Positions 1 to 64,000 of a stretch of DNA of 64,000 nucleotides are shown piece by piece. A program made the position numbers and the translations under genes. Every line of letters begins with the position of its first letter. Position 1 is the first letter of the stretch. Below the pieces are notes generated by a model. The model did not search any database. It was not told the origin of the DNA and saw only the letters and a list, made by a program, of their open reading frames with translations. Origin of the DNA: an uncultured Myxococcales bacterium (GTDB lineage Bacteria > Myxococcota_A > UBA9042 > CAIXZC01). The stretch is from NCBI GenBank assembly GCA_964626565.1, contig CAZVFX010000002.1, forward strand, positions 4,822 through 68,821, in the 5' to 3' direction.

Positions 1-3000
1 CGGATCTTGATGCCTTTGCCGCGGGCCTGCCGGACCAGGTGGACATGGTGGTTACTCACCCGGGTACGGGCTCTGGTGAACCCAGCTATTACGATGTCGT
101 AATCTTGGGGTCTTCGGTGCTCGCTGGCACCTACGATAATTACTGCGTGGACACCGACAACGTGATCCAGCCCGGGGCAACCTACACTGCCAACGTCTAT
201 TCCAGCTATGAGTTGATTCCCGACGGCATCGTGGAATTCCCTGAGAACTTCGACCTGGTCAACTACATTTTGAACCAGGGTTATGTCGGTACCCAGTCCC
301 AGGACGGCAGCCTGTTCACCTACGGCGATGTGCAGATGGCCATCTGGACGGTCATCGACGATGGGCTGGTTACCGTGGGCCTGGGCTCGTGGAGCCAGGA
401 GCGAGTCGACCAGATTCTTGATGATGCTCTGGCTGAAGGTGACGGATTTGAGCCTGGTTGTGACCACTACATCGGCGTGTTGCTGCAGCCGACCAACGGC
501 GGGCAGCTTACTCTGGCGCAGGTTACCCTGGCCCTGGTGCCGGGCGTCTGCGACCCGATCCAGGAGTGCGTACCGGGGACACCGTCGGATGAGATTTGCG
601 ACGGCCTGGACAATGATTGCGACGGTTCGGTGGACGAGGACCTCGGGACCACCACTTGCGGTGAGGGTGTTTGCACCCACACCGTGGAGAACTGCATCGA
701 CGGCGAAACCCAGACGTGTGACCCCGACGAAGGCTCGGGCGCCGAGATTTGCGACGGCCTGGACAACGACTGTGACGGCGACGTGGATGAGACCTGCAGT
801 TGCATCGGCGACCTGGTGTTCTGGGACGTCGATGGTAACGGTGTCTTCGACGGCGCGGACGCGGGGCTGGAAGGCGTAACCGTTCAGCTTATCCAGAACG
901 GCGTGGTCATCGATTCGACCACCACTGCAGCGGATGGCTCCTACCTGTTCGATACCCTGCTGGAAGGCAGCTATCAGGTGAAGGTGCTGACCGCCACCTT
1001 GCCCGCACCGGGCGCCGGTAACGGTTGGGTAAAAACCTTCGGGTCCAACCCCCATTCGGTGAACCTCGTGGGCGGGCCCTGCTACGTAGCGGCCGACTTC
1101 GGCTTCTTCAAAGCTATGCCTTGCGCCGACGTAACCAAAACCGGGCCGGCCATTGCCTCCCCGGGCACTACGGTTACCTACCACTTCAAGATCTGCAACT
1201 GCGGTAACACGGTGCTTAGCGGCGGATTGGCCGTAAACGATCCTATGCTGGGCGGCAAGATCTGGCACAAGACCACCCAGCCGGGTGAGTGTAACGAGTT
1301 TGACAAGACCTACACCATTCCGCTGGATGCGGATATGCCGCTGTGCAACACGGCCACGGCTGTGGGCTGTGCGCCCTACGGCCTGCCCAACACTACCGAC
1401 CAGGACACCTGGTGCATCGAATGTCTGGCGACCGACGAGATTTGCGACGGGCAGGATAACGACTGCGACGGCCTGGTTGATGAAGAACAGGGCACCACTA
1501 CCTGTGGTGTGGGCGCGTGCGAAAACACGGTTGACAACTGCGTCAACGGCGTGCCGCAGGATTGTACGCCGCTGCCCGCCAGTGCGGAGGTCTGCGACCT
1601 GGTGGACAACGACTGCGACGGCTCGGTGGATGAAGACTTGGGCTCCACCACCTGCGGCGTCGGGGCTTGCACACAGACCGCCCAGAACTGCGTGGGTGGA
1701 CAAGAGCAGCAGTGCGTGCCCGGGGCAGGTTCCGAGGAAGTGTGCGACCTGGTGGACAACGACTGTGACGGCGAGACCGACGAGGACCTGGGCTCCACCA
1801 CGTGTGGCGTGGGCGAGTGCGAGGTTACCGTCGAAAACTGTATACCTCTCGATTTTGACCTTGACGCGTTCGCCGACTCGCTGCCGGAGCAGGTGGAGAT
1901 GTCAGTTACCCATCCGGGCCTGGGCTTTGGCGAGCCCAGCTACTACGACGATACCATCCTGGGGTCGTCGTTGCTGGCCGGCGTCCACGACAACTATTGC
2001 GTGGACACCGACAACTTCATCCAGGCGGGTATGACGTACGTCGTAAACGTCTACTCCAGCTATGAGTTGATTCCCGACGGCATCGTGGAATTCCCGGAAA
2101 ACCTCGACCTGGTCAACTACATTTTGAACCAGGGTTACGTGGGTACGCCGTCCGAGGACGGCAGCCTGTTCACCTACGGCGATGTGCAGCGAGCCATCTG
2201 GATACTGGTCGATGACGGCCTGCTCACCAACGGTCTCGGAGCCTGGAGCCAGGCCCGCGTCGATCAGATTCTGGATGATGCGCTGGCTGATGGCGAAGGG
2301 TTTGAGCCCGACTGCGACGACTTCATCGGCGTGGTGCTGCAGCCGGTAACCGGCGCACAGGTCACCATGGCGCAGGTCAACCTGGCGTTGCTGGAAGGGT
2401 TCTGCGACCCGGTTCAGGAGTGCGTACCCGGGACGCCGTCCGACGAAATCTGCGACGGTCTGGACAACGACTGCGACGGTGAGACCGATGAGGACCTCGG
2501 CACCACCACTTGCGGTGTCGGTGAGTGCGAAGTCACCGTTGACAACTGTATTCCTCTCAATTCCGACCTTGACGCGTTCGCCGATTCGTTGCCGGAGCAG
2601 GTGGAGATGTCCGTCACCCACCCGGGCTTGGGCTTTGGCGAGCCCAGCTACTACGACGACACCATCCTGGGGTCGTCGTTGCTGGCCGGCGTCCACGACA
2701 ACTACTGCGTGGACACCGACAACTTCATCCAGCCGGGTATGACGTACGTCGTAAACGTCTACTCCAGCTACGAACCGATTCCCGACGGCATCGTGGAATT
2801 CCCGGAAAACCTCGACCTGGTCAACTACATTTTGAACCAGGGTTACGTGGGTACTGCGTCCGAGGACGGCACCCTGTTCACCTATGGCGATGTGCAGCGG
2901 GCCATCTGGATGCTCGTCGATGACGGCCTGCTCAACAACGGCCTCGGGGCGTGGAGCCAGGCGCGGGTCGACCAGATTCTGGATGATGCGCTGGCTAATG

Positions 3001-6000
3001 GCGAAGGATTCGAGCCTGACTGCGACGACTTCATCGGCGTGGTGCTGCAGCCGGTGACCGGCGCACAGATCACCATGGCGCAGGTCAACCTGGCGTTGCT
3101 GGAAGGGATTTGCGACCCGGTTCAGGAGTGCGTACCCGGGACGCCGTCCGACGAAATCTGCGACGGTCTGGACAACGACTGCGACGGCGAGACCGACGAG
3201 GACCTGGGCACCACCACCTGCGGTGTCGGCGAGTGCGAGGCCACGGTTGACAACTGTGTCAACGGTGAAGATCAGGCCTGCGTGCCGGGCGACCCGGCGG
3301 CCGAAGTATGCGACCTGGCAGACAACGACTGCGACGGCGACGTCGACGAAGACCTCGGGACCACTACCTGCGGTGAGGGCGTTTGCACCCACACCGTTGA
3401 AAACTGCGTCGATGGTGAAACGCAGACCTGTGACCCCGACGAAGGCTCGGGCGCTGAAATCTGCGACGGCCTGGACAACGACTGTGACGGCGACGTGGAC
3501 GAGACCTGTAGCTGCATCGGCGACCTGGTGTTCTGGGACGTCGATGGCAACGGCGTCTTCGACGGTGCGGATGCGGGGCTGGAAGGGGTAACCGTTCAGC
3601 TTATTCAGAACGGCGTGGTCATCGATTCGACCACCACTGCAGCGGATGGCTCCTACCTGTTCGATACCCTGCTGGCAGGCAGCTACCAGGTGAAAGTCCT
3701 GACCGCCACCTTGCCCGCACCGGGCGCCGGTAATGGGTGGGTAAAGACCTTCGGGTCCAACCCCCATTCGGTGAACCTGGTTGGCGGGCCCTGCTACTTG
3801 TCGGCCGACTTCGGCTTCTTCAAGGCTATGCCTTGCGCTGACGTGACCAAGACCGGTCCCTCGGTGGCGACGCCGGGTGAGACAATTACCTATCACTTCA
3901 AGATCTGCAACTGCGGCAATACCGTCCTTAGTGGTGGCCTGCAGGTTCAGGATCCCATGTTGGGTGGAAAGATCTGGCACAAGACCACCCAGCCGGGTGA
4001 GTGCAACGAGTTCGACAAAACCTACACTATTCCGCTCAATGCGGATATGCCGCTGTGCAACACGGCCAAGGCCATCGGCTGTGCGCCGTACGGCCTGCCC
4101 AACGTCACGGACACCGACACCTGGTGCGTTGAGTGCCTGGTGAAGACGGAAGTTTGCGACGGCAAGGACAACGACTGCGACGGCCTGATTGACGAAGGCC
4201 AGGGCACCAGCACCTGCGGTGTCGGTGAGTGCGAAGCGACGGTTGACAACTGCGTCAACGGTGTTCCTCAGGATTGTGTACCGGGTGACCCGGTAGCGGA
4301 AATCTGTGACGGCCTGGACAACGACTGCGACGGTGCGGTCGATGAGGGCCTCGGGACCAGCACTTGCGGCCTCGGTGAATGTGAAGCTACCGTCGACAAT
4401 TGTGTTGACGGGGCGCCTCAGGCTTGCGTGCCCGGCGACCCGCAGTCGGAACTCTGTGACGGTCTCGACAACGACTGTGACGGCGACATCGACGAAGACT
4501 TCGACGTCGGCGGTGAGTGCTCCATCGGCGCCTGTGGCGCTGAAGGAATCGAGACCTGGGCGGTGAGCGACGACGACGACCCGCTGGTCATTGCTACCGA
4601 CGATGCGGTGCTGTTCGGCACTGCGCTGTCCTGCAACTTCGAGCACAACTACGACGGCGTCGATGAGTTCGAGCTGTTCTTCATCGACAGCGTGACGGCC
4701 ATCAACGGCCAATTCGCCCCCACCATGCTGTATGCGTGGGGCGCCTACGACGGCGGTGACTTCAACGCCATGGACGACACTCTGGAAGGGATGGTGGCCG
4801 ACGGCGACCTCGGCGGGTACGACCTGTGGGATGTCTCCGAAGGGAACCCCCTCGACTTGCAGCCGGGTGACCTGGACGGCATCGAAGTTGTCGTCCTGGA
4901 CGCGGCGCCGGATACTTCGGCCAGCCACTTCGCCCTCACCGAGTCCGCCAAGGAGGTCTTGCGTGACTTCCAGGACGGCGGCGGCAAGATCGTCGGCTCC
5001 GCCTACATTTTCGTGCACTGGACCGACTATGTGAACTCGGTGTACCAGTTGATCAACACCGACATCGCCGACCTGTTCGACGGCGTGTTGCCCAATATCG
5101 AGGTAGATTTCTGGGCCACCGCCACCACCCTGGAGGCTTCTCCCCATGGTGCAGGCGAAACGTTGATCACGCTTATCGGCGCCGAACCGTGGCACAAGAA
5201 GGCCAGCGATCCCTTCTTCCACGAGTTCTGGGTACTCACCATCCCGGGCGTTGTTTCAGCGTGCTACTCCGAGGGCGAGTACGAGTGTTCACCGGACGGC
5301 TCCGGCGTGGAGTGCAACGCCGAAGTGATTCAGCCCGGTGACGAGTTGTGCGGCAACGACCTCGACGACGACTGCGACTGCCTGGTGGATGAAGGCTACG
5401 ACGATGTGGGCGACGCCTGCAGCGCCGGCGTGGGCGAGTGTTACGCCGAAGGCGAAATGATTTGCTCCGCCGACCTTCTCAGCACCGTCTGCGACGCGGT
5501 GGAAGGCGACCCGGTCGATGAAGTTTGCGACGACGACCTGGACAACGACTGCGACGGCCTGACCGACGAGGAGTGCGAATGCCGCCACACCATCGGGTAC
5601 TGGAAGAACCACCCTGAAGCGTGGCCGGTGGACTCAATCACCGTTGGCGGGGTCACCTACTCCAAGGCGGTAGCCATTGCGGACATTCTCAAGAAGGCCA
5701 ACTCCATGGACGCCACGAAGATGCTGGCGGCCCAGTTGATAGCGGCCAAACTCAATCTGTTGAGCGACGGCCCCACCGACATCCAGGGTATCGTTGATGA
5801 TGCCGATGCCTTCCTCGTGACCCATCCCCTCGGCAGCAATCCGCAAGGGGCGGCCCGGGATGAGGCGCTGGCCCTCAAGGACCAGTTGGATTCCTACAAC
5901 AACAGTTCGGCCTACGATTGGTGTGAGTGCGAGGCTGAATGCGACGATGCCGAGTGTGGAACCGATGGCTGCGGAGGTTCTTGCGGCCTGTGTGAGGACG

Positions 6001-9000
6001 GCTTCCTCTGCAACGAAGAGCAGCTTTGCGAATGTGACCCGGTGGACGAAGTGTGCGGCGACAACGTGGACAACGATTGCGACGGAGATGTCGATGAGAG
6101 CTGCGCTTCCATTGGCGACCTGGTCTTCTGGGACAAGGACGGCAACGGCGCCTTCGACGGCGACGACGAAGGTATCGCCGGTGTGACTGTAAAACTGAAG
6201 AAGGACGGCGTCTGGATAGCCACCACGGTCACCGACGCCAACGGCCTGTACCTGTTCGACGAACTGAACGCGGGCTCTTACAAGGTGAAGATGTTGAAGG
6301 CCACCCTGCCGGCAGCCGGTGCGGGCAACAAGTGGGTGAAGACCTTTGGCACCAATCCCCACCTGGTAACTTTGATCTCGGGTCAGAACTATCTGGCTGC
6401 AGACTTCGGCTGGTTCAAGGCTATGCCTTGCGCCGACGTGACCAAGACCGGTCCCGCGGTGGCATCACCGGGTGAGACCATCACCTACCACTTCAAGATC
6501 TGCAACTGCGGCAACACTGTACTCAGCGGCGGCTTGAGAGTGGAAGACCCCATGTTGGGCGGGAAAATCTGGCATAAGACCACCCAGCCGGGTGAGTGCA
6601 ACGAGTTCGACAAAACCTATACCATCCCGCTCAACGCCTCGGCGCCGTTCTGCAATACGGCCAAGGCCATCGGTTGTGCGCCCTACGGACTGCCCAACGT
6701 CACGGACCAGGACACCTGGTGCATCGACTGCCTGGCAGGCACGGAAGTGTGCGACGGAGCGGACAACGATTGTGACGGTCAGGTGGACGAAGGCATGGGC
6801 ATCAGCACCTGCGGTGTCGGCACCTGCCAGGTAACCGTCGAAGATTGCGTCGACGGTGTGCCTCAGGCTTGCGTGCCGGGCACGGCGCAGCCGGAAATCT
6901 GCGACCTGCTGGACAACGATTGTGACGGCAAGGTCGATGAGGACATGGGAACTTCCACCTGCGGTGCCGGCGAGTGCAAGGCGACCGTTCAGAACTGCGT
7001 GAACGGTGCGTTGCAGCAGTGCGTGCCGGGGACTCCTTCCGCGGAAGTCTGCGACGGCCTTGACAACGATTGCGACGGCGTCGAAGACGATGGCCTGGGC
7101 AACACCACTTGCGGTCAGGGAGCCTGCGAAGAAACCGTGCAGGCCTGTGAGAACGGCCAGTCGCAGCAGTGTGTGCCGGGTACACCGATTCCCGAGCTTT
7201 GCGACGACATGATCGACAACGACTGTGACGGTGAAATCGATGAGGGGTGCGAGAGCAACGACGACTGCGAGCTCCCCGACGATTGCGTCGGCCTTTCCGA
7301 GGCCTTTGCCAGGGACTGGATCGTTATCGACACACCCTCCGTCAACTCCACTACCATCAGCGTCCATAATCTGGGGACGGCCGAAGTGTGCTTCGACGAG
7401 CACCTCGTATGGCTGTCAGACCCGACCCAGAGTGTGGTGACTCCCATCAAAACCGCGACGGAGGCCAAGGTCAAGATTGCGGCCGGCGGCAAGGTGGATC
7501 TGCGGTACGCACCTTGGACGTTCCCCAATGGCGTGTATCAGCCTTACCTCTACCAGCCGCCCTGGTGGTGCATTGAGGAAGGTCAGCTCGCGACGAGCAA
7601 TACCTTCTTCGGCTACTACGGTGAGCAGGCGCCGCCCATGATCGCCTATTATATCGACGAGAAGACCAACGTCGATGGCGACTGGAAGGAGGACCACGTC
7701 GATTGGGCGGGTCCGTACGGCACCCAGTCTTTCTACAACATCTGGGCTTACCAGAAGTCTCACTCTGTGCTCACTGCCGGCAAGATCGCCGGTGCTGCTG
7801 GGCCGGGGACGGTGGCCGTGGCGCTCATCAGCCACAACATTGGCGCCCTTCCGGGCAACGGCGTGCTGGCCGACACCATTCCGGCAGGCTACTGGGTGGA
7901 CAACTTCACTGTCGAGCCCGACATCTGGATCGAGGAGCCGGACGGCTCCGTCACCATGGGCTGGAACGTCTCGTTGCAGGGTTCCGAGGACATGGGCGGG
8001 ATGGTGGGCACCACTATCTTCGACTTCATGGAAGTCAGCTATGACCTGCATCCGGCGTGGTCGGCCAACGGCAAGCGCATAGTGTTGCCGAGGGCTAAGA
8101 CTGCATGGCACGATGGGACCAGCAACCAGGTGTCCAAGTCCGCATTCGTGGTTGCCATAAATGTCGATGTTGACGGCGACGGCTTCCCCGCCTGCGAAGA
8201 CTGCGACGACGGTGACCAGGACGTCTATCCCGGCGCGGATGAGCTGTGCGACAGTGTGGACAACGACTGCGACGGCGAAATCGACGAAGGTTGCCCGGTT
8301 TGCGGTAACGGCATCATCGAGGGGTGCGAAGCATGTGACGATGGCGAGAACAACGCCAACGACATGAACATGTGCCAGGAGGACTGCACCCTGAGCGTCA
8401 TGTGGCCTTCTTCCGGACAGACCACCGTAGCCTTCGAGGACCTGCCCGCGCAGGGCGGCAACGATTGGGACTACAACGACTGGATCATGGAAGTCGAGGT
8501 GGAATACATCTTCAACTGCAACGGCGCTACTGAGATGCGTATGTACACAGACCCGTGGGCCCGGGGCGCGGCTTATCACCACTCTACCGGCATGGCCATC
8601 GGCATGGGCACCTACACCTCAACCGGACACTACACGGTCCTTCACTACGACACCCAGTGGGTGCTCGAGTCTGTTGAACCGCCGGTTGAGTTCAATCCCA
8701 ATGTGGACCTCGCTATCACCATGTTCTCCGATACGTGGGTTACCTTGCCGCCGAACCAGGTCAACGGCGACTTCGGGCAGTACAAGTTCGACGCCAATAC
8801 CGAGCCCGAATACGGCATCGTGCTCGGGCCAAAGGTGGGCATTGAGTTCACCTTCGATATTCCGCTCGACATTACCCCCGAGGCGTTGCTCAACGTCGAA
8901 CCGGGTACCCACGGCGAGAATATGCCCTTCGACATGTACCTGATGGTGAACAACACCGGTGAATACATTGCCAACGGTGATGTGCGCATGCTGTCGGTGC

Positions 9001-9137
9001 CCGACTACTGGGACTGGCCGGCAGAGAAGTATCCCATCTGGACCGTCTATCCCGGCGTCGCGCCCGGCCCCGTCGGCCCGGTCTTCGACCTGGGCTGGTT
9101 CCTCGATCCGCCTATCGGCGAAACCTGGTATCCGTAG
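1..9137 (+). CDS. Giant (>3032 aa, 5'-partial) secreted repeat protein, adhesin-like. It contains more than 18 MopE-type CxxxDxDCDG metal-binding motifs, three SdrD-B(Cna-B)+DUF11 module pairs, three copies of a ~190-aa unit, Myxococcus-type Cys repeats, and a C-terminal DUF4114-like (DWDYNDW) region.
   Basis: The ORF frame continues to nt 1 (DLDAFAAGLPDQVDMV matches the internal repeat DLDAFADSLPEQVEMSV), so the 5' end lies outside the window. Repeated motifs include EICDGLDNDCDGxVDEDLGTTTCGxGxC, DVDGNGVFDG...GSYQVKV (SdrD B-like) and VTKTGP...TYHFKICNCGNTVLSGG (DUF11-like). The C-terminal region carries CGNGIIEGCEACDDGENN and NDWDYNDW. The family assignment rests on motif recognition. Confidence 0.8.
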   Translation, partial: DLDAFAAGLPDQVDMVVTHPGTGSGEPSYYDVVILGSSVLAGTYDNYCVDTDNVIQPGATYTANVYSSYELIPDGIVEFPENFDLVNYILNQGYVGTQSQDGSLFTYGDVQMAIWTVIDDGLVTVGLGSWSQERVDQILDDALAEGDGFEPGCDHYIGVLLQPTNGGQLTLAQVTLALVPGVCDPIQECVPGTPSDEICDGLDNDCDGSVDEDLGTTTCGEGVCTHTVENCIDGETQTCDPDEGSGAEICDGLDNDCDGDVDETCSCIGDLVFWDVDGNGVFDGADAGLEGVTVQLIQNGVVIDSTTTAADGSYLFDTLLEGSYQVKVLTATLPAPGAGNGWVKTFGSNPHSVNLVGGPCYVAADFGFFKAMPCADVTKTGPAIASPGTTVTYHFKICNCGNTVLSGGLAVNDPMLGGKIWHKTTQPGECNEFDKTYTIPLDADMPLCNTATAVGCAPYGLPNTTDQDTWCIECLATDEICDGQDNDCDGLVDEEQGTTTCGVGACENTVDNCVNGVPQDCTPLPASAEVCDLVDNDCDGSVDEDLGSTTCGVGACTQTAQNCVGGQEQQCVPGAGSEEVCDLVDNDCDGETDEDLGSTTCGVGECEVTVENCIPLDFDLDAFADSLPEQVEMSVTHPGLGFGEPSYYDDTILGSSLLAGVHDNYCVDTDNFIQAGMTYVVNVYSSYELIPDGIVEFPENLDLVNYILNQGYVGTPSEDGSLFTYGDVQRAIWILVDDGLLTNGLGAWSQARVDQILDDALADGEGFEPDCDDFIGVVLQPVTGAQVTMAQVNLALLEGFCDPVQECVPGTPSDEICDGLDNDCDGETDEDLGTTTCGVGECEVTVDNCIPLNSDLDAFADSLPEQVEMSVTHPGLGFGEPSYYDDTILGSSLLAGVHDNYCVDTDNFIQPGMTYVVNVYSSYEPIPDGIVEFPENLDLVNYILNQGYVGTASEDGTLFTYGDVQRAIWMLVDDGLLNNGLGAWSQARVDQILDDALANGEGFEPDCDDFIGVVLQPVTGAQITMAQVNLALLEGICDPVQECVPGTPSDEICDGLDNDCDGETDEDLGTTTCGVGECEATVDNCVNGEDQACVPGDPAAEVCDLADNDCDGDVDEDLGTTTCGEGVCTHTVENCVDGETQTCDPDEGSGAEICDGLDNDCDGDVDETCSCIGDLVFWDVDGNGVFDGADAGLEGVTVQLIQNGVVIDSTTTAADGSYLFDTLLAGSYQVKVLTATLPAPGAGNGWVKTFGSNPHSVNLVGGPCYLSADFGFFKAMPCADVTKTGPSVATPGETITYHFKICNCGNTVLSGGLQVQDPMLGGKIWHKTTQPGECNEFDKTYTIPLNADMPLCNTAKAIGCAPYGLPNVTDTDTWCVECLVKTEVCDGKDNDCDGLIDEGQGTSTCGVGECEATVDNCVNGVPQDCVPGDPVAEICDGLDNDCDGAVDEGLGTSTCGLGECEATVDNCVDGAPQACVPGDPQSELCDGLDNDCDGDIDEDFDVGGECSIGACGAEGIETWAVSDDDDPLVIATDDAVLFGTALSCNFEHNYDGVDEFELFFIDSVTAINGQFAPTMLYAWGAYDGGDFNAMDDTLEGMVADGDLGGYDLWDVSEGNPLDLQPGDLDGIEVVVLDAAPDTSASHFALTESAKEVLRDFQDGGGKIVGSAYIFVHWTDYVNSVYQLINTDIADLFDGVLPNIEVDFWATATTLEASPHGAGETLITLIGAEPWHKKASDPFFHEFWVLTIPGVVSACYSEGEYECSPDGSGVECNAEVIQPGDELCGNDLDDDCDCLVDEGYDDVGDACSAGVGECYAEGEMICSADLLSTVCDAVEGDPVDEVCDDDLDNDCDGLTDEECECRHTIGYWKNHPEAWPVDSITVGGVTYSKAVAIADILKKANSMDATKMLAAQLIAAKLNLLSDGPTDIQGIVDDADAFLVTHPLGSNPQGAARDEALALKDQLDSYNNSSAYDWCECEAECDDAECGTDGCGGSCGLCEDGFLCNEEQLCECDPVDEVCGDNVDNDCDGDVDESCASIGDLVFWDKDGNGAFDGDDEGIAGVTVKLKKDGVWIATTVTDANGLYLFDELNAGSYKVKMLKATLPAAGAGNKWVKTFGTNPHLVTLISGQNYLAADFGWFKAMPCADVTKTGPAVASPGETITYHFKICNCGNTVLSGGLRVEDPMLGGKIWHKTTQPGECNEFDKTYTIPLNASAPFCNTAKAIGCAPYGLPNVTDQDTWCIDCLAGTEVCDGADNDCDGQVDEGMGISTCGVGTCQVTVEDCVDGVPQACVPGTAQPEICDLLDNDCDGKVDEDMGTSTCGAGECKATVQNCVNGALQQCVPGTPSAEVCDGLDNDCDGVEDDGLGNTTCGQGACEETVQACENGQSQQCVPGTPIPELCDDMIDNDCDGEIDEGCESNDDCELPDDCVGLSEAFARDWIVIDTPSVNSTTISVHNLGTAEVCFDEHLVWLSDPTQSVVTPIKTATEAKVKIAAGGKVDLRYAPWTFPNGVYQPYLYQPPWWCIEEGQLATSNTFFGYYGEQAPPMIAYYIDEKTNVDGDWKEDHVDWAGPYGTQSFYNIWAYQKSHSVLTAGKIAGAAGPGTVAVALISHNIGALPGNGVLADTIPAGYWVDNFTVEPDIWIEEPDGSVTMGWNVSLQGSEDMGGMVGTTIFDFMEVSYDLHPAWSANGKRIVLPRAKTAWHDGTSNQVSKSAFVVAINVDVDGDGFPACEDCDDGDQDVYPGADELCDSVDNDCDGEIDEGCPVCGNGIIEGCEACDDGENNANDMNMCQEDCTLSVMWPSSGQTTVAFEDLPAQGGNDWDYNDWIMEVEVEYIFNCNGATEMRMYTDPWARGAAYHHSTGMAIGMGTYTSTGHYTVLHYDTQWVLESVEPPVEFNPNVDLAITMFSDTWVTLPPNQVNGDFGQYKFDANTEPEYGIVLGPKVGIEFTFDIPLDITPEALLNVEPGTHGENMPFDMYLMVNNTGEYIANGDVRMLSVPDYWDWPAEKYPIWTVYPGVAPGPVGPVFDLGWFLDPPIGETWYP

Positions 9138-9140
9138 GCT

Positions 9141-9260
9141 GGCTATCAGCTATCAGCTATCAGCGGTCAGCGGTCAGTGAACGGCTAACGGCTAACGGCT
9201 AACGACAAGTCTTAGGATTCAAGCTCACCGCTCACCGCTCACCGCTCACTGCTCATCGCC
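9141..9260. repeat. Heptanucleotide tandem-repeat array between convergent genes: (GCTATCA)3 (GCGGTCA)2 (ACGGCTA)3 ... (CACCGCT)3. The two halves are partly reverse-complementary (AGCGGT/ACCGCT), giving a long imperfect hairpin.
   Basis: Read directly from sequence 9141-9260. It lies between the + gene stop at 9137 and the minus gene stop at 9272. Confidence 0.7.
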
Positions 9261-9271
9261 AATGTTGTTTG

Positions 9272-11038
9272 CTATTCGTCCAGGGGTCCGCCTGCGTCTT
9301 CGCAGGCCTGGTTCTCATTTTTGCAGATATCGGTTACGGCCATGTCCCAGCACTCCTGGTCCCAGGGGGTGAAGCATTCGCCGATAACGCATTGCTCCAG
9401 GTCGCCGTAAGCGCTCTGGGCTTCGCCCGTGCCGTCGTAGAAGCAGGTGTACATCTGCTCTGTGAAATCGGGTTGGCCCAATTCCAGGGTCTCCAGGCAC
9501 TGCCGGACCTCAAGGCAGGTCAAGCCGCCGTCCATGCAGTCCTGGAACACCGGATCGCAGGTCGCCCAGGCCAGGTCTGTGCACTCGCTGTCACCTTCGG
9601 GGCAGTCGAAGTAGCCGTTGTCTTCCAGGCAGTCCAGAAAGTCGTTCCATCCGTACTGAGCCGCGGGGTTGCCGTTGGCCAGGCACTCCTGCTTGCACGG
9701 TGTATCGGGGCAGACCACGAAGCACACCCACATTTCGGAGCAGGTCAGTGCGCCGTGGATGCACTGCACAGCCTTGTCCTCGCATAACGGAATGGTAGCA
9801 TCGAAGCAAGCCTGGCCCTCAGGGGGGCAGTCGTCCTGGGTCTGGGCATCTTCCGGACACAGGTCCCAGCAGTCGTAAACACCTACCTCGGTGTAGCAGT
9901 CTATCAACCCGTAGAAAGCAGCCTGTGCGAACTCGGAGCCCGACTGGATACATTCTTGCTGGCACACCTGGCTGCCGCCGGGGCACGCGTTGAGGCATGA
10001 GAAGATGCCGGAGCAGGTGAGCCCTTCCTGAAGCGCACACTGTCCTTCGGCGCCGCACTCCAGGTAGGAAGGAGGGCAGTCAGCGCAGGGGCATGAGCCG
10101 CAGCTTCCGCCGCAACTGTCGTCGCCGCACTCCAGGCCCTCACACTTCGGCTCGCACACGCACACTCCATCCACGCAGATGGCGTCGGGCAGGCACTCGC
10201 CGCAACTGCCGCCGCAGCCGTCGTCATCACAGTCCTTGCCATCGCAGTTGGGAACGCAAACACATTCTCCGCCGACGCAGGTAAGCCCTTCAGCGCACAG
10301 TCCGCATGACCCTCCGCAGCCATCCGTGCCGCAGATCATGTCACCGCAGTTGGGAATGCAAATACACGCACCGTCTTCGTCACATTCGTGGTTGTCCGCA
10401 CACTCCCCGCACATGCCGTCGCACAGGTCGGGCCCGCATTCTTTACCGTTACACTGAGGTACGCAGACGCATTCGCCCTCTTCGCACTCATGGTACTCGG
10501 GGCACTCGCCGCAGCTCTCGCCACAGCCGTTGTCGCCGCACACCTTTCCCTCGCAGTTGGGAATGCAGAGGCACTCTGCGTTCACGCAGTCGTGGTTGTC
10601 CGGGCATTCGCCGCACGTTCCTTCGCAACCGTCAGGGCCGCAGGCCTTGCCTTCGCAATCGGGCAAACACTGGCAGGCGCCGTCCAAGCATGCCTCATCT
10701 TCCCCGCACTCGCCGCAGGTTGCCCCACAGCCATCGTCTCCGCAGGTCTTCCCGTCGCAGTCGGGGGTGCAGCACACACCTTCGCTGCACGCGATGCCCC
10801 CGGCGCATTCGCCGCAAGCTCCTCCGCACCCATCGTCGCCGCACTCCTTCCCTTCGCAGTCGGGCGTGCAGTCCACCTCGCCGGGCCCCGAACCGTCGCC
10901 TGGTTTCACCTCGGCAAAAGCGATCGAATCGCTACCCGCGATTGCGTCCACCACATCGTTCCCGCCCGACTCTCCTGCACAAGACCATGCGGCCAAGACT
11001 ACCAAAAGGGTCGATACCCAAAACCTCGAAGCGATCAT
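9272..11038 (-). CDS. Secreted cysteine-rich protein with about 8 tandem CxPxCxGKxCGxDGCGGxCGxC modules and a Cys-rich C-terminal domain.
   Basis: N-terminal signal peptide MIASRFWVSTLLVVLAAWSCAG. Repeated modules such as TPDCEGKECGDDGCGGACGECAGG. The same module (CGTDGCGGSCGLC) occurs once in the giant neighbouring protein. Confidence 0.7.
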   Translation of the reverse strand: MIASRFWVSTLLVVLAAWSCAGESGGNDVVDAIAGSDSIAFAEVKPGDGSGPGEVDCTPDCEGKECGDDGCGGACGECAGGIACSEGVCCTPDCDGKTCGDDGCGATCGECGEDEACLDGACQCLPDCEGKACGPDGCEGTCGECPDNHDCVNAECLCIPNCEGKVCGDNGCGESCGECPEYHECEEGECVCVPQCNGKECGPDLCDGMCGECADNHECDEDGACICIPNCGDMICGTDGCGGSCGLCAEGLTCVGGECVCVPNCDGKDCDDDGCGGSCGECLPDAICVDGVCVCEPKCEGLECGDDSCGGSCGSCPCADCPPSYLECGAEGQCALQEGLTCSGIFSCLNACPGGSQVCQQECIQSGSEFAQAAFYGLIDCYTEVGVYDCWDLCPEDAQTQDDCPPEGQACFDATIPLCEDKAVQCIHGALTCSEMWVCFVVCPDTPCKQECLANGNPAAQYGWNDFLDCLEDNGYFDCPEGDSECTDLAWATCDPVFQDCMDGGLTCLEVRQCLETLELGQPDFTEQMYTCFYDGTGEAQSAYGDLEQCVIGECFTPWDQECWDMAVTDICKNENQACEDAGGPLDE

Positions 11039-11173
11039 CTGGAATCCTCCGGCTGAAATGCAAATAAGATTTTACCGATGCCGTTCCTCAAAGCAAAGGG
11101 TTAAAGCTGCGGCCCCTTTTTCTTGCCAAGCAGGCCACACGATGTAAACTGTCATCAGCAGGCGGAATGTGGC

Positions 11174-11482
11174 ATGACGGATCTACTCCATAGGCTGTGG
11201 GAATCAACTCGTAAGGTGCTTAGTGTGCTTTTCGTGGTGGGGCTCGTGGGCGGGAGCGCCTACGCGGCCGTGGTTTCCGGCAATCAGGAAGAGGCCGGCA
11301 TCATCGAGGGTAAGCTCGACCGCACCCAACTGGAAGTGGAACGCCTGAAAAGGGAGAACCGGCGGCTGAAAAGCCTTATCATGAATCTCAAGGACTCCGA
11401 CGATCTGGTGGAGAAGATCGCCAGGGAGGATGCGGGCATGATAAGACCCGGTGAGATCCTCTACCTCTTTCCTCACGACTAG
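11174..11482 (+). CDS. ftsB: Cell-division protein FtsB/DivIC-like (septum formation initiator).
   Basis: The listed ORF begins at TTG 11123. An in-frame ATG at 11174 gives MTDLLHRLW..., a single TM segment (VLFVVGLVGGSAYAAVV), a coiled coil (LEVERLKRENRRLKSLI) and the C-terminal FtsB signature EKIAREDAGMIRPGEILYLF. Confidence 0.65.
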   Translation: MTDLLHRLWESTRKVLSVLFVVGLVGGSAYAAVVSGNQEEAGIIEGKLDRTQLEVERLKRENRRLKSLIMNLKDSDDLVEKIAREDAGMIRPGEILYLFPHD

Positions 11483-11485
11483 CAA

Positions 11486-12241
11486 TTACAACAGATCTTC
11501 GACAGCTTCCGCCAGCTTGGGCAGGGTGACCGAAAGGTCCCCGCAAACCCGATGCTCCGCCATGTCTGACAGAGCAGTTCGGATCAGGTCCATCTCGACG
11601 ATCTTCCCGCCGTGGGATGTTACCACCGCGGGGATCATACTGGCCGGTGCAACGGTTGCCGAAGTCCCTGCAGAGAGCACCAGATCTGCTCGCTCCGCCT
11701 CCCTGAAAGCCTGCCGCAGGGAGTCGTCGGGGATCGATTCGCCGAACAGGACCACGTCCGGTTTCAGCACGGCCCCGCAGGGGCAGTACGGCACCCCTTC
11801 CTCATCCTTCAGGCCGCGGGCGTCATCGTGCGTAAACCACTTTCGGCACGCCAGGCAGGTCAAGGTCGCCCCCGAGCCGTGAAACTCGATCACCCGCGTT
11901 GAGCCGCCCCTCTGGTGAAGCACGTCGATGTTCTGGGTGATGACTGTATGGATGACACCCAACTCCTCCAGCCTGGCCAGGGCGACGTGGGCCGGGTTGG
12001 GCTGCGCCCCGTCCACCATCTCACCTATGGCTTTGAACAGTTTCCACACCTTCAGCGGGTCGGCCCGGAAAGCTGATATGGTCCCATACTCGGTGATGTC
12101 GAACTTTGTCCAGAGGCCGGCTTCGGAGCGAAAGTCCGGAATGCCGGAAGGTACCGAGATACCGGCGCCGGTCAGCGCAATCGCGTGTTTCGACGCGGCC
12201 AGAGCCTTCGCCGCATCTTCGATCGCACGCTGATCAACCAC
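11486..12241 (-). CDS. cobB: NAD-dependent protein deacylase, Sir2 family (CobB-like).
   Basis: GAGISVPSGIPDFRS, QNIDVLHQRGG, a catalytic HG, and the Zn-ribbon cysteines CLACRKW...CPCG. Short (251 aa) canonical sirtuin. Confidence 0.85.
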   Translation of the reverse strand: MVDQRAIEDAAKALAASKHAIALTGAGISVPSGIPDFRSEAGLWTKFDITEYGTISAFRADPLKVWKLFKAIGEMVDGAQPNPAHVALARLEELGVIHTVITQNIDVLHQRGGSTRVIEFHGSGATLTCLACRKWFTHDDARGLKDEEGVPYCPCGAVLKPDVVLFGESIPDDSLRQAFREAERADLVLSAGTSATVAPASMIPAVVTSHGGKIVEMDLIRTALSDMAEHRVCGDLSVTLPKLAEAVEDLL

Positions 12242-12255
12242 CGGGTGCTCCTTGT

Positions 12256-12741
12256 CTATCTGGGCGAAAAGTGCTCATCCCTGATTCTTTCCTGCAGATG
12301 CTCCAGCAGATGGCGGTAGGGGTTGGCCTGGGGACGGCGTCCCTTGATGAGGCGGTAGGCGGCATCCACCGTCATTCTCTCCTTCAGCACAAGGTAGGAG
12401 AGGGTGACCCCGGTGGAGCGGTTTATACCTGCGGTGCAATGGATGTATACCCGCCCGTGGTCGACCACCAGCTCGTGCAGTGTATCCACGCATTTGTCCA
12501 GTTTCTGGATCAGGTCTCCGGGAGAAAAATCGGTAACCGGGCAGCGCCGCATCTCGATGCCTCTGGCGCCGCCGAGACGCCAGACAATATCCCAGCGTAG
12601 TCCCGCATGCCTCAGGTCCTCGTCGCTCTGAACGCTGAGCACCGCGGAGACGCCGAGGTTCTTCAGGGTGTCCAAGTCTTCTTCAGTCGTCACCTGGGTG
12701 CCCACCAACAGCTTATCAGTGATGATCGACAGATCCAGCAC
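12256..12741 (-). CDS. Dual-specificity (Tyr/Ser/Thr) protein phosphatase.
   Basis: CX5R active-site loop VYIHCTAGINRSTGV. 161 aa, 14 nt upstream of the Sir2 gene on the same strand. Confidence 0.75.
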   Translation of the reverse strand: MLDLSIITDKLLVGTQVTTEEDLDTLKNLGVSAVLSVQSDEDLRHAGLRWDIVWRLGGARGIEMRRCPVTDFSPGDLIQKLDKCVDTLHELVVDHGRVYIHCTAGINRSTGVTLSYLVLKERMTVDAAYRLIKGRRPQANPYRHLLEHLQERIRDEHFSPR

Positions 12742-12876
12742 TTACAACCTCCTCGGAAGCACCATTATCGTTGCCACCGGCAGGAAAAACAACCAAAATC
12801 AGACGCCTCGCCGGTGTACTTGCCTTTTACACCTAGATCCTCTAATAAATAGGCGAAGTGTAGCGGGGAGGAGGCG

Positions 12877-13587
12877 ATGAAGATTGCAGTCATTTCAGAC
12901 CTGCACCTGGGACGTGGCGACCGTACTGACAGGTTCGGCCACGACCCGGTCGTCTTCCATCAATTTCTCGACCATCTCGAAAGCGTGGCAGATGAGTTGG
13001 TTCTGCTCGGGGACATCATCGATACTCATCACGGAACCGTTCCTTTTGCGTTCCTTCGGGAGTTGAGGATCGTCTGCGGCGTGTACGCCGGCCTGACGGA
13101 TCGGCTGCTGGGCGGAAGGTACCGGATCGTAAGCGGCAATCACGATCACTGTCTGGCCGACCTTCCAAACGTCGAAGAAGAACTGCTCTTCAGTGATCGC
13201 GGGGTAGATCTACTCATGTTTCACGGCCATCAATACGATCGACTCGTGGCCAACGCACCCTATACTTGTGCAGCCGGCAACTGGCTGGGCGGAAGGGCCG
13301 AAGCCAGGGGGGTCCCGGGCGTGTTGTGGTTTCTGGACTGGTTCGATGATTTCGCCAACGGAATCACCCGGGATCGGACCCTGGTCTACCGTGACAACGC
13401 GCTCGCAAGCGCGCGGGAGCGCGCGTGCAACATTATCCTTTTAGGGCACACCCACCAGCAGGACCAACTGAGAGAAGGGGGCATCCACTACCTGAATGTC
13501 GGCGCCTGTCTGCAGGGGCGCTTCGAATACGGCCTGGTTGATACCGGGACCGGCGAGGCGACTCCGCTGACGTGGGAGGCCCCATGA
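12877..13587 (+). CDS. Calcineurin-like metallophosphoesterase (LpxH-like fold).
   Basis: Metal-binding motifs ISDLHLG, LGDIID, GNHDH, GHTH. Confidence 0.7.
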   Translation: MKIAVISDLHLGRGDRTDRFGHDPVVFHQFLDHLESVADELVLLGDIIDTHHGTVPFAFLRELRIVCGVYAGLTDRLLGGRYRIVSGNHDHCLADLPNVEEELLFSDRGVDLLMFHGHQYDRLVANAPYTCAAGNWLGGRAEARGVPGVLWFLDWFDDFANGITRDRTLVYRDNALASARERACNIILLGHTHQQDQLREGGIHYLNVGACLQGRFEYGLVDTGTGEATPLTWEAP

Positions 13588-14336
13588 CCAGCCGACTCCT
13601 ATCTTCAGTTTGTGCATTGCTGGGGTTTCTGATTTTCCTGTCCGCGACCGCCCGCGCCGATTCCATTGAAGTACTCATGGAAAAACGCACCCGCAAGAAG
13701 ACTACGGTGGCGGTTTTTCGCCAGGGCTTCGATACTCTCCACGGATTTGACCTCTATTTCCTCGAGACCTTCTCGTCCCCCGACCGCAAGAAGCTGTCGG
13801 AGCGACAGCTCGTCAAGAAGAAGCGTTCTCTGCTTGTGAAACAGGGCCACTTCGAGCTGTACATGAAGAAGGTGGCGGCTGAGAAGGAAAAGGTCGTCAA
13901 GCGGCTCGAGAAGAAGGGGTTCGAGCCGGTTTGCCGCCTGGTGCGACTCGATGTGCCTTCCGTGGGCAAGGTGGCCCTGCCGGCAGGAGAAAAGACCTTG
14001 TCCCTGTATGTGGAAAGGGGGCGCAAGGGTGACCGGCTGGTGTTGGAGTCGGAAAGCGGCAAGAGCAAGACCCTCAAGCGGTTCAAAAAACCGAAGAAAC
14101 CCAAGGGCAAGAAGTCGCCCCCGTACGTGGCTCACCGGGGCATCATGGAGGTATCCCTGGTGCGCGGCGGCAAGACCCTCGCCGTAGTGGTCAGAAAGCA
14201 GACCCTCCCTTCCCCCGAGTACTTCCCCGACGACGATCTTTTCCTCATTCCGCTGAGAAAGCCGCTGAAGCGCGTGGGAGTGGACTATCCTCTCGCCTGT
14301 CCTCCGCCGCCCGCTCCGGACGAAGAGCAGAAGTGA
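13584..14336 (+). CDS. Hypothetical secreted Lys-rich protein.
   Basis: The ATG at 13584 overlaps the upstream stop (ATGA). Signal peptide MTSRLLSSVCALLGFLIFLSATARA. Lys/Arg-rich stretches (KRFKKPKKPKGKK). No recognisable domain. Confidence 0.5.
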   Translation: MTSRLLSSVCALLGFLIFLSATARADSIEVLMEKRTRKKTTVAVFRQGFDTLHGFDLYFLETFSSPDRKKLSERQLVKKKRSLLVKQGHFELYMKKVAAEKEKVVKRLEKKGFEPVCRLVRLDVPSVGKVALPAGEKTLSLYVERGRKGDRLVLESESGKSKTLKRFKKPKKPKGKKSPPYVAHRGIMEVSLVRGGKTLAVVVRKQTLPSPEYFPDDDLFLIPLRKPLKRVGVDYPLACPPPPAPDEEQK

Positions 14337-16714
14337 TGAGGGTTTCCCAACGAACGCTCGACTATTTGAAGTGGGACCGGCTGGCGGCCGAACTCGTCAG
14401 GCTCACCTCCACTTCCATGGGCGCGCACCGGGCTGAGGCCTTGACTTTCCTCTCGACCAAAGACGCTATCGTGGCGGAGTTGAGCCGCGTGGAACAGCTA
14501 AAGGCCGTCATGGACTCCGGCGCCGCCCCTGACTTTGCCGGAATCGCCGATCTGGAAGGGCTGCTCGAGCGGGCAGGCAAAGAGGGGACGCTGGCACCGG
14601 AAGAGTTGCTGGAAGTGTCCACATGCATTGGGGGACTCACCCGTCTGGCCAACTATTTTGCCGCCCACGGAGAGCAACTGCCGGGTCTCGAATACTTGTC
14701 CCGGAGACTTCACGATCTCGGTTTCCTTTCCCATCGAATTACCGTTTCAGTGGACCGCGAGGGAAGGGTGCGAGACGACGCCAGCCCGGTGCTGCGGGAG
14801 ATGCGGGAGAGGGCCTATACCCTGCAGGAAACCATCAAGGAGAAGCTGGAGGACTTCCTGAAGGGGGACAGGGCGGCGGAAGCACTTCAGGAGCGCTATT
14901 ATACGTTGCGTGAAGACCGGTATGTGGTGCCGGTGAAAGCGGAACGTCGGTCGGTGGTGGAAGGGATCGTTCATGCGGTAAGTCAGTCGGGCGCCACGGT
15001 GTTTCTGGAGCCCAAATTCCTGATCTCCCTGAACAATCGCTTGAAGATGGCCCGGGAGGAGGTTAAGCGGGAGGAGTATCTTGTGCTGGCCGGGTTGTCG
15101 AGGGATGTGGCCGACAACTCCGGCGAGTTGAAGGAGTCCCTCGAGGCCGCGGGTGAGTTTGACTTTGTGGCGGCCAGGGCGCTTATGTCGACCAGGTTTG
15201 GCGGCGGAGCCCCGGAAATGGGGGAGCTGCCCGTGCTGAGGCTGAAGAAGGCCCGCTCTCCGATCCTGCTCCTGCAGGGGCAGGACGTGGTGTCTTCAGA
15301 CATCATCATCGGGGATCCGGCGCGGGTGTTGGTACTGTCGGGACCCAATGCCGGCGGCAAGTCGGTGGCTTTGAGCAGTTGCGGGCTTTCCATACTCATG
15401 GCACACGCCGGGCTGCACCCTCCGCTGAGCCCGGACAGTTACCTGCCGGTGTTGGAAGGAGTGCATGCGGTACCCGGGGACATGGAGGACGTGGAGCAGC
15501 AGCTCTCCACCTTTGCCGGCCATCTCACCGAACTCAACAAGGTTGTCGCCCGGGTGAGCGAGAAGCACCTGGTCCTGGTGGACGAAATCGCAGTGGGAAC
15601 CGAGCCGCTCCAGGGCTCTGCCATCGGGGCCGGCTATCTCCAGGAGTTTGCAGCGCGGGGTTGCCTGGCCATGGTGGCGACCCACTACGAACGACTGAAA
15701 GCGCTGGCAATGGCCGATGACGTATTCGAAAACGCTTCCATGGGCGTCGACTGGGAGACCCTGGCGCCAACGTATCGGCTGGTCCACGGCAAGCCGGGCT
15801 CGTCCCGGACTTTCGAGATGGCTGAACGTTATTCGGTTCCCGAGGAAGTGGTGCGGAGTGCGCGGGAGTTTCTGGACGGTGCGGCCGGCAACGTTCTGGA
15901 GGAGGCTATCGCTCGGTTGTCGGAGCGGGAACAAGAGCTTTCCAAGGCGGTGGCGCGCCAGGAGGAGGCGGCGGAAGAGGCGGCGCAGTTGAAACGCCGG
16001 CGCACCCTCGCCCTGGATCAGCTCCAGCGGCAAGCTGGGCGGATCATCTCCCGGAAGGTGGAAGAGGCCGCCCGGGAGGTGGATGAGGCGCTGGAAGGGG
16101 TGTCCACGCTGGTGTCCGAGCTGCAGCAGGGGCCTGCCGACCACGGCAAGGTCGAGTCGACAAGGAGGGTGCTGGTGGGGGTTCGCGACAAGTTGAGGAA
16201 ACGCCGCGCCAAAGTAGAGGAAGAGGAAGCAGTGCGCGAGGTTTTACCGCTCAAAACCGGCGCAGTGGAACCGGGTGGTGAAGTGCTGGTGAAGAAATTC
16301 AACAAGAAGGCGGTGGTGGTCTCCGTTTCCGAAAAGGACCGCACCGCGCAATTGAAGATGGGGCCTATGCGTATGCGCCTTCCCCTGGATGAGCTGGTGC
16401 CCATCCGCCGGGAGAAGCCAACCGCGGCGGCGGGGCAGAAGAAGTGGGACCGCCCGGGTCCGATGCCCGGTGCAGTGACCAGGCTGGACCTGCGCGGCAA
16501 GAGCTCGGACGAGGCGCTCGCCGAGTTGGAGAAGACCCTGGACGAGGCGATGCTAGGCGTTCACGCCACCTTCCTGGTAGTCCACGGCCACGGCACCGGC
16601 AAGCTGAGAACTGCAGTGCGAGCCTACCTCAACGAAACGTCATATCCGGTGGAATTCAGAAAGGGCAAAAGAGAAGAAGGCGGCGACGGCGTGACCGTGG
16701 TGACTATGGTTTAG
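14333..16714 (+). CDS. mutS2: Endonuclease MutS2 (MutS ATPase domain plus C-terminal Smr domain).
   Basis: Walker A LSGPNAGGKSV, Walker B LVLVDEIAVGTEP, C-terminal Smr LDLRGKSSDEALAELEKTLDEA...VVHGHGTGKLR. Confidence 0.85.
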   Translation: MMRVSQRTLDYLKWDRLAAELVRLTSTSMGAHRAEALTFLSTKDAIVAELSRVEQLKAVMDSGAAPDFAGIADLEGLLERAGKEGTLAPEELLEVSTCIGGLTRLANYFAAHGEQLPGLEYLSRRLHDLGFLSHRITVSVDREGRVRDDASPVLREMRERAYTLQETIKEKLEDFLKGDRAAEALQERYYTLREDRYVVPVKAERRSVVEGIVHAVSQSGATVFLEPKFLISLNNRLKMAREEVKREEYLVLAGLSRDVADNSGELKESLEAAGEFDFVAARALMSTRFGGGAPEMGELPVLRLKKARSPILLLQGQDVVSSDIIIGDPARVLVLSGPNAGGKSVALSSCGLSILMAHAGLHPPLSPDSYLPVLEGVHAVPGDMEDVEQQLSTFAGHLTELNKVVARVSEKHLVLVDEIAVGTEPLQGSAIGAGYLQEFAARGCLAMVATHYERLKALAMADDVFENASMGVDWETLAPTYRLVHGKPGSSRTFEMAERYSVPEEVVRSAREFLDGAAGNVLEEAIARLSEREQELSKAVARQEEAAEEAAQLKRRRTLALDQLQRQAGRIISRKVEEAAREVDEALEGVSTLVSELQQGPADHGKVESTRRVLVGVRDKLRKRRAKVEEEEAVREVLPLKTGAVEPGGEVLVKKFNKKAVVVSVSEKDRTAQLKMGPMRMRLPLDELVPIRREKPTAAAGQKKWDRPGPMPGAVTRLDLRGKSSDEALAELEKTLDEAMLGVHATFLVVHGHGTGKLRTAVRAYLNETSYPVEFRKGKREEGGDGVTVVTMV

Positions 16715-18555
16715 TCAAGAACCTTGATGGGAACCAGGACTACCTGGTTTTCTTTCTCGACGACCCTGAACAGCACCAGCTCAACTTCGAACTTGTCTTT
16801 CAGGCTCTTTTCGATCCTGGCGACTTTCTCGACGAAGCCGATATAGGTGATCTTGGATACGTCCTCGCCGATGTTGCCCTTGGCTTCCAGGTATTCCTTG
16901 AACAAACGCCGGTAGTACTCCGGCTTGCTCTCCTTCACTTCCGCAGACGAGATTTCTTCAATCTCTCCGGTGGTTATCCCGGTTGATTCTCCGTCCAGGC
17001 TCGTTTCGCCTGCAACCCGCAGAGGCTCGGCCCAGGTGTCTTCCAGTTCCTGGTCCTCAGGCAATGGAAGCCCCAGGAGCACTGCCTTCATGATGGTCAG
17101 GGATTGGGCCATGGAGCGTGGCAGGCCGTCGGAGAAGTCGAATGGGAAGCTGTACTCGAAGTTGCCCCCGATAATCTCGTGGATGCCCGCGTCGATCTGC
17201 TCGAACGGCCGGGTAAATGCCCTGAGCAGCACTTGGATGAGGATGAGGCCGATGAGGAAGACGATGATGCCCGCCACCAGCAGAATGGCCTTGATGGTGG
17301 TGAACATGGCTAGCGCTCTTTCCAGGTCAACGGAGAGAAGAGCTTCGCACACTTCTCCTTCGGAGCTGAAGTCCACGGGGAATGGCACGGCCAGGGCCAG
17401 CATGTCCTCGGTGAGCATGCCGGGATGGATCGCGGTCTTTCGTATGTACTGGGACAGTTCGCCGGCCCTCGACTCGTCCAGCGTAGTGCCGGCCAGCAAG
17501 GTCTGGGCGTTGTTGTCCCGGTGCAGGAAGGTGATCCCTTCCGCCTGCCGGGCCAGTTCGTATTCGCACAGCGTGTCACTGGCCTGGGCGGTTTCCTCGT
17601 CGCCATCGGCGCGCTTCGAGCACTGCTCAAGTACCGGACGGACGCCCAGGACCGAGAACGTGTCCCGCGTCGCTCTTCCCTTGTCCAGTTCGAAGCCCAC
17701 CAGCACCGCGCCCAGGAAATCACCCTCGGCATCTTCGATGCGGCTGGCGACCACAACAAACAGCCGGTTGCCCTGGAGGGTGAGATAGCTGGAAATCATC
17801 GGCTCGAACGACGTGCGCAGTTGGTCGAGAACCGGTGCAGTCTGGTGGAAGTTTTCTTTGATGTGATTGCGGTACCCGGTGGCAGCCTGGAACAGGTCCT
17901 TGGTCCTCAGCTTGTCCACCGAACTATCAAGGTTGTCGAACAGAAGCCGGGTGGTAGTGCCGTCGGGGTCAACCAGAATGAACAGTTCGGGGAAAGAGTC
18001 GCCGAGTTCCTTCTTCTGCTCGGGGAAGATGATGCGGGCCAGGGGAACGTACGTCATCTTGAAGTAGCACACCGGCCACGCTTCTTTTTCCGCCATGCAA
18101 CTTGCGAAGATGTCTCGCATGTATTTGGCGTATCCACCCTCCACCCGGTACTGCTTCTTGATGTTGGTGGCGATGTCCTTTTCGAACAGGTCCAGCGACT
18201 TCTTGGCCTCCTTCTCTACAAAATCCAGTACCTTCTGCGGGTCCATCTTCTGGCGTCGAGCCAGGGGGAAGGCCTGCCGGGTCCGGTTGCTCATCTCCCG
18301 AATCTCGTCCCGCTGGTCTTTGAGAATCTCCATGTAGGTGGGAAGGTCGGAGTCGAGGAGGTTCCCAACGTACGACTTCAGGCCCGCAATGCGCTGCTCG
18401 GAAAGCACGCGATACGACTCTGCCGCAGCCTTGAGGGAGGGGAAGACCTTCTCCTTCTCGTATGAGTCTCGATTCATGTCGAGAATGACCCACATGATCG
18501 AGACAACCAGCACTATCGTGAAGAAATACAAAACGGTCAGTTTCAAACGAAACAT
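16711..18555 (-). CDS. Membrane protein with an N-terminal TM segment, a large extracytoplasmic sensor-like domain, a second TM segment, a HAMP-like linker and a conserved C-terminal domain of unknown function. No kinase or MCP output domain.
   Basis: TM1 LTVLYFFTIVLVVSIMWVIL; TM2 IKAILLVAGIIVFLIGLILIQVLL followed by RAFTRPFEQIDAGIHEIIGG (HAMP-like). Converges on mutS2 with a 4-nt overlap of the stop codons. Confidence 0.6.
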   Translation of the reverse strand: MFRLKLTVLYFFTIVLVVSIMWVILDMNRDSYEKEKVFPSLKAAAESYRVLSEQRIAGLKSYVGNLLDSDLPTYMEILKDQRDEIREMSNRTRQAFPLARRQKMDPQKVLDFVEKEAKKSLDLFEKDIATNIKKQYRVEGGYAKYMRDIFASCMAEKEAWPVCYFKMTYVPLARIIFPEQKKELGDSFPELFILVDPDGTTTRLLFDNLDSSVDKLRTKDLFQAATGYRNHIKENFHQTAPVLDQLRTSFEPMISSYLTLQGNRLFVVVASRIEDAEGDFLGAVLVGFELDKGRATRDTFSVLGVRPVLEQCSKRADGDEETAQASDTLCEYELARQAEGITFLHRDNNAQTLLAGTTLDESRAGELSQYIRKTAIHPGMLTEDMLALAVPFPVDFSSEGEVCEALLSVDLERALAMFTTIKAILLVAGIIVFLIGLILIQVLLRAFTRPFEQIDAGIHEIIGGNFEYSFPFDFSDGLPRSMAQSLTIMKAVLLGLPLPEDQELEDTWAEPLRVAGETSLDGESTGITTGEIEEISSAEVKESKPEYYRRLFKEYLEAKGNIGEDVSKITYIGFVEKVARIEKSLKDKFEVELVLFRVVEKENQVVLVPIKVLD

Positions 18556-18778
18556 GACGAAACTCCTCCCTGCAAAACCGTTGGAACCCGCCCATTTTTC
18601 ATAGAAAAAAAGCAGGTCAACTATAGACTAGGGTCCAAAGGGTGTCAACCAAACTTTCTTCTCTTAACTGACACCGCCTGCGCGACGATGTTTCAGGTCC
18701 AATTTGCCTCTTGCATGCAGGCTTTCAGTCCAGTAAGATCCGCTCGCGATTTTGACCTATGTCAAGGGAGGCGGAAAC

Positions 18779-20644
18779 ATGGACTTTAAGGCTGATCTCA
18801 GGGACATCAAGTTCAACGTATTCGAAATGCTGAAGGCTCAGGAATTGTCGCAGTTTAGCCGGTACGAGGAGGCCACCGAGGAGTTGCTCGAAATGGTCAT
18901 CGACGAAGGCTACAACTTCGCCCGGGAAGTGATCGGACCAACCTTCGAAACCGGCGACCGCGCCGGCTGTTCCTTCGAGGGCGGCGATGTGGTGATGCAC
19001 GACGACATCATCAAGGCGCTCAAGCAGTGGGGCTCCGACGGCTGGGGCGGTGTCACCGAAACCGTCGACTGGGGCGGCCAGGGCCTCCCGTTGCTCATGG
19101 CCTCAGTGCTCAACGAGTTCTTCACCGGCGCCAACTGCGCACTCTCCCTCGTGCCGATGCTTACCGTCGGCGCCGCTCACCTCGTCGAGCGTTTCGCTCC
19201 CGAGTGGGTCAAGGAAGCGTGCCTTGAGAAAATGTATTCACTCGAATGGACCGGCACCATGTGCCTCACCGAACCACAGGCAGGGAGCGACGTGGGCGCC
19301 AGCAAGTGCAAGGCCATGCCCATGGGCGACGGCGCGTACAAAGTGGTGGGCACCAAGAACTTCATTACCGGAGGAGACCACAACGGGGCCGACAACGTCG
19401 TCCACCTGGTGCTCGCCAGAATCGAAGGGGGCCCCCCCGGTGTCAAGGGTCTGTCTTTGCTGGTCATACCCAAGTATCGCTTTACCGAAGACGGCTCCAT
19501 CGGCGAGTACAACGACGTCACAGTCGCAGGCATCGAGCACAAGATGGGGATCCACGCGACTCCTACCTGCACCATGAACTACGGCGACAACGACGATTGT
19601 ATCGGCTATCTCATAGGCAAGGAGCATGGCGGCATCAGGCTTATGTTCCACCTCATGAATGAAGCCCGCATCTGGGTTGGTATGCAGGGCCTCGCCCTGT
19701 CTGCCTGCTCCTACCAGCAGGCGCTGACTTATGCGGGCGAGCGACTCCAGGGCTCGGATATCCGGAATTTCAAAGACCCGGCCGCACCGAAGGTACCCAT
19801 CATCCGCCACCCCGATGTGCGCCGTATGCTCATGACCATGAAGTCGTGGACCGAGGCGATGCGGGGACTCTTCCTTTCCGTGGCCTGGATGGAAGACATC
19901 GTGAGGGTCTCTGAATCCGACGAAGAGAAGAAGTATTACCAGGGTATTGTTGACCTGCTGACTCCGGTATGTAAGGCCTACGGCTCCGACGTGGGCCATG
20001 AGCTTTGCTCCACCGGCGTCCAGATCTTGGGCGGCTACGGCTATTGCAAGGAATTCCCGCAAGAGCAGTTGATGAGGGATGCCAAGATCGCAGCCATCTA
20101 CGAGGGAGCCAACGGCATTCAGGCCATGGACCTGTTCGCCCGGAAGGTGCCTATGAACGGTGGACAACTGTTCCGCAGCTACACCGGCGCGATCGACAAG
20201 TTCCTGGCCGAAACCAAGGGCAAGCACGACTGTCTCGACGATATCTTCGCCGCACTGGCGGAAGCCAAACTCACCCTGGTGAAGACCACCGTGAAAGTTT
20301 CCCATCTGGCCCAGGAGGATCTAGGCGCCGGACTACTGCAAGCGACCCCATACCTCAGGCTGTTCGGTCACGTGGCCTGCGCCTTTGAGTTGGCCAAGCA
20401 GGCGGTGGTCGCGCATAGCCGGCTGCGCGAAATTTATGATGAAAAAGGTGTGGAAACGAAGGACCAGCGGCAGGAGCTCTACGAGACCAACGCAGACGTG
20501 AACTTCTATCGGGGCAAAGTGCTGTCCGCCCGCTTCTTCGCCCACAACATCCTCCCCGCCGCGCAGGGCATTTCCAAAGCGGTCATCAACTCCGACCGCT
20601 CCTCCCTCGATGTGCAGTTCGGTTTGCAGGAAGAAAACGCGTAA
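18779..20644 (+). CDS. Long-chain acyl-CoA dehydrogenase (FadE-like, ~620 aa).
   Basis: GGGAGG RBS 7 nt upstream of ATG 18779. ACAD motifs CLTEPQAGSDV, FITGGDHN, and the C-terminal ACAD helical domain. Confidence 0.8.
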   Translation: MDFKADLRDIKFNVFEMLKAQELSQFSRYEEATEELLEMVIDEGYNFAREVIGPTFETGDRAGCSFEGGDVVMHDDIIKALKQWGSDGWGGVTETVDWGGQGLPLLMASVLNEFFTGANCALSLVPMLTVGAAHLVERFAPEWVKEACLEKMYSLEWTGTMCLTEPQAGSDVGASKCKAMPMGDGAYKVVGTKNFITGGDHNGADNVVHLVLARIEGGPPGVKGLSLLVIPKYRFTEDGSIGEYNDVTVAGIEHKMGIHATPTCTMNYGDNDDCIGYLIGKEHGGIRLMFHLMNEARIWVGMQGLALSACSYQQALTYAGERLQGSDIRNFKDPAAPKVPIIRHPDVRRMLMTMKSWTEAMRGLFLSVAWMEDIVRVSESDEEKKYYQGIVDLLTPVCKAYGSDVGHELCSTGVQILGGYGYCKEFPQEQLMRDAKIAAIYEGANGIQAMDLFARKVPMNGGQLFRSYTGAIDKFLAETKGKHDCLDDIFAALAEAKLTLVKTTVKVSHLAQEDLGAGLLQATPYLRLFGHVACAFELAKQAVVAHSRLREIYDEKGVETKDQRQELYETNADVNFYRGKVLSARFFAHNILPAAQGISKAVINSDRSSLDVQFGLQEENA

Positions 20645-20648
20645 AGAC

Positions 20649-20680
20649 AATTTTCAATCCTCAATTTTCAATTCTCAATC
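20649..20680. repeat. Heptanucleotide tandem repeat CAATTTT CAATCCT CAATTTT CAATTCT CAATC immediately after the stop codon.
   Basis: Read directly from sequence. Same CAATTNT family as 46418-46464 and 59480-59493. Confidence 0.6.
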
Positions 20681-20844
20681 TTGTCATGCTGACACCACCG
20701 ACTCTCTGATCATGGCACTTGGAACGGCCTTGCTGGAGGAGGTGGAAGGACCCCTCGTTGGTTCAGAAACTCTCGTCGATACCTTGACTATGCTTTCGTT
20801 CCTGAGTATACCAAGACGGTATTCATCCAGAGGGTTTGGGGCCA

Positions 20845-23800
20845 ATGTTCGGACTACGCTTCTCAGCCGCAGTTGTTGCCTGCTTCCTGACGCTTTCCTC
20901 CCTTTGTGCGCAGGAACCTCCCGCCCAACCCGAGCCCGAAGCCGTTCCTGAAACCGTACCTGAATCCGTACCTGAATCCGTACCTGAAGCTGCTCCCGAA
21001 TCAGTTCCCGAAGCCGCGCCCGAACCTGAGCCCCAACCTCCAAGCCCTAAGCCCCAGGCCGTCTTGGACACCGCCCCAGCGGTTCTAAGACCCCTTCTCC
21101 TCGACCTATACGCGTCCACCGACGCGCAGAAAGTAGACGCCATCCACCGGCTCGCCGAGACCAGGGACCTGCGCCTGGCGCCAGTTCTCGAGACCCTGGC
21201 CCGCCGGCATAAGTCGGCCTCAGTCAGGGTCGCGGCCATCCACGCCCTCGGATTCCTCCCCGACCCCGGAGTGGCCGACCTGCTTCGCCTTCTCGCCATG
21301 GCGCAGAGCAAACCCGGCCGGGACCGCCGCGCCGCGCTCCAGGCGCTGGCAAATCACGGAAACAACGAAGCCGCGGATCTCCTCTACGACCTGCGTCAGG
21401 AACTTCCTCCCGACCTGGGCAAAGAAGCGGTCGCACTGTTGGTGGAGAAATATCCTTCCCGTCTGGCCTACAGGCGGGCCCTGTACGATGGTCGCACCGA
21501 TGTTGTAGAGGCTCGGGAGCAGGACGGAGAGTTGGCGGAACTTCTAGCCGCACTTTTCGACCCTGCTCTGTCGGCACGCCGCACTACCGCGGCCATGGCC
21601 TTGGCCGCACTGGGAGACCCCCGGGCTATCCCTGCGCTGGAGGTCGCGCTGACGGACAGCTCGAAGGTGGTGCGACTCACCGCGGTTTCGGCACTCGAGT
21701 TTCTTCCCCACCCGGCGGCCTCCCACGCGCTGGCCCGCGGAGTCGCCGACCCGCGCTTGAACACGTCAGAGCGCGCCCGCTGCGCCCGCGCGTTGATGAC
21801 TCACGATAACAAACTTGCAGCTACGCTGGCCTTCGACCTGGCCTGGCGCCATCGCAACCTGTTTCAGGAGCATGGCCTGGATGAAGAGGTACAGGAGCTG
21901 GCGGCCCGCAGGCTGCCCGACCGGGTTGTGGCACGGCTGAGCGAGGACAGGGGACCCGGGGCTGGGGCAGATTTGGAGATCTTGCTCGACCTTCTCCAAG
22001 AGGACTCACATCTCAGGCGGCTTGAGGCGGTGCGCCGGGCGGGTGTCCAGCAAGCCGACGTGCTGCCCGCCCTGCTGCCCGAATTGAGGCGGCGGGGGAT
22101 GAAGAGTGAGGCGGTCGCGGCCGTGGGCGAATACCGCAAGCCGCCGGCTCGCCTCGCGCTGGCCGCCTTCGCCCTGGACCCTTCCAACGCGGAAACGCTC
22201 CGTCGCCAGGCGGTGGAAGCGCTCGCGAAACAGCCTGACCAACCCGCGGCCGAGGAAGTGATTCGCGTCTATCGGGGCAGCAGCGACGAAGAGTTCAAGC
22301 GCTTTGTCGTTCTGACTCTCATGCACCATCATCCGGCCGCGGCAGAGCGGGCCGGACTCACCGACGTGGTCATAGACCGCAGCGGTCTGGTTCCCATGAT
22401 GCTCGGCTGTGGCGTCCACGGCGCCATCGGCATGGTGCTGCTGTCCGATGCAGCCAATCCTTCCGAGGAGAAAATCACCTTCCTCCCCGCCATGGGCGGC
22501 GCGATTATCGGCGCGGGCGCACCGTTGGTGTTGACCCTCGGCGAAGAGGTGACTCCTGCCCAGGCGTTTTGGGTCACCTCGGGTGGCGCTTGGGGGCTGA
22601 CCCAGGGTGCCCTGCTGGGCGTGGCCTTGCGGGGGCCTGCCGATGATGGCGTGGAGGATACCGACCGCCGTTGGACCGAAGCGCTGGCCCTGACCGGACA
22701 GGTTACCGGCCTCGTCGGCACCTGGCTTACCCGGGACGGGATGGGAAAGGACCCCCTCCAGGCGGGCTTTATGAACACCTCGTTGGTGGTGGGCGGACTG
22801 GGCGGTCTTGGTGCAGCCATGCAGGAGGAGAATCGCTCCGCCAGAGCCACCGCGGCCTGGATGCTCGGCGGGACCACCGCCGGCCTGCTCACGTCGGGAC
22901 TCCTCGGGCCTGAGTTCAGGTATGGACCTCCCGACTACCCTCAGGTTTTCAGCACTACCTGGATGGGCGGCTGGACAGGGTACTGGGCTTTGCGCTCCAT
23001 TCGTCCGGGGCACGAAGGCGCGGACAGCGGAGGAATTCTCCTCGGTGGAACCGCAGGATTCGCCCTCGCAAATGTACTGGCGGCACAAACCGAACCCGAC
23101 ACCGGGTTTATCGGCTTTCTCAACTACTCGTTCATTGCGGGAAACATCGGCGGCCTCGGCATCGCCGCACAGTTTGAAGACTCCGACGGTGATGCGGTCG
23201 CACCCTGGCTGGTGGGCGGCGGCGCGACCGGGCTGGCCTTGTCGGGCCTGCTGGGAAGGGATTTCAAGTTCGGCCCCGCGGATCAGTACCAGACGCTGGC
23301 CGGGGTGGGCCTGGGCGCCTGGACCGGCGGGTATCTGTTGGACATCTTGCGGCCTGACCACGACACCGCGGCCAGCGGCGGAATGTACCTCGGGTCATCC
23401 CTGGGGTTCGCAGCCGGCTCCGTATTGTCCGCCTACACCGAGCCTTCCGGGGATGAAGTCACCCACGACCTCATCGGTTTCGGCATCGGGACCCCTTTCG
23501 GTGCGGGCCTGGGCCTGTCCATTCCCGACCTGGATACCGCGTACGTGGAGTCCCTCATGCTGCTGGGCGGCTGGGGCGGCCTGGCCACCGCCATCGCTAC
23601 CGAGGAGTACACCCGGTTCTCCGAAGGGGACCGCGCCCTGGTGGGCCTGGGAGGTATCTGGGGATTGTGGCAGGGCCTGGGGTTCCGGGAGATTCTCGAC
23701 GGCTCCGGTTCCAGGACCGGATGGGGAGCGGCAATGCTGGGCAGTTCCACCGGGGTAATCGTTGCGGGCGCGGCGGCTCAATACCTGGAGCCGGACATGG

Positions 23801-25011
23801 ATCAGGTAGGAAGAGCCGCTACCGGCGGGGCTCTGGGCGCCTGGTTGGGCCGGTCGGTAGGGATGCTGGTGCCCGAGTTGGATAGCCGCGGAATCATGTC
23901 CCTGGCCATGAGCGGCGGCTGGGCGGGCCTTATCACCAAGGGCTGGTACATACCGCCGGCGGAATTCACTTCCGGGGACTATCTCGCCATCATGGGCGGC
24001 GCCGGGTGGGGACTTTTCCAGGGCCAACTTATTGCCACCGCAGCCGACATGGGTGATGAGCGGGGTGACGGCACCAGAAGCCTTGGACTCGGCCTCGGAA
24101 TTCTCGCCGGAGAGGCTTTTGCCCGTGCGGGCAACCTTGAATTCAGCAGCGTGTTGTTTACCGAACTGAACGGTTATTCCGGGTCCGGGCTGGGCGCCGG
24201 TTTTGCACTTTTAAACGAAGACAGTAGCGACTCCACCGTAAGCATCGTCACCTCCCTGGCCGGCTGGGGAAGCAAACTCACCACCGCGATGGTGGCTGAC
24301 GAGCTGGTTTTCAGACCCGACGATACATGGGAATATCTTATCGGCCAGGGTTTTGGCATGGGTCAAGGGGTGGGGTATGCCGACTACGCGGATGCATCGG
24401 AGCGGCAGCAAGGCGCGGCCATTCTCATCGGCGCGTCGGCCGGCTACCTGGTGCCCATGGTCACCAACCAGTTTGTGGACTACTCTCCAAAGGAGGATCT
24501 GCTCATCACGGGCGGAGTTTTCTGGGGTCTTTGGCAGGGCGGCTGGTGGCCCTATGCGTTGGGTGGGGACGGCGACGATTCTCTTCTGTGGGCCCTCATC
24601 GGCAGTGACGTCGGGCTGTTGGCCTCGGGTCTGGCCCTTTCTCCTCTGTTCGACGTCTCGGCTGCCCGCCTTGGTTGGATCGAACTGTTCGGCATGGGCG
24701 GCCTGGCTCTGGGCAGTTCGTCGGCAGCCATATTCTCCAGCAATAACCGGACCATCGCCATGGGTATGTCCATCGGCTCCACCCTCGGTCTCATCGGCGG
24801 AATCTTCATGCCCGTCAAACCCGCGGCCGACTCCGGCGCCCGCTCTTCCTCATCCTTAGCTTCCGCGGACGAATCTTCTGCCTATCCACGCATCCGCATC
24901 GGCGACATCGAACTTCCCCCCATGTATCCCGCCACCTTCCTCGCCCCTCCTCCCACCGGCCAGTCCGACGCCGCGCCGGTAATGTGCTTCGGCGTCGAAG
25001 GGATTTTGTAA
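20845..25011 (+). CDS. Secreted 1388-aa protein with a Pro/Glu-rich linker, N-terminal HEAT (PBS-lyase-like) repeats and a C-terminal ~900-aa Gly/Trp-rich repeat domain of glycine-zipper-like segments.
   Basis: The listed ORF starts at TTG 20836; ATG 20845 gives the signal peptide MFGLRFSAAVVACFLTLSSLCAQEP. The PESVPESVPEAAPESVPEAAPEPEP linker is encoded by 12-bp DNA repeats. HEAT-like repeats (RLAETRDLRLAPVLETLARRHKSASVRVAAIHALGFL, ...). About 12 repeats of GGWGGLxxxx / GxxxGxxxG with conserved D..D loops. Confidence 0.6.
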   Translation: MFGLRFSAAVVACFLTLSSLCAQEPPAQPEPEAVPETVPESVPESVPEAAPESVPEAAPEPEPQPPSPKPQAVLDTAPAVLRPLLLDLYASTDAQKVDAIHRLAETRDLRLAPVLETLARRHKSASVRVAAIHALGFLPDPGVADLLRLLAMAQSKPGRDRRAALQALANHGNNEAADLLYDLRQELPPDLGKEAVALLVEKYPSRLAYRRALYDGRTDVVEAREQDGELAELLAALFDPALSARRTTAAMALAALGDPRAIPALEVALTDSSKVVRLTAVSALEFLPHPAASHALARGVADPRLNTSERARCARALMTHDNKLAATLAFDLAWRHRNLFQEHGLDEEVQELAARRLPDRVVARLSEDRGPGAGADLEILLDLLQEDSHLRRLEAVRRAGVQQADVLPALLPELRRRGMKSEAVAAVGEYRKPPARLALAAFALDPSNAETLRRQAVEALAKQPDQPAAEEVIRVYRGSSDEEFKRFVVLTLMHHHPAAAERAGLTDVVIDRSGLVPMMLGCGVHGAIGMVLLSDAANPSEEKITFLPAMGGAIIGAGAPLVLTLGEEVTPAQAFWVTSGGAWGLTQGALLGVALRGPADDGVEDTDRRWTEALALTGQVTGLVGTWLTRDGMGKDPLQAGFMNTSLVVGGLGGLGAAMQEENRSARATAAWMLGGTTAGLLTSGLLGPEFRYGPPDYPQVFSTTWMGGWTGYWALRSIRPGHEGADSGGILLGGTAGFALANVLAAQTEPDTGFIGFLNYSFIAGNIGGLGIAAQFEDSDGDAVAPWLVGGGATGLALSGLLGRDFKFGPADQYQTLAGVGLGAWTGGYLLDILRPDHDTAASGGMYLGSSLGFAAGSVLSAYTEPSGDEVTHDLIGFGIGTPFGAGLGLSIPDLDTAYVESLMLLGGWGGLATAIATEEYTRFSEGDRALVGLGGIWGLWQGLGFREILDGSGSRTGWGAAMLGSSTGVIVAGAAAQYLEPDMDQVGRAATGGALGAWLGRSVGMLVPELDSRGIMSLAMSGGWAGLITKGWYIPPAEFTSGDYLAIMGGAGWGLFQGQLIATAADMGDERGDGTRSLGLGLGILAGEAFARAGNLEFSSVLFTELNGYSGSGLGAGFALLNEDSSDSTVSIVTSLAGWGSKLTTAMVADELVFRPDDTWEYLIGQGFGMGQGVGYADYADASERQQGAAILIGASAGYLVPMVTNQFVDYSPKEDLLITGGVFWGLWQGGWWPYALGGDGDDSLLWALIGSDVGLLASGLALSPLFDVSAARLGWIELFGMGGLALGSSSAAIFSSNNRTIAMGMSIGSTLGLIGGIFMPVKPAADSGARSSSSLASADESSAYPRIRIGDIELPPMYPATFLAPPPTGQSDAAPVMCFGVEGIL

Positions 25012-25087
25012 GACAAGTGGCTACCTTGCATACGGTGTGCCCCTGTGGTAGTTTTCTCAAGTAAAATCGAGGGGAGGACGACCCGGT

Positions 25088-25318
25088 ATGAACATCCGAT
25101 TTTTAGGCCCCATAGAGGCGCCGCCCACAGACGTTGTGGAGAGCGTCGCCGGTTCGTTTGAAGGGGGTACCGTGAGGGACCTCCTCGGTAAGCTGGGCTT
25201 CACCGAACAGCAGGTGTGGTTTCTGTCGGTGCTGAAAGACCAGCAGCGCCTTTCACCCGAGGATGAACTTTCGCCCGATGACGAGGTATCCATCATGCTC
25301 CTGGTTGGGGGCGGATAG
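25088..25318 (+). CDS. MoaD/ThiS-family ubiquitin-like small protein (beta-grasp, C-terminal Gly-Gly).
   Basis: 76 aa. TVRDLLGKL...DDEVSIMLLVGGG* matches the MoaD/ThiS pattern (TV..L, DGDEV, C-terminal GG). RBS GGGGAGGA upstream. Confidence 0.55.
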   Translation: MNIRFLGPIEAPPTDVVESVAGSFEGGTVRDLLGKLGFTEQQVWFLSVLKDQQRLSPEDELSPDDEVSIMLLVGGG

Positions 25319-25327
25319 GAGGAAAGA

Positions 25328-27502
25328 ATGACCGGTCTTTTTCGCAAAACAGCGCTGGCCGTCGCAATGGTCCTGATCTGCTCCGTTCCGGCCCTCGCCT
25401 ATGAATACCGGGTGCCGATCCTCATTCAGGACGAGGACGACCTCAACGAGTTGTACTTCAGCAAGGATATCACCGAAGAGGAGCGCGACCGGCTGGTGAT
25501 CCTCTACCGGGACCCCCTCGATCCCAACACCGCAGACCGGGACGAACTGTACGACCTGCCCGGTCTCACCTACGCCATGGTGGACGCCATTATCGACCGC
25601 CGGGACGACAAGAACTTCACCCGTATTTCCCAACTGAAAAAGGTGCCCGGGATTACTCCGGAAATCTATACCCAGTTGACCTCGTTTATACGCATTGTCC
25701 CCAGAACGAAGAAAGGGAAGGGGGAAAAACTACACGGCAAGATCACCGTAAAAGCCATCGACCGCATTTCCGACAGCGACGACGATTATCCCGAGGGGTA
25801 CATCCGGGCCCAGGCCAAGAGCAAAGATCGAAAATACCAGTTCGGCGCCGCGGTAGTGGGCCTCAACTCCATTTGGCCCCCGACGTACAAGACTACGCCG
25901 AAGACTTATTGGAATTTCAGCCAGGACGGTGATCCAAAATATCTGGGCGACGGCGTCACTCCCGATTCCGATACCGCTGACCGGTACCTGCTCACCGATG
26001 GCGAGGCCATGCTTCCTTCCTGGCCCAAAGTGTACGCGATGGTGCAGTCGGGCAAAGTCCAGGCCATCGCAGGGAGCTACCGGGTGGGCTTCGGCCAGCG
26101 CATCGTGCTGGACAACAGCGGCCAGAGCAACCCCCACGGCTTCAAGCCGGACCTTGAAATCTATGAGGGCGAGAGCGGTTTCGGCCTCTCCAAGGGGTTC
26201 TTTGGCACGGCCGCGACCTACAACGACATGAAGGTCGGCAAGCTGGACATGGACGCCACCGCATTTTTCTCCTACTGGCGTTATGACCAGAACCAGTACC
26301 GGCTGAAGCACAAGGTGGAAGGGGTGGGCGGGGACGAACTGGAGAGTTATGCCGTGCTCACCTCCTACAAAACCCACCAGGGCGTCAAATACTACCGCAA
26401 ATTGAGTCACGTGACCCTCCCCCAGGCTTATTCAGAACTGATGGGCGGCGGCAACGTCACCTTGAACCTCGACTCCAAGTCCCACATCGGGCTCACCGGT
26501 TACGTGAGCAAAACCGGATTCTACCTGGACGATCCCGACACCGTCTTTGCCCGTCATGAGAAATTCCCCGAGCGGGAACTGTTCTACGCCGCGGGCGCCG
26601 ACTTCGCCTGGGCCTATCGGGATTTTCAGCTCTTCGGCGAAGCGGGCATGATGGACAACAGCTCCTATGCCGGCACCGTGCGGGGTATCGCTGAATTGGG
26701 AGACGTGATTCTGGAAACGTCGTATCGCTATCTTCCCTACGACTTCGACAATCCCCACTCCCGGGCGTATTCCATGAGCGATCAGTTCGAGGGAGACACC
26801 GACAAGGGTGAGCAGGGAGTCATGTTCACCGCCAAATACCGGGTGACCAAATGGCTGACGTTGAGGGTCGACGAAGACGTCTGGCAGGCCACCCGCTGGG
26901 CGGATGACGATGCGAAGGAGGAGTTCGGAGACAAGGAGAAACCGTGGCGTATGGAGACCTATCTAAGGGTTGAGACCAAGCCCACGTCCAAGCTTCGGAT
27001 CGGCACCTTTGTGCAGTTCAACGATAAGGACCTGTCAGAAAGCAGCCGGGACGAGAGCTACTCCGACACCTATGGTGCGGGCGAAAAATACCAGTGGGGC
27101 CTCCAACTTGCCAACCGCTTCAATAAGACCACCGCGCTGTGGGCATACTACAAGATCGGCTTCGAAGACGCCGCGCTCGGAGACGCCTACCAGAAGCGCC
27201 ACTATGGAACGTTGAAATTCACCACGCGGCCGCTGAAATTAATGGACTTCGCGATCCGGGCCAAATACCTCAAGGGTGAACTGGAAGAACTGCAGGGCTC
27301 CACCCGGGAGCACTTCATGGAAGGATACGTGCAGGTGGGCTTGAATTTCAACAAAGAGTGGAAGCTGGCGTTGCGAGGTATGCTGCGTCAGGACATCCTC
27401 GAGTCGGATCCCGAAACAGACGAGTCCCTCTCTTTCTCGGATGGTCTGAGCGAAGGTGACACCGAGATCTTCTGGAAAGCGATGCTGGACTACAAATTCT
27501 AA
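25328..27502 (+). CDS. Outer-membrane beta-barrel protein with N-terminal tandem helix-hairpin-helix (ComEA-like) motifs.
   Basis: Signal peptide MTGLFRKTALAVAMVLICSVPALA. Two HhH motifs LYDLPGLTYAMVDAIIDRR and LKKVPGITPEIYTQL. A long amphipathic beta-rich region ends in ...KAMLDYKF (C-terminal aromatic, OMP signature). Confidence 0.55.
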   Translation: MTGLFRKTALAVAMVLICSVPALAYEYRVPILIQDEDDLNELYFSKDITEEERDRLVILYRDPLDPNTADRDELYDLPGLTYAMVDAIIDRRDDKNFTRISQLKKVPGITPEIYTQLTSFIRIVPRTKKGKGEKLHGKITVKAIDRISDSDDDYPEGYIRAQAKSKDRKYQFGAAVVGLNSIWPPTYKTTPKTYWNFSQDGDPKYLGDGVTPDSDTADRYLLTDGEAMLPSWPKVYAMVQSGKVQAIAGSYRVGFGQRIVLDNSGQSNPHGFKPDLEIYEGESGFGLSKGFFGTAATYNDMKVGKLDMDATAFFSYWRYDQNQYRLKHKVEGVGGDELESYAVLTSYKTHQGVKYYRKLSHVTLPQAYSELMGGGNVTLNLDSKSHIGLTGYVSKTGFYLDDPDTVFARHEKFPERELFYAAGADFAWAYRDFQLFGEAGMMDNSSYAGTVRGIAELGDVILETSYRYLPYDFDNPHSRAYSMSDQFEGDTDKGEQGVMFTAKYRVTKWLTLRVDEDVWQATRWADDDAKEEFGDKEKPWRMETYLRVETKPTSKLRIGTFVQFNDKDLSESSRDESYSDTYGAGEKYQWGLQLANRFNKTTALWAYYKIGFEDAALGDAYQKRHYGTLKFTTRPLKLMDFAIRAKYLKGELEELQGSTREHFMEGYVQVGLNFNKEWKLALRGMLRQDILESDPETDESLSFSDGLSEGDTEIFWKAMLDYKF

Positions 27503-27505
27503 GCG

Positions 27506-29887
27506 TTGGGTTTTAGACAAACCACACTCCCGCTGCTGTTGGCCGCAGCGCTTGTCACAATCGCATGTGCACCTGAATCCAACTGCCGTCTTCCCTGCGA
27601 CAAGGCCCTCGACTGCCTCCTCGAGGCCGCGCGTCAGGATGGCCATGACATCGCGGCCGTCGAGAGCGAGCGTGACCGGCTGGTGAGCGGATGTAACGCG
27701 GCGTGCAGTCACCGCTGGTCCCGCCCCAACGAATATGGCGAGTGCCTCGGCGCAGCCACCTGCAGCGAAATCGAAGGCGGGGCCTGCGGTGTTGAAGCGC
27801 CCGACGGTGGTCCTCCCACCGCCCACCTGGACTACCTGCTGCCCGGCGATGAACCGATCAGGCTGACCCCCGATCCGGAGTGCCTGGCCATGGTGACCGG
27901 CAGTGACGAGCCGTGCCGGGACCTGGAAGGGGATTCCCGGGATGATTGTTTCCTGGCGGTAACCGTGAAGAGGTCCGTGCAGACGGGCGATGCTGCACTG
28001 TGCTCCCGGCTGTCCGCACCCGGGGACGCATTCTGCCGCGCGGTAGCGACGGGCAAGGGCTGCGGTGGTCTGCCCCCGCCCTTTGGTACGGCCTGCAGTC
28101 ACTTTCTCGAGGGGGAAGCGGAAGACGACATTTCCCGGCTGCTACTTGCACCGGTCCGTGACGACGAGGAGATGTGCCGCACCATCGGTGATACCACCGA
28201 CCAGCGCACTTGTCTCGCCCTGGTCCGCAACGACACCCGTTTCTGTCGGCAGACTCTCATAGTGGATCCCGCGGCGCTGGTCGCGTTCGGAAGGGGGCTG
28301 CGGGTGGAAGATCCCACCGGGCAGGGACCGGTGGTAGCGCCGGCAATTCTTGCCCGCGTGGCTCCAATACTCGGCTATCTGGCACCCCTCTTCTGGGTCC
28401 TGGCGCTGGTGTGGGCGGCCTTTGTGCTGTGGAACGCACGCGGTGAAAACCGACGGGTAATCATCACGCTGTCAGCAACCCTGGCCGTTTCCCTGGCCAT
28501 TCGCCTGCTACTGGTGCGCACCGGCCCGGTAAACTTCGTCGAGTACGAGCGGGTCTTTCTGCCGGCACCTGACGACATCGCCAGGTTCGCATACGCGGGC
28601 CAGGCCTACCTGCTAGGCCCCCTGTTTGCGCTTTTCGGGTCATCCTTCGACCTGGTCTTCGGCCTCAATGCACTTTTTCTACCCTTCCTTTGCCTGGGGG
28701 TGTGGTCTTTGTCGATGAAGGTGACCAAAGACAGTCGCGCTTCCCTGGCCGCAGTGCTGCTGGTGGGACTCAATCCGCTGATCTTGCGGCTGTCGGCTAG
28801 TGCCTCCGAGACTTTCGGATTCGCAGTACTGGCAGTTATCTTCATCGACCTTCTGGCGGATGCGCTACACGATTGGCGACGGGGTTGGGCGCTGGCGCTG
28901 CTGACGCCCTTCGTCCTCATCTATCGCCCCGAGGGCCTGTTGCTCGCGGCTCCGGCCCTGGTGATTTTTGCAATGGCCCGGCTGAAGGACTCGCCACGTC
29001 GACCCGGTCTCACCGAGACCGCTCCGCTGTTGCTGGTCGCACTGGAGTTCGCGCTGTTCGCCTACCTCTTCTCCGGGCTGTCGTTTCCGCGCATAAGCTG
29101 GGCGTTGCTCGCCGGAAACACAGGCGCATTCCTGCTGGAAATGGTGGATCCGCGCTACCATTCGCCGTTGATGACCGTCACTCTTTTCGCTCCGCTGGTC
29201 CTGGCTTTCACAAATTCCAGGCGCCTGTCCCGCGCCGTCGGATTGGCGGTCGCCGCACCCGTCCTATGCCTGTTGCTGGTCGCGGTCTGGTGCATCCAGG
29301 GACCGGAGGACAATCTTGCCCTGGGTTCGGCCCGCTACCTGGTCATGGCTGAACCGTGGCTGGCGGTTTGCAGTGCAATTCTCTTTGCCGGTTTGAGCAG
29401 CCGGGGCCGGCATTGGGCCGGCGTCGTCGTCGGACTCTTCGTGCTCCTCACCGTACCATCCTTCGGGCTGATCACCGAAGAGAGCAACATGCAAAAGGAG
29501 TTCTACTTCATGGTCGACGCCGCCGGGGAACTACCTGAACATGCGCTGGTAGTGCTGCCTTCCGCGGAAGAGAACAACCAGGAATTTGCTCCTGAAAACG
29601 GGATGCTGGCAGTGCTTTCCATGGGTGGCAAAGACGTCTCCTGGAAGCGCCTTGACGAGGTGCTCGAGGGCTCACTTCCCCAACTCTTCTATCTGTTCTC
29701 CGGGTTCTATGAAGCCGGCCGCGGACTTGCCGTATTGAAAGGACGGTGCGATCTGACCCCGGTGCTCGAACGCACCGTTGAAAGTGTCCCCGACGTCGCC
29801 TGGTACGCCTCATTCCCCGCAGGGGAAGAGGTGGGGCTGGCGCTATATCGCGTGGCTTGCGGTACCGGCGCCTCACAGCTACAATAG
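27506..29887 (+). CDS. GT-C superfamily glycosyltransferase (PMT_2/ArnT/GT39-like polytopic domain) with an N-terminal Cys-rich extracytoplasmic domain.
   Basis: Signal peptide, then ~270 aa with 20 Cys, then more than 11 predicted TM helices. Typical of polyprenol-phosphate-sugar-dependent GT-C enzymes. Translationally coupled to the downstream GT2 (stop 29887, start 29892). Confidence 0.5.
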   Translation: MGFRQTTLPLLLAAALVTIACAPESNCRLPCDKALDCLLEAARQDGHDIAAVESERDRLVSGCNAACSHRWSRPNEYGECLGAATCSEIEGGACGVEAPDGGPPTAHLDYLLPGDEPIRLTPDPECLAMVTGSDEPCRDLEGDSRDDCFLAVTVKRSVQTGDAALCSRLSAPGDAFCRAVATGKGCGGLPPPFGTACSHFLEGEAEDDISRLLLAPVRDDEEMCRTIGDTTDQRTCLALVRNDTRFCRQTLIVDPAALVAFGRGLRVEDPTGQGPVVAPAILARVAPILGYLAPLFWVLALVWAAFVLWNARGENRRVIITLSATLAVSLAIRLLLVRTGPVNFVEYERVFLPAPDDIARFAYAGQAYLLGPLFALFGSSFDLVFGLNALFLPFLCLGVWSLSMKVTKDSRASLAAVLLVGLNPLILRLSASASETFGFAVLAVIFIDLLADALHDWRRGWALALLTPFVLIYRPEGLLLAAPALVIFAMARLKDSPRRPGLTETAPLLLVALEFALFAYLFSGLSFPRISWALLAGNTGAFLLEMVDPRYHSPLMTVTLFAPLVLAFTNSRRLSRAVGLAVAAPVLCLLLVAVWCIQGPEDNLALGSARYLVMAEPWLAVCSAILFAGLSSRGRHWAGVVVGLFVLLTVPSFGLITEESNMQKEFYFMVDAAGELPEHALVVLPSAEENNQEFAPENGMLAVLSMGGKDVSWKRLDEVLEGSLPQLFYLFSGFYEAGRGLAVLKGRCDLTPVLERTVESVPDVAWYASFPAGEEVGLALYRVACGTGASQLQ

Positions 29888-29891
29888 CGCC

Positions 29892-30638
29892 ATGTTTAGA
29901 GTCGGCATCATAATGCCTGCCTATTGCGCCGCCTATACGGTGGTCGACACGATTCTGCGCATCCCCGTGGACGCGCTCAGACGGGTCGGCTGCCTTCCGG
30001 AACTCTACGTCGTTGACGACGGCAGCAGCGACGGCACCGGCGCGGCAATACGGGCTGCGGCCCCGTTTCCCGACCTGGCCGCCACCTTGCTCACCCATCC
30101 TCGAAACCTGGGCTACGGCGCTGCCCAGAAGACCGGCCTGGCGGCCTCTGTTCGGGGCGGAAACCAGGCCCACGTAATCCTCCATTCCGACGGTCAGTAT
30201 GCCCCCGAAGAGCTTCCGGACATGCTGGAGCCGATTCGGTCCGCCCAGGCCGACGTGGTCATCGGGTCGAAGTTCAAAAAGGGTCGCGTCCTCGGCCAGG
30301 GAATGCCGTTGGTTCGCATGCTGGGTATCCGCGCGGCCGACCGTCTTGAAAACCGGCTGCTGGGTGTTGGCGGACTGGAGTTTCATTCGGGCTACATGGC
30401 GTACTCGGCCAAAGCGTTGGCGACGGTTCCGTTCGAGACCCTCACCGACCGCTTCCACTTTGACGGCGAGATGGTGCTGTCCGCGGCCAAGACGGGGCTG
30501 ACCACCGAACTGGCACCCATCTCCACGAACTATGCTCGGGGCACATCGAGCCTCCACCCGCTGCCCTACCTCAAGGAGCTGGTTTCAACCGTGCTAAAAT
30601 ACCAGGGCGGACGCTACTGGTTTCAAAAGGAAGGATGA
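29892..30638 (+). CDS. GT2-family polyprenol-phosphate sugar synthase (Dpm1/Ppm1/ArnC/GtrB-like).
   Basis: ATG at 29892, five nt after the upstream stop. GIIMPAYCAAYTV...VVDDGSSDGT...VVIGSKF...RMLG. About 250 aa catalytic domain without a C-terminal TM. Confidence 0.7.
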   Translation: MFRVGIIMPAYCAAYTVVDTILRIPVDALRRVGCLPELYVVDDGSSDGTGAAIRAAAPFPDLAATLLTHPRNLGYGAAQKTGLAASVRGGNQAHVILHSDGQYAPEELPDMLEPIRSAQADVVIGSKFKKGRVLGQGMPLVRMLGIRAADRLENRLLGVGGLEFHSGYMAYSAKALATVPFETLTDRFHFDGEMVLSAAKTGLTTELAPISTNYARGTSSLHPLPYLKELVSTVLKYQGGRYWFQKEG

Positions 30639-32221
30639 TGGGGGAAGTGGAGCCACGCCGGGGATTGCACCCCGAGAAGTCCCGGAAAAAGGTGTCGGGA
30701 CTTTTTGCCGGCCTGCTGTTGCTGGCGCTGGCGGTGGGGTACGTCACCGACTACGTGCGAGTGCATCGGGCAGACGCGGGAGATGTGCAGACGTTGCAGA
30801 TCCTCACCGAGGACTATCACTGGGTTTTTGTGGTCCGGCCGGACAGGGTCGACAACGAGATATGGGAGTTCTTCAAGGCGGGCGCGATCATGTACCCGAT
30901 CATGCCCGTCGTTTATGCCCCTCACATGGCGGCTCAACTGCTCCTGCCCGGGACAGGAGACGCCCAGTTTGTTTTTACCCTCTCTTTGTACCTGACACTA
31001 CTTCTACTGACGGGGCTGTTCTTTGTGGGGTTGAAGAAGGGGCTCTCGGCAACTGCCTCCTTCCTGATAACCGCGGCGGTGCTGCTCAATCCGTTTCTCC
31101 TCTACCTGCTTGCGTCCGCCCCGGTAATTCCTTCCGCCGCGCTGCTGCCTCTGGCCTACCTCGCCTATATTTCCCGGCGCAGCTGGGCGGCTTTTACCCT
31201 GTTCTTCGTGATCGCGCTATCCTATCGCTTCGGCTCCTTCTTCCTGTTTCTCCTGGTACTGAGCGAAGGGCCCCCTTCCAAAGATGAGGATACAGGCCTC
31301 TTCAGGTATTCACTCATCGCTCTGGGCGCACTTATGTGCATTCAGACTGCGTCGCAATTCCTGCTCGTGCAGTTCAACGACTATGTGAAAGAGCTCGAGG
31401 GGCTGCGGGTGGGGTACACTTTCGGCATGTTGAAACGGTTTATCACCGCGCCGCTGTCGCCGGATGTCCTCTTTCGTGAGTTTCAGGTGGTTGCCTGGTT
31501 GGCCGCGGGCGGCTTCGCCCTGTTCCTGCGCCCCACGACTCGGTGGCGCCTGGTAGGAGCGGCGGGAGTGCTGGGCTATCTCGCCCTGGTCACCGGCCTG
31601 TTTTCCATGAGCGTGGTGCTGGCCACCGGTGTCGCGGGCGTCGCCCTGGTCACGGGAGCAAGTCATCTTCGCCGGTGGCGAACGGGCGTCGCAGCCGCCG
31701 GCGTCGCCGGCGCCATCGCGGTCGCCTTCCTCGCTCCGGTCTTTCCCGCTCCTGCGACCCTCTCCGACAAACCCCCTCTCTTGGAGGAAGGTGTGAAAGT
31801 CACAACCCTCGCCGGTTTTTTCAGCCAGGCTTTGGCTTTGCCCGACGACCCGCATCTCGACCGGGCTGCAACGGTGCTGGAGGGATTGAGTCAATCCGGG
31901 CGCTGTTTCGTCGACCCGTTGCTGGTGGCAACGGTTCCTGCATCGGCTTGCGCCGAGGTGGTTCCGCTGGGCAAGACTGCCCCGGACGACGGGGTTGTCG
32001 TCGAGCGCGTCATTTATGATGAATCCCCGGGGGCCGAGGCTTTCCGCAGCGCGCTGGTCAGAGACCTGAGGGTGAGCGAGCAGTCGCTTGCACGCTTCGA
32101 TGCCACAGTCAATGAGGTCAGGAATTCCGGGGAGTTCGGGGTGTCAGTGACCAGGGATGGGTTGCTGATTCTTGACCGATTGCCTCAGGGGCAGCACTCC
32201 GGCGGCGGCGGCTCGCCGTAG
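30635..32221 (+). CDS. Polytopic integral membrane protein (more than 10 TM), possibly a second GT-C-type enzyme or flippase-like partner of the upstream GT pair.
   Basis: The start ATG overlaps the GT2 stop (ATGATG). Continuous hydrophobic helices followed by a C-terminal soluble ~120-aa domain. No family recognised. Confidence 0.45.
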   Translation: MMGEVEPRRGLHPEKSRKKVSGLFAGLLLLALAVGYVTDYVRVHRADAGDVQTLQILTEDYHWVFVVRPDRVDNEIWEFFKAGAIMYPIMPVVYAPHMAAQLLLPGTGDAQFVFTLSLYLTLLLLTGLFFVGLKKGLSATASFLITAAVLLNPFLLYLLASAPVIPSAALLPLAYLAYISRRSWAAFTLFFVIALSYRFGSFFLFLLVLSEGPPSKDEDTGLFRYSLIALGALMCIQTASQFLLVQFNDYVKELEGLRVGYTFGMLKRFITAPLSPDVLFREFQVVAWLAAGGFALFLRPTTRWRLVGAAGVLGYLALVTGLFSMSVVLATGVAGVALVTGASHLRRWRTGVAAAGVAGAIAVAFLAPVFPAPATLSDKPPLLEEGVKVTTLAGFFSQALALPDDPHLDRAATVLEGLSQSGRCFVDPLLVATVPASACAEVVPLGKTAPDDGVVVERVIYDESPGAEAFRSALVRDLRVSEQSLARFDATVNEVRNSGEFGVSVTRDGLLILDRLPQGQHSGGGGSP

Positions 32222-33915
32222 TCGCATTCGCAACACGCGTCTGCACACGGATCCGGCGCACAACATTCCTCCCATACTCCTTCCGGAAGAATGCCGTACT
32301 CGCATTCGCAGCACACCGCTTCACAGTCGATGGCGTCCTTTTCGTGGCCATCGGCCACCACGTCCACCGGGATACCGTATTCCGGCTGCACCGCAATGTC
32401 CGGCTCAACGGTGTCCTGGGGCTTTATGTCCACGGGCACGCCGTAGTCCGGCTGCACCGAGTTGTCCGGCTCCACCACGTCCACCGGAATGCCGTATTCG
32501 GGCTGCACCGCAATGTCCGGTTCCTTGTTGTCCTGGACCTTGATGTCCACCGGAATGCCGTAGTCCGGTTGCACCGTCATGTCCGGCTCAACGCCGTATT
32601 CCGGGCAGCAGAAGTCCGGCTCTTTCACGTCGGGCTCCGGAGCCTGGTCTACGCTGACAACATCGACTCCGTATTCGGGAGTGGCTGACGCATCCTTCTT
32701 TTCGTCATCGCTGCCAAGCTGGCAGCTTGCAACGCCCAAAGACAACATCAACGCGGCCGCGGCCGAAGCCGCGGTCTTCGCCAACTCACCACGCTGGTCA
32801 CCACCCTCCAGGTGGACCAACCGGTGGTAGCAGTACGGGTCTTCCTTGAGCGCGTTGGTGAACGCCGAGGCGACGCACTTCGCGCCGCCGCGGCAGATGC
32901 CGCGATGCCTGCACTTGCCGCAGTACCCTTCCAACGTGTCGGTGGAAAAGTCACGGTTGTACGCGAAAGCGCCGGGGCGGTGCCACAGTTCGGGTAACGG
33001 AACCTCCCGCAGGTTGCCTTCTACGAAGGGGTCGTTTTCACCTTGCCACGCCTGCATGGACAGGCACCCTTTTACGCCGCCGTCCGCCTCGATGCCGATG
33101 GCCTGCATGCCGGCCTGGCACCCCTGCCAGCTCTCCTTCCTTCCCCGCCAGCCCCTTCCCCTGAGGATCCGGTCGTGGGGGCCGTAATAGCCGATGGAAT
33201 CGCCGACGTTCAGTTGGATCTCGCCCTGCTTCTTCAGCCGCGCCAGCAGCGGAATAAGTTCCAGGAACTGTTCCGGGCGAATTACCCAGTCTTCGTGGTC
33301 CGAAAGATTGCCCATGGGCTTGGCGAGCTGCAGCCGCCACATGGAAGCGCCGGCATCGATCGCCACCTGCCGTACCTCTTCCAGGCGGGAGAAATTGAGT
33401 TGGTTGACCGTAGTCATGATCCCGACCCGCATTCCTGCGCGGTTGAAATCAGCTACCGACTCCAGCGAGCGGGCGAATGCATCGGCGCCGCGGATGGTGT
33501 TGTGGATCTCCTCCGGTCCGTCGATGCTTATCCCGACGTTGCTCATGCCCGCGTCCGCGGCTCGGCGTGCGACTTCGCGGCCCTTGTCCCGGCTGGAGTA
33601 CACCCCGTTGGTCACCATGTTGCAGTAGATATCTTTCCTGGTAATAGCTCTGGCGATGGCGTCCCAGTCTTTGCGCAACGTGGGCTCGCCGCCCGAAAGG
33701 GTAATGAGCTCGCACCCCAACTCGGCCAGGTGGTCCACTACGCCGAAGCACTCGGCGGTGGTCAACTCGTTTTCACGCACCGTCCCTGCCCGGGACCCGC
33801 AATGCCCGCAATTCAGGTTGCAGGCCAGCGTCAACTCCCATACGCAGTTGCGCGGCTTCCAGTTTTTTTCACCTACCCGCTTGCGGGCGTCTTCAAACGA
33901 CATGGTATTGTTCAT
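32185..33915 (-). CDS. Radical SAM/SPASM-domain enzyme fused in-frame to a TM/lipobox-like segment, six 19-aa tandem repeats (VQPEYGIPVDVVEPDxx) and a C-terminal 46-aa tail with 12 Cys.
   Basis: CNLNCGHC (CX3CX2C) at aa 32-39. SPASM cysteines CGKCRHRGICRGGAKC. Hydrophobic segment KTAASAAAALMLSLGVASC. Repeats encoded by ~57-bp DNA repeats at 32340-32650. Tail CEAVCCECEYGILPEGVWEECCAPDPCADACCECDYGEPPPPECCP. Confidence 0.7.
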   Translation of the reverse strand: MNNTMSFEDARKRVGEKNWKPRNCVWELTLACNLNCGHCGSRAGTVRENELTTAECFGVVDHLAELGCELITLSGGEPTLRKDWDAIARAITRKDIYCNMVTNGVYSSRDKGREVARRAADAGMSNVGISIDGPEEIHNTIRGADAFARSLESVADFNRAGMRVGIMTTVNQLNFSRLEEVRQVAIDAGASMWRLQLAKPMGNLSDHEDWVIRPEQFLELIPLLARLKKQGEIQLNVGDSIGYYGPHDRILRGRGWRGRKESWQGCQAGMQAIGIEADGGVKGCLSMQAWQGENDPFVEGNLREVPLPELWHRPGAFAYNRDFSTDTLEGYCGKCRHRGICRGGAKCVASAFTNALKEDPYCYHRLVHLEGGDQRGELAKTAASAAAALMLSLGVASCQLGSDDEKKDASATPEYGVDVVSVDQAPEPDVKEPDFCCPEYGVEPDMTVQPDYGIPVDIKVQDNKEPDIAVQPEYGIPVDVVEPDNSVQPDYGVPVDIKPQDTVEPDIAVQPEYGIPVDVVADGHEKDAIDCEAVCCECEYGILPEGVWEECCAPDPCADACCECDYGEPPPPECCP

Positions 33916-34029
33916 TGGAACCTCCGTTTCATCCTCGTCCCTTTGACTAACCCCTGCCGGTCATCATCTGGGAACCAACAAGATGATACTTGAAAACAGG
34001 CGGCTTGACAAAGGCCGCAGTGCTCATGT

Positions 34030-34232
34030 ATCCATGATTCGTGATTCTTCGGGTGCCCCTCGGAGGGGCGAATAGGGAAACAGGTGAAGAACCTGTGCGG
34101 ACCCGCCACTGTAATCGGGTGCCCTGTTCCATGAGGCCACTCGGGTCGATGAAAGACCCGGGGAAGGCGGAACAAGGCCGGCGTCGTTGTTGACGACTCC
34201 ACCCCGTAAGCCAGGAAACCTGCCCGAGTAAA
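34030..34232 (+). ncRNA. Cobalamin (adenosylcobalamin) riboswitch.
   Basis: Conserved core elements GGTGCC...AATAGGGAAACAGGTGAAGAACCTG..GCGGACCCGCCACTGTAA (B12 box GCCACTG) and the 3' element AAGCCAGGAAACCTGCC. A downstream T-tract (GCGGCGTTTTTT) may form the expression platform. Located 5' of a TonB-dependent receptor gene. Confidence 0.8.
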
Positions 34233-34262
34233 AATTGCGGCGTTTTTTCGCACCTCGCGGAT

Positions 34263-36200
34263 ATGGGTGGCAACGCTATGCCGACACGGGCACTCACAAT
34301 TCTTACCCCTCTCATTCTCGGCGCCACCATCTTTTGCATCGGCCCCCGAAGTGCGTCTGCCGACGACATAGTATTGCCCCCCGTCACCGTCAAAACCGAG
34401 CGTCCCCCGCTGCTGGAATCCTACTCAACAGTAACAGTGATCGAGGTGGCCGGTGAGGACACCGGCGGCAAGACCGTGGCCGACTTTCTCGAGACCGCGC
34501 CCGGTGTACAGATCATCCGCTCCGGCTCTCTGGGCCAGCGGGAGACCGTCACTATTCGAGGCAGCGACAGCAAGCAGGTGCTCGTCCTCGTCGAAGGTTT
34601 TTACACCAATGACCCCCGGGCCGGCGGTACGGATCTCTCTCAGATCCCACTGGACTCGGTGGAATCCATCGAAATATATCGTGGTGCGAGAGGTGCACTC
34701 GCAGGTGCGAGCGCCATGGGCGGTGTGGTGGTGGTGCGCTTGAAGAAGGGTAGGAAGAAGGTGAGCGGGACCAGACGCCTGACGCTGGGCGGCTATGGTG
34801 GAGAAGGCTACGAATCGGTTTCCGGCGCCTGGTCGGTGCAAGGGGGCGGGGCTTATTTCTCGTACGCTCACGCCCAGGCGCAGGGGGAGTACCCCTTTGT
34901 CGACCGCAACGGCAACGACCGCGTCCGGGAGAACAACGCGTCGGTCTCAGACCTCCTTACCGTCCGGTACGGCACCCGGGTGGCGCCGGCCACCCGTCTG
35001 GACCTGGTGAGCACCATGGCGCTCACCTGGCGGGAGTCGCCGGGGCTGGACCAACAGCCCGCGGATACGGCTGCAGAAGAGCAAAGCAACTCGTTTCTGG
35101 TCGGGCTAAAATTGCTCGCGCTGAAATTCCCGGTGGAAGGGGCTTCCCTGGGAGGAAAACTGGCGTGGAACATGTGGCGCTGGACTTTTAACGAACCCCT
35201 TCCATACATGCCCCCGCCGTCGGATACCCTCAGTCTCAACCACCGCTTCGACGGCTCCCTTGAAACCCGGGTGAAGCTGCCCTGGGACCTGGCGGTGACC
35301 GCCTCTGTCTCGGGGGCCCGGGAGATGGCCGATATCACCCGCCGGTACGGCAAGAACGTTGACAAGGCCCGCACCCTCGGTGACCAGGCTGTGGCGCTGC
35401 TGGTGGGAGACCAGTCGGACCGGGCGCGCCTGACGCTAAGACTCCGCCACGCCATGTCCAGCGTGGACGCGTACGAAAACGCCTGGGCCCCGGCCCTCGA
35501 GGGAGAGGTCGACCTTTTCGGCGGCCTGACTTTCGGTGCGTCGGCCGGTCGTTCCTACCGGTACCCGACATTTGATGAGATGTATTTCGAAGCGTCCGGA
35601 ATCCGCGGAAATCCCGACTTGAAACCAGAGGACATGTGGGGCGGCGATGTCAGCCTCAAGTATGAGGCCGGGCCGCTATCTGCCCTGGCGTCCGTCTTCT
35701 ATCATGACATAGCGAAGACCATCCTCTTTCTGCCCGTCACCCCTTACCTCATCGAGGCCGGCAACAACGAGCACGGCGTGACGGCAAAGGGCGCTGAAGC
35801 AGAGGTCTCGGCCCGGCTTTGGAAGTTCGAGCTTCTGGGCTCGTTTACCTGGGTCGATGCGGTGGAAGACGAGCTGGACCGGCAGTTGCCCCTCAGGTCC
35901 CCCTATTCGGGCAACGTGCAACTCCGCTTCGCGCACGGCCGCGTCGCGGCCAGGCTGACCGGCAACTACCGTTCGGCATTCTACTTCGACCGGTTCAACA
36001 ACCTGGAGGAAGAGGGCAGGGTGCTCTGGGGCGCCGGTGGTTCGGTCAACCTGGGCCAGGGATTCAGGCTTATGCTCGAGGCGAGGAACATCACTAACAA
36101 GTTGGACGCAGTAGACAATTTGCAGCATCCGTTACCGGGACTTTCCTGGCTGGCGACTATGGAAAAGAGATGGACAGGAGGAAGTGATGAAGAAAAGTAA
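34263..36200 (+). CDS. btuB: TonB-dependent outer-membrane receptor, probable cobalamin transporter BtuB.
   Basis: Signal peptide. Plug domain (TVIEVAGED...ETVTIRGSDSKQVLVLVEGFYTND..IPLDSVESIEIYRGARGALAG). C-terminal beta-barrel. Sits directly downstream of the B12 riboswitch. Confidence 0.75.
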   Translation: MGGNAMPTRALTILTPLILGATIFCIGPRSASADDIVLPPVTVKTERPPLLESYSTVTVIEVAGEDTGGKTVADFLETAPGVQIIRSGSLGQRETVTIRGSDSKQVLVLVEGFYTNDPRAGGTDLSQIPLDSVESIEIYRGARGALAGASAMGGVVVVRLKKGRKKVSGTRRLTLGGYGGEGYESVSGAWSVQGGGAYFSYAHAQAQGEYPFVDRNGNDRVRENNASVSDLLTVRYGTRVAPATRLDLVSTMALTWRESPGLDQQPADTAAEEQSNSFLVGLKLLALKFPVEGASLGGKLAWNMWRWTFNEPLPYMPPPSDTLSLNHRFDGSLETRVKLPWDLAVTASVSGAREMADITRRYGKNVDKARTLGDQAVALLVGDQSDRARLTLRLRHAMSSVDAYENAWAPALEGEVDLFGGLTFGASAGRSYRYPTFDEMYFEASGIRGNPDLKPEDMWGGDVSLKYEAGPLSALASVFYHDIAKTILFLPVTPYLIEAGNNEHGVTAKGAEAEVSARLWKFELLGSFTWVDAVEDELDRQLPLRSPYSGNVQLRFAHGRVAARLTGNYRSAFYFDRFNNLEEEGRVLWGAGGSVNLGQGFRLMLEARNITNKLDAVDNLQHPLPGLSWLATMEKRWTGGSDEEK

Positions 36201-37500
36201 TTGGATCAAGATGTGTGTGTTTGCGTTTGCGTTTGCGCTGGCCGCGTCCTGCGGCAGCAGCTCCAACGGCGACGAGGACACCAAAGTTGGCGAAGACACG
36301 ACTCAGGCCGATGTGTTAGCGGAAGTTGGGGAGGAAGACCTGGTGGAAGCGGATCTTGCTGCAGATGCCGCGGTTGACCCGGATACGGCCGTGGATCCGG
36401 ATGCGGCTGTGGACCCGGACACCGCTGTGGACCCGGACACCGCTGTGGACCCCGACCTGGCCGAAGATATCGTCCAACCGCCGCCGGTGTACCCGCTCTT
36501 TGCCGCTCCGGAAGGTGTGCTGGCCCACGGCGGCAAGATCTTCGTGACCAACACCAACGGCGCTTACAACGCCGACCTGGGCAAGATGATCTACGGCCCC
36601 GGTTACGTCACCGTGCTCAACGCCGACGACCTCTCCTACTACGGGCAGTTCGAGACCCCGTACCAGAATCCCCAGTATCTGCTCAAAGCCGGCGACCGAC
36701 TGGTGGTGGTGTGCTCGGGCACCGCGGAAATGGACGAAAACTGGGTCATGTCCCCGGACACCCCGGGAGGCGCGGTACTTTACGATCCGGCTACCTTGGA
36801 ACAGTTGGGCGACGTGGCCGTACCCGCCGGCACTCCAGAACCCCTGGCCGGCTTCCCCGGCGCGGCAGCTTACGCACCCGCCGAGGACCTGCTCCTGGCG
36901 GGCAGCGGGACGTCAGGCTTTGTCTATGTCATGAACCTCACCAGCCTCGAACTGCAGGCCTCCATGCCCATGTACGCCGACGCAGGTGCGGCCAACGATC
37001 TCATTCTTCCCGTTGTTGACGGCGCAAAGGCCTATGCTGCATCGTTCAACCGGGGCATGGTCTACTCGTACGATCTCGAAAAGGAGGGGGAAGGTCCAGC
37101 TTACGATGTCACCGAAACCGACGAGCTGGAAGGACCCACCGACGTGCTGCTGGCAGATGGCGTCCTGTACGTGCTCAACTCAATCTCATCGTCGGTCGCG
37201 GCCCTGGACCTGGCGTCTGGCGACGTGACCTTTCCCTTCACCACCGGCGCAGTCCCCAACCGCCTCTCCCACCACGACGGCAATCTGTTCGTGGTGAATT
37301 CCGTCGACAATAACCTCACGAAGTACGATATTGAAGCCGGGGAGGTGACCCAGTCGTTCGCATCGTTCGATCCGGGCACCAACCCGTGGGACATGGCCGT
37401 GGCCGGAGACGCCGGATATGTAACCGGCTACATGACGAACAACCTGGTCAAAGTCGACCTGACCACAGGAGACATCGTTGCAACAAAAGGCAACGACTAA
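36187..37500 (+). CDS. Surface/periplasmic lipoprotein with a D/A/V/P-rich linker and a YVTN-type beta-propeller, a BtuG-like candidate B12-binding accessory protein.
   Basis: Lipobox FALAASC. The linker AVDPDTAVDPDAAVDPDTAVDPDTAVDPD is encoded by 18-bp DNA repeats. Repeated beta-propeller blades (GKIFVTN, GDRLVVVCSG, GFVYVMN, GVLYVLNS, GNLFVVNS). Position between btuB and btuFCD. Confidence 0.5.
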   Translation: MKKSNWIKMCVFAFAFALAASCGSSSNGDEDTKVGEDTTQADVLAEVGEEDLVEADLAADAAVDPDTAVDPDAAVDPDTAVDPDTAVDPDLAEDIVQPPPVYPLFAAPEGVLAHGGKIFVTNTNGAYNADLGKMIYGPGYVTVLNADDLSYYGQFETPYQNPQYLLKAGDRLVVVCSGTAEMDENWVMSPDTPGGAVLYDPATLEQLGDVAVPAGTPEPLAGFPGAAAYAPAEDLLLAGSGTSGFVYVMNLTSLELQASMPMYADAGAANDLILPVVDGAKAYAASFNRGMVYSYDLEKEGEGPAYDVTETDELEGPTDVLLADGVLYVLNSISSSVAALDLASGDVTFPFTTGAVPNRLSHHDGNLFVVNSVDNNLTKYDIEAGEVTQSFASFDPGTNPWDMAVAGDAGYVTGYMTNNLVKVDLTTGDIVATKGND

Positions 37501-38419
37501 CCATCAGTACCCCGAGGGCGAGCGAGGGGCCTGCGCCGCGTCGGCACAGCCGGTTCTAGCCTGTCTTCTGTCTCTTCTCCTCCTCTTTCCGTGCGCCTGC
37601 ACCAAGAAGGACGCCGGCGCACAGGCCTCCTCCAACTTCGACCACGTGTCGAAGAAGGAGCATGCCCGCATCGTTTCCCTGGCCCCCAACCTCACCGAGA
37701 TGCTGTTTCTCATCGGGGCCGGGGACAGGGTCGTCGGCCGCAGTTCGTTTTGCGATTTTCCGGCTGAAGTTTCGCAACTGCCGGTGGTGGGGGGCGGTAT
37801 CAATCCCGATCTCGAGGCGATGCTGTCGCTGAAACCCGACCTGGTGGTCTGCCTCAACTCCCAACTCTCCGCGGTGCCGGCAAGCTTGCTGGAAGAGGGC
37901 GGGGTGGAGCTCTACTGGAGCCGGGTGGAGATCGCGGAGGATGTAGTGCGCACCCTTCAAGAACTGGGCACGCTGGCCGGCGGGGAGGAGGAGGCGAGCC
38001 GAACTTCGGCCGACTTACAACACGAACTGAACTTGCTGTCGGGAAAAAAATGCGACCGCCGTGTTCTGTTCGTTCACGGCCATCGCCCGATCATGTCCGC
38101 GGGGAAGGGCTCTTGGGGCCACCAGCTAATCGAGTTGGCCGGCTACGTCAACGCGCTGGGGGACGTGGAAACCGCGTACCCGGCTCTCGACCTTGAGCAG
38201 GTGATGGCGGCCCGGCCAGACTTCATAATCGATACGTCGTTTGTCGAGGAGCGAAAGCGGCTCGATGAATTCTGGACCCAGTTCGAAAGTGAAGGTAAGG
38301 CCCGGTGGAAAGTGTTGTTCCTGTCCGACAACAGTTTGCTCAGGCCCGGTCCCCGGGTGGTGGACGCTGTGCGGCTGATTCGAGAGCGACTGGCCGATGC
38401 AGGAGGGTGTACGCCATGA
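37478..38419 (+). CDS. btuF: Periplasmic substrate-binding protein of a cobalamin/iron-siderophore ABC transporter (BtuF-like, TroA cluster).
   Basis: RIVSLAPNLTEMLFLIGAGDRVVGRSSFCDFP...LKPDLVV. The start is uncertain (TTG at 37478 gives a signal peptide). The gene's 5' end overlaps a short repeated element. Confidence 0.65.
   Translation: MQQKATTNHQYPEGERGACAASAQPVLACLLSLLLLFPCACTKKDAGAQASSNFDHVSKKEHARIVSLAPNLTEMLFLIGAGDRVVGRSSFCDFPAEVSQLPVVGGGINPDLEAMLSLKPDLVVCLNSQLSAVPASLLEEGGVELYWSRVEIAEDVVRTLQELGTLAGGEEEASRTSADLQHELNLLSGKKCDRRVLFVHGHRPIMSAGKGSWGHQLIELAGYVNALGDVETAYPALDLEQVMAARPDFIIDTSFVEERKRLDEFWTQFESEGKARWKVLFLSDNSLLRPGPRVVDAVRLIRERLADAGGCTP
37499..37550. repeat. Short repeat element ACCATCAGTA-CCCCGAGGGCG-AGCGAGGGGCCTGCGCCGCG at the btuG-like/btuF junction. 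A condensed copy of the sequence at 40205-40325.
   Basis: Direct sequence comparison shows shared blocks ACCATCAGTA, CAGTACCCCGAG and GCGAGGGGCCTGCGCYGCG. Confidence 0.55.
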
Positions 38420-39438
38420 GGCGGTCGACCCTCATCGGAATCGCGGTGTTGGCCGCGCTCACCGCGCTGGCCTTTCTGCTGTATTTGTGTGCGGGCACCA
38501 GGTTTGTCTCACCGCTGGATGTACTGGGCGGGGGGCTCGAAGGGGATGATGCCCTGCTGGTGTACGGTTTTCGCCTCAAAAGAGCGCTGTTGGCAGTGAT
38601 CGTGGGCTCCAGCCTCGCTATTTCCGGGGCTGCATTCCAGGCGTTGCTCCGCAACCCCCTGGCCGACCCGTTTGTGGTGGGGGTTTCCGGCGGCGCGGCC
38701 ATCGGCGGCACCGTGGTGATGGTTACCTTCTCCGCGGTGCTCTCCGCGCTACCTGTGATCTTCCAGTCCATGGCAGTCTTTGTGGGCGCATTCGCAGGCT
38801 CGGTGCTGGTCGCGGTCATGCTCTACTCCCTGTCTACGTCCCGGGGGATGCTGGTCACCAACAGCCTGCTGTTGATGGGGGTTGTGTTCAACTTCTTCGC
38901 CTCGGCCGTGGTGCTGTTCCTCAAAACCATCCTCCATGGCACCAAGTTGCAAGAGGTGCTGTTCTGGCTCATGGGTTCCCTGGCCGTCGAGACGCTCCCC
39001 TGGGGAGTGATCTACATCTCCGTTGTTGCTGTCGGAGTCGCAATGACGGCCCTGCTGTTCCTGGGCAGGCACGTGAACCTCATCTCCGTTGGAGAGGAAT
39101 TCGGCTATGGCAGCGGCGCCAATCCTGAACGCATAAAGAAGCTGTTGTTCCTCTTTGCCTCGGTGCTGGTGGCCGCGGCCGTGTCCATCGCCGGGTTCAT
39201 CGGTTTTGTCGGGCTCATCGTGCCCCACGTGGTGCGCCTGCTGTTCGGTGCTGACCACCGCAGCTTGTTTCCGCTGTCCGCACTGCTGGGAGCGGCGTTT
39301 TTGCTGCTGGCGGATCTGCTTAGCCGCCTCTCCTTCCCCCTGTTCGGCAACCAGCTTCCCGTGGGAGTGCTCACCGCCTTCATCGGCGGACCTGCGTTCA
39401 TCTGGCTGCTGGCGAGGGCGCAAAGGAGGGCGTCATGA
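38416..39438 (+). CDS. btuC: ABC transporter permease, FecCD family (BtuC-like).
   Basis: The ATG overlaps the upstream stop (ATGA) with an AGGAGGG RBS. Nine or more TM helices and the FecCD signature region. Confidence 0.7.
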   Translation: MRRSTLIGIAVLAALTALAFLLYLCAGTRFVSPLDVLGGGLEGDDALLVYGFRLKRALLAVIVGSSLAISGAAFQALLRNPLADPFVVGVSGGAAIGGTVVMVTFSAVLSALPVIFQSMAVFVGAFAGSVLVAVMLYSLSTSRGMLVTNSLLLMGVVFNFFASAVVLFLKTILHGTKLQEVLFWLMGSLAVETLPWGVIYISVVAVGVAMTALLFLGRHVNLISVGEEFGYGSGANPERIKKLLFLFASVLVAAAVSIAGFIGFVGLIVPHVVRLLFGADHRSLFPLSALLGAAFLLLADLLSRLSFPLFGNQLPVGVLTAFIGGPAFIWLLARAQRRAS

Positions 39439-40217
39439 CCGGACCCTCCCTGGCGTGCCGCAACGTCTCCTTCGCCTTTGGCGACAGGGAAGTGCTGTCG
39501 GACATCTCCTTTGCCGCTGATGCCGGTGACTTCGTCGCCGTAATCGGCCCCAACGGCGCAGGAAAATCCACCCTGCTCCGCCTCCTCTCCGGTTTTTTTA
39601 CCTCGCCCAAACAAGGAAGTGGGGTGTGGTGCGGGGGGCGGGAAGTACCCCGGCTGACCGGCCCGGAAAGAGCCGCGGCCGTCGGTTTCCTCCCCCAGTC
39701 GGTGCAGACCTTTTTCCCCTTTACCTGTCTGGAGATGGTGCGCATGGGCAGGTCGGTCCTCTCCCGGGGATTCTCCAACCGGGAGGAAGACGCCCGGGCC
39801 GCAGAAGCGCTGGAGCAGGTAGGTATGGCCGGGTTCGCCAACCGACCCTATCCCAACATTTCGGGAGGAGAGCAGAAGCTGGCGCTGCTGGCCAAGATGT
39901 TTGCCCAGGACCCCCAGGTCCTGCTCCTCGACGAACCGATCGCAGCATTGGACGCGGGCCACGCCTTGCGGGTTATGAAGCTCTTGCGCCAGCGAGCCGA
40001 GTCGGGCAAGACAGTGGTCGCCGTGATGCACGACCTCAACCAGGCCCTGGCCCACTGCAACCGGTTCTTACTCCTCGACCAAGGGGTACAGTTGTTCTAC
40101 GGCACTTCAGCCGAACTTCTCGCCGGCGAACTCCTCCAAAACGCCTACGGCGTCAGTCTCACCACAGTGAGGCATCCTTCCTCCGGCATCCAGTTCCTCC
40201 TGCCGGACCATCAGTAG
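39435..40217 (+). CDS. btuD: ABC transporter ATP-binding protein (BtuD/FecE-like).
   Basis: Walker A GPNGAGKSTLL, signature LSGGEQKLALLAKMF, Walker B LLLDEP. Overlaps the btuC stop. Confidence 0.8.
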   Translation: MTGPSLACRNVSFAFGDREVLSDISFAADAGDFVAVIGPNGAGKSTLLRLLSGFFTSPKQGSGVWCGGREVPRLTGPERAAAVGFLPQSVQTFFPFTCLEMVRMGRSVLSRGFSNREEDARAAEALEQVGMAGFANRPYPNISGGEQKLALLAKMFAQDPQVLLLDEPIAALDAGHALRVMKLLRQRAESGKTVVAVMHDLNQALAHCNRFLLLDQGVQLFYGTSAELLAGELLQNAYGVSLTTVRHPSSGIQFLLPDHQ

Positions 40218-40241
40218 GCGCCCCCGCAGCCTCAGCCTCCC
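40193..40241. repeat. Direct repeat copy 1 (TCCTCCTGCCGGACCATCAGTAGGCGCCCCCGC...CAGCCTCCCAC) spanning the btuD stop codon.
   Basis: 33/33 nt identical, plus additional matching 3' blocks, to 41085-41133. Confidence 0.75.
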
Positions 40242-40396
40242 ACACTCGGCACCAACAGTACCCCGAGAGCGCCTGTCTCGACGTAGTCTTGGCGGAGTCG
40301 GAAGCGAGGGGCCTGCGCTGCGCAGCATCGGCCGGGTCCTGTCATTCTGGACAACGCGAGGTGGATGTTGCATCATGACGGTAGGAGGAGTGAGCC

Positions 40397-40717
40397 ATGG
40401 CCGAAACGCCAGCGACGGCAGCCATCGTACAGCGAGTGCTGGAAGTCTTTCCCAACGCCGAGAGGGTTCTGCTTTTTGGTTCACGGGCAACGGGCAGATT
40501 TGCCCCGGACAGCGACCACGATCTTCTGGTTGTTGCATCGACGGATCTACCTCCGGCCAGGCGGGGTGCGGCGGTTCGTCTGGGACTGAGGGGTTTGCAT
40601 GGCGCGTTTGATGTCCTGGTTGTCACTCCCGAAGAATACGAGCGGCTTGTGCGATGGAAAAGTACCGTCGTGTACAGAGCTTCGCAAGAGGGGACGGTCC
40701 TCCATGAAGCGGCCTGA
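40397..40717 (+). CDS. mntA: Minimal nucleotidyltransferase (MNT) antitoxin of a HepT/MntA-type type VII TA system.
   Basis: LLFGSRATGRFAPDSDHDLLVV (GS...DxD nucleotidyltransferase motif). 106 aa. Overlaps the downstream HEPN gene by 14 nt. Confidence 0.7.
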   Translation: MAETPATAAIVQRVLEVFPNAERVLLFGSRATGRFAPDSDHDLLVVASTDLPPARRGAAVRLGLRGLHGAFDVLVVTPEEYERLVRWKSTVVYRASQEGTVLHEAA

Positions 40718-41108
40718 CGACCCGGAAGTACAAGCATGGCTGGAGAAGGCCCGGGGCGATCTGCGCATGGCGCAACTCGCGACGGGGACCGAATCGCCTC
40801 TTTGGGACCAAGCGTGCTTCCACTCGCAACAAGCGGTGGAGAAATCGCTCAAGGCTCTGCTGGTGGCCGCTGATCTTGATGTTCCCCGCACTCATGACCT
40901 CGTCCTGCTGTTGGATTCTCTGGCGGAGCGATTGCCCGGCCTGGAGCGGTTCGCCGAATCGGTGGCCCTGCTCACCCAATTCGGGGTGACACCGCGATAC
41001 CCGAGCTTCCTGGCGCCAGAAACCGAGGAAGATGCCCGAGCAGCACTTGGCTCAGCCGAAGAACTGATGAAGCGAATCGACGAGCTCCTCCTGCCGGACC
41101 ATCAGTAG
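40704..41108 (+). CDS. hepT: HEPN-domain toxin (HepT-like RNase).
   Basis: From the internal ATG (MKRPDDPEV...). HEPN Rx4-6H motif region PRTHDLVLLLDS. About 134 aa. Confidence 0.65.
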   Translation: MKRPDDPEVQAWLEKARGDLRMAQLATGTESPLWDQACFHSQQAVEKSLKALLVAADLDVPRTHDLVLLLDSLAERLPGLERFAESVALLTQFGVTPRYPSFLAPETEEDARAALGSAEELMKRIDELLLPDHQ

Positions 41109-41133
41109 GCGCCCCCGCCACCCCAGCCTCCCA
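41085..41133. repeat. Direct repeat copy 2 (see 40193-40241).
   Basis: Sequence identity with copy 1. Confidence 0.75.
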
Positions 41134-41207
41134 CGCGGATCGCTTGCGATGCGGGCTTTCTGGCTTTCGCCGCCCACATGTATTAACATTCCCGACAGGA
41201 GGGCGGG

Positions 41208-42407
41208 ATGGATTTTGTGCTGGCCTGCAACTGGGATGAACGGCTGATAGACGTCGCCCGGAAGCACGGCGTGACAGAGTTGTTCGGAAAACTCCACCAC
41301 GATCTGGTGGGCGGTGGACGGGCCAGTTTTCTGCTCCCGAAGTTGACTCGAAAGGAAGCGGAAAGATATATTAGCAATGTCCACGATGCGGGCATCCAGT
41401 TCAACTATCTCTTGAACGGCACCTGCCTCGGCAATCGGGAGCTCACCCGGGCCGGTCAGAAGGAACTGGACAGCCTGGTCGGTTGGGCCTGGGACGCGGG
41501 CGTTCGCTGGTTCACCGTCTCCATCCCCTACCTCGCCCGCAAAATCAAGCGCCGCTACCCCGACGCGCACATTGTGGTCTCCATGATGGCCGGCGTCGAG
41601 TCGGTTGAAACCGCGAAATACTGGGAAGAAGCCGGCGCCGAAGTCCTCATCCTCTTCGATTCCAAAGATTTCAACCTGCTCCGAGCGCTGAAAAAGCATA
41701 CGGGGCTGAAGCTGGAAGTCGCGGGCAACCTGTCCTGCATGAACAGGTGCCACCAGACCTTCTACCACGGCAACGTCGCCTCCCATGGCTCCAACGCCTC
41801 GGGCACGGGGATGTTCACTCTGCCCGTGTGCGAGACCAGGTGCACCTACATGAAGGTGAAAGAGCCGAGGCGCATCATTGCGGGGCAGTGGGTGAGGCCC
41901 GACGACCTTCACATCTACGACGAGTTGGGTGTCGACCGGTTGAAACTGCTGGACCGCATTTCACCCACGGAGCAGCTCGAGAAGATCCTCACGGCCTATC
42001 GGGAAGGCGTGTACGAGGGCAATCTCGCCGAACTCATCCCCGGCTACCGCCAGGACCGGGTAGACGCCTACCTCAACGCAAGCCGACTCCCCCGCATGGT
42101 GCAGGCGTTTCTGCGCCCCGAGAAATACAATGTGTTCAAGGCGCTGCCATTTGCCCGGCGCAACCGCCAGCCGACCTTTACTATCGACAACCGCGCCCTG
42201 GACGGTTTTCTGGATGGATTCAGCAAGCGCGATTGCCGCAGTCTTTCTTGCGCCGAGTGTGGGTGGTGCGACCGCTACGCGGAAAAGGCGATAAGTTTCG
42301 ACCCCGAGGAGCGAAAGCGATACCTCACTGACGTCGAGAATAATCTCGAAGAGCTTGAAAGCGGCAGCTTCTTCTCGTATCTTCCCGCCAACAGGAAGGA
42401 AGAATGA
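41208..42407 (+). CDS. Putative Fe-S protein, peptidase-U32-like family (UbiU/UbiV/RlhA-like TIM-barrel), paralog A.
   Basis: N-terminal (VLACNWDERLIDVARKHGVTELFGKL) resembles the U32 N-terminus (LxxPxxxxExLxxxxxxGADxVYxG). Two Cx3C motifs (LSCMNRC, VCETRC; compare UbiV CETCC). C-terminal Cx4Cx2Cx2C cluster. 399 aa. Confidence 0.4.
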   Translation: MDFVLACNWDERLIDVARKHGVTELFGKLHHDLVGGGRASFLLPKLTRKEAERYISNVHDAGIQFNYLLNGTCLGNRELTRAGQKELDSLVGWAWDAGVRWFTVSIPYLARKIKRRYPDAHIVVSMMAGVESVETAKYWEEAGAEVLILFDSKDFNLLRALKKHTGLKLEVAGNLSCMNRCHQTFYHGNVASHGSNASGTGMFTLPVCETRCTYMKVKEPRRIIAGQWVRPDDLHIYDELGVDRLKLLDRISPTEQLEKILTAYREGVYEGNLAELIPGYRQDRVDAYLNASRLPRMVQAFLRPEKYNVFKALPFARRNRQPTFTIDNRALDGFLDGFSKRDCRSLSCAECGWCDRYAEKAISFDPEERKRYLTDVENNLEELESGSFFSYLPANRKEE

Positions 42408-43603
42408 AGCTGTCGGCCCCAACCAATTTTGACGATGCGCTAATCGAGCCTCTGGCCGCGGCCGGCGTTCACGAAATCTACGGCAAGCTTACCGCGGACG
42501 CGGTGGGCGGTGGCCGCACATCCCACGTGCTGCCGCCGGTGGACAAGAAACGGCTCAACGAGCACGCAACCCTGGCTCGCAAGGCAGGCATCCAGTTCAA
42601 CTATCTGCTCAACGCCGCGGCCATGGGCGGCATGGAAACCACCGCGGGCGGCTACAAGAGCATTCGCCGGATCCTCGACATGGTGAGTGAACTGGGCCTC
42701 AACTCAATTACCGTGTCCAACCCCCTGCTGCTGCAGATTTCCAAACGCCACAACCCCGGCCTCGAGGTGAAAGTGTCCGCGTTCGCCAACGTGGTCAACG
42801 TGTTCCAAGCCCGCCAGTGGGCGGATATGGGCGCCGACGTCATCACCGCTTCCCCCGTTGCGCTGAACCGGGAGTTGAAGACTCTCGAAGAGATGGCCGG
42901 AACTGTGAACGCGGAAATTCAGGTGATCCTCAACAACAACTGCATTCAGTCGTGTGCTTTCTACAACACCCACGCCAACCTCCACTCCCACTCGTCGCAG
43001 AAAGGGCACTGGTCGAAGGGGTATATGATCGACTACTGCCTGCTCAACTGCAGGACGGCAAGGCTTACTGATCCCGCCCTATATATCCGGGGTGACTGGA
43101 TTCGGCCCGAGGATATGGACCTCTACGAATCGCTGGGCATGGAGTATTTCAAGGTGGTGAACCGCTCCAATCCTACCGACGTAATCATCCGCCGGGTGCA
43201 GGCTTATGCTGCCCGTCGATTCGACGGCAATCTTCTGGAGCTGGTGGAGCACGCGCAGGACCACCGGCAGAAAGGGGCGGAGAGCGCCGGGGCAAAGCTG
43301 CGCATGGCGAGGACGTTTGTGAGACCTACCCTGGTCAATCCCCTGCGGCTGAAAGAGTTCGGCGACCTGGCTTTTCCACTGGAGCCGGTGGTGGAGATAG
43401 ACAACCGGGCGCTGGATGGTTTTATCGATTACTTCAAGGAAAACAGTTGCGCTTCAAAGGGGTGCGACGTGTGCCGCTACTGCGAAGAGACCGCGGCCAA
43501 AGTGATCAAGATAAACGGGGTCGGTCTTGACGAGTACCGCCAGCGCTACAAGCAGGCGATGGATCGCTTCCTGGACGGCTACTATTTCAATTGGACAACC
43601 TGA
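42404..43603 (+). CDS. Putative Fe-S protein, peptidase-U32-like family, paralog B (translationally coupled to paralog A).
   Basis: KLSAPTNFDDALIEPLAAAGVHEIYGK. Cx3C motifs CIQSC and CLLNC. C-terminal CASKGCDVCRYC. 399 aa. Start overlaps the stop of paralog A (ATGA). Confidence 0.4.
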   Translation: MKLSAPTNFDDALIEPLAAAGVHEIYGKLTADAVGGGRTSHVLPPVDKKRLNEHATLARKAGIQFNYLLNAAAMGGMETTAGGYKSIRRILDMVSELGLNSITVSNPLLLQISKRHNPGLEVKVSAFANVVNVFQARQWADMGADVITASPVALNRELKTLEEMAGTVNAEIQVILNNNCIQSCAFYNTHANLHSHSSQKGHWSKGYMIDYCLLNCRTARLTDPALYIRGDWIRPEDMDLYESLGMEYFKVVNRSNPTDVIIRRVQAYAARRFDGNLLELVEHAQDHRQKGAESAGAKLRMARTFVRPTLVNPLRLKEFGDLAFPLEPVVEIDNRALDGFIDYFKENSCASKGCDVCRYCEETAAKVIKINGVGLDEYRQRYKQAMDRFLDGYYFNWTT

Positions 43604-43639
43604 TAATTTCAAAAACCTAACATTTTGCTCACAAAAGAG

Positions 43640-43675
43640 TTGCTTTCCGGTTTTTCGTCCGTATAATGCGCCCAT
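43640..43675 (+). promoter_or_regulatory. Candidate sigma70-type promoter (TTGCTT - 16 nt - TATAAT) upstream of the lipoprotein gene.
   Basis: gagTTGCTTtccggtttttcgtccgTATAATgcg, then RBS GGGAGG before ATG 43723. Confidence 0.3.
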
Positions 43676-43722
43676 TCTTTGAGTCTGATTGACCGTTCTA
43701 TATTAATGGCGGGAGGATTGAA

Positions 43723-44577
43723 ATGAAGGTGAAATGGATAGGGATTTTGTTGATGGCGACGGCAGCCTTTGTGCTTGGCTGCAGCTCTGGCGGCGGCGGC
43801 GAGGAAGCTGTGGACCCGGGTAGGAAAGTTGGTAAGGGCGACTGCCCGGATTGCGACCCGGCGGGACCCAGCGCATTTGAGCAGGCGAACATGGGACTTC
43901 GGTTCTACCTGGTCGGCGATGCCTGGCAGGTGGCCTATCAGTTCAAGGTGCGCAACGATATGGCTCGTGAGACCCTGAAGGCCCAGCAGCTCCCCGCAGA
44001 GCCGGCGGAATTGCAGGCGGTTCTCCAGGACAACCGGGTGAGCGTCTCCGACCCTTACCTTTTTGACTATGAAGTGCTGGCGGTGAACCGGGCCGTAATC
44101 GACAACGTCCAGCGGGACGTGGCCAAGGTCAACGTGTCCCAGGGCACGCCCGATGACTTTGCCCAGTTCTCGGCCGACCGCCTCGACACCCACGAATACG
44201 CGCTGCAGTTCGAACTCGATGACCTGTTGCGCCCGGTTCGTGAGACCTTCTTCAACCGGGAATACCCCCACGGCAAGACCATCGAGGTCGACAAAGAGTC
44301 CTCCCTCTCCGCACTGGAGTCGGGCTCCAACCTGTTCCCTCACACTGTGCCGAGAGTACTGGTAGCGGCTCCGGCGGGCGAAGTGCCGGTGATGACCGCT
44401 GAGCTGGAGGCTATTGCCGACAGCAAGGTCCCCGGGTGGCGGAACGACAGCTACATGAAATACGCCTTCCCCAACGGCGACGTGGTCTTCTGGGCCACCG
44501 GCAAACCGTGGCCGTTCTACGTGGACAGCCAGCAGGGCTACGGGCTGCTTGTCAACATGACCCTGATGGCACGGTAA
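43723..44577 (+). CDS. Hypothetical lipoprotein.
   Basis: Lipobox FVLGCSSGGGG. No recognisable domain. Confidence 0.55.
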   Translation: MKVKWIGILLMATAAFVLGCSSGGGGEEAVDPGRKVGKGDCPDCDPAGPSAFEQANMGLRFYLVGDAWQVAYQFKVRNDMARETLKAQQLPAEPAELQAVLQDNRVSVSDPYLFDYEVLAVNRAVIDNVQRDVAKVNVSQGTPDDFAQFSADRLDTHEYALQFELDDLLRPVRETFFNREYPHGKTIEVDKESSLSALESGSNLFPHTVPRVLVAAPAGEVPVMTAELEAIADSKVPGWRNDSYMKYAFPNGDVVFWATGKPWPFYVDSQQGYGLLVNMTLMAR

Positions 44578-44590
44578 AGGAGGGCCAACA

Positions 44591-46408
44591 ATGAAATTTT
44601 CACCAATCGCGATAGCAATAGCCATTATGTTCGCAACGACCAGCGTCTTCGCAGCCTATGAAGACTACAACAAGCGGTACGGCGAGTACCGGTTCACCAA
44701 GCTGAAGGAGAAGGCCAGCGTTTCCAAGAACGTGTGGGTCGGCTCCTGGTGGGCGTACAAGTCCGACGGCCTGGCCAATCGCTTCCGGGCCGGATATGGC
44801 GACACCAAGTACCAGCCCCTCGCCGAGGGCGTCGACCGGGATAAGCTCTCTCCCGCCGAGAAGATCGACTGGCTGGAAGGCCGCTTGGACAAGATTGAAT
44901 ACGACGCGATCAAAGCCTATATCGACAAGAAGGACGAGATCGGCAATGACGTGGACTCCTGGATCGAGGAGCGGCGGGAGCTGGTCCATACTCTCAACCG
45001 CATGATCGAAGAGAACCAGGGCAACGCCGACTTCAATTGGCAGGACACGGAAGAGGGTAAGAAGTACGTCGAATTGGGTGAGAAGATCGAGGAGAAACAG
45101 GGCGAACTCAAAGACCTCGACTTCATCGCTGATACCGCCTACGAATGGGAAATCAAGGAGCACGGCAACTACCAGTTTGGCGTTGGCAGTTGGTGGGGCC
45201 ACTGCAACGCCTGGGCCGCGGCGGCCGTCATGGAGCCGGAGCCGGTAAAGGACGCAGTGATCAACGAGATTCCGTTCAACGTGGGCGACATCAAGGGACT
45301 GCTCACCGAGACGTGGATGGAGTGCAACTCCTCCTTCTTCGGCTCGCGCTGCGATCGCCACAAGGATGAGTCGGATCGGGAGAAGATCGACTACACCGAC
45401 GTTACTCCCGCCGCCTTCCACATTTTCTACTCCGATCAGATCGGCAACCTGGACAAGTCCTTCGTCATCGATGCCTACACCGGCGACCAGGTTTGGAACC
45501 ATCCCATCAAGTCCTACTGGGCACAGTGTGAGCCTCAGTACGAGACCCCCGAGGGCGGCGACGCCGCGGCCGAGAAGGTCGAGGTCAAGCTCACCCACTA
45601 TGGCGGCTGGTACGGTGGCGACCCGGAGATCAAGGACTTGGGCGAAAAGGATGTCTACCCGGTCTTGTGCTCCACCACCTTCCACTACGTCAGCGACGGC
45701 GTGGGCCACGATGTTCTCACCGAGCCCTACGACTTCGACTCCATGACCCACGACAAGTTCAAGAGCTATCACTCCGGCCACTTCCACAAGCGGACGCTGT
45801 CGTACGTGCTCTGGCTGACCGCGCCCATGGATGACGATAACGCCCGCATCATCGGCGACGGCGAATGGAATCACGGCGCCACGTCAGGTTACACCGACCT
45901 GCACCCGGACTTCATGTGGCAGCCCACCGGCAACGGCAACGACTCGAATCGTGTTTACGAAAACGAGTTCGTGGACTACAACACTCTCATCAACGACCTT
46001 CTGCCGCAGATGATCGCCGGTCACGAAGACCCCGAGGTTGAGGGGGCCGAGTTTGCCTCCACCGACACCCCGGTAGAGATTCCCGACGCAGCCCCCGGCG
46101 GTGTCATGGGAGTGCCCGCAGTCAGCGTCATCAACGTCGACCAGGACGTGACCATCAACGAGCTCACTGTGACCGTTGACATCACCCACACCTACGTGGG
46201 CGACCTGCAGTTGATCGTGAACCACGACGGAAAAGACGAGATCATCAAACCCTTTGAAGAAGGGGGCGGTGACGACAACCTTCAGCGTACCTACGACGTG
46301 AAAGCCTATGACGGCAACAGCGCCAAGGGCGAGTGGAAACTCACGGTCATCGACCAGTGGGAGAAGGACACCGGTCGGATCAACTCCTGGAAAATCGCGG
46401 TTAAGTAG
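44591..46408 (+). CDS. Secreted protein with a C-terminal proprotein-convertase P-domain and an N-terminal region carrying a conserved Cys/His motif (WWGHCNAWAAAAV).
   Basis: Signal peptide MKFSPIAIAIAIMFATTSVFA. C-terminal VTVDITHTYVGDLQLIVNHDGK...GEWKLTVIDQWEKDTGRINSWKIAV matches the P-domain. RBS AAGGAGG. Confidence 0.6.
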   Translation: MKFSPIAIAIAIMFATTSVFAAYEDYNKRYGEYRFTKLKEKASVSKNVWVGSWWAYKSDGLANRFRAGYGDTKYQPLAEGVDRDKLSPAEKIDWLEGRLDKIEYDAIKAYIDKKDEIGNDVDSWIEERRELVHTLNRMIEENQGNADFNWQDTEEGKKYVELGEKIEEKQGELKDLDFIADTAYEWEIKEHGNYQFGVGSWWGHCNAWAAAAVMEPEPVKDAVINEIPFNVGDIKGLLTETWMECNSSFFGSRCDRHKDESDREKIDYTDVTPAAFHIFYSDQIGNLDKSFVIDAYTGDQVWNHPIKSYWAQCEPQYETPEGGDAAAEKVEVKLTHYGGWYGGDPEIKDLGEKDVYPVLCSTTFHYVSDGVGHDVLTEPYDFDSMTHDKFKSYHSGHFHKRTLSYVLWLTAPMDDDNARIIGDGEWNHGATSGYTDLHPDFMWQPTGNGNDSNRVYENEFVDYNTLINDLLPQMIAGHEDPEVEGAEFASTDTPVEIPDAAPGGVMGVPAVSVINVDQDVTINELTVTVDITHTYVGDLQLIVNHDGKDEIIKPFEEGGGDDNLQRTYDVKAYDGNSAKGEWKLTVIDQWEKDTGRINSWKIAVK

Positions 46409-46417
46409 ACGAGAAGC

Positions 46418-46464
46418 AGTTTTCAATTATCAATTCACGGCTAACGGCTAACGGCTAACGGCTT
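46418..46464. repeat. Heptanucleotide tandem repeats CAGTTTT CAATTAT CAATTCA (CGGCTAA)3 CGGC immediately after the stop codon.
   Basis: Read directly from sequence. The ACGGCTA repeat is identical to 9181-9204. Confidence 0.65.
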
Positions 46465-46505
46465 TACTTGCCTTCGGCGGCAGTCTGTTCTACTACCAAG
46501 GGACT

Positions 46506-49340
46506 ATGAGATACCTTCTCTACGTCTGCTTTCTTCTCTCCGGTATTACCGGACTTGTGTACGAGGTTGTCTGGGGCAAATATCTGACCCTTTTCATCGG
46601 CGCCACCAGCTACGCCCACACCATCGTGTTGGGCACTTTCATGGGCGGCCTCGCGCTTGGCAACATGATCTTCGGAAGACTGTGCGACCGGAAGGTGGGA
46701 AAACTGAAGCTCTACGCTTTCCTGGAACTGGGTATCGGCCTTACATGCGCCCTCTTTCCCGTAGCATTTGATCTGCTGTCGGGCGCGTATCTGCACCTGG
46801 CGTCATCGAACCCGGAAGCGTGGGGGAATCTGGCGTTAAAATTTCTGTTTGCGGCGGTGGCGATTCTTGTTCCTACCATTCTCATGGGCGGGACGCTGCC
46901 GGTGCTGTCCAAATACATCATCGCTCGGCTCGACGAGGTGGGCAGCAAGGTGGGCTGGCTATACTTCATCAACTCGCTGGGTGCTGTGTTCGGTTGCGGG
47001 TTGGCCGGTTTCCACCTCATCAGGACCTTTGGCCTTCAGCTCACAATGGTCCTGGGCGCTACCGTCAACATCATCATCGGCCTCGTCTTTCTGTACCTCA
47101 AGCGATACGAGGAGTCTTCCGATGCTGAAGCACCCGCCGCATCGGAAACGCCGGAAGCGGCCGTCCGACAGTACACCGACGCCCAGGTGAAGTGGACCAT
47201 GGTCTTCATCTGCGCGTCCGGTTTTCTCACCATGGTTTACGAGTTGGCGTGGATCAGGTTGTTGAGCCTGGTGATGGGCTCGTCTACATATTCCTTCTCC
47301 ATTATGCTCATGACCTTCATCGGCGGGATCACCATCGGTGGATTGCTGGTCTCCGCACTCATGCGCAAAGATCGAGACGCGCTGAAATGGTTTGCCATCT
47401 CGGAGTTGGGGGTTTTTGTCTCCCTCTTCCTCATGCTCCCGCTCTATGAGCGGCTGCCCTACTTCTTCCACGTGCTCTCCACTCTGCTGGTGCGTTCCCC
47501 TGATACCTTTTCCCTCTACATCGGCACCAAGGTGCTGGTGTGCTTCCTGCTGATGGCGGTTCCCACCATCTTCATCGGTATGACGCTTCCCCTGGCCAGC
47601 CGCATCTGCGTTCGCCGGATCCGCATCTTGGGCGCGGGCGTAGGTTCCGTGTTTTCGGTGAACACCGCGGGCAACCTACTGGGTGCGAGCCTTGCCGGCC
47701 TTGTAATCATTCCCACATTGGGCATTCAATGGTCTATGGAACTGGGCATCCTGGCGTCGGGAATCCTGGGAGCGGGACTGCTCGCAGTTCGGCCCGGAAC
47801 TCCGGTCAGGCGTTTCGTCGCTTTCCCGGTTTTGGTCGCGGCCTTTGGCCTGTTCGTTCTGCTGGTCCCACAGTGGAACCTGGTGGAGCTGAACACCGGC
47901 CTCTATCGCTATCGCGACCGGGTCGCACCCTCCTACAACGACTTCAGGGCGGCCATGGATCGCTCCGACGTGCTTTACCACAAAGACGGTGCGGACATGT
48001 CGGTCGTGGTTTTGAAGTCCAAGAAGGATGGTAAGGTGAGGTTAAAAGTCAACGGCAAGACCGATGCGGGCACCGGTGGGGACATGAGCACCCAGATTCT
48101 GCTGGGCCAGATCCCCATGTTGCTGCACGAAGCTCCGAAAAAGGCCCTGGTCATCGGCCTCGGCAGCGGGATTACCGTCGGCTCGGTGCTCACTCACCCG
48201 GTGGACGCGGTGGATGTAGTCGAGATCTCCCCCGAGGTGGTGGAGGCGTCACGCTTTTTCGACCACGTGAGCGGCGCGCCCCTGGATGACCAGCGGGTAA
48301 AACTCTCCGTCAGCGACGCCAAAGATTTTCTGCACCTTCAACCTGACGCCAAATATGATGCGATAGTGTCTGAGCCGTCGAACCCCTGGATCGCCGGCAT
48401 CGGGAACCTGTTTACCATCGAGTTCTTCGCCGAGGCGAAACAGCACCTCGGCGCGGGCGGGATCATGATCCAGTGGATCCACGCCTACGAGATGAACGAC
48501 GAAACCCTGGAGATCATTTTCAACAGCTTCAGCCACGTTTTCCCCCACGTCACCGTGTGGCATCCCCGCAACGCAGACATTATCCTGGCAGGCTCTGCAA
48601 CACCGCTTGCGGTCTCCTTCGAAGAACTCGAGCGCCGTATCGCTACTCCCGCGGTCCGCGCCGATCTCAACCGTCCCGGCGGCACCGCCGCGATTCGGAA
48701 TGCCGTTGATTTTCTGTCGGTGCAGATCCTCGGGCCCGCCGCGTTCAAGACTGCGTACCCGGGCAAGGAGAATCTTAACTCCGACCTGTTTCCTACCCTT
48801 GAATACGAGGCGCCCAAGACTTTTTACCTGGGGGAGAAAGCGGTGGATTTCTATCGCCGGGATGAGCGCCTCCGCCCTCGCCGCTACACCGGTCTGTTAC
48901 TCCACGGCTATCTTGGGGAGCGAGAGCCTACCGATCGCGAACTGGAGCAATTTATCCGTTTCTTCTCCGAGGGCAGATCCCGCACCGACGATCTACACAT
49001 GAAACGGCTGCTCTACCTCCTCATCGTGCGCAATATGCAAACCGGCGCCCCTTCCCCCGCTCACCTGGACGAATACCTGGCCCGGGGAAATCACGCGCTG
49101 TACGGCCAGCTCGCGCTGTGGCGCACCAAGATAGCCGACGGCAACATGTCCCCCGCGGCCTGGGCCGCCTACCGCCGCTTCGAAGCGGAAAGCCTGAAGA
49201 ACACCGTCTCTATTTTCGCCACCCCCGACACCACATGGTACGAGCAGGCCTGGCAACAGTGCATCGACCTCTTCCCCGCCGAAGCAAGGGCCCTCGAAAA
49301 CGAAAAGCACCAGCTTTATCGCCTCATCGGCCTGCAGTAG
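46506..49340 (+). CDS. Fused membrane protein: N-terminal ~14-TM (MFS-like) domain, spermidine-synthase-like methyltransferase-fold domain, and a C-terminal helical extension.
   Basis: LYVCFLLSGITGLVYEVVWGKYLT is the typical start of the membrane-bound spermidine synthase family. Class-I MTase/aminopropyltransferase motifs VIGLGSGITVGSV...VDVVEISPEVVEASRFF...DAIVSEPSNPW. Confidence 0.65.
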   Translation: MRYLLYVCFLLSGITGLVYEVVWGKYLTLFIGATSYAHTIVLGTFMGGLALGNMIFGRLCDRKVGKLKLYAFLELGIGLTCALFPVAFDLLSGAYLHLASSNPEAWGNLALKFLFAAVAILVPTILMGGTLPVLSKYIIARLDEVGSKVGWLYFINSLGAVFGCGLAGFHLIRTFGLQLTMVLGATVNIIIGLVFLYLKRYEESSDAEAPAASETPEAAVRQYTDAQVKWTMVFICASGFLTMVYELAWIRLLSLVMGSSTYSFSIMLMTFIGGITIGGLLVSALMRKDRDALKWFAISELGVFVSLFLMLPLYERLPYFFHVLSTLLVRSPDTFSLYIGTKVLVCFLLMAVPTIFIGMTLPLASRICVRRIRILGAGVGSVFSVNTAGNLLGASLAGLVIIPTLGIQWSMELGILASGILGAGLLAVRPGTPVRRFVAFPVLVAAFGLFVLLVPQWNLVELNTGLYRYRDRVAPSYNDFRAAMDRSDVLYHKDGADMSVVVLKSKKDGKVRLKVNGKTDAGTGGDMSTQILLGQIPMLLHEAPKKALVIGLGSGITVGSVLTHPVDAVDVVEISPEVVEASRFFDHVSGAPLDDQRVKLSVSDAKDFLHLQPDAKYDAIVSEPSNPWIAGIGNLFTIEFFAEAKQHLGAGGIMIQWIHAYEMNDETLEIIFNSFSHVFPHVTVWHPRNADIILAGSATPLAVSFEELERRIATPAVRADLNRPGGTAAIRNAVDFLSVQILGPAAFKTAYPGKENLNSDLFPTLEYEAPKTFYLGEKAVDFYRRDERLRPRRYTGLLLHGYLGEREPTDRELEQFIRFFSEGRSRTDDLHMKRLLYLLIVRNMQTGAPSPAHLDEYLARGNHALYGQLALWRTKIADGNMSPAAWAAYRRFEAESLKNTVSIFATPDTTWYEQAWQQCIDLFPAEARALENEKHQLYRLIGLQ

Positions 49341-49410
49341 AACTTGCAAAACCCTGCCTTTTAGTCTAGCTTCTCGTGAGCTTGGAACGAGTGCTTGGAG
49401 GGTTTGAAGA

Positions 49411-51180
49411 ATGAAGTTTATCGAAGATGCAAAAAGAACTCACTACTGCGGTGAACTCCGGGGGACCGACGACGGAGCCAACGTGGTCATCATGGGCTGG
49501 GTCCACCAGGTGCGCGATATGGGCGGCCAGGTGTTTGTGCTGCTGAGAGACCGGACCGGGCTGGTGCAGCTCAAGTTCGACAAAGACTCGAAAGCGTTCG
49601 AGGCGGGCGGCGACTTGCGCCAGGAGTGGGTAATCGCCGCAGCCGGCAAAGTCGAGCACCGGGGTGACCACATTAATCCCGACATGGCCACCGGTGAGGT
49701 GGAAGTGGCGGTGACCGAACTGGAAGTGCTCAACCAGTCCGCCACCGTGCCTTTCGTCATCAGGGACGAAACCGATGCGCACGAGGATTTGAGGCTGAAA
49801 TATCGCTACCTCGACCTCAGAAGGCCTTCGGTCCAGCAGAAACTCATCCTGCGGCACAAAGCCACCGCGGCGGCTCGCCGGTACTTCGAAGAAGCCGGCT
49901 TCATCGAAATTGAAACGCCTCTGCTCATGAAGAGCACTCCCGAAGGGGCCCGTGACTTCCTGGTGCCTTCCCGGATGCACAAAGGCAGTTTTTACGCGCT
50001 GCCCCAGTCGCCGCAGATCTTCAAGCAGATTTCCATGATCGCGGGCTTCGATCGTTACTATCAGATCGCGCGCTGCTTCAGGGATGAGGACTTGAGGGCC
50101 GACCGGCAACTCGAGTTCACCCAGATCGACGTGGAGATGTCCTTTATCAACGAAGAAGATCTCATGTCCGTGATGGAAGGGCTCATGGCCCAGATGTCCA
50201 GCGAACTCCACGGCCGCAAACTCGAATTGCCCTTGCCGCGCATCCCCTATGCCGAAGCGATGGACCGCTTCGGCAAGGACGCCCCCGACCTGCGGTTCGG
50301 CATGGAGCTCAAAGATGCATCCGCCGTCTTTGCTGGCTCGGGATTCGGCGTATTCAAGAGCATCGTGGAAGGTGGCGGCACCGTGCGGGGCATTTGCGTG
50401 CCCGGCGGGGCAGGCAAATCCCGCAAGCAGATCGAATCGCTGACCCCGGTGGCCGCACCTTACGGAGCCAAGGGGATCGCGTGGGTGAAGGTTACGGGCG
50501 AAGGATTCTCCGGCTCAATCGCCAAGTTCCTGGACGAGGCAGCCCAGGCCGAGGTGGTGAAGCTGTTCGACGCCAACGAAGGCGACCTGCTGTTGTTCGT
50601 GGGCGGCGACGCGGGAGTCGTGCTCCCGTCACTCGCGGCCTTGCGCTCCCACCTGGGACCGGAAATCTATCCCGAGCGCGTCGGTGATTTCAAGTTCTGC
50701 TGGGTCTATGATTTCCCCATGTTCGAGTACAACGAGGAAGACGACCGCTACGTAGCCATGCACCACCCGTTCACCCAGCCCAAACCCGACGACCTGCACC
50801 TGCTGGAGACCGAGCCGGGAAAAGTCCGGGCCAGGGCCTACGACATGGTGCTCAACGGCGTGGAACTGGGCGGCGGCTCAATCAGAATCCATACCCCGGA
50901 ACTGCAGAGCAAGGTGTTCGCAGCCCTGGGCATCGGCGAGGAGGAAGCGCAGCATAAGTTCGGCTTCCTTCTCGAAGCGCTGAAATACGGCACCCCGCCC
51001 CACGGCGGCATCGCGTTCGGCATGGACCGGGTCGTCATGCTGTTCGCCGGCTCAGACTCCATCCGCGAAGTGATAGCCTACCCCAAAACCACCAGCGGCA
51101 CCGACCTCATGGCCGGCTCCCCCACCACCGTAGACTCTCGCCAGCTCAAAGAACTGGGCATCGACTTAGCGAAGAAGTAG
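49411..51180 (+). CDS. aspS: Aspartate--tRNA ligase.
   Basis: N-terminal OB fold. Class II motifs FRDEDLRADRQLEFTQID, and GGGSIRIH...GMDRVVML. Confidence 0.9.
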   Translation: MKFIEDAKRTHYCGELRGTDDGANVVIMGWVHQVRDMGGQVFVLLRDRTGLVQLKFDKDSKAFEAGGDLRQEWVIAAAGKVEHRGDHINPDMATGEVEVAVTELEVLNQSATVPFVIRDETDAHEDLRLKYRYLDLRRPSVQQKLILRHKATAAARRYFEEAGFIEIETPLLMKSTPEGARDFLVPSRMHKGSFYALPQSPQIFKQISMIAGFDRYYQIARCFRDEDLRADRQLEFTQIDVEMSFINEEDLMSVMEGLMAQMSSELHGRKLELPLPRIPYAEAMDRFGKDAPDLRFGMELKDASAVFAGSGFGVFKSIVEGGGTVRGICVPGGAGKSRKQIESLTPVAAPYGAKGIAWVKVTGEGFSGSIAKFLDEAAQAEVVKLFDANEGDLLLFVGGDAGVVLPSLAALRSHLGPEIYPERVGDFKFCWVYDFPMFEYNEEDDRYVAMHHPFTQPKPDDLHLLETEPGKVRARAYDMVLNGVELGGGSIRIHTPELQSKVFAALGIGEEEAQHKFGFLLEALKYGTPPHGGIAFGMDRVVMLFAGSDSIREVIAYPKTTSGTDLMAGSPTTVDSRQLKELGIDLAKK

Positions 51181-51260
51181 TCTTGGAACGGCTTTAAGCA
51201 TGAAAACCGGGAGTGGAGCTCGAGCACCAGCCCTTCGACTTGCCGCCAGGGCGGCTGCGC

Positions 51261-52349
51261 TCAGGGTGAACAGGGCGGGATCCACTTCTCCTTCACATAC
51301 CAATCCAGCACATCTTTGATGGCTGAGCGGTACGTGTTAAAGGTGTATTCGAAGCCGGTGGCGGAGAGTTTTGCTGCGTCGAAGACGGAATCCCGCACGG
51401 CATAGCCCATCATCTCCTTGTCGATTTTGGGCGTCAGGTCGTCGGTGAGGTTGAACTTCTTGCGCAATCGCTTCCAGAGCATGCCGGACCCGAGGTTGAG
51501 GGCGGTGAAAAGCTCCGGGCGGGAGGCGATGGGAAGGATCTGCTGCATTACCGGCTTGGGCGGGATGAAGATGGTGGGGAAAGGCAGCACCGTCATGCCG
51601 TACTCCTCCGCCGCGACGTTGAAGAACTCGGAAAAGGGGAGCACGTCATCGTTGGCCACGTTGTAAACTTCGGTGTCCTCGCCGTTCTTCAACACGTGCA
51701 GGGCCGCGCGGGCGACATCCAAGGCGTGCACGGCGTTGGTCCTCGGACCACCGCTTAGTCGTGGCGAGAAGCCCAGAGTGTGCTTCAAGATGGGCGGCGC
51801 CACGCATACGGCGGCCAACAAGGCGGTGGAAAACGGCCCGATGATCAGAGCCGGTCGTAGCATGGTGAGGTGGGGTTCCGCACCATCCAACTTGCTTCTG
51901 AGCAGGGCTTTCTCCGCCAGAAATTTGCTCTTCTCGTAAAACCCCCCCGGTTCCTGGGGATCGGTCTCCACGATGGGCCGGTCCTGTCCCTGGTAGGTGG
52001 ACGCGGAGGAGAAGAAGACGAAGCGCTCTATGCCGCACTCCACTGCCTTGTTCCACAGCCACACCGTGGCGTCCAGGTTCACTGCCTTGAGCACCTCCCA
52101 TGGAAGACCTATGTTCAGCGCGGCCCCGGCGTGGATGATGTGGTCGACGCCGTAGGGGAGGTCTTCGACGAACTGCCGGTCGGTGAGGTCGCCCCGGACC
52201 TCTTTGACCCGGCTGCCTCCGAAGGCGAAGGGCTTTCCGGGCAGGTCAGTAGCCTTGACCTTGTATCCGGCGGAGAGCAACTCCCGGACGAGGTAGGTGC
52301 CGACCCCGCCTCCGGCTCCGGTAACAAGTACGGTCTCGCGATATGCCAT
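51261..52349 (-). CDS. NAD-dependent epimerase/dehydratase (extended SDR).
   Basis: MAYRETVLVTGAGGGVGTYLVREL Rossmann motif a few residues from the start. The listed ORF has a GTG 17 codons upstream. Confidence 0.7.
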   Translation of the reverse strand: MAYRETVLVTGAGGGVGTYLVRELLSAGYKVKATDLPGKPFAFGGSRVKEVRGDLTDRQFVEDLPYGVDHIIHAGAALNIGLPWEVLKAVNLDATVWLWNKAVECGIERFVFFSSASTYQGQDRPIVETDPQEPGGFYEKSKFLAEKALLRSKLDGAEPHLTMLRPALIIGPFSTALLAAVCVAPPILKHTLGFSPRLSGGPRTNAVHALDVARAALHVLKNGEDTEVYNVANDDVLPFSEFFNVAAEEYGMTVLPFPTIFIPPKPVMQQILPIASRPELFTALNLGSGMLWKRLRKKFNLTDDLTPKIDKEMMGYAVRDSVFDAAKLSATGFEYTFNTYRSAIKDVLDWYVKEKWIPPCSP

Positions 52350-52527
52350 GGCTTCGCCTCCGTGCTGGTATTTTGACGCAACGTGGGCATTATAACGCAC
52401 CGCGGCATGGAATACAACTACTTTGCAACATGTTTAAAGTCCCGGTGTCATTTTCTAGGACCTTTGCAAACCCCGGCCTTGAATGTACAATGGCCGGGTC
52501 ATTATTTTCCAGCTGTGGAGGACGCGG

Positions 52528-55500
52528 ATGTTTTGTCGTCGACTGAGATATACTATCTTGCTGCTGTCCCTGCTGTGTGCGGTTGCCTGTTCTCCGGCGG
52601 CCGGCGGGGGCGGTCATGGCCCGGCCTATTCTCCGGAGTTTCTGGAGATGGTGAAGGAGCAACCCGACCTTTCCGAGGCAGCCCGAGTGTTGGAGTCGGG
52701 CACCTGCCGCGAGGCTATTCCCCTGCTGTCCTATTATTTCTCCCGCAATGAACAACCGGGCCCGGTGAACTATCTCCTGGGCCGAGCCCAGCTTTGCCTC
52801 GGCGATTTCCCGAAAGGTGCCCAACATCTGCTTACCGCGGTCAAGGCCGATTCTACTCTTGCCGCGGACATCAATGCTGTCTCCGCCTTCTACGGCCGGC
52901 AGCTTGTAGAGTTGCTGCAGCCGGAAGCGCGGGATAGTTATGACAAGCTGAGGGCGTGCTACCTGTTGTTGAAACTGTCGGGACCCGGCTTCAAACTGCC
53001 GGCCGCGGCTGCTCCACTGAGCAGGTTCTTCCGTGCGAAGGTGAAGCGAGGCGACTACTCGGCGGGCCTGAAGATAGTGGATTTGATGAGGGGGCTCGGG
53101 GTTAAGTCTGAAGGGACGTTTGCCCTTGAGACAGAGGCGTTGGCCCGCCTTGGTGAGACCGAGAAGCTGAAGGAGTTGGTGGCAAGGGAGGAGAAACTCC
53201 TGGGCGAGGGTGCGGGGAACCTGGTGTATGCCTCGGCGCTGGCTGCAGAGGCAGCCTATCGCCCCGGGATTGCCGCCTGGATGTTTGCCCGGGCGAGCGG
53301 ACTGGGCTGTGACTGTCCGTCGGTCCATTTGGACGCGGCTCGAGCCTGGTTGAAGGACCGGAACGAAAGCAGTGCCGACGCAGAACTCAAGCAGTACTTG
53401 CAGGTTGAATCTGTGGAAGGCCTGAAGGCCAGGGAGCTGGAAGCGGCCGCGTTGCTGGCCAAGTACGACCGGTACGATGGGGCGTTGAAGATTCTGGCTG
53501 CGGGCAAGGCCCGAAGTCCGGGAGACTTCGACTTCTACAAGGCGATGGCCTTTCTGGTCAACAAGGCCCCGGAGCAGGTGGACCCGGCACTTCTCATGGG
53601 CGAATATCTGCAGCATCACAATTTTTCCGATGAAGCAGTTGAGTTGGTAGGGAGCACTCTCCTGGCCTGGCGCATGGGCAAGCCGGGAGTAAAAGTGTTC
53701 GAGCAGGTGGTTGCCCGGTCGAAGGATTCAGCCGTTGCCCTCTTCTTCAGCGGCGCCTTCGCAGTTCTCAATGATGAGTTGAAGCCGGCCACCCGGCTGT
53801 GGGACCGGGCGGTGAAGTCCTCTTCCGCGGACGCCGCCCTGCTGGACCGCATAGCCGACTTTCTTTCTGCCACCGGAAGGCACGAGCAGGCAGAGGACTA
53901 CCTTGAGGAATCCTTAAGGGCGGCTCCGGCCAATATCGATGTGTTGTTGAAGCTTGCTTCGCTCAAAGAGAAGCGGGTGGGCGACGGGATAAAGTTTGCT
54001 GAGCGCTGGCTGAAGAAGCACCCCCCCTCATCGGACGGCCTGGTGGCCCTGTCCAGGTGGTGTGAGGAGAACGGCTTTGGCAAGAGGGCGCTGAAGTACG
54101 CCCGGAAAGCGGTGGCGGAATCGGAAGGCCCTGCAAGATCGGATGCGCTGTTGTGGGCGGGCAGGCTGCATATCAACCGGCGTCAGTATGAGGCTGCGGT
54201 TGGCTCTTTCCGTGAGGCTGCGGCCGGTCCTCTGGAACCAGTAGAATTCGTGCCCCGCATGGCCGTGGCGATGGGGGGAGCGGACAACCGGCAACTCGCT
54301 TGTTTTGCCCACGAACAGTTCGCGCGGTTGCTGGTCTCCGGTCATTACGGTGAGTTGCCTCCGGCGAAGAAGTTTCTCGGGGCGATGACTTCCCTCAGGT
54401 GCGGCAAGGCCGATGAGGCGATGGTGACCCACTGCCTGGATTCGGCTGCCGAGCCCATTGAGGCCTTGAAGAAGATGCTCGCGGTGGCGCACCGGCCCGC
54501 TGACGCCCGGGTGCTTCTCGATGTCGTGGAACGCAGTGAGAAGGGCAGGTTCGACGACCCGGGTCTGGCCGCGACGCTGGCCGTGATGTTTGCCCGGGCC
54601 GGCAGTGCTGAGCAGGCTGCCCGGTTCGCAAAGGAATACCTGGCCGGCACCACCGACTCTCCGTCCGCTCTGTTCCTCAACGCGCGCCTGACCTTGCTTC
54701 ACGGCGCCACCGAGGCTGCCCGTCAGATTCTGAGAGTTGCCTGGGCAAAGGCCGCGGTCGCGGAGAAGGGCGATGTGGGCGTCCTTCTCGCCTCCCTTGA
54801 GTTGTTTGATGGCGACGAGGTGGAAGGGCTGAAGGTGATTCGGGAGTTGGCCGAACTGCCGTATAACCGGGCCAAGCACGCAGCCGCTGCCGCGGGCCTT
54901 CTCATCGATGCCAACAAGCCCAAGGCCGCAGGGGAGGTGATTCTCGACGCGCTCCAGGACCCCGGGTCGGGAGCGGGTGCACCGCCCAAACTCAAATTGG
55001 AGATCGGGGTCGACGGCGGCCCCAGCCCGGGACCCGTCACTGAAGCTGAGTTGAGCCGCATGCTTGCCATGCACCAGGCGGGCGCCACCGATCACGACGT
55101 CCAGCGCCGCCTCATCGCGCAACTGGCCTACGCCTGGCGTCTGCAGGGTAAGAGTTGGGGTGAACTGGTGGACAAGGTCCTGCCGCTGGTGAGCAGTTGG
55201 CACGGTGAGCACTACCTGGCCGAGATCCTGATGCGTGTTTCCGCCGGCGATTTGGCCTTGGAGCTGTTCAGTACTGCGTTTCGCAAGTCCCCGGCCAGTT
55301 TCGCCCTGCTTAAGGCCTATGTCGACGCGCTCATCTTCCTCAACTATGAAGCGGGGAAGGAGCTTGCGGTAATAGAAAAGGACGTGCTGAAGATTGTGCG
55401 CAAGTACATCAAGGCCCGGGAAGGGGACCCCGACGCGTACCGGCAGGCGGCCACCTACCTGGAAGAGAAGGGTGCGTTCTCCGCGGCGGAGAAAGTGTTT

Positions 55501-58461
55501 GTGGAGTTGGCCGACGCCGGGCATCTGGACGCGACCCTTGCCATGGCCATGGCTAGGGTGCAGGCAAGCCGGGGCAAATTAGACGAAGCCTTTGCCAACT
55601 ATCGGTTGAGCCTCAGCCTGAATGCGTGCAGCAGCGCCCAGTTTGCCAAGATAGTGCAGGACGGTGAGCGCATCGGCGCGCTTGACCGGGTACTGGAATT
55701 GGCCCGGGACTGTGTTGTCAAATACCCGCGGGAAGGGCGGCTCCGGTACGTGCACGGCCGCCTTCTTGCCCGCGTGCGCGGGGCGGACGGCACTGCCGAC
55801 AGTCTGGCTGAACTCAACAAGGCTGTGGCTCTGGATCCAACGCTCCTGGAAGGGGCGGCAGAGTTTCTCTTTGCCCGGGATCTTAGCGGCCCGGCCTTGG
55901 TCCTGGCCAGAACCATGGTCAAGGGGGCCGACTTCGATCAGGCGCTTACCGGGCTGGAGCTGGGGTTCAAGATCCTGGCCGGGTCAGGGGATACGGAGGA
56001 GATGAAGCGCTTGGGCTCTCAAATGGCGAGAGCCCACAAGCGGGACGACCGCCAGATGTGGCGCGTCGGGTTGCTCTACTTCCAGTATCACCTCATGGAG
56101 CAGGGGATGGAGAAGCTGCGCCAGGCTGCGGCCACCGGCAACGCCTTTGCTTCTCTGGAGCTGAGCTCCCGCCTGGTGGCCATCGGCAAGGTCAAGGAAG
56201 GTCTGAAGCACTTCAACATCTTTATTGAAGCGGACCTCTGGAAGGCGACTACAATTCAGGGGCGAATCAACCAGGCTATGTACGACGCGTTTGAGCGTCA
56301 GGTGGATTTCCTGGCCCGCAATGCGGGGCGACCCGATGAAGCGCTGAAGGCGCTGAACGGCACCGTCAAGCGTTTCCCGGAAGACCCCCGCCCCAGGCTG
56401 CAACTGGTGCGGCTGCATCTGGCCGGGGCAAAGCCGGAGCGAGCTGTGGAGCACCTGGTCGAGGCCTGTGGAACTCGAATGACGGAGACGGAAGTCGGCC
56501 GCGCCGGCACCCTGGTCAACGGCTTCGAAAGCCAGGGCAAGCTGGACCTGGTCCTGGGGAGCCTTGCCGACAAGTATGCAGCCTCGGGCGCGCCGGCGTG
56601 CGGCTCGCTGCTGCTCATGGGCCTGACACTGGCAGGAAGGGATCACGATACCGGTGACCTGGCAATGCGCATGGCAAATGATGGCTCAATCTCTCCCGAG
56701 CAACTGCTGCAGTACGCGACGCTCCTGTTCGATCGCGGCCGCTACGAAGAGGCTGAGTTGCTGCTGGTCGCGTCCTCGTCCCGGGAGTGGGGACGAGAGG
56801 ACGTGCTTCTGGGGGTACACCGTCTTCAGTGCAGGCTCTATTCGGCCACCGGCCGCCGCGACCGCACGGCTGAGGCTACCCGTATGGTCCTGCTCCAGGT
56901 GCCGGCTCGGCCGGAGGCCCGCCGGGGCATGGCAGGAAATCTCTTCGACTATGAGTACATTGACGAGGCTGAACGTCAGTACAACCTCCTCGACCTCTAC
57001 GATGGCGGGAGCAGGGATACGCGGGTGGCGCTCTTCTCACTGTTGCTCCGCAGCGGACGGAATGCGGAGGCGCGAAAGCTGGCCTATCGTACCTCATTCA
57101 GGGGCGAAAACGTGCTCAACCTGATCCTGACTTTCGGGTCTGTGGCGCGGCGCCGATTGGAGTTCCCCCTGGCGCTGGAACTGTACTCCTCCGCATTGGA
57201 GATGGACCCCACCAACGGGCCGCTGAGGTTCGTGGTCGCGGAGCTGGCAGTAGCGACAGGCGACTCACAGCGAGCCTGGTCGCTCTTCAGCGAATACATG
57301 GCTACCGGTTCCGATGCTTCTGCCCGGCGCCTGGAGGTGCTCCAGAACGTGCTGAAGTACAACCATTTCGGCATGGGCAGGTTGCTGGTGAAGCAGGGCG
57401 ACGACCCAGCTTTGCAGCTTCACCTGGGGCTGGCGTATCTGCGTGCGGGTCTGCCTGAGGGCGAGGCGTTGATGTTGGCCGTGTTGCAGGCAGAGGAGAA
57501 CGGCTCGCTTCTCGCCAGGGAGGTGCTGGACACCATGGTGCACCGGCCCTATCTGTTGCCCGAAAAGGTTGTGCGGCTGGCCCTCAAGCGCGGTTGCTCC
57601 ACCCAGTTCTGGCCCGCTGAGTGCAGGTTCTGGGAGGGAAGGAATCTGGTGTTGCGGGGAGAGGTTGAACCGGCCATCAAGGAATTCCGGGATTCTCTCA
57701 ACGGCAACAAGCAGACCTGGTACTATACTCTGGGTTCCTTCCGCGCACTGTTGCGCAACGGCCACGAGAAGGTGGCGGACGAACTGCTGCGAAACCAGAT
57801 GGCCGGATTCGAGAGAACCGCGTTTCTGAACGAGGCGGCCAAGACGGTCTTTTCGTTGCTCCACGAACCTCAGATCACCAAGGAAGCCCGTCGCGCGGCC
57901 GGCCGCCTGGCGGGGCGGTACATCAACGAGTTGCTACAGCCCGATCCACTGGATTTCTGGTTTCGGACGCAACGGGCGGAAGCCGAGGTGTTGATGGGTG
58001 AAAACGAGTCCGCCCGGGCCAGGTATGCAGATGAGATCAAGAAGACTCCCTGGGAGCCGGGGTTGTACAACAACCTGGCCTATCTGCTCAGCCAGATGAA
58101 CGTGGACGTGGACCAGGGTCTTGAACTGGTCCGAGATGCGCTCCGGCGTGAGCCCTCCCACGGCACCTACTATCTGGACACGGAAGGCTGGCTGCTCTAC
58201 CGCAAGGGAGACTTGAAAGGTGCGGAAGAGAAGGTTCGGGCATCCATTGCCAGGGCGAATTTGGGTTTCGGAGATTCTCTCGCCGAGGCCGTGTACCACC
58301 TCGGGGTCGTTGTGAACGGCCAGGGCCGGAAGGACGAGGCGCTAGAGCACTTCCGGTTTGCTGGTTTCGTGGATCCGTTCGGCCGCTACGGGAAACTCGC
58401 CAGAGCCGAAATCAGGAAGCTCGGCCTCGACCCGTACAACCTCGATTGGAAACCGCAGTAA
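52528..58461 (+). CDS. Giant (1978 aa) TPR-repeat lipoprotein.
   Basis: GGAGGA RBS. Signal peptide/lipobox MFCRRLRYTILLLSLLCAVACS. Helical TPR-like repeats throughout (e.g. YNNLAYLLSQMNVDVDQGLELVRDALRREPSHGTYYLDTEGWLLYRKGDLKGAEE). Confidence 0.7.
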   Translation: MFCRRLRYTILLLSLLCAVACSPAAGGGGHGPAYSPEFLEMVKEQPDLSEAARVLESGTCREAIPLLSYYFSRNEQPGPVNYLLGRAQLCLGDFPKGAQHLLTAVKADSTLAADINAVSAFYGRQLVELLQPEARDSYDKLRACYLLLKLSGPGFKLPAAAAPLSRFFRAKVKRGDYSAGLKIVDLMRGLGVKSEGTFALETEALARLGETEKLKELVAREEKLLGEGAGNLVYASALAAEAAYRPGIAAWMFARASGLGCDCPSVHLDAARAWLKDRNESSADAELKQYLQVESVEGLKARELEAAALLAKYDRYDGALKILAAGKARSPGDFDFYKAMAFLVNKAPEQVDPALLMGEYLQHHNFSDEAVELVGSTLLAWRMGKPGVKVFEQVVARSKDSAVALFFSGAFAVLNDELKPATRLWDRAVKSSSADAALLDRIADFLSATGRHEQAEDYLEESLRAAPANIDVLLKLASLKEKRVGDGIKFAERWLKKHPPSSDGLVALSRWCEENGFGKRALKYARKAVAESEGPARSDALLWAGRLHINRRQYEAAVGSFREAAAGPLEPVEFVPRMAVAMGGADNRQLACFAHEQFARLLVSGHYGELPPAKKFLGAMTSLRCGKADEAMVTHCLDSAAEPIEALKKMLAVAHRPADARVLLDVVERSEKGRFDDPGLAATLAVMFARAGSAEQAARFAKEYLAGTTDSPSALFLNARLTLLHGATEAARQILRVAWAKAAVAEKGDVGVLLASLELFDGDEVEGLKVIRELAELPYNRAKHAAAAAGLLIDANKPKAAGEVILDALQDPGSGAGAPPKLKLEIGVDGGPSPGPVTEAELSRMLAMHQAGATDHDVQRRLIAQLAYAWRLQGKSWGELVDKVLPLVSSWHGEHYLAEILMRVSAGDLALELFSTAFRKSPASFALLKAYVDALIFLNYEAGKELAVIEKDVLKIVRKYIKAREGDPDAYRQAATYLEEKGAFSAAEKVFVELADAGHLDATLAMAMARVQASRGKLDEAFANYRLSLSLNACSSAQFAKIVQDGERIGALDRVLELARDCVVKYPREGRLRYVHGRLLARVRGADGTADSLAELNKAVALDPTLLEGAAEFLFARDLSGPALVLARTMVKGADFDQALTGLELGFKILAGSGDTEEMKRLGSQMARAHKRDDRQMWRVGLLYFQYHLMEQGMEKLRQAAATGNAFASLELSSRLVAIGKVKEGLKHFNIFIEADLWKATTIQGRINQAMYDAFERQVDFLARNAGRPDEALKALNGTVKRFPEDPRPRLQLVRLHLAGAKPERAVEHLVEACGTRMTETEVGRAGTLVNGFESQGKLDLVLGSLADKYAASGAPACGSLLLMGLTLAGRDHDTGDLAMRMANDGSISPEQLLQYATLLFDRGRYEEAELLLVASSSREWGREDVLLGVHRLQCRLYSATGRRDRTAEATRMVLLQVPARPEARRGMAGNLFDYEYIDEAERQYNLLDLYDGGSRDTRVALFSLLLRSGRNAEARKLAYRTSFRGENVLNLILTFGSVARRRLEFPLALELYSSALEMDPTNGPLRFVVAELAVATGDSQRAWSLFSEYMATGSDASARRLEVLQNVLKYNHFGMGRLLVKQGDDPALQLHLGLAYLRAGLPEGEALMLAVLQAEENGSLLAREVLDTMVHRPYLLPEKVVRLALKRGCSTQFWPAECRFWEGRNLVLRGEVEPAIKEFRDSLNGNKQTWYYTLGSFRALLRNGHEKVADELLRNQMAGFERTAFLNEAAKTVFSLLHEPQITKEARRAAGRLAGRYINELLQPDPLDFWFRTQRAEAEVLMGENESARARYADEIKKTPWEPGLYNNLAYLLSQMNVDVDQGLELVRDALRREPSHGTYYLDTEGWLLYRKGDLKGAEEKVRASIARANLGFGDSLAEAVYHLGVVVNGQGRKDEALEHFRFAGFVDPFGRYGKLARAEIRKLGLDPYNLDWKPQ

Positions 58462-58525
58462 CCAACTTTGTTCCATTTCGATCTGCCGTTTGCTAAACTT
58501 GTCTGCGACAAGCGAGGTGTGTCCC

Positions 58526-59476
58526 ATGAAGAACCGACTCGTGCTGGTAGTCGCGGTACTGGTAGTTGCCCTGGTCGCGGTTGCGGCTCTGGTGACCCTG
58601 ACCCAGTACAAGGAGCCGCGGGGCGCCGCAGCGGGAGGTGCGTCCGGCTGTGGCGGGGAAGCTGTTGATGATGACCCCGAGGTAGGGTTTGAAGAGGCGC
58701 TGGAGGAAGGGGCCAAAGACCCCGACGCTCCCAGCCAGATCACCTATAGCAAACTGGAAGGGGATCAACCGTGCCTGAAGATCACTTTGGAGCCTCTTGA
58801 TTCCGTCGCCTCAGTGGAGGATCTTTGCGGAGGAGGCCAGATCAAAGTTTTCGACCTGGACGGCAAGACTGCCGCCGCGGTGCTGGATGGCTACTATGAG
58901 CTGTTGGCCGCGGAATGTACCGATGGAGAATGCGGGCCAGGAGAACGGGTGGAAGTACTTACCGTGAAGGAAGAGACGAGGGTGCTCCCTTACGAGTCAC
59001 CCCTGAGTGATCAGGTGGAGGGGGTGTTGGAACTCTACCAGGAGCAATCGGAAGTTGCAGTGCAGCCCCAACTCGACCCACCGGCGGCCCCGCCTCAGGA
59101 GATCACCCTCAAGCCCGACCAGGGAGTCGTCTTCGCCGGGGGGACTGTAGAGGTAGCTGCATCGCCGTTGAAGGTGGACGTAATCTGTTATGCCTCGTCC
59201 AAAACCGTGGATCTCCAGGCCGGCGCCGGGCCCACCATCGCGAAGCAGAAGCATCTCAAACTCTTCAAGACCTCGGGTGGGGTGGTGCAGAAGTTCGATA
59301 GTCTAGACGATGTCCCCGACATCTTTCCCGGCAACGAAGACAGGGACATGGTCCACCACGCCGAAGCGGGCATGGCTTTCGTAGTTGAGAATAACGTGTC
59401 CGCGGGACACACCAAGGCGATGGTGAAGTCCGCCTCGAAGGAAGCGGTGGTGTTGCAGTACAAGGCTATACCGTAG
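58526..59476 (+). CDS. Hypothetical membrane-anchored (N-terminal TM) extracytoplasmic protein.
   Basis: MKNRLVLVVAVLVVALVAVAALVTL. No family recognised. Confidence 0.5.
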   Translation: MKNRLVLVVAVLVVALVAVAALVTLTQYKEPRGAAAGGASGCGGEAVDDDPEVGFEEALEEGAKDPDAPSQITYSKLEGDQPCLKITLEPLDSVASVEDLCGGGQIKVFDLDGKTAAAVLDGYYELLAAECTDGECGPGERVEVLTVKEETRVLPYESPLSDQVEGVLELYQEQSEVAVQPQLDPPAAPPQEITLKPDQGVVFAGGTVEVAASPLKVDVICYASSKTVDLQAGAGPTIAKQKHLKLFKTSGGVVQKFDSLDDVPDIFPGNEDRDMVHHAEAGMAFVVENNVSAGHTKAMVKSASKEAVVLQYKAIP

Positions 59477-59479
59477 AGG

Positions 59480-59493
59480 CAATTATCAATTGG
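59480..59493. repeat. CAATTAT CAATTGG heptamer pair immediately after the stop codon (same family as 20649 and 46418).
   Basis: Read directly from sequence. Confidence 0.4.
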
Positions 59494-59511
59494 TGCTTGA
59501 AAATTGTCTCT

Positions 59512-60549
59512 CTACAAGTCCATCTTCTCCAGCCCGTTTTGTTTGAACCAGTCGGTGCTTTTTACCCTTCTTAGACCGCTGGAAAAGAGGTAGTCCCGGT
59601 AGTTGTAGTTGCCCCGGGTGCACTTGGAGTGCCCCTGGTCGGTGCGAATGAAGATTATGCGCTCCCTTCCCAGGCTCTTGCGCTTGAATTTCTTGCTCCT
59701 CATCTTCTTTTCAGTCAGCTTTTTTACCCTGGCTCCGGCTCCTTCGAGCAAAGCCAGCAGTTCTTTGCTGCGGGCTTTCGGCTTCTTCCGGTAGTAGACG
59801 TTGATGAACCGGCGCGCGGTCTTCTTCGGGTTGGTGAGCCAGGCGAAGAATATGTCCACGTGAGCGTAGAGGCTGTCGAACATGTACACCTCCGACACCT
59901 CCAGGCCGCCGTGTTTCAAAGCCATGGCGGTAGCCCGGTATCCTCCGGAGTGGGAGGTGATGATGATGCGGCCTATCTTCTGTTTCTTGCCGATGACCCC
60001 CTGGTCTTGCAGGAAGCTGTGAACTTCCACAAGCATCTTTCTGAAACCGCGTCGTCGCTCCACCTTTCCGAAGTCGGAATCGATGGCATTGATAGGGCCC
60101 TGTGGGACCACCAGGATTGCATTTTGCAGACTGAGTGAGAACTGTTCCCGGAGGCGGTGGTTGCGGAAGGTCTTGGCCACCGTGTTCGAGTGGCCGTGGT
60201 AGTGGACGACGTAGTCGACCCGGGTGACCTTCTTCACCCGGGTACGCTTCTTCTTCTTCAACCGGAGGTATTCTTTTTCGGAGTAACAGCGATAGCTCCT
60301 TCGCGATTTGCTCCCCTTGCGTTTTTCCTTCACTCTCATGAGCGTCGGGCAGAAGTGCCGGGGCACGAAGGTTGCGATTGTGCTGTCCTTGTATTTCCTC
60401 CCCTTAGCGGGATAGGGGGCATGCTTGAACTTGCCCCAATAGGTTGTCCCGTATTTGTCCTTTTCCTTTTTGGACAGCTTTCCGGCCTTGGCAAAAACCG
60501 GTGACAACGCGACGACAAACAGCAGAAATGTTGAAACGAGAGTCTTCAT
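59512..60549 (-). CDS. Secreted, strongly basic hypothetical protein.
   Basis: The internal ATG gives the signal peptide MKTLVSTFLLFVVALSPVFAKA. Lys/Arg-rich. No confident domain. Confidence 0.5.
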   Translation of the reverse strand: MKTLVSTFLLFVVALSPVFAKAGKLSKKEKDKYGTTYWGKFKHAPYPAKGRKYKDSTIATFVPRHFCPTLMRVKEKRKGSKSRRSYRCYSEKEYLRLKKKKRTRVKKVTRVDYVVHYHGHSNTVAKTFRNHRLREQFSLSLQNAILVVPQGPINAIDSDFGKVERRRGFRKMLVEVHSFLQDQGVIGKKQKIGRIIITSHSGGYRATAMALKHGGLEVSEVYMFDSLYAHVDIFFAWLTNPKKTARRFINVYYRKKPKARSKELLALLEGAGARVKKLTEKKMRSKKFKRKSLGRERIIFIRTDQGHSKCTRGNYNYRDYLFSSGLRRVKSTDWFKQNGLEKMDL

Positions 60550-60668
60550 CAAGGCTCCCTGACTTGCACGGACAACATTGTATACGCGCCGGCACCTGCC
60601 GTCAAAACGCGAACCCCCACGCGCGCATTCTTGACCAGTCATAAAAGGGGCGTCTATAATAAGCCGCA

Positions 60669-61484
60669 ATGTGGCGTAGACTATTAACTACCGTGCTGGT
60701 CTTGGGGGTGGCGGGGATTTCCCCCGCGGCATTTGCCGAGGAGACGCCTGCCGCACGATTCGAACTGGCCAAGAGCGCGTTCGAGTACCAGGACTACGAC
60801 AAGACGGTCAAGTTGATCCGCCCGCTCCTTGAGCCGGAGCCAACTCTTCCATCCCGCGACATGGTTCTGAAAGCCCGGGAAATGCTCGGCGCGTCGCTGT
60901 GGTGGAAGAAGGACAAGAGCGGTTTCAAGCAGCAACTCACTGAATTGCTCATCGAAGAGCCCTCGTTCGAACTGGACTCGTTCTACTATCCGCCGGAGAT
61001 GGTCAAGGACTTCAACGACCTCAAGCAGCATCTGGTGAAGATGAACGTCATTAAGATCACGAAGACTGAGCAGCCCACTCAGGTGGTTATCCACAAGACG
61101 GTGGAAATGCAGAACTACATGGTGAATTTTGTACCTTTCGGCGGCGGACAGTTCGCGGCCGGGCGCACCGGTCCGGGCCTGGCGTTCATGTCCGGGCAAC
61201 TGCTGACTCTAGGCGCCAATGTCAGTGCCTGGAGCTACATGTACTACAGCGGTGTCGTCGGGGATGAACGCCGTGTTCCACTTTATGTCATGTATGTATC
61301 GCTCGCCATGTTCGGGGCTGTGTACGTCGGGGGGGTGGTGGACTCACTCATGGCATTCGAGCCGGTGCGCATTATCGAGGAAAAACAGGTGGAAAACGGC
61401 GACGGTTCTGCTAGCATGTTCCGGGTCATGCCCGCGCCGCTGGGCGGCGATACTTTTGGCCTGGTGATGGGTACAACGTTTTAG
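60669..61484 (+). CDS. Hypothetical secreted protein.
   Basis: Signal peptide MWRRLLTTVLVLGVAGISPAAFA. C-terminal F. Confidence 0.5.
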   Translation: MWRRLLTTVLVLGVAGISPAAFAEETPAARFELAKSAFEYQDYDKTVKLIRPLLEPEPTLPSRDMVLKAREMLGASLWWKKDKSGFKQQLTELLIEEPSFELDSFYYPPEMVKDFNDLKQHLVKMNVIKITKTEQPTQVVIHKTVEMQNYMVNFVPFGGGQFAAGRTGPGLAFMSGQLLTLGANVSAWSYMYYSGVVGDERRVPLYVMYVSLAMFGAVYVGGVVDSLMAFEPVRIIEEKQVENGDGSASMFRVMPAPLGGDTFGLVMGTTF

Positions 61485-61503
61485 GAACCTGCATGAGGAC
61501 AAT

Positions 61504-63294
61504 ATGCCTTCGTTGGTACTGTTTCCCCGACCCGGGGTAAGAACAAGGCTCTTCAATATCTATCGCCGGATCACCACCATCGGCACCGCCTCCGATAACG
61601 AGATCGTGCTGGAAGACGACGACATAAAGGCCAACCATTGTCAGCTCTTCTTCGATGGCAAAAAGTACGTGATCTCCGCACTGGACCGCGGCGCCGACAC
61701 CTACGTCAACGGCAAGAAAACCCGCAAGCAGCAACTGCAGGATCAAGACGTGGTCAGGGTGGGGCGGTTTACCTTCCAGTTCAGTCTCTACGACATCCCT
61801 ACCGACGAGTTTACCTCATCGGACATCGGGGCCAGAGAGTCGGTGCGCAAGCTTCAGGAGTTCACCACCGCGCTCATGGAGGAGCGAGACCTCCAGGTGC
61901 TCATCGAACTGATGCTGGACCAACTTATCGAACTTACCGGCGCAGACAAGGGGTTTCTGTTCCTCGTCGACTCCATCGGCCAGCCCACCTTGCATTCCGC
62001 CCGTAACATAGACAAAGAGGCCGGCGTTCTGTCCGACGAAGGCTTCTCCGACTCCATCGTCCAGCACGTGGTCAAATCAGCACAACCTGTACTCATCTCC
62101 GATGCGCTCAGCGACACTCAGTTCCGCATGTCTCAGAGCGTGGTCAACCTGAAATTGTGCTCTGTCATGTGCGCACCCATGCTCTCCCGCACAGAACTGT
62201 CCGGCGTCATCTACCTGGGCAATGACAACGTGGTCAATCTGTTCGAGGAGGAATCGCTGGATATTCTCCACGTCTTCGCCAGCCAGGCGGCACTGTTGGT
62301 GAGAAACGCCATTCTCATCAATGAGCTGTCGGTGCGCAACGAAGAGTTGGAAGAAGAACTCCAGGAGATCAAGTTCGGCAAGATCATCGGCGCCAGCACC
62401 GCCATGAGAACCATCTTCAAGCGGGTAGAGCGGGTCGCCAGCACCGATATCAGTGTGCTGATTCGAGGGGAGACCGGCTCCGGAAAGGAACTCGTCGCCA
62501 AGGAGATACACCTGCGCTCCGACCGTGCGAGCGGCCCCTTTGTGGCCATCAACTGCGGTGCGATACCGGACAATCTGCTGGAGAGCGAGTTGTTCGGGCA
62601 TGAAAAAGGCGCGTACACCGGTGCTCATGCCGCAGCCCAAGGGAAATTCCAGGCTGCGCACAAAGGGACCTTGTTCCTCGACGAAATCGGCGATTTGCCC
62701 ATCACCCTGCAAGCCAAGATCCTCAGGGCCATAGAGCAGAAGCAGGTGGTCAGGGTTGGTGGGACCAAGTCGGAGGATGTCGACATCCGCATCGTTGCAG
62801 CCACCAACAAGAACCTCGAGGAGGCGGTCTCGGCCAACGAGTTCCGCCAGGATCTCTATTTCAGACTCAACGTCGTTACCGTGCTGCTGCCGCCGTTGCG
62901 TGACCGCGATGACGACGTCCTCCTCATTGCCAACTACTTCATTCAGCGCTTCATCGTCGAGTACAAGTCCAAGGCGAAGGGCTTCAGCCAGGGGGCGCTG
63001 GCCGCCATGAGGAGTTACTCCTGGCCGGGTAATGTTAGGGAGTTGGAGAACAAGATTCGCAAGGCGGTGGTGTTGTGCGACCGGGAATTGCTGGAACCCT
63101 CGGAACTGGAGATTCCCGATGAGGAGTTGAGCATCCTTCCGCTGGCCGACGCCAAGGAGGAGTTTCAGCGGGACTACGTAGCCCGCATCCTCGAACTCAA
63201 CCGGGGCAACAAGACGAAGACGGCGAGAGATCTCGGAGTGGACCCGAGGACGATTTTTAGATATCTTGAAAAGGAGCGCACCGAGGGAGAGTGA
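61504..63294 (+). CDS. Sigma-54-dependent transcriptional activator with N-terminal FHA domain, GAF domain, AAA+ sigma54-interaction domain and C-terminal Fis-type HTH.
   Basis: FHA (YRRITTIGTASDNEIVLEDDDIKANHCQLFFDGKKYVI). GAF (GADKGFLFLVD). GETGSGKELVAKEIH, ESELFGHEKGAYTGA (GAFTGA variant). HTH KTARDLGVDPRTIFRYL. Confidence 0.85.
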   Translation: MPSLVLFPRPGVRTRLFNIYRRITTIGTASDNEIVLEDDDIKANHCQLFFDGKKYVISALDRGADTYVNGKKTRKQQLQDQDVVRVGRFTFQFSLYDIPTDEFTSSDIGARESVRKLQEFTTALMEERDLQVLIELMLDQLIELTGADKGFLFLVDSIGQPTLHSARNIDKEAGVLSDEGFSDSIVQHVVKSAQPVLISDALSDTQFRMSQSVVNLKLCSVMCAPMLSRTELSGVIYLGNDNVVNLFEEESLDILHVFASQAALLVRNAILINELSVRNEELEEELQEIKFGKIIGASTAMRTIFKRVERVASTDISVLIRGETGSGKELVAKEIHLRSDRASGPFVAINCGAIPDNLLESELFGHEKGAYTGAHAAAQGKFQAAHKGTLFLDEIGDLPITLQAKILRAIEQKQVVRVGGTKSEDVDIRIVAATNKNLEEAVSANEFRQDLYFRLNVVTVLLPPLRDRDDDVLLIANYFIQRFIVEYKSKAKGFSQGALAAMRSYSWPGNVRELENKIRKAVVLCDRELLEPSELEIPDEELSILPLADAKEEFQRDYVARILELNRGNKTKTARDLGVDPRTIFRYLEKERTEGE

Positions 63295-63370
63295 AAAAAA
63301 TCACCACTCACGACAGCGGTGCCGCTCCGGCAGCTCATAATGATAGATAACAGCAGGTGTTTGTAAGTTT

Positions 63371-63958
63371 TTGTATGCAAAAGTATGCTTTTCTATTTGG
63401 GGGGATCGGGTGGCACGCAGGTTGCACTTAAGGGCACACCGATTGGCGGGCGTCGCATTTGCGGCACTGCTCGCCAGTGTTCTTTGGCAACCTGCGGGAT
63501 GCGTGATACCTCCTCCCGAGCCGGACGTCGTTCTGGAGAACAAGCCGCCGACCATTGATTGGACGTTGTGCGAGCCGTCGGCTCCTGAAGACCCGGTCGA
63601 CCGGAACGAGCAGCGGCACTTCAGTATCGCCAATGCGGTTTTTGACCCGGAGGGTGACGGCCTTTTCTTCCAGTGGTACTGGGTAAATGCGGAAGGGTAC
63701 GCCTACAATGTGGATGGCGATGAGACGCTCACTTTGAGGCCGTGCGACTTGAACGCTCTGGAAGACACCAGTTTTTTCATGGTCACGGTAGTGGCCAGCG
63801 ACCGCCGTCTCAAGTATGACAACGACAGCAAAGGTGCGCTGCTGGTGGAAGTGACCCCCTTGGAGGGGGAGGATTTCGACGAGATTCAGAGCCGGGTAGC
63901 GGTTCGAACCTGGTTCGTAGATTTTATCGACACCGCATTTTGCACGTTTCCGCAGTGA
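63371..63958 (+). CDS. Hypothetical lipoprotein.
   Basis: LLASVLWQPAGC lipobox-like signal. No family recognised. Confidence 0.45.
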   Translation: MYAKVCFSIWGDRVARRLHLRAHRLAGVAFAALLASVLWQPAGCVIPPPEPDVVLENKPPTIDWTLCEPSAPEDPVDRNEQRHFSIANAVFDPEGDGLFFQWYWVNAEGYAYNVDGDETLTLRPCDLNALEDTSFFMVTVVASDRRLKYDNDSKGALLVEVTPLEGEDFDEIQSRVAVRTWFVDFIDTAFCTFPQ

Positions 63959-64000
63959 GGTTTAATGGTGGGAAGATGATTTTCCGACGTGTACATATGG

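Follow-up and report, generated by a model that had tools for sequence, protein, structure and literature searches.

In the 64-kb stretch of DNA analysed here (the window), five co-directional open reading frames on the + strand, g1 to g5, lie almost end to end (Table 1), with intergenic distances of 9, 3, 4, and -4 nt and an ATGA overlap between g4 and g5, exactly the arrangement described in the first-pass annotation. The source is an uncultured marine myxobacterium. A GC3 of 0.70 to 0.77 against a GC2 of 0.38 to 0.48 gives each of the five a coding signature. Shine-Dalgarno-like sequences precede g1, g2, and g5; none is present at g3 or g4, whose starts fall 3 to 4 nt past the preceding stop, which fits coupled translation. 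Because a simple promoter/terminator scan returned no signal exceeding shuffle expectation, we infer co-transcription from the spacing alone; g1 to g5 are genuine genes and most likely share one transcript. Upstream, a gene for a giant HEAT-repeat protein ends 76 nt before g1. Downstream, a convergent radical SAM/SPASM gene keeps the same position in relatives that carry g3-g4-g5, and we treat it as the boundary of the locus and not as a demonstrated member of a system.

Table 1. Features of the locus, with positions in the window
Feature	Position	Strand	Description
HEAT giant	20836..25011	+	1391 aa; signal peptide, HEAT_2 repeats (Pfam E=7e-17), then Gly-rich region
g1	25088..25318	+	76 aa; ThiS/MoaD/TtuB-like beta-grasp (ThiS PF02597), C-terminus LLVGGG
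g2	25328..27502	+	724 aa; outer-membrane protein (predicted): signal peptide aa 1-24, HhH, ~590-aa predicted beta-barrel ending YKF
g2 HhH domain	25517..25693	+	g2 aa 64-122; HHH_3, ComEA-like, presumed periplasmic
g3	27506..29887	+	793 aa, TTG start; CRD aa ~21-270, 10-12 TM helices aa ~275-656, acidic C-terminal domain aa 657-793
g3 Cys-rich domain (CRD)	27566..28315	+	homologous to free-standing 358-390-aa secreted protein after barrel gene in relatives
g4	29892..30638	+	248 aa from ATG; soluble GT2, PF00535 E=3e-17
g5	30635..32221	+	528 aa; polytopic membrane protein: basic N-terminus, TM1, 74-aa acidic loop, ~8-9 more TMs
Radical SAM/SPASM gene (boundary)	32185..33915	-	convergent, overlaps g5 3' end by 37 nt

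After its repeats, the HEAT giant continues into a hydrophobic region of ~830 aa with 19% Gly. The small protein that follows, g1, would be a cytoplasmic ThiS/TtuB/SAMP2-like protein: no signal peptide is visible in its translation, its match to the ThiS family is marginal (22.9 bits over a 22.5-bit cut-off) and recurs in 7/7 members of the g1 family, and the family profile finds its best PDB matches in the TtuB sulfur carrier (E=0.022) and SAMP2. Family members share 51-62% identity (alignment A8), with G74-G76 and the VGGG C-terminus invariant, so the earlier assignment to the MoaD/ThiS family with a GGG end holds. In size, in the C-terminal Gly-Gly(-Gly), and in these profile matches, g1 resembles ThiS/MoaD/TtuB/SAMP proteins. 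It differs from them in its setting amid genes for secreted and outer-membrane proteins, with no E1-like adenylyltransferase, sulfurtransferase, or JAMM protease in its neighbourhood; neither a cognate E1-like enzyme (ThiF/MoeB/TtuC) nor sulfur-acceptor genes appear in the Pfam tables for window positions ~6,800-53,600.

The features of g2 fit those of an outer-membrane barrel, with a signal peptide, amphipathic beta-strands, a C-terminal aromatic residue (the last residue is Phe), and no TM helices; the mature part is Cys-free. The barrel itself is predicted from sequence periodicity: averaged over the family, period-2 hydrophobicity yields 56 windows vs 15.3+/-7.3 in shuffles and ~20 candidate strands. 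This signal and the YKF end speak for the barrel that the first-pass annotation had proposed, although it is not directly visible and the barrel region matches no Pfam or PDB family. The ComEA-type HhH domain claimed for the N-terminal part is confirmed by HHH_3 PF12836 (E=4.5e-12, 46.3 bits against a cut-off of 27) and by matches of the family profile to ComEA 8dss (6e-10) and EEPD1 9yi2 (1e-12), and also to 2duy and 8dfk. The domain aligns with the DNA-binding domains of ComEA, yet ComEA is small and soluble or inner-membrane-anchored, whereas the g2 domain is fused to a putative barrel; furthermore, both hairpins (LPGLT and VPGIT) are degenerate relative to the canonical GIG, and no competence genes lie nearby. 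A ComEA equivalog assignment was rejected (TIGR01259, 24.1 bits vs a 152-bit cut-off). The protein also carries a conserved acidic motif, AYEYRVPIxxxDEDD.

The next gene, g3, encodes what may be a very divergent GT-C enzyme, a status that rests on a consensus-to-profile match. Alone, neither g3 nor g5 has a Pfam, NCBIfam, or PDB sequence match even at E=10, and g3 itself gives no match to PMT_2. The consensus of the g3 family, in contrast, matches PMT_2 at E=4.6e-9 (37.1 bits, cut-off 26.1; profile positions 9-151 of 160), followed by STT3 and PMT, and reversed and shuffled controls are empty; single family members match PMT_2 and STT3 below threshold. The earlier GT-C assignment is therefore supported through the family consensus and not through the window protein as such. 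The family is sharply isolated: among 1.84 billion representatives, g3 has 19 relatives, all at E<=2e-17, with nothing between 2e-17 and 1e-3. The positive-inside rule would place the loops that hold the conserved polar motifs (NFVEYER, RPEG, and QGxEGNxxFGSxRY) in the periplasm. The AF2 model (pLDDT 40) is unusable, and Foldseek matched nothing. The N-terminus is of signal or lipoprotein type, some public gene calls start 11 codons downstream (782 aa), and 19 of the 25 Cys residues lie within aa 21-247, which bears out the extra Cys-rich domain, periplasmic by prediction, that had been noticed earlier. Likeness to PMT_2-type GT-C enzymes (PF13231; ArnT, bacterial PMT-like) thus lies in the consensus match, the 10-12 TM helices, an acidic motif (NFVEYER...DD) in the first periplasmic loop, and a C-terminal domain predicted to be periplasmic; the differences are an additional N-terminal TM helix and the 250-aa Cys-rich domain, besides the isolation of the family. 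Two specific identities were tried and rejected. As ArnT, g3 matches no NCBIfam family at E<=0.1, and the window gene tables hold no arn or lipid-A genes. As PMT, the consensus alone reaches PF02366 at E=0.022 (14.8 bits vs 22.7), and MIR was not detected.

The product of g4 is likely a polyprenyl-phosphate sugar synthase-like enzyme, in line with its first-pass description. In addition to PF00535, its best NCBIfam matches are PpgS (3.7e-19), AglJ, Dol-P-hexose transferase, and ArnC, at 26-69 bits vs equivalog cut-offs of 325-529, and its only PDB matches at E<=1e-3 are DPMS 5mlz and ArnC 9bhc/8vxh; no TM segment or membrane anchor is predicted. The polytopic g5 ends in a 158-aa acidic domain and has 4 homologues only, all at least 69% identical. 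Against the g3 family, hhalign gives g5 a weak colinear match in the PMT_2-like region (score 32.5 over 122 columns; controls 20.8-26.4), and the AF2 model of g5 (pLDDT 42) is unusable. No flippase family (GtrA, SMR, MATE, Wzx) is recognisable in g5 or in the rest of the operon, and the large segments of g5 predicted to be periplasmic are atypical of GtrA/SMR/MATE flippases. The label of a glycosylation trio proposed earlier is thus carried by g3 and g4, as g5 matched no family. Three-component periplasmic glycosylation systems as defined in PMC11127046 (GtrA/GtrB/Gtr*; ArnC/ArnT + ArnE/F; PpgS/Rv3779; C. youngae ORF12-15) are the closest parallel, in the tight linkage of the GT2 gene to g3 and in the polytopic, GT-C-similar nature of g3 with its extra extracytoplasmic domains; GT-C enzymes with additional domains for acceptor binding are already known (PMC11127046). 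The parallel breaks down in that the third gene encodes a large polytopic protein in place of a recognisable flippase, g4 is unanchored, the g3 family is missed by curated models, and no glycan backbone locus lies nearby.

Gene order in relatives separates the five genes into two groups. At seven loci whose g2 is 40-60% identical (L007, L008, L012, L016, L017, L020, and L021), a HEAT giant homologue directly precedes the g1 homologue, and g2 follows. In five of these (L007, L008, L016, L017, and L020), the next gene encodes a Cys-rich secreted protein of 358-390 aa. Scored where the contig reaches far enough, the next genes are mreBCD-pbp2-rodA in L007 and on contig P0015, to which no locus id is assigned, and mreB at the least follows in L008, L016, L017, and L020; L011 has g2, the Cys-rich protein, and mreBCD-pbp2-rodA, without the HEAT giant and without g1. 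The g1-g2 pair is thus syntenic across relatives. Of the two outcomes that the first-pass annotation named as refuting it, an ArnT identity for g3 together with lipid-A genes and a lack of this synteny, neither occurred. The g3-g4-g5 trio, on the other hand, adjoins g2 only in the closest relatives, L013/L014 (g2 88% and g3 72% identical), of which L013 keeps the full g2-g3-g4-g5 order, and L053/L054 again combine the g3 C-terminus with g4, g5, and the convergent rSAM gene. No trio stands beside g2 in the ~7 loci at 40-60% identity, and g3-family members at 31-38% identity occupy other contexts, without g2, g4, g5, or an adjacent GT2; the g3-g4 pairing is seen in the window's lineage only. This distribution does not support a single conserved five-gene system. 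The locus is rearranged relative to its relatives, as a search of the window for the mreB cluster found none.

The two groups are nonetheless connected. The CRD of g3 and the free-standing protein encoded just downstream of the barrel elsewhere are homologues (hhalign A4 vs A5: probability 92%, E=6.5e-7, 159 columns; reciprocal HMMER E=1e-6 to 9e-13; reversed database empty), and, on this sequence evidence, the homology ties the putative glycosylation module to the barrel module. A CRD-family protein is also encoded beside another g3-family gene in L048 (E=3e-15), and in L052 a g3-family gene adjoins a gene for a 1127-aa Dicty_CTDC Cys-rich secreted protein. In trio-less relatives the free-standing homologue of the CRD is encoded immediately downstream of the barrel, and the CRD may bring g3 to the same partner or acceptor in the envelope.

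We posit that the locus is a lineage-specific junction of two modules, the HEAT giant with g1-g2 and the g3-g4-g5 trio, tied together by the CRD, and put the probability of this reading at roughly 55%. Gene order, domain identities, family distributions, and the CRD homology are observed; the enzymatic activities, topology, acceptor, role in DNA handling, and co-transcription are putative. The first would be an envelope module conserved among uncultured marine Myxococcota of one clade, in which g2 represents an undescribed, Myxococcota-wide family of predicted outer-membrane barrels whose N-terminal ComEA-type HhH domain is presumably periplasmic; the family may bind or import extracellular nucleic acid, or fragments of it, at the outer membrane. 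The second would carry out lipid-carrier-dependent periplasmic glycosylation resembling the three-component type: on the cytoplasmic side, g4 would charge polyprenyl phosphate with a sugar, which g3 would then transfer at the periplasmic face, and g5, with its GT-C-like topology, could be (i) a second transferase or (ii) the carrier flippase.

An integrated system, in which all five genes evolved as a functional unit, the trio glycosylates the barrel or its cargo or partner (for example, a surface polymer or secreted protein), and g1 serves as a dedicated cytoplasmic cofactor, is unlikely. The spacing of g1 to g5 suggests translational coupling, the g2-g3-g4-g5 order is kept in the closest relatives (L013), and the CRD of g3 has its homologue after the barrel elsewhere, but the five-gene arrangement is limited to loci with g2 at least 88% identical, and both the ~7 trio-less loci and the independent settings of distant g3-family genes argue against integration. 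Two other loci would speak for integration: in distant L022 a PLD-barrel pair is immediately preceded by a GT2-like gene, and L009 encodes a 659-aa polytopic protein upstream of PLD-barrel with a weak likeness to the g3 TM region (24% over 385 aa), which the g3 family profile, however, does not confirm (a partial match at E=0.002 only).

The remaining alternatives concern what the trio modifies. Pfam PMT_2 also covers ArnT-type enzymes, ArnC is among the best matches of g4, and a locus as clearly rearranged as this one, with no mreB cluster found in the window, could have received by rearrangement an ArnC/ArnT- or Gtr-like trio that decorates lipid A, LPS, or exopolysaccharide and has nothing to do with g1-g2; three-component systems typically act on O antigen or other glycans (PMC11127046). 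We consider this improbable, given that g3 matches no NCBIfam family at E<=0.1, ArnT included, that the gene tables for the 64-kb window list no genes for the assembly of lipid A, LPS, or EPS, that the CRD homology to a barrel-adjacent protein argues against random juxtaposition, and that two other g3-family contexts adjoin Cys-rich secreted proteins and not glycan loci. Those same neighbours (L048 and L052), the presence of a CRD on g3 itself, and the similarity of the g3 consensus to PMT_2 and PMT would suit PMT-like O-glycosylation of secreted Cys-rich proteins, be they of the CRD family or the giants of the window. Here, too, we are doubtful, and strongly so: g3 is devoid of MIR domains and of PMT-family membership, no acceptor motif is known, and Cys-rich secreted proteins seem common in these genomes, so that adjacency may be due to chance.

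More distant g2 homologues across Myxococcota keep other company: a conserved cassette of an LTD-repeat protein, a nuclease, and the barrel. SNase genes occur in 18 loci; in ~14 of them the gene abuts the matched barrel region or lies within ~0.5 kb on its upstream side. The SNase gene is usually preceded by a gene for a ~930-aa LTD-repeat protein, whereas three further distant loci have a PLDc_2 (PLD/Nuc-type) nuclease in place of SNase; the cassette nucleases are of secreted or lipoprotein type and come from two unrelated families. The HhH hairpins of the nuclease-linked homologues, LPNLT/AGVLS, are degenerate as well. The barrel family is present in cultured Enhygromyxa salina and in Nannocystaceae isolate ST9. 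LTD domains are known from extracellular nucleases and DNA-degradation loci, and loci with LTD proteins and secreted nucleases have been proposed to serve eDNA foraging (PMC6085458; PMC8289736). From the LTD and nuclease neighbours we infer extracellular nucleic acid handling at the outer membrane, and in this pairing the distant cassettes resemble known extracellular nuclease loci (ExeM-type LTD nucleases, PMC6085458; marine sediment DNA degradation, PMC8289736); in the literature searched, no DNA-degradation locus was found to include an outer-membrane barrel of its own with an HhH domain. The window's clade departs from this pattern: no nuclease or LTD gene lies beside the barrel or anywhere in the 64 kb, so a role in DNA handling may not extend to this clade, and the position of the nuclease is held by the ThiS-like g1. 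A bolder version, which we offer only tentatively, is that the g2 family forms a dedicated outer-membrane channel for extracellular nucleic acid, a route of DNA or oligonucleotide uptake independent of type IV pili and secretins, in which a ComEA-like ratchet fused to its own porin would operate with an LTD protein and a nuclease at the surface or in the periplasm, and to which the window's lineage would have added a beta-grasp protein, a Cys-rich domain, and a private GT-C module of a new family.

For the original claim, the value of this analysis is mainly corrective, the five-gene system appearing as a local fusion of two modules and not as a conserved new pathway. Curated models are lacking for three families at the locus, those of the HhH-bearing barrel, the CRD, and the g3 GT-C proteins, the last of which would be a distinct GT-C branch with an unusual disulfide-rich domain on the acceptor side. 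The result of greatest interest lies outside the original claim, in the nuclease-linked barrel cassette. To our knowledge, all known mechanisms for capture or import of extracellular DNA at the outer membrane depend on pilus and secretin machinery; the barrel family, together with nucleases of two unrelated families, is a testable candidate for such capture or import.

Five co-directional open reading frames (g1 to g5) fill positions 25088-32221 of the window with intergenic gaps of 9, 3, 4 and -4 nt, just as the first-pass annotation had described, and GC3 is 0.70-0.77 against a GC2 of 0.38-0.48 in all five. Shine-Dalgarno-like sequences are present at g1, g2 and g5; g3 and g4 have none and start 3-4 nt past the preceding stop. 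A scan for consensus promoters and terminators gave no signal above shuffle expectation, and we infer from the gene spacing that g1-g5 would be carried on one transcript. In some public gene calls, g3 begins 11 codons further downstream, and its signal peptide would then be cut short. Several marine metagenome contigs, among them one of 198 kb from JGI, contain the same DNA, and the taxonomically named genomes that carry homologues are all Myxococcota. We consider it slightly favored, with a probability of about 0.55, that this is a lineage-specific operon combining a conserved envelope module (the HEAT giant encoded 5' of g1, the ThiS-like g1, and the helix-hairpin-helix [HhH] barrel g2) with a private glycosylation module of three-component type (the Cys-rich transmembrane [TM] protein g3, the GT2 protein g4, and the polytopic g5; hereafter the trio), the two being linked by a shared Cys-rich domain (CRD), which forms the N-terminal domain of g3 and also occurs in free-standing homologues. 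The five-gene observation is confirmed, and its interpretation as one system with a lipid-linked glycosylation trio is partly supported.

Features of the operon, its surroundings and related loci (window coordinates unless a locus is named)
Feature	Position	Strand	Description
HEAT giant	20836-25011	+	1391 aa
g1	25088-25318	+	76 aa, ThiS-like
g2	25328-27502	+	724 aa, HhH domain and predicted barrel
g3	27506-29887	+	793 aa, TTG start
g4	29892-30638	+	248 aa, predicted GT2
g5	30635-32221	+	528 aa, polytopic
Radical SAM/SPASM gene	32185-33915	-	convergent with g5
Cobalamin riboswitch	34034-34241	+	RF00174, 108 bits
BtuB-like receptor	34263-36200		TonB-dependent
Nucleotidyltransferase/HEPN pair	~40.2-41.0 kb	+	toxin-antitoxin type
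Peptidase_U32 genes	41208-42407; 42404-43603		tandem
CRD-family protein	L048:3679-5256	-	525 aa, E=3e-15
Dicty_CTDC-repeat Cys-rich protein	L052:6497-9880	+	1127 aa
Protein with g5-like terminal domain	L012:5934-6401	-	profile E=4.6e-12
LTD-repeat protein (~930 aa)/SNase lipoprotein/HhH barrel cassette	L026-L045, e.g., L034:6586-12361		L034: Enhygromyxa salina SWB007

Downstream, the radical SAM/SPASM gene shares 37 nt with the 3' end of g5, an arrangement also seen in the relatives L053 and L054. Its top match is TIGR03913 ("GDL-motif peptide-associated maturase"; 287 bits, under the cut-off); the C-terminal ~190 aa of its product hold a hydrophobic segment and several tandem YG(I/V)PVD-type repeats (QP(E/D)YG(I/V)PVD), and the tail is CC-rich (CCECEYG, CCECDYG, ECCP). 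The riboswitch lies 5' of the BtuB-like receptor gene, which is followed by genes for a 437-aa protein, Peripla_BP_2, FecCD and an ABC ATPase; this separate B12-uptake operon is the downstream boundary of the locus. Farther on, the two Peptidase_U32 genes lie 3' of the HEPN pair, whose nucleotidyltransferase has weak matches to NTP_transf_2/Polbeta.

Comparison with related genomes separates the two modules. The g2 family comprises 24 protein homologues and 31 loci in reference genomes, and the order HEAT giant, g1, g2 recurs in L007, L008, L012, L016, L017, L020 and L021 (g2 40-60% identical). The next gene after g2 in L007, L008, L016, L017 and L020 encodes a secreted Cys-rich protein of 358-390 aa; mreBCD-pbp2-rodA then follows in L007 and on the contig P0015, and at least mreB is visible in the other four loci. 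In L011, g2 is accompanied by the Cys-rich protein and mreBCD-pbp2-rodA, but the HEAT giant and g1 are lacking; both are likewise missing from L015. Because mreBCD-pbp2-rodA is absent from window positions 1-64000, the barrel locus is rearranged in this lineage. Only L013, the closest relative (g2 88% and g3 72% identical), has the trio directly after g2; L014 shows the trio alone, and the g3 tail, g4, g5 and the convergent radical SAM gene recur in L053 and L054 (g5 69% identical). More distant g3-family members (31-38% identity) occupy unrelated contexts with no g2, g4 or g5 nearby, for example beside an FHA/sigma-54 activator in L046-L049. In L052, a g3-family gene adjoins that of the Dicty_CTDC-repeat protein, which comes after a MoxR-DUF58-TgpA cluster. 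Since the trio meets g2 only in the closest relative and the more distant g3-family members lie elsewhere without g2, g4 or g5, the five-gene unit is lineage-specific and composite. The synteny check proposed at first pass as a possible refutation has a split outcome, synteny holding between g1 and g2 but not extending to the trio, and a single conserved five-gene system is not supported.

As single sequences, g3 and g5 match nothing in Pfam, NCBIfam or PDB even at E=10, and single-sequence searches of these databases with the CRD, the g2 barrel and the C-terminal parts of the HEAT giant, g3 and g5 found nothing either. A word-indexed search returned only 3 g3 homologues. When 1.84 billion cluster representatives were scanned exhaustively with HMMER, the number rose to 19, every one at E<=2e-17, and no further match appeared up to 1e-3, which marks a small family set sharply apart from others. 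The majority of its members are full length with the CRD already present, and a metagenome scan with an 8-sequence alignment found 2 loci only. Individual members stay below threshold against PMT_2 (18.3 bits, profile positions 9-154 of 160) and STT3, and the family consensus, taken by majority over the TM and C-terminal region, matches PMT_2 at E=4.6e-9 (37.1 bits, cut-off 26.1), followed on the same segment by STT3 and PMT, both GT-C families; the reversed and block-shuffled consensus had no match at E<=10. The positive-inside rule puts the conserved polar motifs GPxNFVEYER...DD and QGxEGNxxFGSxRY and the acidic C-terminal domain on the predicted periplasmic side, where an extra N-terminal helix would also place the CRD. 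AlphaFold2 with an alignment of 3 close homologues gave a pLDDT of 40, and Foldseek found no PDB match at E<=0.001. We regard g3 as probably a very divergent GT-C enzyme, a class to which it had been assigned at first pass and which the family consensus supports but g3 alone does not.

The CRD of g3 and the free-standing Cys-rich protein are homologues (hhalign probability 92%, E=6.5e-7, 159 columns; reciprocal HMMER among 6,378 ORFs, E=1e-6 to 9e-13, with no match in the reversed database), and the post-barrel position in the window's lineage is therefore still held by a CRD, now on the putative GT-C enzyme. We posit that the CRD could guide g3 towards a partner in the envelope that the barrel also uses; there is precedent for GT-C enzymes with additional domains that bind the acceptor (PMC11127046). 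A recent fusion of a local Cys-rich gene with a TM protein is rejected because members of 31-38% identity elsewhere already have the CRD. The CRD-family protein of L048 is encoded divergently beside another g3-family gene. In L009, the barrel has as its neighbor a polytopic protein of 659 aa, an unconfirmed g3 relative (BLASTP 24% over 385 aa, E=1e-3; partial family profile match, E=0.002).

The g4 product is a predicted soluble GT2. In NCBIfam, polyprenyl-phosphate sugar synthases take all of its top places (PpgS, AglJ, Dol-P-hexose transferase and ArnC), far under equivalog cut-offs, and its only PDB matches at E<=1e-3 are DPMS and ArnC, in line with its original description. The layout of g5 is GT-C-like (a basic N terminus and two acidic parts, the first loop of 74 aa and the C-terminal domain of 158 aa). 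Its hhalign comparison with the PMT_2-like part of the g3 family is colinear and scores 32.5 over 122 columns, against 20.8-26.4 for reversed and shuffled controls, the best of the set yet not convincing, and is a hint that g5 may be paralogous to g3. g5 resembles no known flippase family; AlphaFold2 with an alignment of 4 close homologues gave a pLDDT of 42, and Foldseek found no PDB match at E<=0.001. The L012 protein with the g5-like C-terminal domain is encoded convergently on the barrel (g2 59% identical), and the contig stops within its gene.

The trio would work most like three-component periplasmic glycosylation systems, in which a Pol-P-sugar synthase is combined with a flippase and a GT-C enzyme (PMC11127046), but it has no recognizable flippase and its third gene, g5, is unclassified. 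An ArnC/ArnT pair is rejected because no ArnT model matches g3 and the window's gene tables contain no lipid-A or Arn genes; the first-pass reading had named an ArnT with adjacent lipid-A genes as one part of its own refutation, and neither was found. A PMT is rejected in turn, as MIR domains are absent and PF02366 is under threshold. That the trio performs an unrelated LPS or EPS modification is unlikely: its CRD is homologous to the protein that follows the barrel elsewhere. We give just as little credence to g1-g5 as one integrated system, for which the close gene spacing speaks and against which the synteny does. Protein O-glycosylation of Cys-rich proteins, for which the GT-C signal and the CRD could be cited and against which the failure of g3 as a PMT can be set, seems a shade less likely still. 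The composite of a conserved envelope module and a private glycosylation module remains our preferred reading.

Within the envelope module, the HEAT giant, conserved 5' of g1-g2 in relatives, has a C-terminal ~830 aa with 19% Gly and 3% Trp, in which classical TM helices are few and Pfam has no match. The proposed MoaD/ThiS-family identity of g1, with its GGG end, holds: it scores 22.9 bits against Pfam ThiS (cut-off 22.5), all 7 of 7 homologues match ThiS, the best solved relatives of the family profile are the sulfur carriers/modifiers TtuB and SAMP2, and the C-terminal VGGG is invariant. g1 has no signal peptide and, although ThiS-like, lacks the usual pathway partners in its neighborhood; the window's gene tables list no E1-like enzyme, sulfurtransferase or JAMM protease. 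In g2, a signal peptide is followed, right after the predicted cleavage site, by a strongly conserved acidic motif and by the HhH domain reported earlier (HHH_3, E=4.5e-12), whose family profile aligns with ComEA DNA-binding domains (8dss, 6e-10), EEPD1 and Tex; g2 shares this ComEA-type domain, yet it is not ComEA. For the other ~590 aa, neither Pfam nor PDB has a matching family, and the absence of TM helices and Cys, the terminal YKF and the family-wide period-2 hydrophobicity (56 windows against 15.3+/-7.3 in shuffles; ~20 candidate strands) make the predicted outer-membrane barrel, also claimed at first pass, well supported at the sequence level.

Homologues of g2 at 23-33% identity occur in Nannocystaceae, Enhygromyxa salina SWB005 and SWB007, Nannocystaceae ST9, Kofleriaceae and others, and 18 of these loci contain a gene for an SNase-family nuclease (PF00565) with a lipoprotein-type signal, which in ~14 abuts the matched barrel region or lies <=~0.5 kb upstream. 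A ~930-aa LTD-domain protein usually precedes the SNase gene (a few loci have the LTD/SNase genes downstream), and this cassette recurs in Nannocystaceae, Enhygromyxa, Kofleriaceae and other Myxococcota; in L009, L010 and L022, a PLDc_2 (Nuc-type) gene takes the place of SNase. LTD domains are known from extracellular nucleases, ExeM among them, and from loci proposed to degrade DNA (PMC6085458, PMC8289736). Three points temper a nucleic-acid reading: in the window's clade, g1 and the HEAT giant stand in the places that the nuclease and LTD genes take in other loci; the 64-kb window contains neither a nuclease nor an LTD gene; and the HhH hairpins are degenerate in this clade and in the nuclease-linked homologues alike. 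In the limited library of literature searched, neither a barrel of this kind with an HhH domain nor an LTD-nuclease-barrel cassette is described. The locus holds three protein families with no curated model, the HhH barrel, the CRD family and the g3 family, and its main interest lies in the barrel family and its nuclease context rather than in the five-gene arrangement: that two unrelated nuclease families take the same position, beside a ComEA-type HhH domain, argues strongly from context that the g2 family handles nucleic acid at the outer membrane.

Follow-up and report, generated by a model that had tools for sequence, protein, structure and literature searches.

A candidate splicease-substrate fusion with an internal lipoprotein-type signal in Myxococcota

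The gene that we describe here encodes a protein characterized by three consecutive parts: an N-terminal radical SAM (rSAM) enzyme with a SPASM region, an internal lipoprotein-type signal, and a C-terminal tail with eight [D/E]YG sites. The reading we favor, at a probability of roughly 55%, is that of a self-contained fusion of a splicease with its own substrate, which would yield an exported poly-ketoamide lipoprotein. This reading builds on the observed architecture and its conservation, the statistics of the tail motif, the family relationship of the enzyme, and the linkage of enzyme and tail in both fused and split forms. The gene lies in the window (the whole stretch of 64,000 nucleotides analysed, from an uncultured Myxococcales bacterium) as a single ATG-initiated ORF of 576 aa at 32185..33915 on the minus strand; this is the uninterrupted ORF, with the same coordinates, that the initial annotation had proposed. 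It is the solitary minus-strand gene described there, standing between glycosylation genes and a B12 riboswitch. On one side are GT2 and membrane-protein genes, which are convergent with it and overlap it by 37 nt; on the other, the cobalamin riboswitch (34034-34241, plus strand) heads a TonB-receptor/BtuF/FecCD/ABC operon. A search for the promoter-like site upstream of the gene (Table 1) returned one site against 0.4 expected from shuffled sequences.

Table 1. Features of the gene and its upstream region, in window coordinates
Feature	Position	Strand	Basis
Whole ORF, 576 aa + stop: rSAM/SPASM enzyme, lipoprotein-type signal, [D/E]YG repeats, Cys-rich module	32185..33915	(-)	ORF call; >100 homologues cover 95-100%
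Radical SAM core, aa 27-182	33370..33837	(-)	Pfam PF04055, E 5.6e-25, 88.9 bits vs cut-off 29.5
CX3CX2C (CNLNCGHC), aa 32-39	33799-33822	(-)	Motif Cys invariant in 93 homologues
SPASM region, aa 266-362, seven conserved Cys	32830..33120	(-)	Pfam PF13186; conservation across homologues
Lipoprotein-signal-like segment, aa 375-398: R/K n-region, 17-aa Ala-rich h-region, lipobox V-A-S-C, Cys398	32722..32793	(-)	Kept in 103/105 homologues
In-frame TTG (Leu378), proposed internal start, not supported	32782..32784	(-)	Lacks correctly spaced Shine-Dalgarno
Acidic Pro-rich disordered repeat region, aa 399-528, six [D/E]YG[V/I]xP sites + FCC pair 436-437	32332..32721	(-)	AF2 pLDDT <50
48-aa Cys-rich module, aa 529-576, IDCxxVCCxCEYG..CC..DPC..CCxCDYGxPPPxCC, 12 Cys	32188..32331	(-)	Alignment A1, 22 invariant columns
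Promoter-like site TTGTCA-17-TATCAT, ~68 nt 5' of ATG	33983..34011	(-)	Consensus match only
Shine-Dalgarno GGAGG, 5 nt from ATG 33915	33921..33925	(-)	Read off sequence

The N-terminal 370 residues are best read as a putative cytoplasmic rSAM/SPASM enzyme of the splicease clade. HMM searches confirmed the earlier recognition of an rSAM enzyme (CNLNCGHC) with a SPASM region: both Pfam domains score above their cut-offs and the motif cysteines are conserved. The Pfam SPASM match proper (PF13186) spans aa 266-335 (27.9 bits vs a cut-off of 21.5), the cysteines at 266, 284, 332, 335, 341, 347 and 362 are invariant or nearly so among 93 homologues, and the radical SAM core is modelled confidently by AF2 (pLDDT >90). 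The top two NCBIfam matches of the protein are TIGR03913 (E 2.7e-85) and TIGR04103 (E 4.5e-83), with AhbD third at 2.7e-48. The scores for both (287 bits vs a curated cut-off of 592 for TIGR03913, 279 vs 725 for TIGR04103) are well under those cut-offs; hence, we regard the protein as a sister group of these families and not as a member of either. Compared with annotated plasmid records, the enzyme domain aligns with members of TIGR03913, TIGR04103 and related families at 35-38% identity over 94-98% of its length (E 1e-56 to 1e-74), and all other rSAM classes in these records match at E 1e-29 or worse.

TIGR04103, which we take to be equivalent to IPR026482 in keeping with matching annotation, is very probably the family of PlpX. 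This SPASM rSAM protein (InterPro IPR026482) is the prototype splicease: it excises tyramine at X-Y-G sites and acts on Nif11-type precursors that bear such sites; splicing does not depend on a leader and proceeds at tags inserted into proteins (PMC11414181, PMC11626197, PMC10533398, PMC11002830). Annotated members of TIGR03913 and TIGR04103 likewise adjoin XYG-bearing substrates: a Nostoc Nif11 precursor beside one relative contains IALYGLPPELF; Burkholderia DUF1843/DUF1842 proteins carry PYGV, MYGV and MYGV, each immediately ahead of the GDL motif; an Aureibacter DUF1843 peptide has QPYGAG; and an unannotated Agathobacter ORF beside a relative has PVMYGTGVRM.

The tail of the fusion carries the same type of motif. 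Its eight sites have their X residues at aa 414, 439, 451, 473, 490, 512, 539 and 565, the last two within the Cys-rich module and the other six in the repeat region. All eight tail tyrosines lie within [D/E]YG; with the composition of the tail (D+E 0.26, G 0.06), the chance of such flanking is ~0.016 per Tyr and roughly 1e-15 for eight. Across 105 homologues, 501 of the 604 tail tyrosines are in this setting and none of those in the enzyme parts are. Homologues of 45-60% identity retain the motif between variable spacers, and its context is [C/P]-X-Y-G-[V/I]-x-P, with Gly in 100% of sites, Asp or Glu as X in 99% and Pro at +3 in 91%. This context resembles the Nostoc core and the published Plp splice tags RP(L/G)YGLPI (PMC11414181, PMC11626197, PMC10533398, PMC11002830). 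Neither the GDL motif nor a DUF1842/1843 domain was found in the tail. The initial annotation had described six 19-aa repeats. Tandem repetition is indeed present, but not with a uniform 19-aa unit: the [D/E]YG units alternate at a spacing of 17 and 22 aa, and TRF reports at 32355-32589 a 117-nt period (2.0 copies, 84% match) with sub-periods of 51 and 66 nt.

The tail is also rich in cysteine, with 12 Cys in the final 46 residues as previously counted, and with the FCC pair (436-437) and the lipobox Cys398 the total after the enzyme is 15. This density beside Asp/Glu had invited comparison with SCIFF, ranthipeptides and QhpC; on this view, the enzyme would install thioether bridges in the tail, from Cys to Asp/Glu or of another type, in the manner of QhpD with its substrate QhpC or of the ranthipeptide or sactipeptide synthases. 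SPASM enzymes of this kind exist, and two sactipeptide-type models are among the top 25 NCBIfam matches, although these are weak (StsB, 97 bits vs 625; SkfB, 86 vs 300) and those 25 include no model of the ranthipeptide or QhpD type. We consider such bridging improbable: six homologues with 0-1 Cys in their tails retain 3-9 [D/E]YG sites, the best-matching families are the splicease-type TIGR03913 and TIGR04103 with XYG substrates, and only site 439, beside FCC, adjoins a Cys among the six sites outside the module. Disulfides or metal binding would be a simpler account of paired Cys in an exported domain. The copy number of the Cys-rich module itself ranges among homologues from 0 to 5 or more. 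The universal feature of the predicted tails is [C/P]-[D/E]-Y-G-[V/I]-x-P and not cysteine.

The fusion might instead act on its own [D/E]YG[V/I]xP sites by another Tyr-directed radical chemistry that does not excise tyramine. Such a chemistry might be a cyclophane- or triceptide-like C-C or C-O crosslink from Tyr to Val/Ile or Pro, a PqqE-like Glu-Tyr crosslink, epimerization or hydroxylation. The motif reads as aromatic-x-x, with V/I at +1 and Pro at +3 conserved; PqqE is the closest structural match, with anSME among the best; RcsX refuses an acidic X; and, as the splicease models score below their cut-offs, the chemistry may have diverged. We nevertheless regard this alternative as unlikely. 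The invariant trio X-Y-G is exactly the splice site, the two families nearest by a wide margin are those with XYG substrates, and PqqE, WgkB and other crosslinking families have E-values 40-60 orders of magnitude poorer than TIGR03913/TIGR04103.

Between the enzyme and the tail lies the hydrophobic segment RGELAKTAASAAAALMLSLGVASC (aa 375-398), which AF2 places within a long helix (aa 363-395). As far as sequence goes, the initial reading of this segment as a lipoprotein signal is supported: of 105 homologues, 103 end it in a lipobox-like motif and 99 carry K/R shortly upstream, the median h-segment is 16 aa, and in a stand-alone homologue the corresponding position is taken by an ordinary N-terminal lipoprotein signal. 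We are aware of no precedent for a lipoprotein signal behind a cytoplasmic domain of 375 aa. The segment may simply anchor the protein in the membrane, and signal peptidase II cleavage is here a pure conjecture. An alternative raised earlier was that of two products from one ORF: a start at the in-frame TTG, three codons ahead of the h-region, would give MAKTAAS..., a normal-looking lipoprotein signal, and the precursor would then be modified in trans by the full-length or a truncated enzyme. A split lineage, described below, indicates that a stand-alone precursor is viable, yet the genes do not support an internal start, which we hold to be highly improbable: the GGAGGG upstream of the TTG is 19 nt away, the wrong spacing; in a set of 40 homologous genes, the region ahead of the hydrophobic segment shows no enrichment over background of in-frame starts (23/40, 57.5%, vs 56%) or of starts with a Shine-Dalgarno sequence (6/40, 15%, vs 15.6%); and in several homologues the stretch concerned lacks Met, Val and Leu altogether.

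Hundreds of predicted Myxococcota proteins share the single-ORF architecture. Full-length homologues number more than 100 at 45-90% identity, their named hosts are nearly all Myxococcota, and the fusion is in one frame in ~75 of 95 fetched loci, most of the others being interrupted by contig ends. Comparison of the homologue neighbourhoods revealed no conserved gene neighbours and no other conserved substrate candidate nearby. The tail does occur as a separate ORF in two rare split lineages, in which a tail-like membrane or lipoprotein precursor lies directly upstream of a stand-alone rSAM. In one (L066/L094), 24 nt separate a 193-196-aa lipoprotein precursor, with MKKTVMTGFVLSSLLVGC followed by four CCxC[DE]YG modules, from a downstream 398-aa rSAM that shares 47% identity with the enzyme domain of the fusion. 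In the other (L060), a protein with a zinc ribbon, a TM/lipobox segment and a tail overlaps the start of the stand-alone rSAM. The conserved single ORF, the unconserved neighbours and these two split lineages support the earlier enzyme-substrate fusion proposal. The C-terminal 178 residues are best read as the enzyme's probable substrate, whose eight sites are spread over a disordered acidic region and the terminal Cys-rich module.

The tail could alternatively be no substrate at all. In that case the enzyme would be an rSAM anchored in the membrane with an unrelated molecule as its target, and the tail an unmodified periplasmic anchoring, metal-binding or interaction domain. The chemistry of the fusion is a predicted one; the Cys-rich module can be modelled as a small independent fold (best-model AF2 pLDDT 58-84 within the full-length protein and 78 in isolation); the acidic tail, with a net charge of -39 and clusters of Cys, could bind cations; and exported Cys-rich metal-binding peptides such as bufferins are known. 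This account, which we find distinctly unlikely, leaves unexplained why the motif conserved in every tail is the one targeted by the nearest relatives of the enzyme and why the two genes adjoin or overlap in the rare split forms, and no other substrate candidate is conserved nearby.

In the splicease-substrate fusion that we favor, eight copies of the target motif of this enzyme type are fused to the enzyme, which therefore probably modifies its own tail before export. From this we infer the following course of tyramine excision, export and maturation. In the cytoplasm, the enzyme domain would act on a still unfolded tail, either that of its own chain or that of a neighbouring one; the internal signal would then insert N-in/C-out and the tail be translocated; Cys398 would be lipidated and signal peptidase II would cut ahead of it, so that the enzyme would act as a very large leader. 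The product would be an envelope-anchored lipoprotein of ~18 kDa, with as many as eight acidic ketoamide residues and a Cys module stabilized by disulfides or metal. Ketoamides are protease-inhibitor warheads; hence, our guess for its function is protease inhibition, or otherwise another envelope-protective or metal-binding role. Several points count against this scheme: modification before export needs a tail that waits in the cytoplasm, though the signal leaves the ribosome before the tail; one enzyme molecule is spent per product molecule, which is costly; the scores are well under the curated cut-offs; and in the one published test of an acidic site, RcsX left the DYG site of RcsA unspliced (PMC11414181, PMC11626197, PMC10533398, PMC11002830).

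The searchable literature, whose coverage does not extend to the main splicease survey (Scott et al., Chem 2022), holds no description of this enzyme-tail design, and within all these texts the earlier claim of an undescribed architecture held. The closest comparison is with the spliceotide systems: PlpX with PlpY, PcpX, RhaX and RcsX/RasX, acting on PlpA/RhaA-type precursors (Morinaka et al. 2018; Scott et al. 2022). These share with the fusion an rSAM plus SPASM enzyme, often several X-Y-G sites per substrate in a P-X-Y-G-hydrophobic-P context, and Cys flanking the sites, with a disulfide in the RcsA and RasA cores. They differ in that the X and A genes are separate, with or without Y, whereas the fusion is one polypeptide without an evident Y protein or leader; in that the characterized X residues are mostly Met or Leu, as opposed to Asp/Glu in 99% of the fusion sites; and in that their substrates are Nif11- or NHLP-led peptides, in place of a 178-aa acidic repeat protein after a lipoprotein-type signal. 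The fusion is further set apart by an HMM score far under the family cut-off and by its nearly exclusively myxococcotal hosts. The best-scoring family, TIGR03913 (the 'GDL motif peptide-associated radical SAM/SPASM maturase', 36-38% identity), with its DUF1842/DUF1843 partners in Burkholderia, Azospirillum and Aureibacter, is alike in that the partners carry [P/M]-Y-G-[V/A] and can be whole proteins of ~200 aa. Those enzymes, however, end in a zinc ribbon and not in a signal segment plus substrate, and their substrates have one site, no export signal, and the GDL motif and DUF1842/1843 domains that the fusion tail lacks.

Precedents for the covalent arrangement are of two kinds. An activating helix added to the C-terminus of a splicease improves it: the engineered RhaX-leader fusion is an efficient single-component enzyme (Richter et al., Chem Sci 2024, PMC11414181). 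The predicted helix of the fusion likewise directly follows the enzyme; the engineered construct, however, is artificial and has a leader but no core, while the natural helix is built like a lipoprotein signal, with K/R, an Ala-rich h-region and a lipobox Cys. The borosins (OphMA-type) similarly combine an N-terminal enzyme with a C-terminal substrate in one polypeptide. Repeated rounds of modification in cis, or in trans between members of an oligomer, precede the proteolytic release of the product, and both split and fused forms are found in nature. Their enzyme is an unrelated SAM-dependent N-methyltransferase, no export signal separates the domains, and release is by prolyl oligopeptidase.

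As to the order of modification and export, anSME/AtsB, itself a SPASM rSAM enzyme, modifies unfolded signal-peptide-bearing proteins before their export. Bufferins are Cys-rich RiPPs whose action on copper takes place outside the cytoplasm. In both, enzyme and substrate are separate, the chemistry differs (formylglycine and MNIO oxidation, respectively), and the signal peptide lies at the N-terminus, a position shared with the split L066 precursor but not with the fused form. Finally, QhpD/QhpC, SCIFF and the ranthipeptide/sactipeptide maturases are similar as SPASM rSAM systems on Cys-rich, Asp/Glu-rich peptides, and QhpC ends up in the periplasm. None of these families is close by HMM, though, and the Cys of the fusion family are dispensable; X-Y-G, which plays no role in the thioether systems, is the motif that the fusion family conserves.

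The protein encoded by the gene under study is, judging from its sequence and those of its homologues, most likely a splicease/spliceotide system in a variant form, fused and coupled to export, that is conserved across Myxococcota and has rare split relatives. Spliceases are radical SAM (rSAM)/SPASM enzymes, with PlpX as the prototype, which excise tyramine at X-Y-G sites to give products termed spliceotides. As the initial annotation had described, and as the ORF call and Pfam confirm, a single chain carries an rSAM/SPASM enzyme, a hydrophobic signal-like segment and a Cys-rich tail (residue numbers count from Met1 of the 576-aa protein; Met1 is missing from row one of alignment A2 and hence from the AF2 model, whose numbers are one lower). 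The Radical_SAM domain spans residues 27-182 (Pfam PF04055, 88.9 bits against a threshold of 29.5), and its CX3CX2C motif, C32/C36/C39, is invariant in 93 homologues; with this motif and a score above the gathering threshold the protein belongs to the radical SAM superfamily. The SPASM domain (residues 266-335; PF13186, 27.9 bits against 21.5) places it in the SPASM subgroup (PF13186/TIGR04085), and the 93-homologue alignment has seven conserved SPASM cysteines (266, 284, 332, 335, 341, 347 and 362). Such a seven-Cys region serves two auxiliary 4Fe-4S clusters; its customary spacing is CX2CX5CX3C, and the spacing found here is CX2CX5CX5C. The AF2 model built with the 93 homologues has pLDDT >90 for the enzyme part, and a structure search finds that its fold resembles those of PqqE, SuiB and anSME.

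The best NCBIfam matches are, in this order, TIGR03913 'GDL motif peptide-associated radical SAM/SPASM maturase' (E 2.7e-85), TIGR04103 'nif11-class peptide radical SAM maturase 3' (E 4.5e-83) and AhbD (E 2.7e-48). The scores for the first two lie under the curated cut-offs (287 bits against 591.75, with only profile positions 14-379 matched, and 279 bits against 725, respectively); hence, we file the protein under neither. The C-terminal zinc-ribbon extension of TIGR03913 (profile ~380-477) is absent, with the signal segment and repeats standing there instead, and the tail has no match to DUF1842/1843, the GDL-motif proteins encoded next to TIGR03913 enzymes. On these profile scores we regard the fused enzyme as a relative of TIGR04103 and not as a member. 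Among annotated plasmid proteins, a group made up of TIGR03913 and TIGR04103 members and a few unnamed relatives aligns with the enzyme domain at 35-38% identity over 94-98% of the length (E 1e-56 to 1e-74; 36.7% for an annotated Nostoc member of TIGR04103), while the MftC, TIGR04347 and TIGR04053 proteins align at E 1e-29 or worse.

XYG substrates consistently accompany the nearest relatives, four of which have partners with this motif: the Nostoc TIGR04103 gene is preceded by a Nif11 precursor ending ...IALYGLPPELF and followed by a 71-aa gene; the Burkholderia TIGR03913 gene is preceded by three DUF1843/DUF1842 proteins with PYGV, MYGV and MYGV directly ahead of the GDL motif; the Aureibacter relative is preceded by DUF1843 peptides, one of which carries QPYGAG; and just upstream of the Agathobacter rSAM gene (locus L070) lies an unannotated 35-aa ORF (MFNLEELSLEFVKISELKTSKNLFGPVMYGTGVRM, 2806-2913) ending PVMYGTGVRM. 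The record of this last locus, labelled as an Agathobacter rectalis plasmid, also has an MFS transporter gene beside the rSAM gene; by its sequence the ORF resembles a splicease precursor that annotation missed in a human gut bacterium. Separately, a zinc ribbon (CxxC...CPxC) is found repeatedly as an accessory module within this rSAM clade (loci L068 2204-3679; L069 2938-4362; L071 2698-4320; L060 686-1327): it is C-terminal in the Burkholderia and Aureibacter TIGR03913-type enzymes, N-terminal in the Tropicibacter enzyme and, at L060, placed on a substrate-like protein rather than on the enzyme. It may mediate enzyme-substrate recognition.

TIGR04103 very probably corresponds to InterPro IPR026482, as the matching 'Nif11' description supports. 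PlpX is a SPASM rSAM enzyme of IPR026482 with Nif11-type precursors as its substrate; spliceases are present in hundreds of pathways, 27 enzyme-substrate pairs are verified, some enzymes, such as the binary systems, work without a Y protein, and they are leader-independent and can modify tags inside proteins; published Plp splice tags read RP(L/G)YGLPI, and the ketoamides of spliceotides inhibit serine and cysteine proteases (PMC11414181, PMC11626197, PMC10533398, PMC11002830). Our likening of the fused enzyme to PlpX proceeds via family descriptions; literature searches with the TIGRFAM accessions gave no matches.

The tail consists of a 130-aa acidic, Pro-rich region (residues 399-528) and a 48-aa module with 12 Cys (residues 529-576), with a net charge of -39 across both. 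In the AF2 model residues 400-526 are disordered (pLDDT <50) and the Cys module has pLDDT 58-84; modelled in isolation, the latter reaches about its full-length confidence in one of five models, and a Foldseek comparison with PDB folds gives no match. Searches of Pfam and NCBIfam with the tail give no meaningful match, including none to a Nif11/NHLP-type leader. Of the six 19-aa repeats seen in the initial annotation, the repetition itself stands but not the uniform length: the units alternate between 17 and 22 aa, and a 117-nt super-repeat is present in 2.0 copies with an 84% match. All eight Tyr of the tail lie within [D/E]-Y-G; a putative XYG substrate is thus encoded with the enzyme, as in splicease systems, and here in the same chain. 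In the tails of 105 homologues, Gly follows Tyr in 506 of 604 cases and D/E also precedes it in 501 (Asp 266, Glu 235); [D/E]YG does not occur in the enzyme parts of these proteins. The site logo (n=495) is [C/P]-[D/E]-Y-G-[V/I]-x-P-[D/E/P], where 91% of the sites have Pro at +3, and the tail context P-X-Y-G-I/V-P-P-D/E resembles the Nostoc core and the Plp splice tags. No small Y (RRE-like) partner gene is conserved next to the rSAM gene.

The Cys-rich module had led the initial annotation to consider thioether chemistry of the SCIFF/ranthipeptide or QhpD/QhpC type. Six homologues with 0-1 tail Cys retain 3-9 [D/E]YG units, indicating that cysteine is not essential to enzyme recognition and arguing against such chemistry, that of sactipeptides included; moreover, the thioether-synthase models StsB and SkfB score 97 bits against 625 and 86 against 300, and no other such model is among the best 25 NCBIfam matches. 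The tails of the homologues share a common plan: a K/R-rich stretch, a hydrophobic segment with a lipobox, an acidic spacer, 1-12 [D/E]YG units and Cys modules. The modules number from 0 to 5 or more per homologue and have the form IDCxxVCCxC[DE]YG[IV]IPxxV[WY]xxCC, and the tail usually ends in DPCxxxCCxCDYGxPPPxCC. Some homologues (locus L032 2219-4246; protein P0136) have a second module type (VDCxxVDCxDP...CC..[AL]EYGVEP), with up to ~70 Cys per protein, and others have Cys-free [D/E]YG repeats only. Judged by these comparisons, the tail is highly modular and quick-evolving relative to the enzyme.

Between the enzyme and the tail lies the segment RGELAK-TAASAAAALMLSLGVAS-C398, which by its sequence has the elements of a lipoprotein precursor: a positive n-region (R375 and K380), an h-region within the 7-22 aa range (T381-S397; mean Kyte-Doolittle 1.71 over residues 382-397) and a lipobox of the form [LVI][ASTVI][GAS]C (V-A-S-C398). 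Such signals are N-terminal, and this one is internal, behind 374 enzyme residues; we know of no precedent for an internal lipoprotein signal behind a 374-aa domain. Among the homologues, the Ala-rich hydrophobic segment has a median length of 16 aa, ends in a lipobox-like X-X-[GAS]-C in 103 of 105 and is preceded within 8 residues by K/R in 99 of 105. A stand-alone homologue, P0124, has the same signal elements at its N-terminus, so that the internal segment matches a genuine lipoprotein signal. The AF2 model has a long helix across residues 363-395. The segment may be a mere membrane anchor; a second role, as the 'activating helix' needed by spliceases (PMC11414181), is possible as well.

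The initial annotation had also raised the possibility of two genes, the second starting at an in-frame TTG (Leu378). This codon has no Shine-Dalgarno motif at a usable distance. In 40 homologous genes, in-frame ATG/GTG/TTG codons occur within the 14 codons upstream of the hydrophobic segment in 57.5%, versus 56% in control windows inside the enzyme, and starts with a Shine-Dalgarno motif in 15% versus 15.6%; with no enrichment of starts, nothing in these sequences indicates a conserved internal start. A terminator scan detects a GC-rich hairpin (CGCGGCTTCGGCCGCGGCCGCG) and, behind it, a T-rich run within the Ala-rich codons of the signal segment; GCN Ala codons most likely account for this structure, and it could serve as a pause point for transcription or translation just ahead of the tail.

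The one-chain architecture is widespread. A protein search yields 794 matches, of which more than 100, with lengths of 500-660 aa, align over 95-100% of the query and are 45-90% identical to it; none of these full-length homologues has an informative name. An alignment scan with the Cys module recovers 59 loci from species-representative genomes and 36 from metagenomes. The named hosts are almost always Myxococcota (Myxococcales, Bradymonadales, Nannocystaceae, Anaeromyxobacteraceae, Polyangia, Haliangium and Kofleriaceae), with a few loci under broad labels such as Pseudomonadota, Gammaproteobacteria or "proteobacterium". Enzyme and tail share a single reading frame in about 75 of the 95 loci; contig ends truncate most of the others, and a few are frameshifted or have an in-frame stop. 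A tail-only protein search has a single match, P0121, a fused gene truncated by a contig end; being insensitive for a low-complexity tail, this search is mute on stand-alone tails.

There are two split forms. In the first, found at L066 (GCA_053496215.1) and recurring independently in the metagenome locus L094, a precursor of 193-196 aa, which has a conventional lipoprotein signal at its N-terminus (MKKTVMTGFVLSSLLVGC) and carries four CCxC[DE]YG modules, is encoded 24 nt upstream of the gene for a 398-aa rSAM/SPASM protein; the L066 enzyme is 47% identical to the fused enzyme domain, which is inside the range of the fused family. In the second, at L060, the stop of the gene for a 213-aa protein overlaps the start of a stand-alone rSAM gene: the 213-aa protein has a zinc ribbon and an Arg-rich stretch, a hydrophobic segment bearing a lipobox Cys, and an acidic spacer together with one CCECDYG module, and the enzyme is 35% identical to the fused enzyme and scores 482 bits with TIGR04103. 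The conserved one-frame architecture and these rare split pairs support the enzyme-substrate fusion that the initial annotation had offered as its other reading. At L038 (2555-4159), an in-frame stop lies behind the lipobox in the acidic spacer, with the tail continuing in the same frame; as a single case in which the signal is not separated from the enzyme, this is not a split form, and the stop is probably a sequencing error or marks a pseudogene. At L066 (6553-8000) and L094 (2457-3323) two abutting genes stand directly ahead of the split pair, one for an ECF sigma factor and one for a 288-aa protein without a family match, possibly an anti-sigma factor, which hints at envelope-stress regulation of the pair. 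Also at L066 (9680-9803), the rSAM protein ends in ~20 amphipathic and charged residues (ARMAEALLASIASATSK) that BLASTP matches to the signal segment in the fused chain; this stretch may be a fusion/fission remnant or an enzyme-activating helix.

Features of the fused gene and its surroundings, in window coordinates
Feature	Position	Strand	Description
Fused rSAM gene (whole ORF)	32185..33915	(-)	single ORF, 576 aa, ATG start
In-frame TTG (Leu378)	32782-32784		rejected internal start
Hairpin in signal-segment codons	32752-32773	(-)	GC-rich hairpin, then T-rich run
528-aa membrane-protein gene	30635-32221		convergent with the rSAM gene
Shared 3' ends	32185-32221		37 nt common to the rSAM and 528-aa membrane-protein genes
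Cobalamin riboswitch	34034-34241		divergent from rSAM gene, upstream; Rfam, 108 bits
Riboswitch-headed operon	34034-40217		TonB-dependent receptor, 438-aa lipoprotein, BtuF-like, FecCD and ABC ATPase genes
B12-operon lipoprotein	36184-37500		signal peptide ending AASC

The fused rSAM gene is the sole minus-strand gene in its stretch of the window. It has a GGAGG 5 nt before its ATG and a TTGTCA-17-TATCAT site ~68 nt farther upstream; downstream lie a convergent GT2 gene and the 528-aa membrane-protein gene, between which latter and the rSAM gene no terminator-like site was found. The fused gene is a self-sufficient unit: the neighbours of its homologues vary, with SecA and Bmp/ABC genes at one and H+-pyrophosphatase and MaoC genes at another, and no neighbourhood is conserved across them. 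The B12-uptake block also flanks the closest distinct homologue (L005). We reject a role for cobalamin, at which the riboswitch might hint, as the protein has no match to a B12-binding domain in Pfam or NCBIfam and its homologues occur in other contexts. With the B12-uptake operon common only to the closest relative, we consider the riboswitch unrelated to the rSAM gene. In the lipoprotein of this operon the signal peptide is followed by tandem D-P-D-[AT]-A-V hexapeptides and a β-propeller-like C-terminus (weak PQQ_2 and DUF6923 matches); this organism seems to favour acidic Pro-rich tethers behind a lipobox.

The architecture and its conservation, the motif, the family relationship and the linkage of enzyme and tail are seen in the sequences; we infer the following sequence of events. 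The enzyme would act in the cytoplasm, removing tyramine from the [D/E]YG sites of the tail on the same chain or on a neighbouring one; the predicted disorder of the tail suits the need of splicease substrates. The signal segment would then insert N-in/C-out and the tail would be translocated, Cys398 would be diacylglycerylated, and signal peptidase II would cut before it, removing the enzyme like a leader. The product would be an envelope-anchored acidic protein of ~18 kDa with up to eight ketoamide residues, in which the Cys module would form disulfides or bind metal outside the cytoplasm. Against splicing here stands the sole published acidic site, the DYG of RcsA, which is not spliced by its enzyme; against modification before export, the signal leaves the ribosome ahead of the tail. 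Weighing these points, we give the full mechanism of a fused, export-coupled splicease/spliceotide variant slightly better than even odds (about 0.55). That the tail is the substrate of the enzyme is quite probable, and we hold the signal peptidase II cleavage and lipidation steps with less confidence than either of these. Ketoamides being protease-inhibitor warheads, our guess at the function is a coat on the envelope, protective or inhibitory, whose acidic residues would be P1-like.

A more specific proposal, which we advance tentatively and would not expect to hold in all its parts, is that Sec, Lgt and LspA remove the enzyme from a chain comprising both splicease and substrate, with no dedicated leader peptidase, to leave a lipid-anchored envelope protein with a β-amino-acid/ketoamide backbone and Cys-knot modules. 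If true, this system, widespread in Myxococcota, would be a first on three counts: as an rSAM enzyme-substrate fusion, as a spliceotide of protein size that is exported, and as a case of a lipoprotein signal serving internally as a processing site. To our knowledge, tyramine splicing is the only route to ribosomal backbone β-amino acids with a ketoamide. A 2022 review states that the final product of a spliceotide pathway had by then never been isolated from a native host; fused forms might be present among the 939 predicted splicease systems of the survey by Scott et al. (2022). With enzyme, substrate and export signal in one gene, the acceptance of an acidic X, action in cis and the location of the product are testable with a single construct. 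RiPP logic would extend to an envelope lipoprotein, with a role such as a protease-inhibitor or metal-binding coat in Myxococcota, and protein engineers would be supplied with a natural single-component splicease. Genome-mining pipelines that seek a small precursor gene beside an rSAM gene may overlook such fusions.

Several parts of the proposed scheme have counterparts among known systems: anSME/AtsB modifies unfolded Sec-destined proteins in the cytoplasm, and is thus a precedent for rSAM modification ahead of export; the bufferins, as exported Cys-rich RiPPs, are a precedent for the product; and the borosins provide one for a natural fusion of enzyme and core.

Follow-up and report, generated by a model that had tools for sequence, protein, structure and literature searches.

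The direct repeat that brackets a small toxin-antitoxin (TA) pair in the 64-kb stretch of DNA analysed here (the window) is probably a later local copy of the 3′ end of a btuD-like gene, which overwrote the last codons of the HEPN gene, and not the footprint of the TA insertion. We favour secondary copying, on sequence comparisons, because btuD tails are invariant, HEPN homologues end differently, a syntenic relative with the same TA pair (locus L022) is free of the repeat, and the first repeat copy lies ~95 nt from the insertion junction.

All of the features described below are on the forward strand. The TA pair lies downstream of a btuD-like ABC transporter ATPase (39435..40217; Pfam ABC_tran, 1.5e-26), the last gene of a TonB-receptor/PBP/FecCD/ATPase operon, and upstream of two tandem U32-like genes (41208..43603, that is 41208-42407 and 42404-43603; Pfam Peptidase_U32), as the original prediction had called them. 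The repeat is 52 nt long. Its copies R1 (40192-40243) and R2 (41083-41134) are identical at 48 of 52 positions (92%), are spaced by 891 nt and were returned by a repeat search as one family with two copies. They contain the identical 33-nt block, with further matching blocks on its 3′ side, that had been noticed earlier; this exact core (TCCTCCTGCCGGACCATCAGTAGGCGCCCCCGC) is located at 40195-40227 and 41086-41118. With up to three mismatches allowed it still occurs just twice in the 64-kb window, and 100 shuffles gave 0 matches. Copy one was correctly described as the end of btuD and copy two as the end of the HEPN gene, with both reading frames finishing in LLPDHQ* within the repeat. R1 is composed of the last btuD codons, the stop and 26 nt of native 3′ intergenic DNA. 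In R2 the patch proper spans ~41090-41134, with microhomology on the left (TCCT/CTCCT) and on the right (CAC/CCCAC).

Comparison of homologues shows btuD to be the donor of the copied tail and the HEPN gene its recipient, since all 7 btuD orthologues end in FLLPDHQ* and none of 19 aligned HEPN homologues ends in LLPDHQ. The orthologues cover 100-65% amino acid identity and include some with a different downstream context, and the columns F254-Q260 are invariant. FLLPDHQ* is the native C-terminus of the ATPase. The HEPN tail reads ...ELLLPDHQ* here versus ...ELLSP* in the native form; the three closest homologues (85, 82 and 67% identity), two of which are in unrelated contexts, end in LLSP*, LISP* and LLSP*, encoded by TC(T/A/G) CCC TGA. 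The chimeric toxin 3′ end that had been proposed therefore stands, with btuD as the donor and L(L/I)SP* as the native ending. The 26 non-coding nucleotides of the repeat tell a similar story. They have homologues after btuD, behind its stop in L104 and beyond an extra stretch of ~100 nt in L022, and none just ahead of U32 in the leader flanks of L022, L104 or L095, where the R2 patch is missing at the corresponding position.

The TA pair itself is part of a mobile unit of ~745 bp (40343..41087) that is delimited by homology and comprises a promoter, the MNT gene and the HEPN gene up to codon L128/L129. This unit shows ~79-80% nucleotide identity to L024 (583-1327) and L026 (308-1052), where the flanks are unrelated, and ~79% to L022 (3631-4376); in each comparison the homology begins and ends at equal window coordinates. 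In L024, L026, L029 and L022 the unit stops at its own TGA and carries no R sequence. At its 5′ edge is a promoter-like site, TGGACA-17-CATCAT (40348..40376), which is kept in L022, L024 and L029 and is present in a single copy in the window; the search for such sites found 2 against 0.2 expected. The MNT gene, a putative antitoxin (40397..40717), matches Pfam NTP_transf_2 (7e-8) and Polbeta (1e-6) above the cut-offs, and a regular expression locates the GSX10DXD motif at G28-S29-x10-D40-H41-D42. The HEPN gene, a putative toxin with a chimeric C-terminus (40704..41108), matches Pfam HEPN PF05168 (8.9e-27, residues 9-127) and is of the 'HEPN-T' type. Pfam and the ORF coordinates agree with the gene calls made originally, including the 14-nt overlap, and L022, L024 and L029 share the MNT-then-HEPN arrangement.

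Type VII HepT/MntA systems, as described in Shewanella oneidensis, Aphanizomenon and Legionella (PMC7641770, PMC11586414, PMC4621449), resemble this module in the upstream MNT gene, the 14-nt overlap and the GSX10DXD motif. Likewise, it carries a promoter of its own and turns up in several unrelated contexts, which fits the view of toxin-antitoxin modules as 'mobile two-gene modules' (PMC2701414). However, the HEPN protein belongs to PF05168 'HEPN-T' (PMC3710099) and not to DUF86/HepT: the R-x(4-6)-H motif of DUF86-type HepT is found nowhere in it and NCBIfam gives no HepT match, while the MNT protein scores 27.8 bits against NCBIfam MntA (NF047752), below the equivalog cut-off of 60. Toxicity of the HEPN protein and its neutralisation through AMPylation by MNT are putative. 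H40 and H64 are invariant in the HEPN alignment; members of PF05168 'HEPN-T' often do not have the canonical H, and an alternative conserved H is possible (PMC3710099). The best solved-structure matches are HEPN-T structures (TT1696, 1UFB; 1WOL), which have the QQAxEKxLKA and RYP motifs in common with the window protein. The closest is Thermus thermophilus TT1696 (PDB 1UFB; E = 1.2e-8, residues 10-103). The window protein differs from them by its C-terminal graft from an ABC ATPase gene.

The boundaries of the insertion can be read from relatives. Alignments to L104, to L022 and to the TA unit in unrelated contexts (L024/L026) define the left junction, and together they show the true cassette borders to lie at ~40338/40343 on the left and at the HEPN stop on the right. 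R1 ends at 40243, ~95-100 nt short of that junction, and R2 starts exactly where the TA homology stops. The DNA between R1 and the junction is native: the intergenic sequence 3′ of btuD (40218..40338), outside the inserted cassette, consists of the non-coding part of R1 and a conserved block of ~90 nt that we call C90. Here C90 (40249-40338) is 90% identical to L022 2428-2517; it is also found in L105 and in L104, which has no TA pair, and is absent beside the TA unit in L024/L026. On the right-hand side, R2 is followed by 21 lineage-specific nucleotides (GCGGATCGCTTGCGATGCGGG; 41135..41155) with a small hairpin, ATCGC-TT-GCGAT; lineages differ from one another in this stretch. Homology with all of the sister lineages resumes at the conserved leader, with the ribosome-binding region, that precedes the first U32-like gene (41156..41207), where the BLAST break points fall (L022 4413, L095 469, L104 1135).

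The locus L022 is ~84% identical to the window at the nucleotide level in the flanks. The same MNT/HEPN pair occupies this site in L022, and its HEPN gene has the native end; the order is btuD, C90, further cassettes, MNT, HEPN (ELLSP*), U32. Three small modules stand in a row here, with no direct repeat at the site or between modules. It is the one TA-bearing syntenic relative that was found. In the sister lineage L104 (ERZ24794654 NODE_1003655), which has no TA pair, C90 runs straight into the U32 leader, an apparent empty site of the kind that the original prediction had suggested looking for; this contig stops 22 nt into the leader, so adjacency to U32 is read from a 22-nt, 95% match. Relative to this apparent empty-site allele, comparison supports the TA pair as an insertion. 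Relatives with the repeats and without the TA genes, which were to count against a cassette, did not appear. Because the window, L022 and L024 copies are equidistant (78-79% nucleotide identity), the window lineage and L022 may have acquired the TA pair independently at the same site.

U32 synteny is kept in L022 and L095. The site downstream of the btu operon is variable, as different TA-like inserts are found in different lineages: in sister lineages it is occupied by MNT/HEPN, by a DhiTA-like or a VapC-like pair, by a palindromic element or, probably, by nothing. Further searches returned no TA-less allele from the same strain population among contigs with exact btuD, HEPN or U32 proteins. 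Neither the U32 protein nor a 23-nt btuD-tail pattern had a match among metagenome contigs, in a collection that apparently does not include these samples. Scanning genome contigs with the U32 alignment recovered only distant relatives (≤67% amino acid identity), of which the closest two (L035 and L036) give no empty-site information, as there is no btuD upstream; the U32 relatives L096 and L100 (68% identity) show no btuD synteny either.

The proposed series of events would start with an MNT/HEPN unit of ~750 bp that carried its own promoter and had already settled between the btu operon and U32, in the variable spacer. Roughly 45 nt of the btuD 3′ end (the LPDHQ codons, the stop and 26 nt of 3′ UTR) would then have been copied 891 nt downstream, replacing the last four HEPN codons (...T TCT CCC TGA) and a few bases beyond. 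The ends of the patch carry microhomology, TCCT on the left (btuD TTC-CTC-CTG versus HEPN CTC-CTT) and CAC on the right, and because the patch is bounded in this way the evidence points to illegitimate recombination. Replication could have switched templates twice (short-patch ectopic conversion), or 891 bp could have been duplicated in tandem through microhomology and the second TA copy then deleted; we favour neither route. Both are familiar from FoSTeS/MMBIR-type events, in which microhomology-mediated template switching, or tandem duplication and deletion, produces illegitimate recombination. The window patch is alike in that ~45 nt would come from 891 nt away on the same strand, with microhomologies of 3-5 nt, and replace a shorter native segment. 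It is unusual in that the inferred event fused an in-frame stop and tail onto a toxin gene.

The net change to the HEPN protein is S130L plus a three-residue extension, outside the HEPN domain, and is probably neutral. With L104 and L022 as outgroups, two changes are assigned to R1 and one to R2 since the copying. The mismatches between the copies fall at three clustered positions, and the changes are common to all of the sampled strains; the 33-nt core shows no difference between copies or among strains. Selection or continuing conversion could also account for a perfect core beside three clustered mismatches.

We consider it unlikely that the copied segment has since taken on a role, either because the 33-nt repeat is a built-in recombination substrate that excises the TA segment, or because the btuD segment is a cis-acting signal brought back near U32. 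If it did serve excision, a RecA-dependent or slippage-type R1-R2 deletion would remove the 891 bp of C90 and MNT/HEPN as a unit and leave an intact btuD (LLPDHQ* tail) joined to the U32 leader. The lineage would gain a clean, recurrent way of shedding the TA pair, and possibly of circularising it and passing it on. The excised allele would read ...CATCCAGTTCCTC, one R, and the R2-specific right flank CCACCCCAGCCTCCCACGCGGATCG; the reciprocal circle junction would read HEPN ...GACGAGCTCCTC, R, CAGCCTCAGCCTCCCACACTCGG.

A related possibility, which we regard as quite unlikely, is that the repeat serves as a functional RNA or a regulatory element normally found between btuD and U32, and that its re-creation upstream of U32 was selected because the TA pair had come to lie between this element and U32. 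Candidates would be an anti-SD-like stretch, CUCCUCCUG, pairing with the U32 Shine-Dalgarno CAGGAGGG, or a 3′-end processing signal. In the minimum free energy fold of 41083-41210 the start of R2 does pair with the U32 ribosome-binding site (ensemble frequency 0.39), and the core is perfectly conserved between copies and across all strains. However, the z-score of this fold is only -1.5, with 14 of 200 shuffles doing equally well, and by itself the repeat does not outperform its shuffles (z = +0.5 and +0.7). The anti-SD-like stretch is changed elsewhere (CTA for CTC in L104, CTCTTG in L106), across lineages R is poorly conserved in its non-coding part, and the invariant FLLPDHQ peptide accounts for conservation of its coding part. 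Rfam has no match in 39900-41400, nor in L095, L104 or L105, and there is no terminator-like site at R1 or R2.

The original prediction read the locus as a cassette insertion with duplication of the target; the insertion is supported by L104, and the duplication is not. A version in which a TA circle or transposon-like unit integrated at the btuD 3′ end, site-specifically or by a Campbell-type event, with the repeats as attL/attR or a ~50-bp target duplication, seems to us very improbable. The direct repeats do bracket the TA pair, the site varies between lineages, and both reading frames are intact and terminate within the repeat. The same is seen when elements integrate at the 3′ ends of genes (tRNA/tmRNA-type att), where the repeat likewise contains a gene 3′ end and the upstream gene stays intact. 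But this reading is already contradicted by L022, L104 and L024. Target-site duplications abut the insert on both sides; here the left copy stops short, and the native DNA in the gap is also found in L104. In L022 this site is occupied by the same TA pair, its HEPN end is native and no repeats are present, and the unit elsewhere ends without R. Integration would lead us to expect a TA-less allele of btuD, a single R, GCGGATCGCTTGCG and U32, with C90 as cargo, and a cassette-borne tail would predict HEPN homologues in unrelated contexts that end in ...LLPDHQ* followed by GCGCCCCCGC. As had been stated, no recombinase is adjacent: no integrase or transposase Pfam family occurs among the genes called within ±10 kb.

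Integron cassettes are alike in being small, promoter-proximal, TA-type cargo in a variable, array-like spot, such as the three modules of L022. The unit described here differs in having its own promoter, no attC-like imperfect palindromes, no inverted repeat at the cassette ends and no integrase within ±10 kb, and the modules of L022 are repeat-free. The integron-like or MITE-like mechanisms that had been suggested, and a REP reading, fail because the repeat has no attC or hairpin structure and no further copies across the window, the fetched loci and the viral contigs. Two other candidates were tried and rejected. Had an 891-bp circle integrated by a Campbell-type event, the duplication would span the whole tail and C90 (~145 nt or more), not 52 nt. 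An 8-nt sequence that the R1 flank has in common with the spacer behind HEPN in L022, ACACTCGG, taken as a deletion end point, predicts the junction CCCACACTCGGAAAGCC, versus the actual CCCACGCGGATCGC.

It is hardly credible that the repeat arose in assembly or belongs to a dispersed REP/MITE family: although Logan contigs (k=31) break exactly within the core (L007, L012, L016 and L020), this is expected of a 33-nt repeat at that k, and R1 and R2 stand together, with identical sequence, on single JGI or ENA contigs from at least eight separate samples. The repeat is seen in more than 10 independent assemblies (sources include JGI 3300007510, 3300009128 and 3300013118, SRR8062321/48/51 and the ENA SUTE22 series), so it is not an assembly product; for the same reason of k, Logan contigs cannot display an excised allele. 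The check for other copies that had been proposed found the two in the window (≤3 mismatches), none in viral contigs, and only orthologous positions among 108 fetched loci. Neither plasmid nor phage collections have a BLAST match to 40192-41160, and terminal inverted repeats are absent; in the sequences covered, the repeat is not a ubiquitous REP element.

In summary, we have described an ordinary mutational scar beside an ordinary mobile toxin-antitoxin pair. Tidy direct repeats around a small TA module are not necessarily an insertion footprint, and comparison can tell a later copy bounded by microhomology from the true borders of such a module (here ~40338/40343 and the HEPN stop); otherwise the result is mainly one of annotation hygiene. 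It also documents that a small spot behind a conserved btu-type uptake operon is variable, which fits the picture of TA modules as mobile two-gene units, and the chimeric HEPN tail could mark the lineage of this uncultured marine population.

The direct repeats described in the original prediction near the ends of btuD and of the HEPN (putative toxin) gene are real. A repeat search returned a two-copy family of 52 nt, with an upstream copy, R1 (40192-40243), and a downstream copy, R2 (41083-41134), identical at 48 of 52 positions and spaced 891 nt apart. Its 33-nt core, TCCTCCTGCCGGACCATCAGTAGGCGCCCCCGC, has exactly two matches across the 64 kb of the window even with three mismatches tolerated, and 100 shuffles gave none. 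ORF 39435-40217 (...FLLPDHQ*) has its final codons and stop inside R1, ORF 40704-41108 (...ELLLPDHQ*) inside R2. Logan contigs break within the core, the behaviour expected of a k=31 graph here. In JGI and ENA assemblies of at least eight samples, both copies, with the same mismatches, lie on single contigs, which rules out an assembly artefact. Every sampled strain carries R2.

Which gene owns the shared ending can be judged from homologues. All seven btuD orthologues (100, 88, 85, 84 and three at 65% identity) end in FLLPDHQ*, the last seven alignment columns being invariant, and the 65% group keeps this ending despite a different downstream neighbour, a VapC-like pair. By contrast, LLPDHQ closes none of the 19 aligned HEPN homologues, which bears out the proposed chimeric toxin 3' end. 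The three closest (85, 82 and 67%) end in LLSP*, LISP* and LLSP*, and their 3' DNA reads TC[T/A/G] CCC TGA versus CTG CCG GAC CAT CAG TAG in the window. In alignments, the non-coding 26-nt part of the repeat finds a homologue straight after the btuD stop in L104, a related locus, and behind an extra stretch of ~100 nt in a second, L022; none precedes the U32 leader (the conserved leader and ribosome-binding region before the first U32-like gene, 41156-41207) in L022, L104 or a third locus, L095. Together these observations show that R1 is the original and R2 the copy.

Three independent comparisons agree on the borders of the toxin-antitoxin (TA) insert. The first is with L022 (Logan SRR13694707), which is syntenic and has ~84% nucleotide identity in btuD and U32. 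Here btuD (LLPDHQ*) is followed by the ~100 extra nt, a homologue of the non-coding part of R1 and of a conserved intergenic block (C90, ~90 nt within 40218-40338), a DhiA/DhiT-like pair, two small minus-strand ORFs, the minimal nucleotidyltransferase (MNT, putative antitoxin), HEPN (ELLSP*) and two U32 genes, with no direct repeat at the site. In L104 (btuD 85% amino acid identity) the btuD stop leads through the same native block and GCGGC(GGGCAC)5GGG to GAAAGCCCTTTCTGGCTTTCG, the beginning of the U32 leader, with no TA genes between. This apparent empty site supports the claim that the TA pair is an insertion, but the contig ends only 22 nt into the leader. The hexanucleotide microsatellite (GGGCAC)x5 lies at L104 1098-1130, exactly where the native block meets the leader. 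Thirdly, L024 and L026 carry the MNT/HEPN unit in an unrelated context, as do L023 and L025 in truncated form. The homology of L024 and L026 to the window covers exactly 40343-41087 and nothing else in 64 kb, beginning at a promoter-like TGGACA-17-CATCAT (40348-40376) and stopping exactly at the start of R2. These comparisons set the limits of the inserted unit at ~40343 and the HEPN stop. Native intergenic DNA of ~95-100 nt separates the end of R1 from it, and R2 is a patch that overlies the last four codons of HEPN. The idea that the repeats are cassette boundaries or a duplicated target is contradicted by this distance and by L022, which holds the TA pair without the repeat.

We therefore read the repeats not as cassette borders but as the result of a later copying of the btuD 3' end between short microhomologies. 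The copied patch spans ~41090-41134. Its left edge, TCCT/CTCCT, is common to btuD (TTC CTC CTG) and HEPN (CTC CTT/CTC); its right edge, CAC/CCCAC, is found at the corresponding spacer place in L022, L104 and L095. Some 45 nt were copied on the same strand from 891 nt away, in place of a shorter native segment, and such a copy flanked by 3-5-nt microhomologies carries the signature of illegitimate recombination. The route may have been a double template switch; alternatively, the 891-bp unit may have been duplicated in tandem through microhomology, with the second TA copy then deleted. Both routes fit and are not told apart. Three clustered mismatches (R1 AGCCT, R2 CACCC), polarised against L104 (CGCCC) and L022 (TGCCC), give two changes in R1, yielding a perfect AGCCTCAGCCTC tandem, and one in R2. 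The copy is thus not brand new. The HEPN protein gains S130L and three extra residues outside its Pfam envelope (residues 9-127), a change that is most likely neutral.

Other readings of the repeat fare less well. As an attC-like or structured element it is not supported, since alone it folds with z of +0.5 to +0.7. The larger context (41083-41210) reaches z -1.5, with CUCCUCCUG at the start of R2 pairing with the Shine-Dalgarno CAGGAGGG (~41190s) of the first U32-like gene at a minimum-free-energy ensemble frequency of 0.39. CCUCC is absent from L104, where the CUCCUCCUG stretch of R2 is not kept, and the predicted pairing is suggestive at most. Rfam gave no match in 39900-41400 or in L095, L104 and L105. 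Target-site duplication or att-type integration is contradicted by the insert borders and by the lack of a recombinase within +/-10 kb. A REP or MITE is not supported by the search for further copies: the window has two, viral contigs have none, and other loci show them only at orthologous positions; an integron-like or MITE-like mechanism is accordingly not borne out. The cassette DNA had no match in plasmid and phage collections.

Pfam upholds the MNT-like (40397-40717) and HEPN (PF05168, 40704-41108) assignments, with a 14-nt overlap. Upstream lie a TonB-dependent receptor, a periplasmic binding protein, a FecCD permease and an ABC ATPase; downstream are two U32-like genes (41208-43603). 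The latter are paralogous, 399 aa each with C-terminal Cys-rich motifs, and in 68%-identity relatives the pair adjoins B12-binding radical SAM genes or a methyltransferase, not the btu operon. MNT carries the GSX10DXD motif, and HEPN falls in the classical PF05168 'HEPN-T' group (best solved relative TT1696, 1UFB). The architecture resembles that of the characterised type VII HepT/MntA systems (PMC7641770, PMC11586414), whereas this putative toxin lies outside the DUF86/HepT family. No canonical Rx4-6H was found in the HEPN protein, NCBIfam gave it no HepT match, and MntA scored 27.8 bits, short of the cut-off of 60. Substitution of the motif histidine is common among PF05168 members, for which another conserved histidine may serve instead (PMC3710099); H40 and H64 are invariant in the aligned homologues.

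The spot downstream of the btu-type operon varies between lineages. MNT/HEPN occupies it in the window; in L022 the MNT/HEPN pair comes after a DhiTA-like pair and two small ORFs; L105 has a different gene of lower GC, L106-L108 have a VapC-like pair and L095 has a nested palindromic element of ~400 nt adjoining the U32 leader; L104 probably has nothing there. Such occupants match the known mobility of TA modules as two-gene units (PMC2701414). The TA copies of the window, L022 and L024 lie at equal distances from one another (78-79% nucleotide identity), so vertical inheritance and re-acquisition at this site, both compatible with the data, are inseparable.

Some of these occupants can be described further. 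The extra 1.1 kb of L022 (2396-3562), which separates the native spacer from the MNT promoter, holds the DhiA/DhiT-like (DUF2442/DUF4160) pair, under NCBIfam cut-offs, and the two unannotated minus-strand ORFs (65 and 71 aa); the site is thus a short series of small modules that have no repeats between them. In the more distant relative L106 (7834-8467), as in L107 and L108, btuD (65% amino acid identity) is directly followed on the minus strand by a PIN (VapC-like) gene with a partner of 82 aa. This operon end there bears a TA of another type, with the whole radical-SAM, TonB receptor, PBP, FecCD and btuD block kept. In the sister lineage L095, the palindrome (1-398; arms 2-47/353-398 at 91% and 54-118/280-344 at 82%) lies immediately upstream of the U32 leader, at the variable junction where the window has its TA module. 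It has no Rfam match, is absent from the window and may be a MITE or structured-RNA element.

ENA sample ERZ24794654 is the source of both the TA-less btuD allele (L104) and the MNT/HEPN unit of L023, which has ~80% nucleotide identity to the window and sits at another locus, next to genes for an ABC transporter. If these two contigs, which are not linked, came from one organism, the MNT/HEPN module would have relocated within the clade. The site itself is best described as a TA insert of known type plus a small rearrangement scar.
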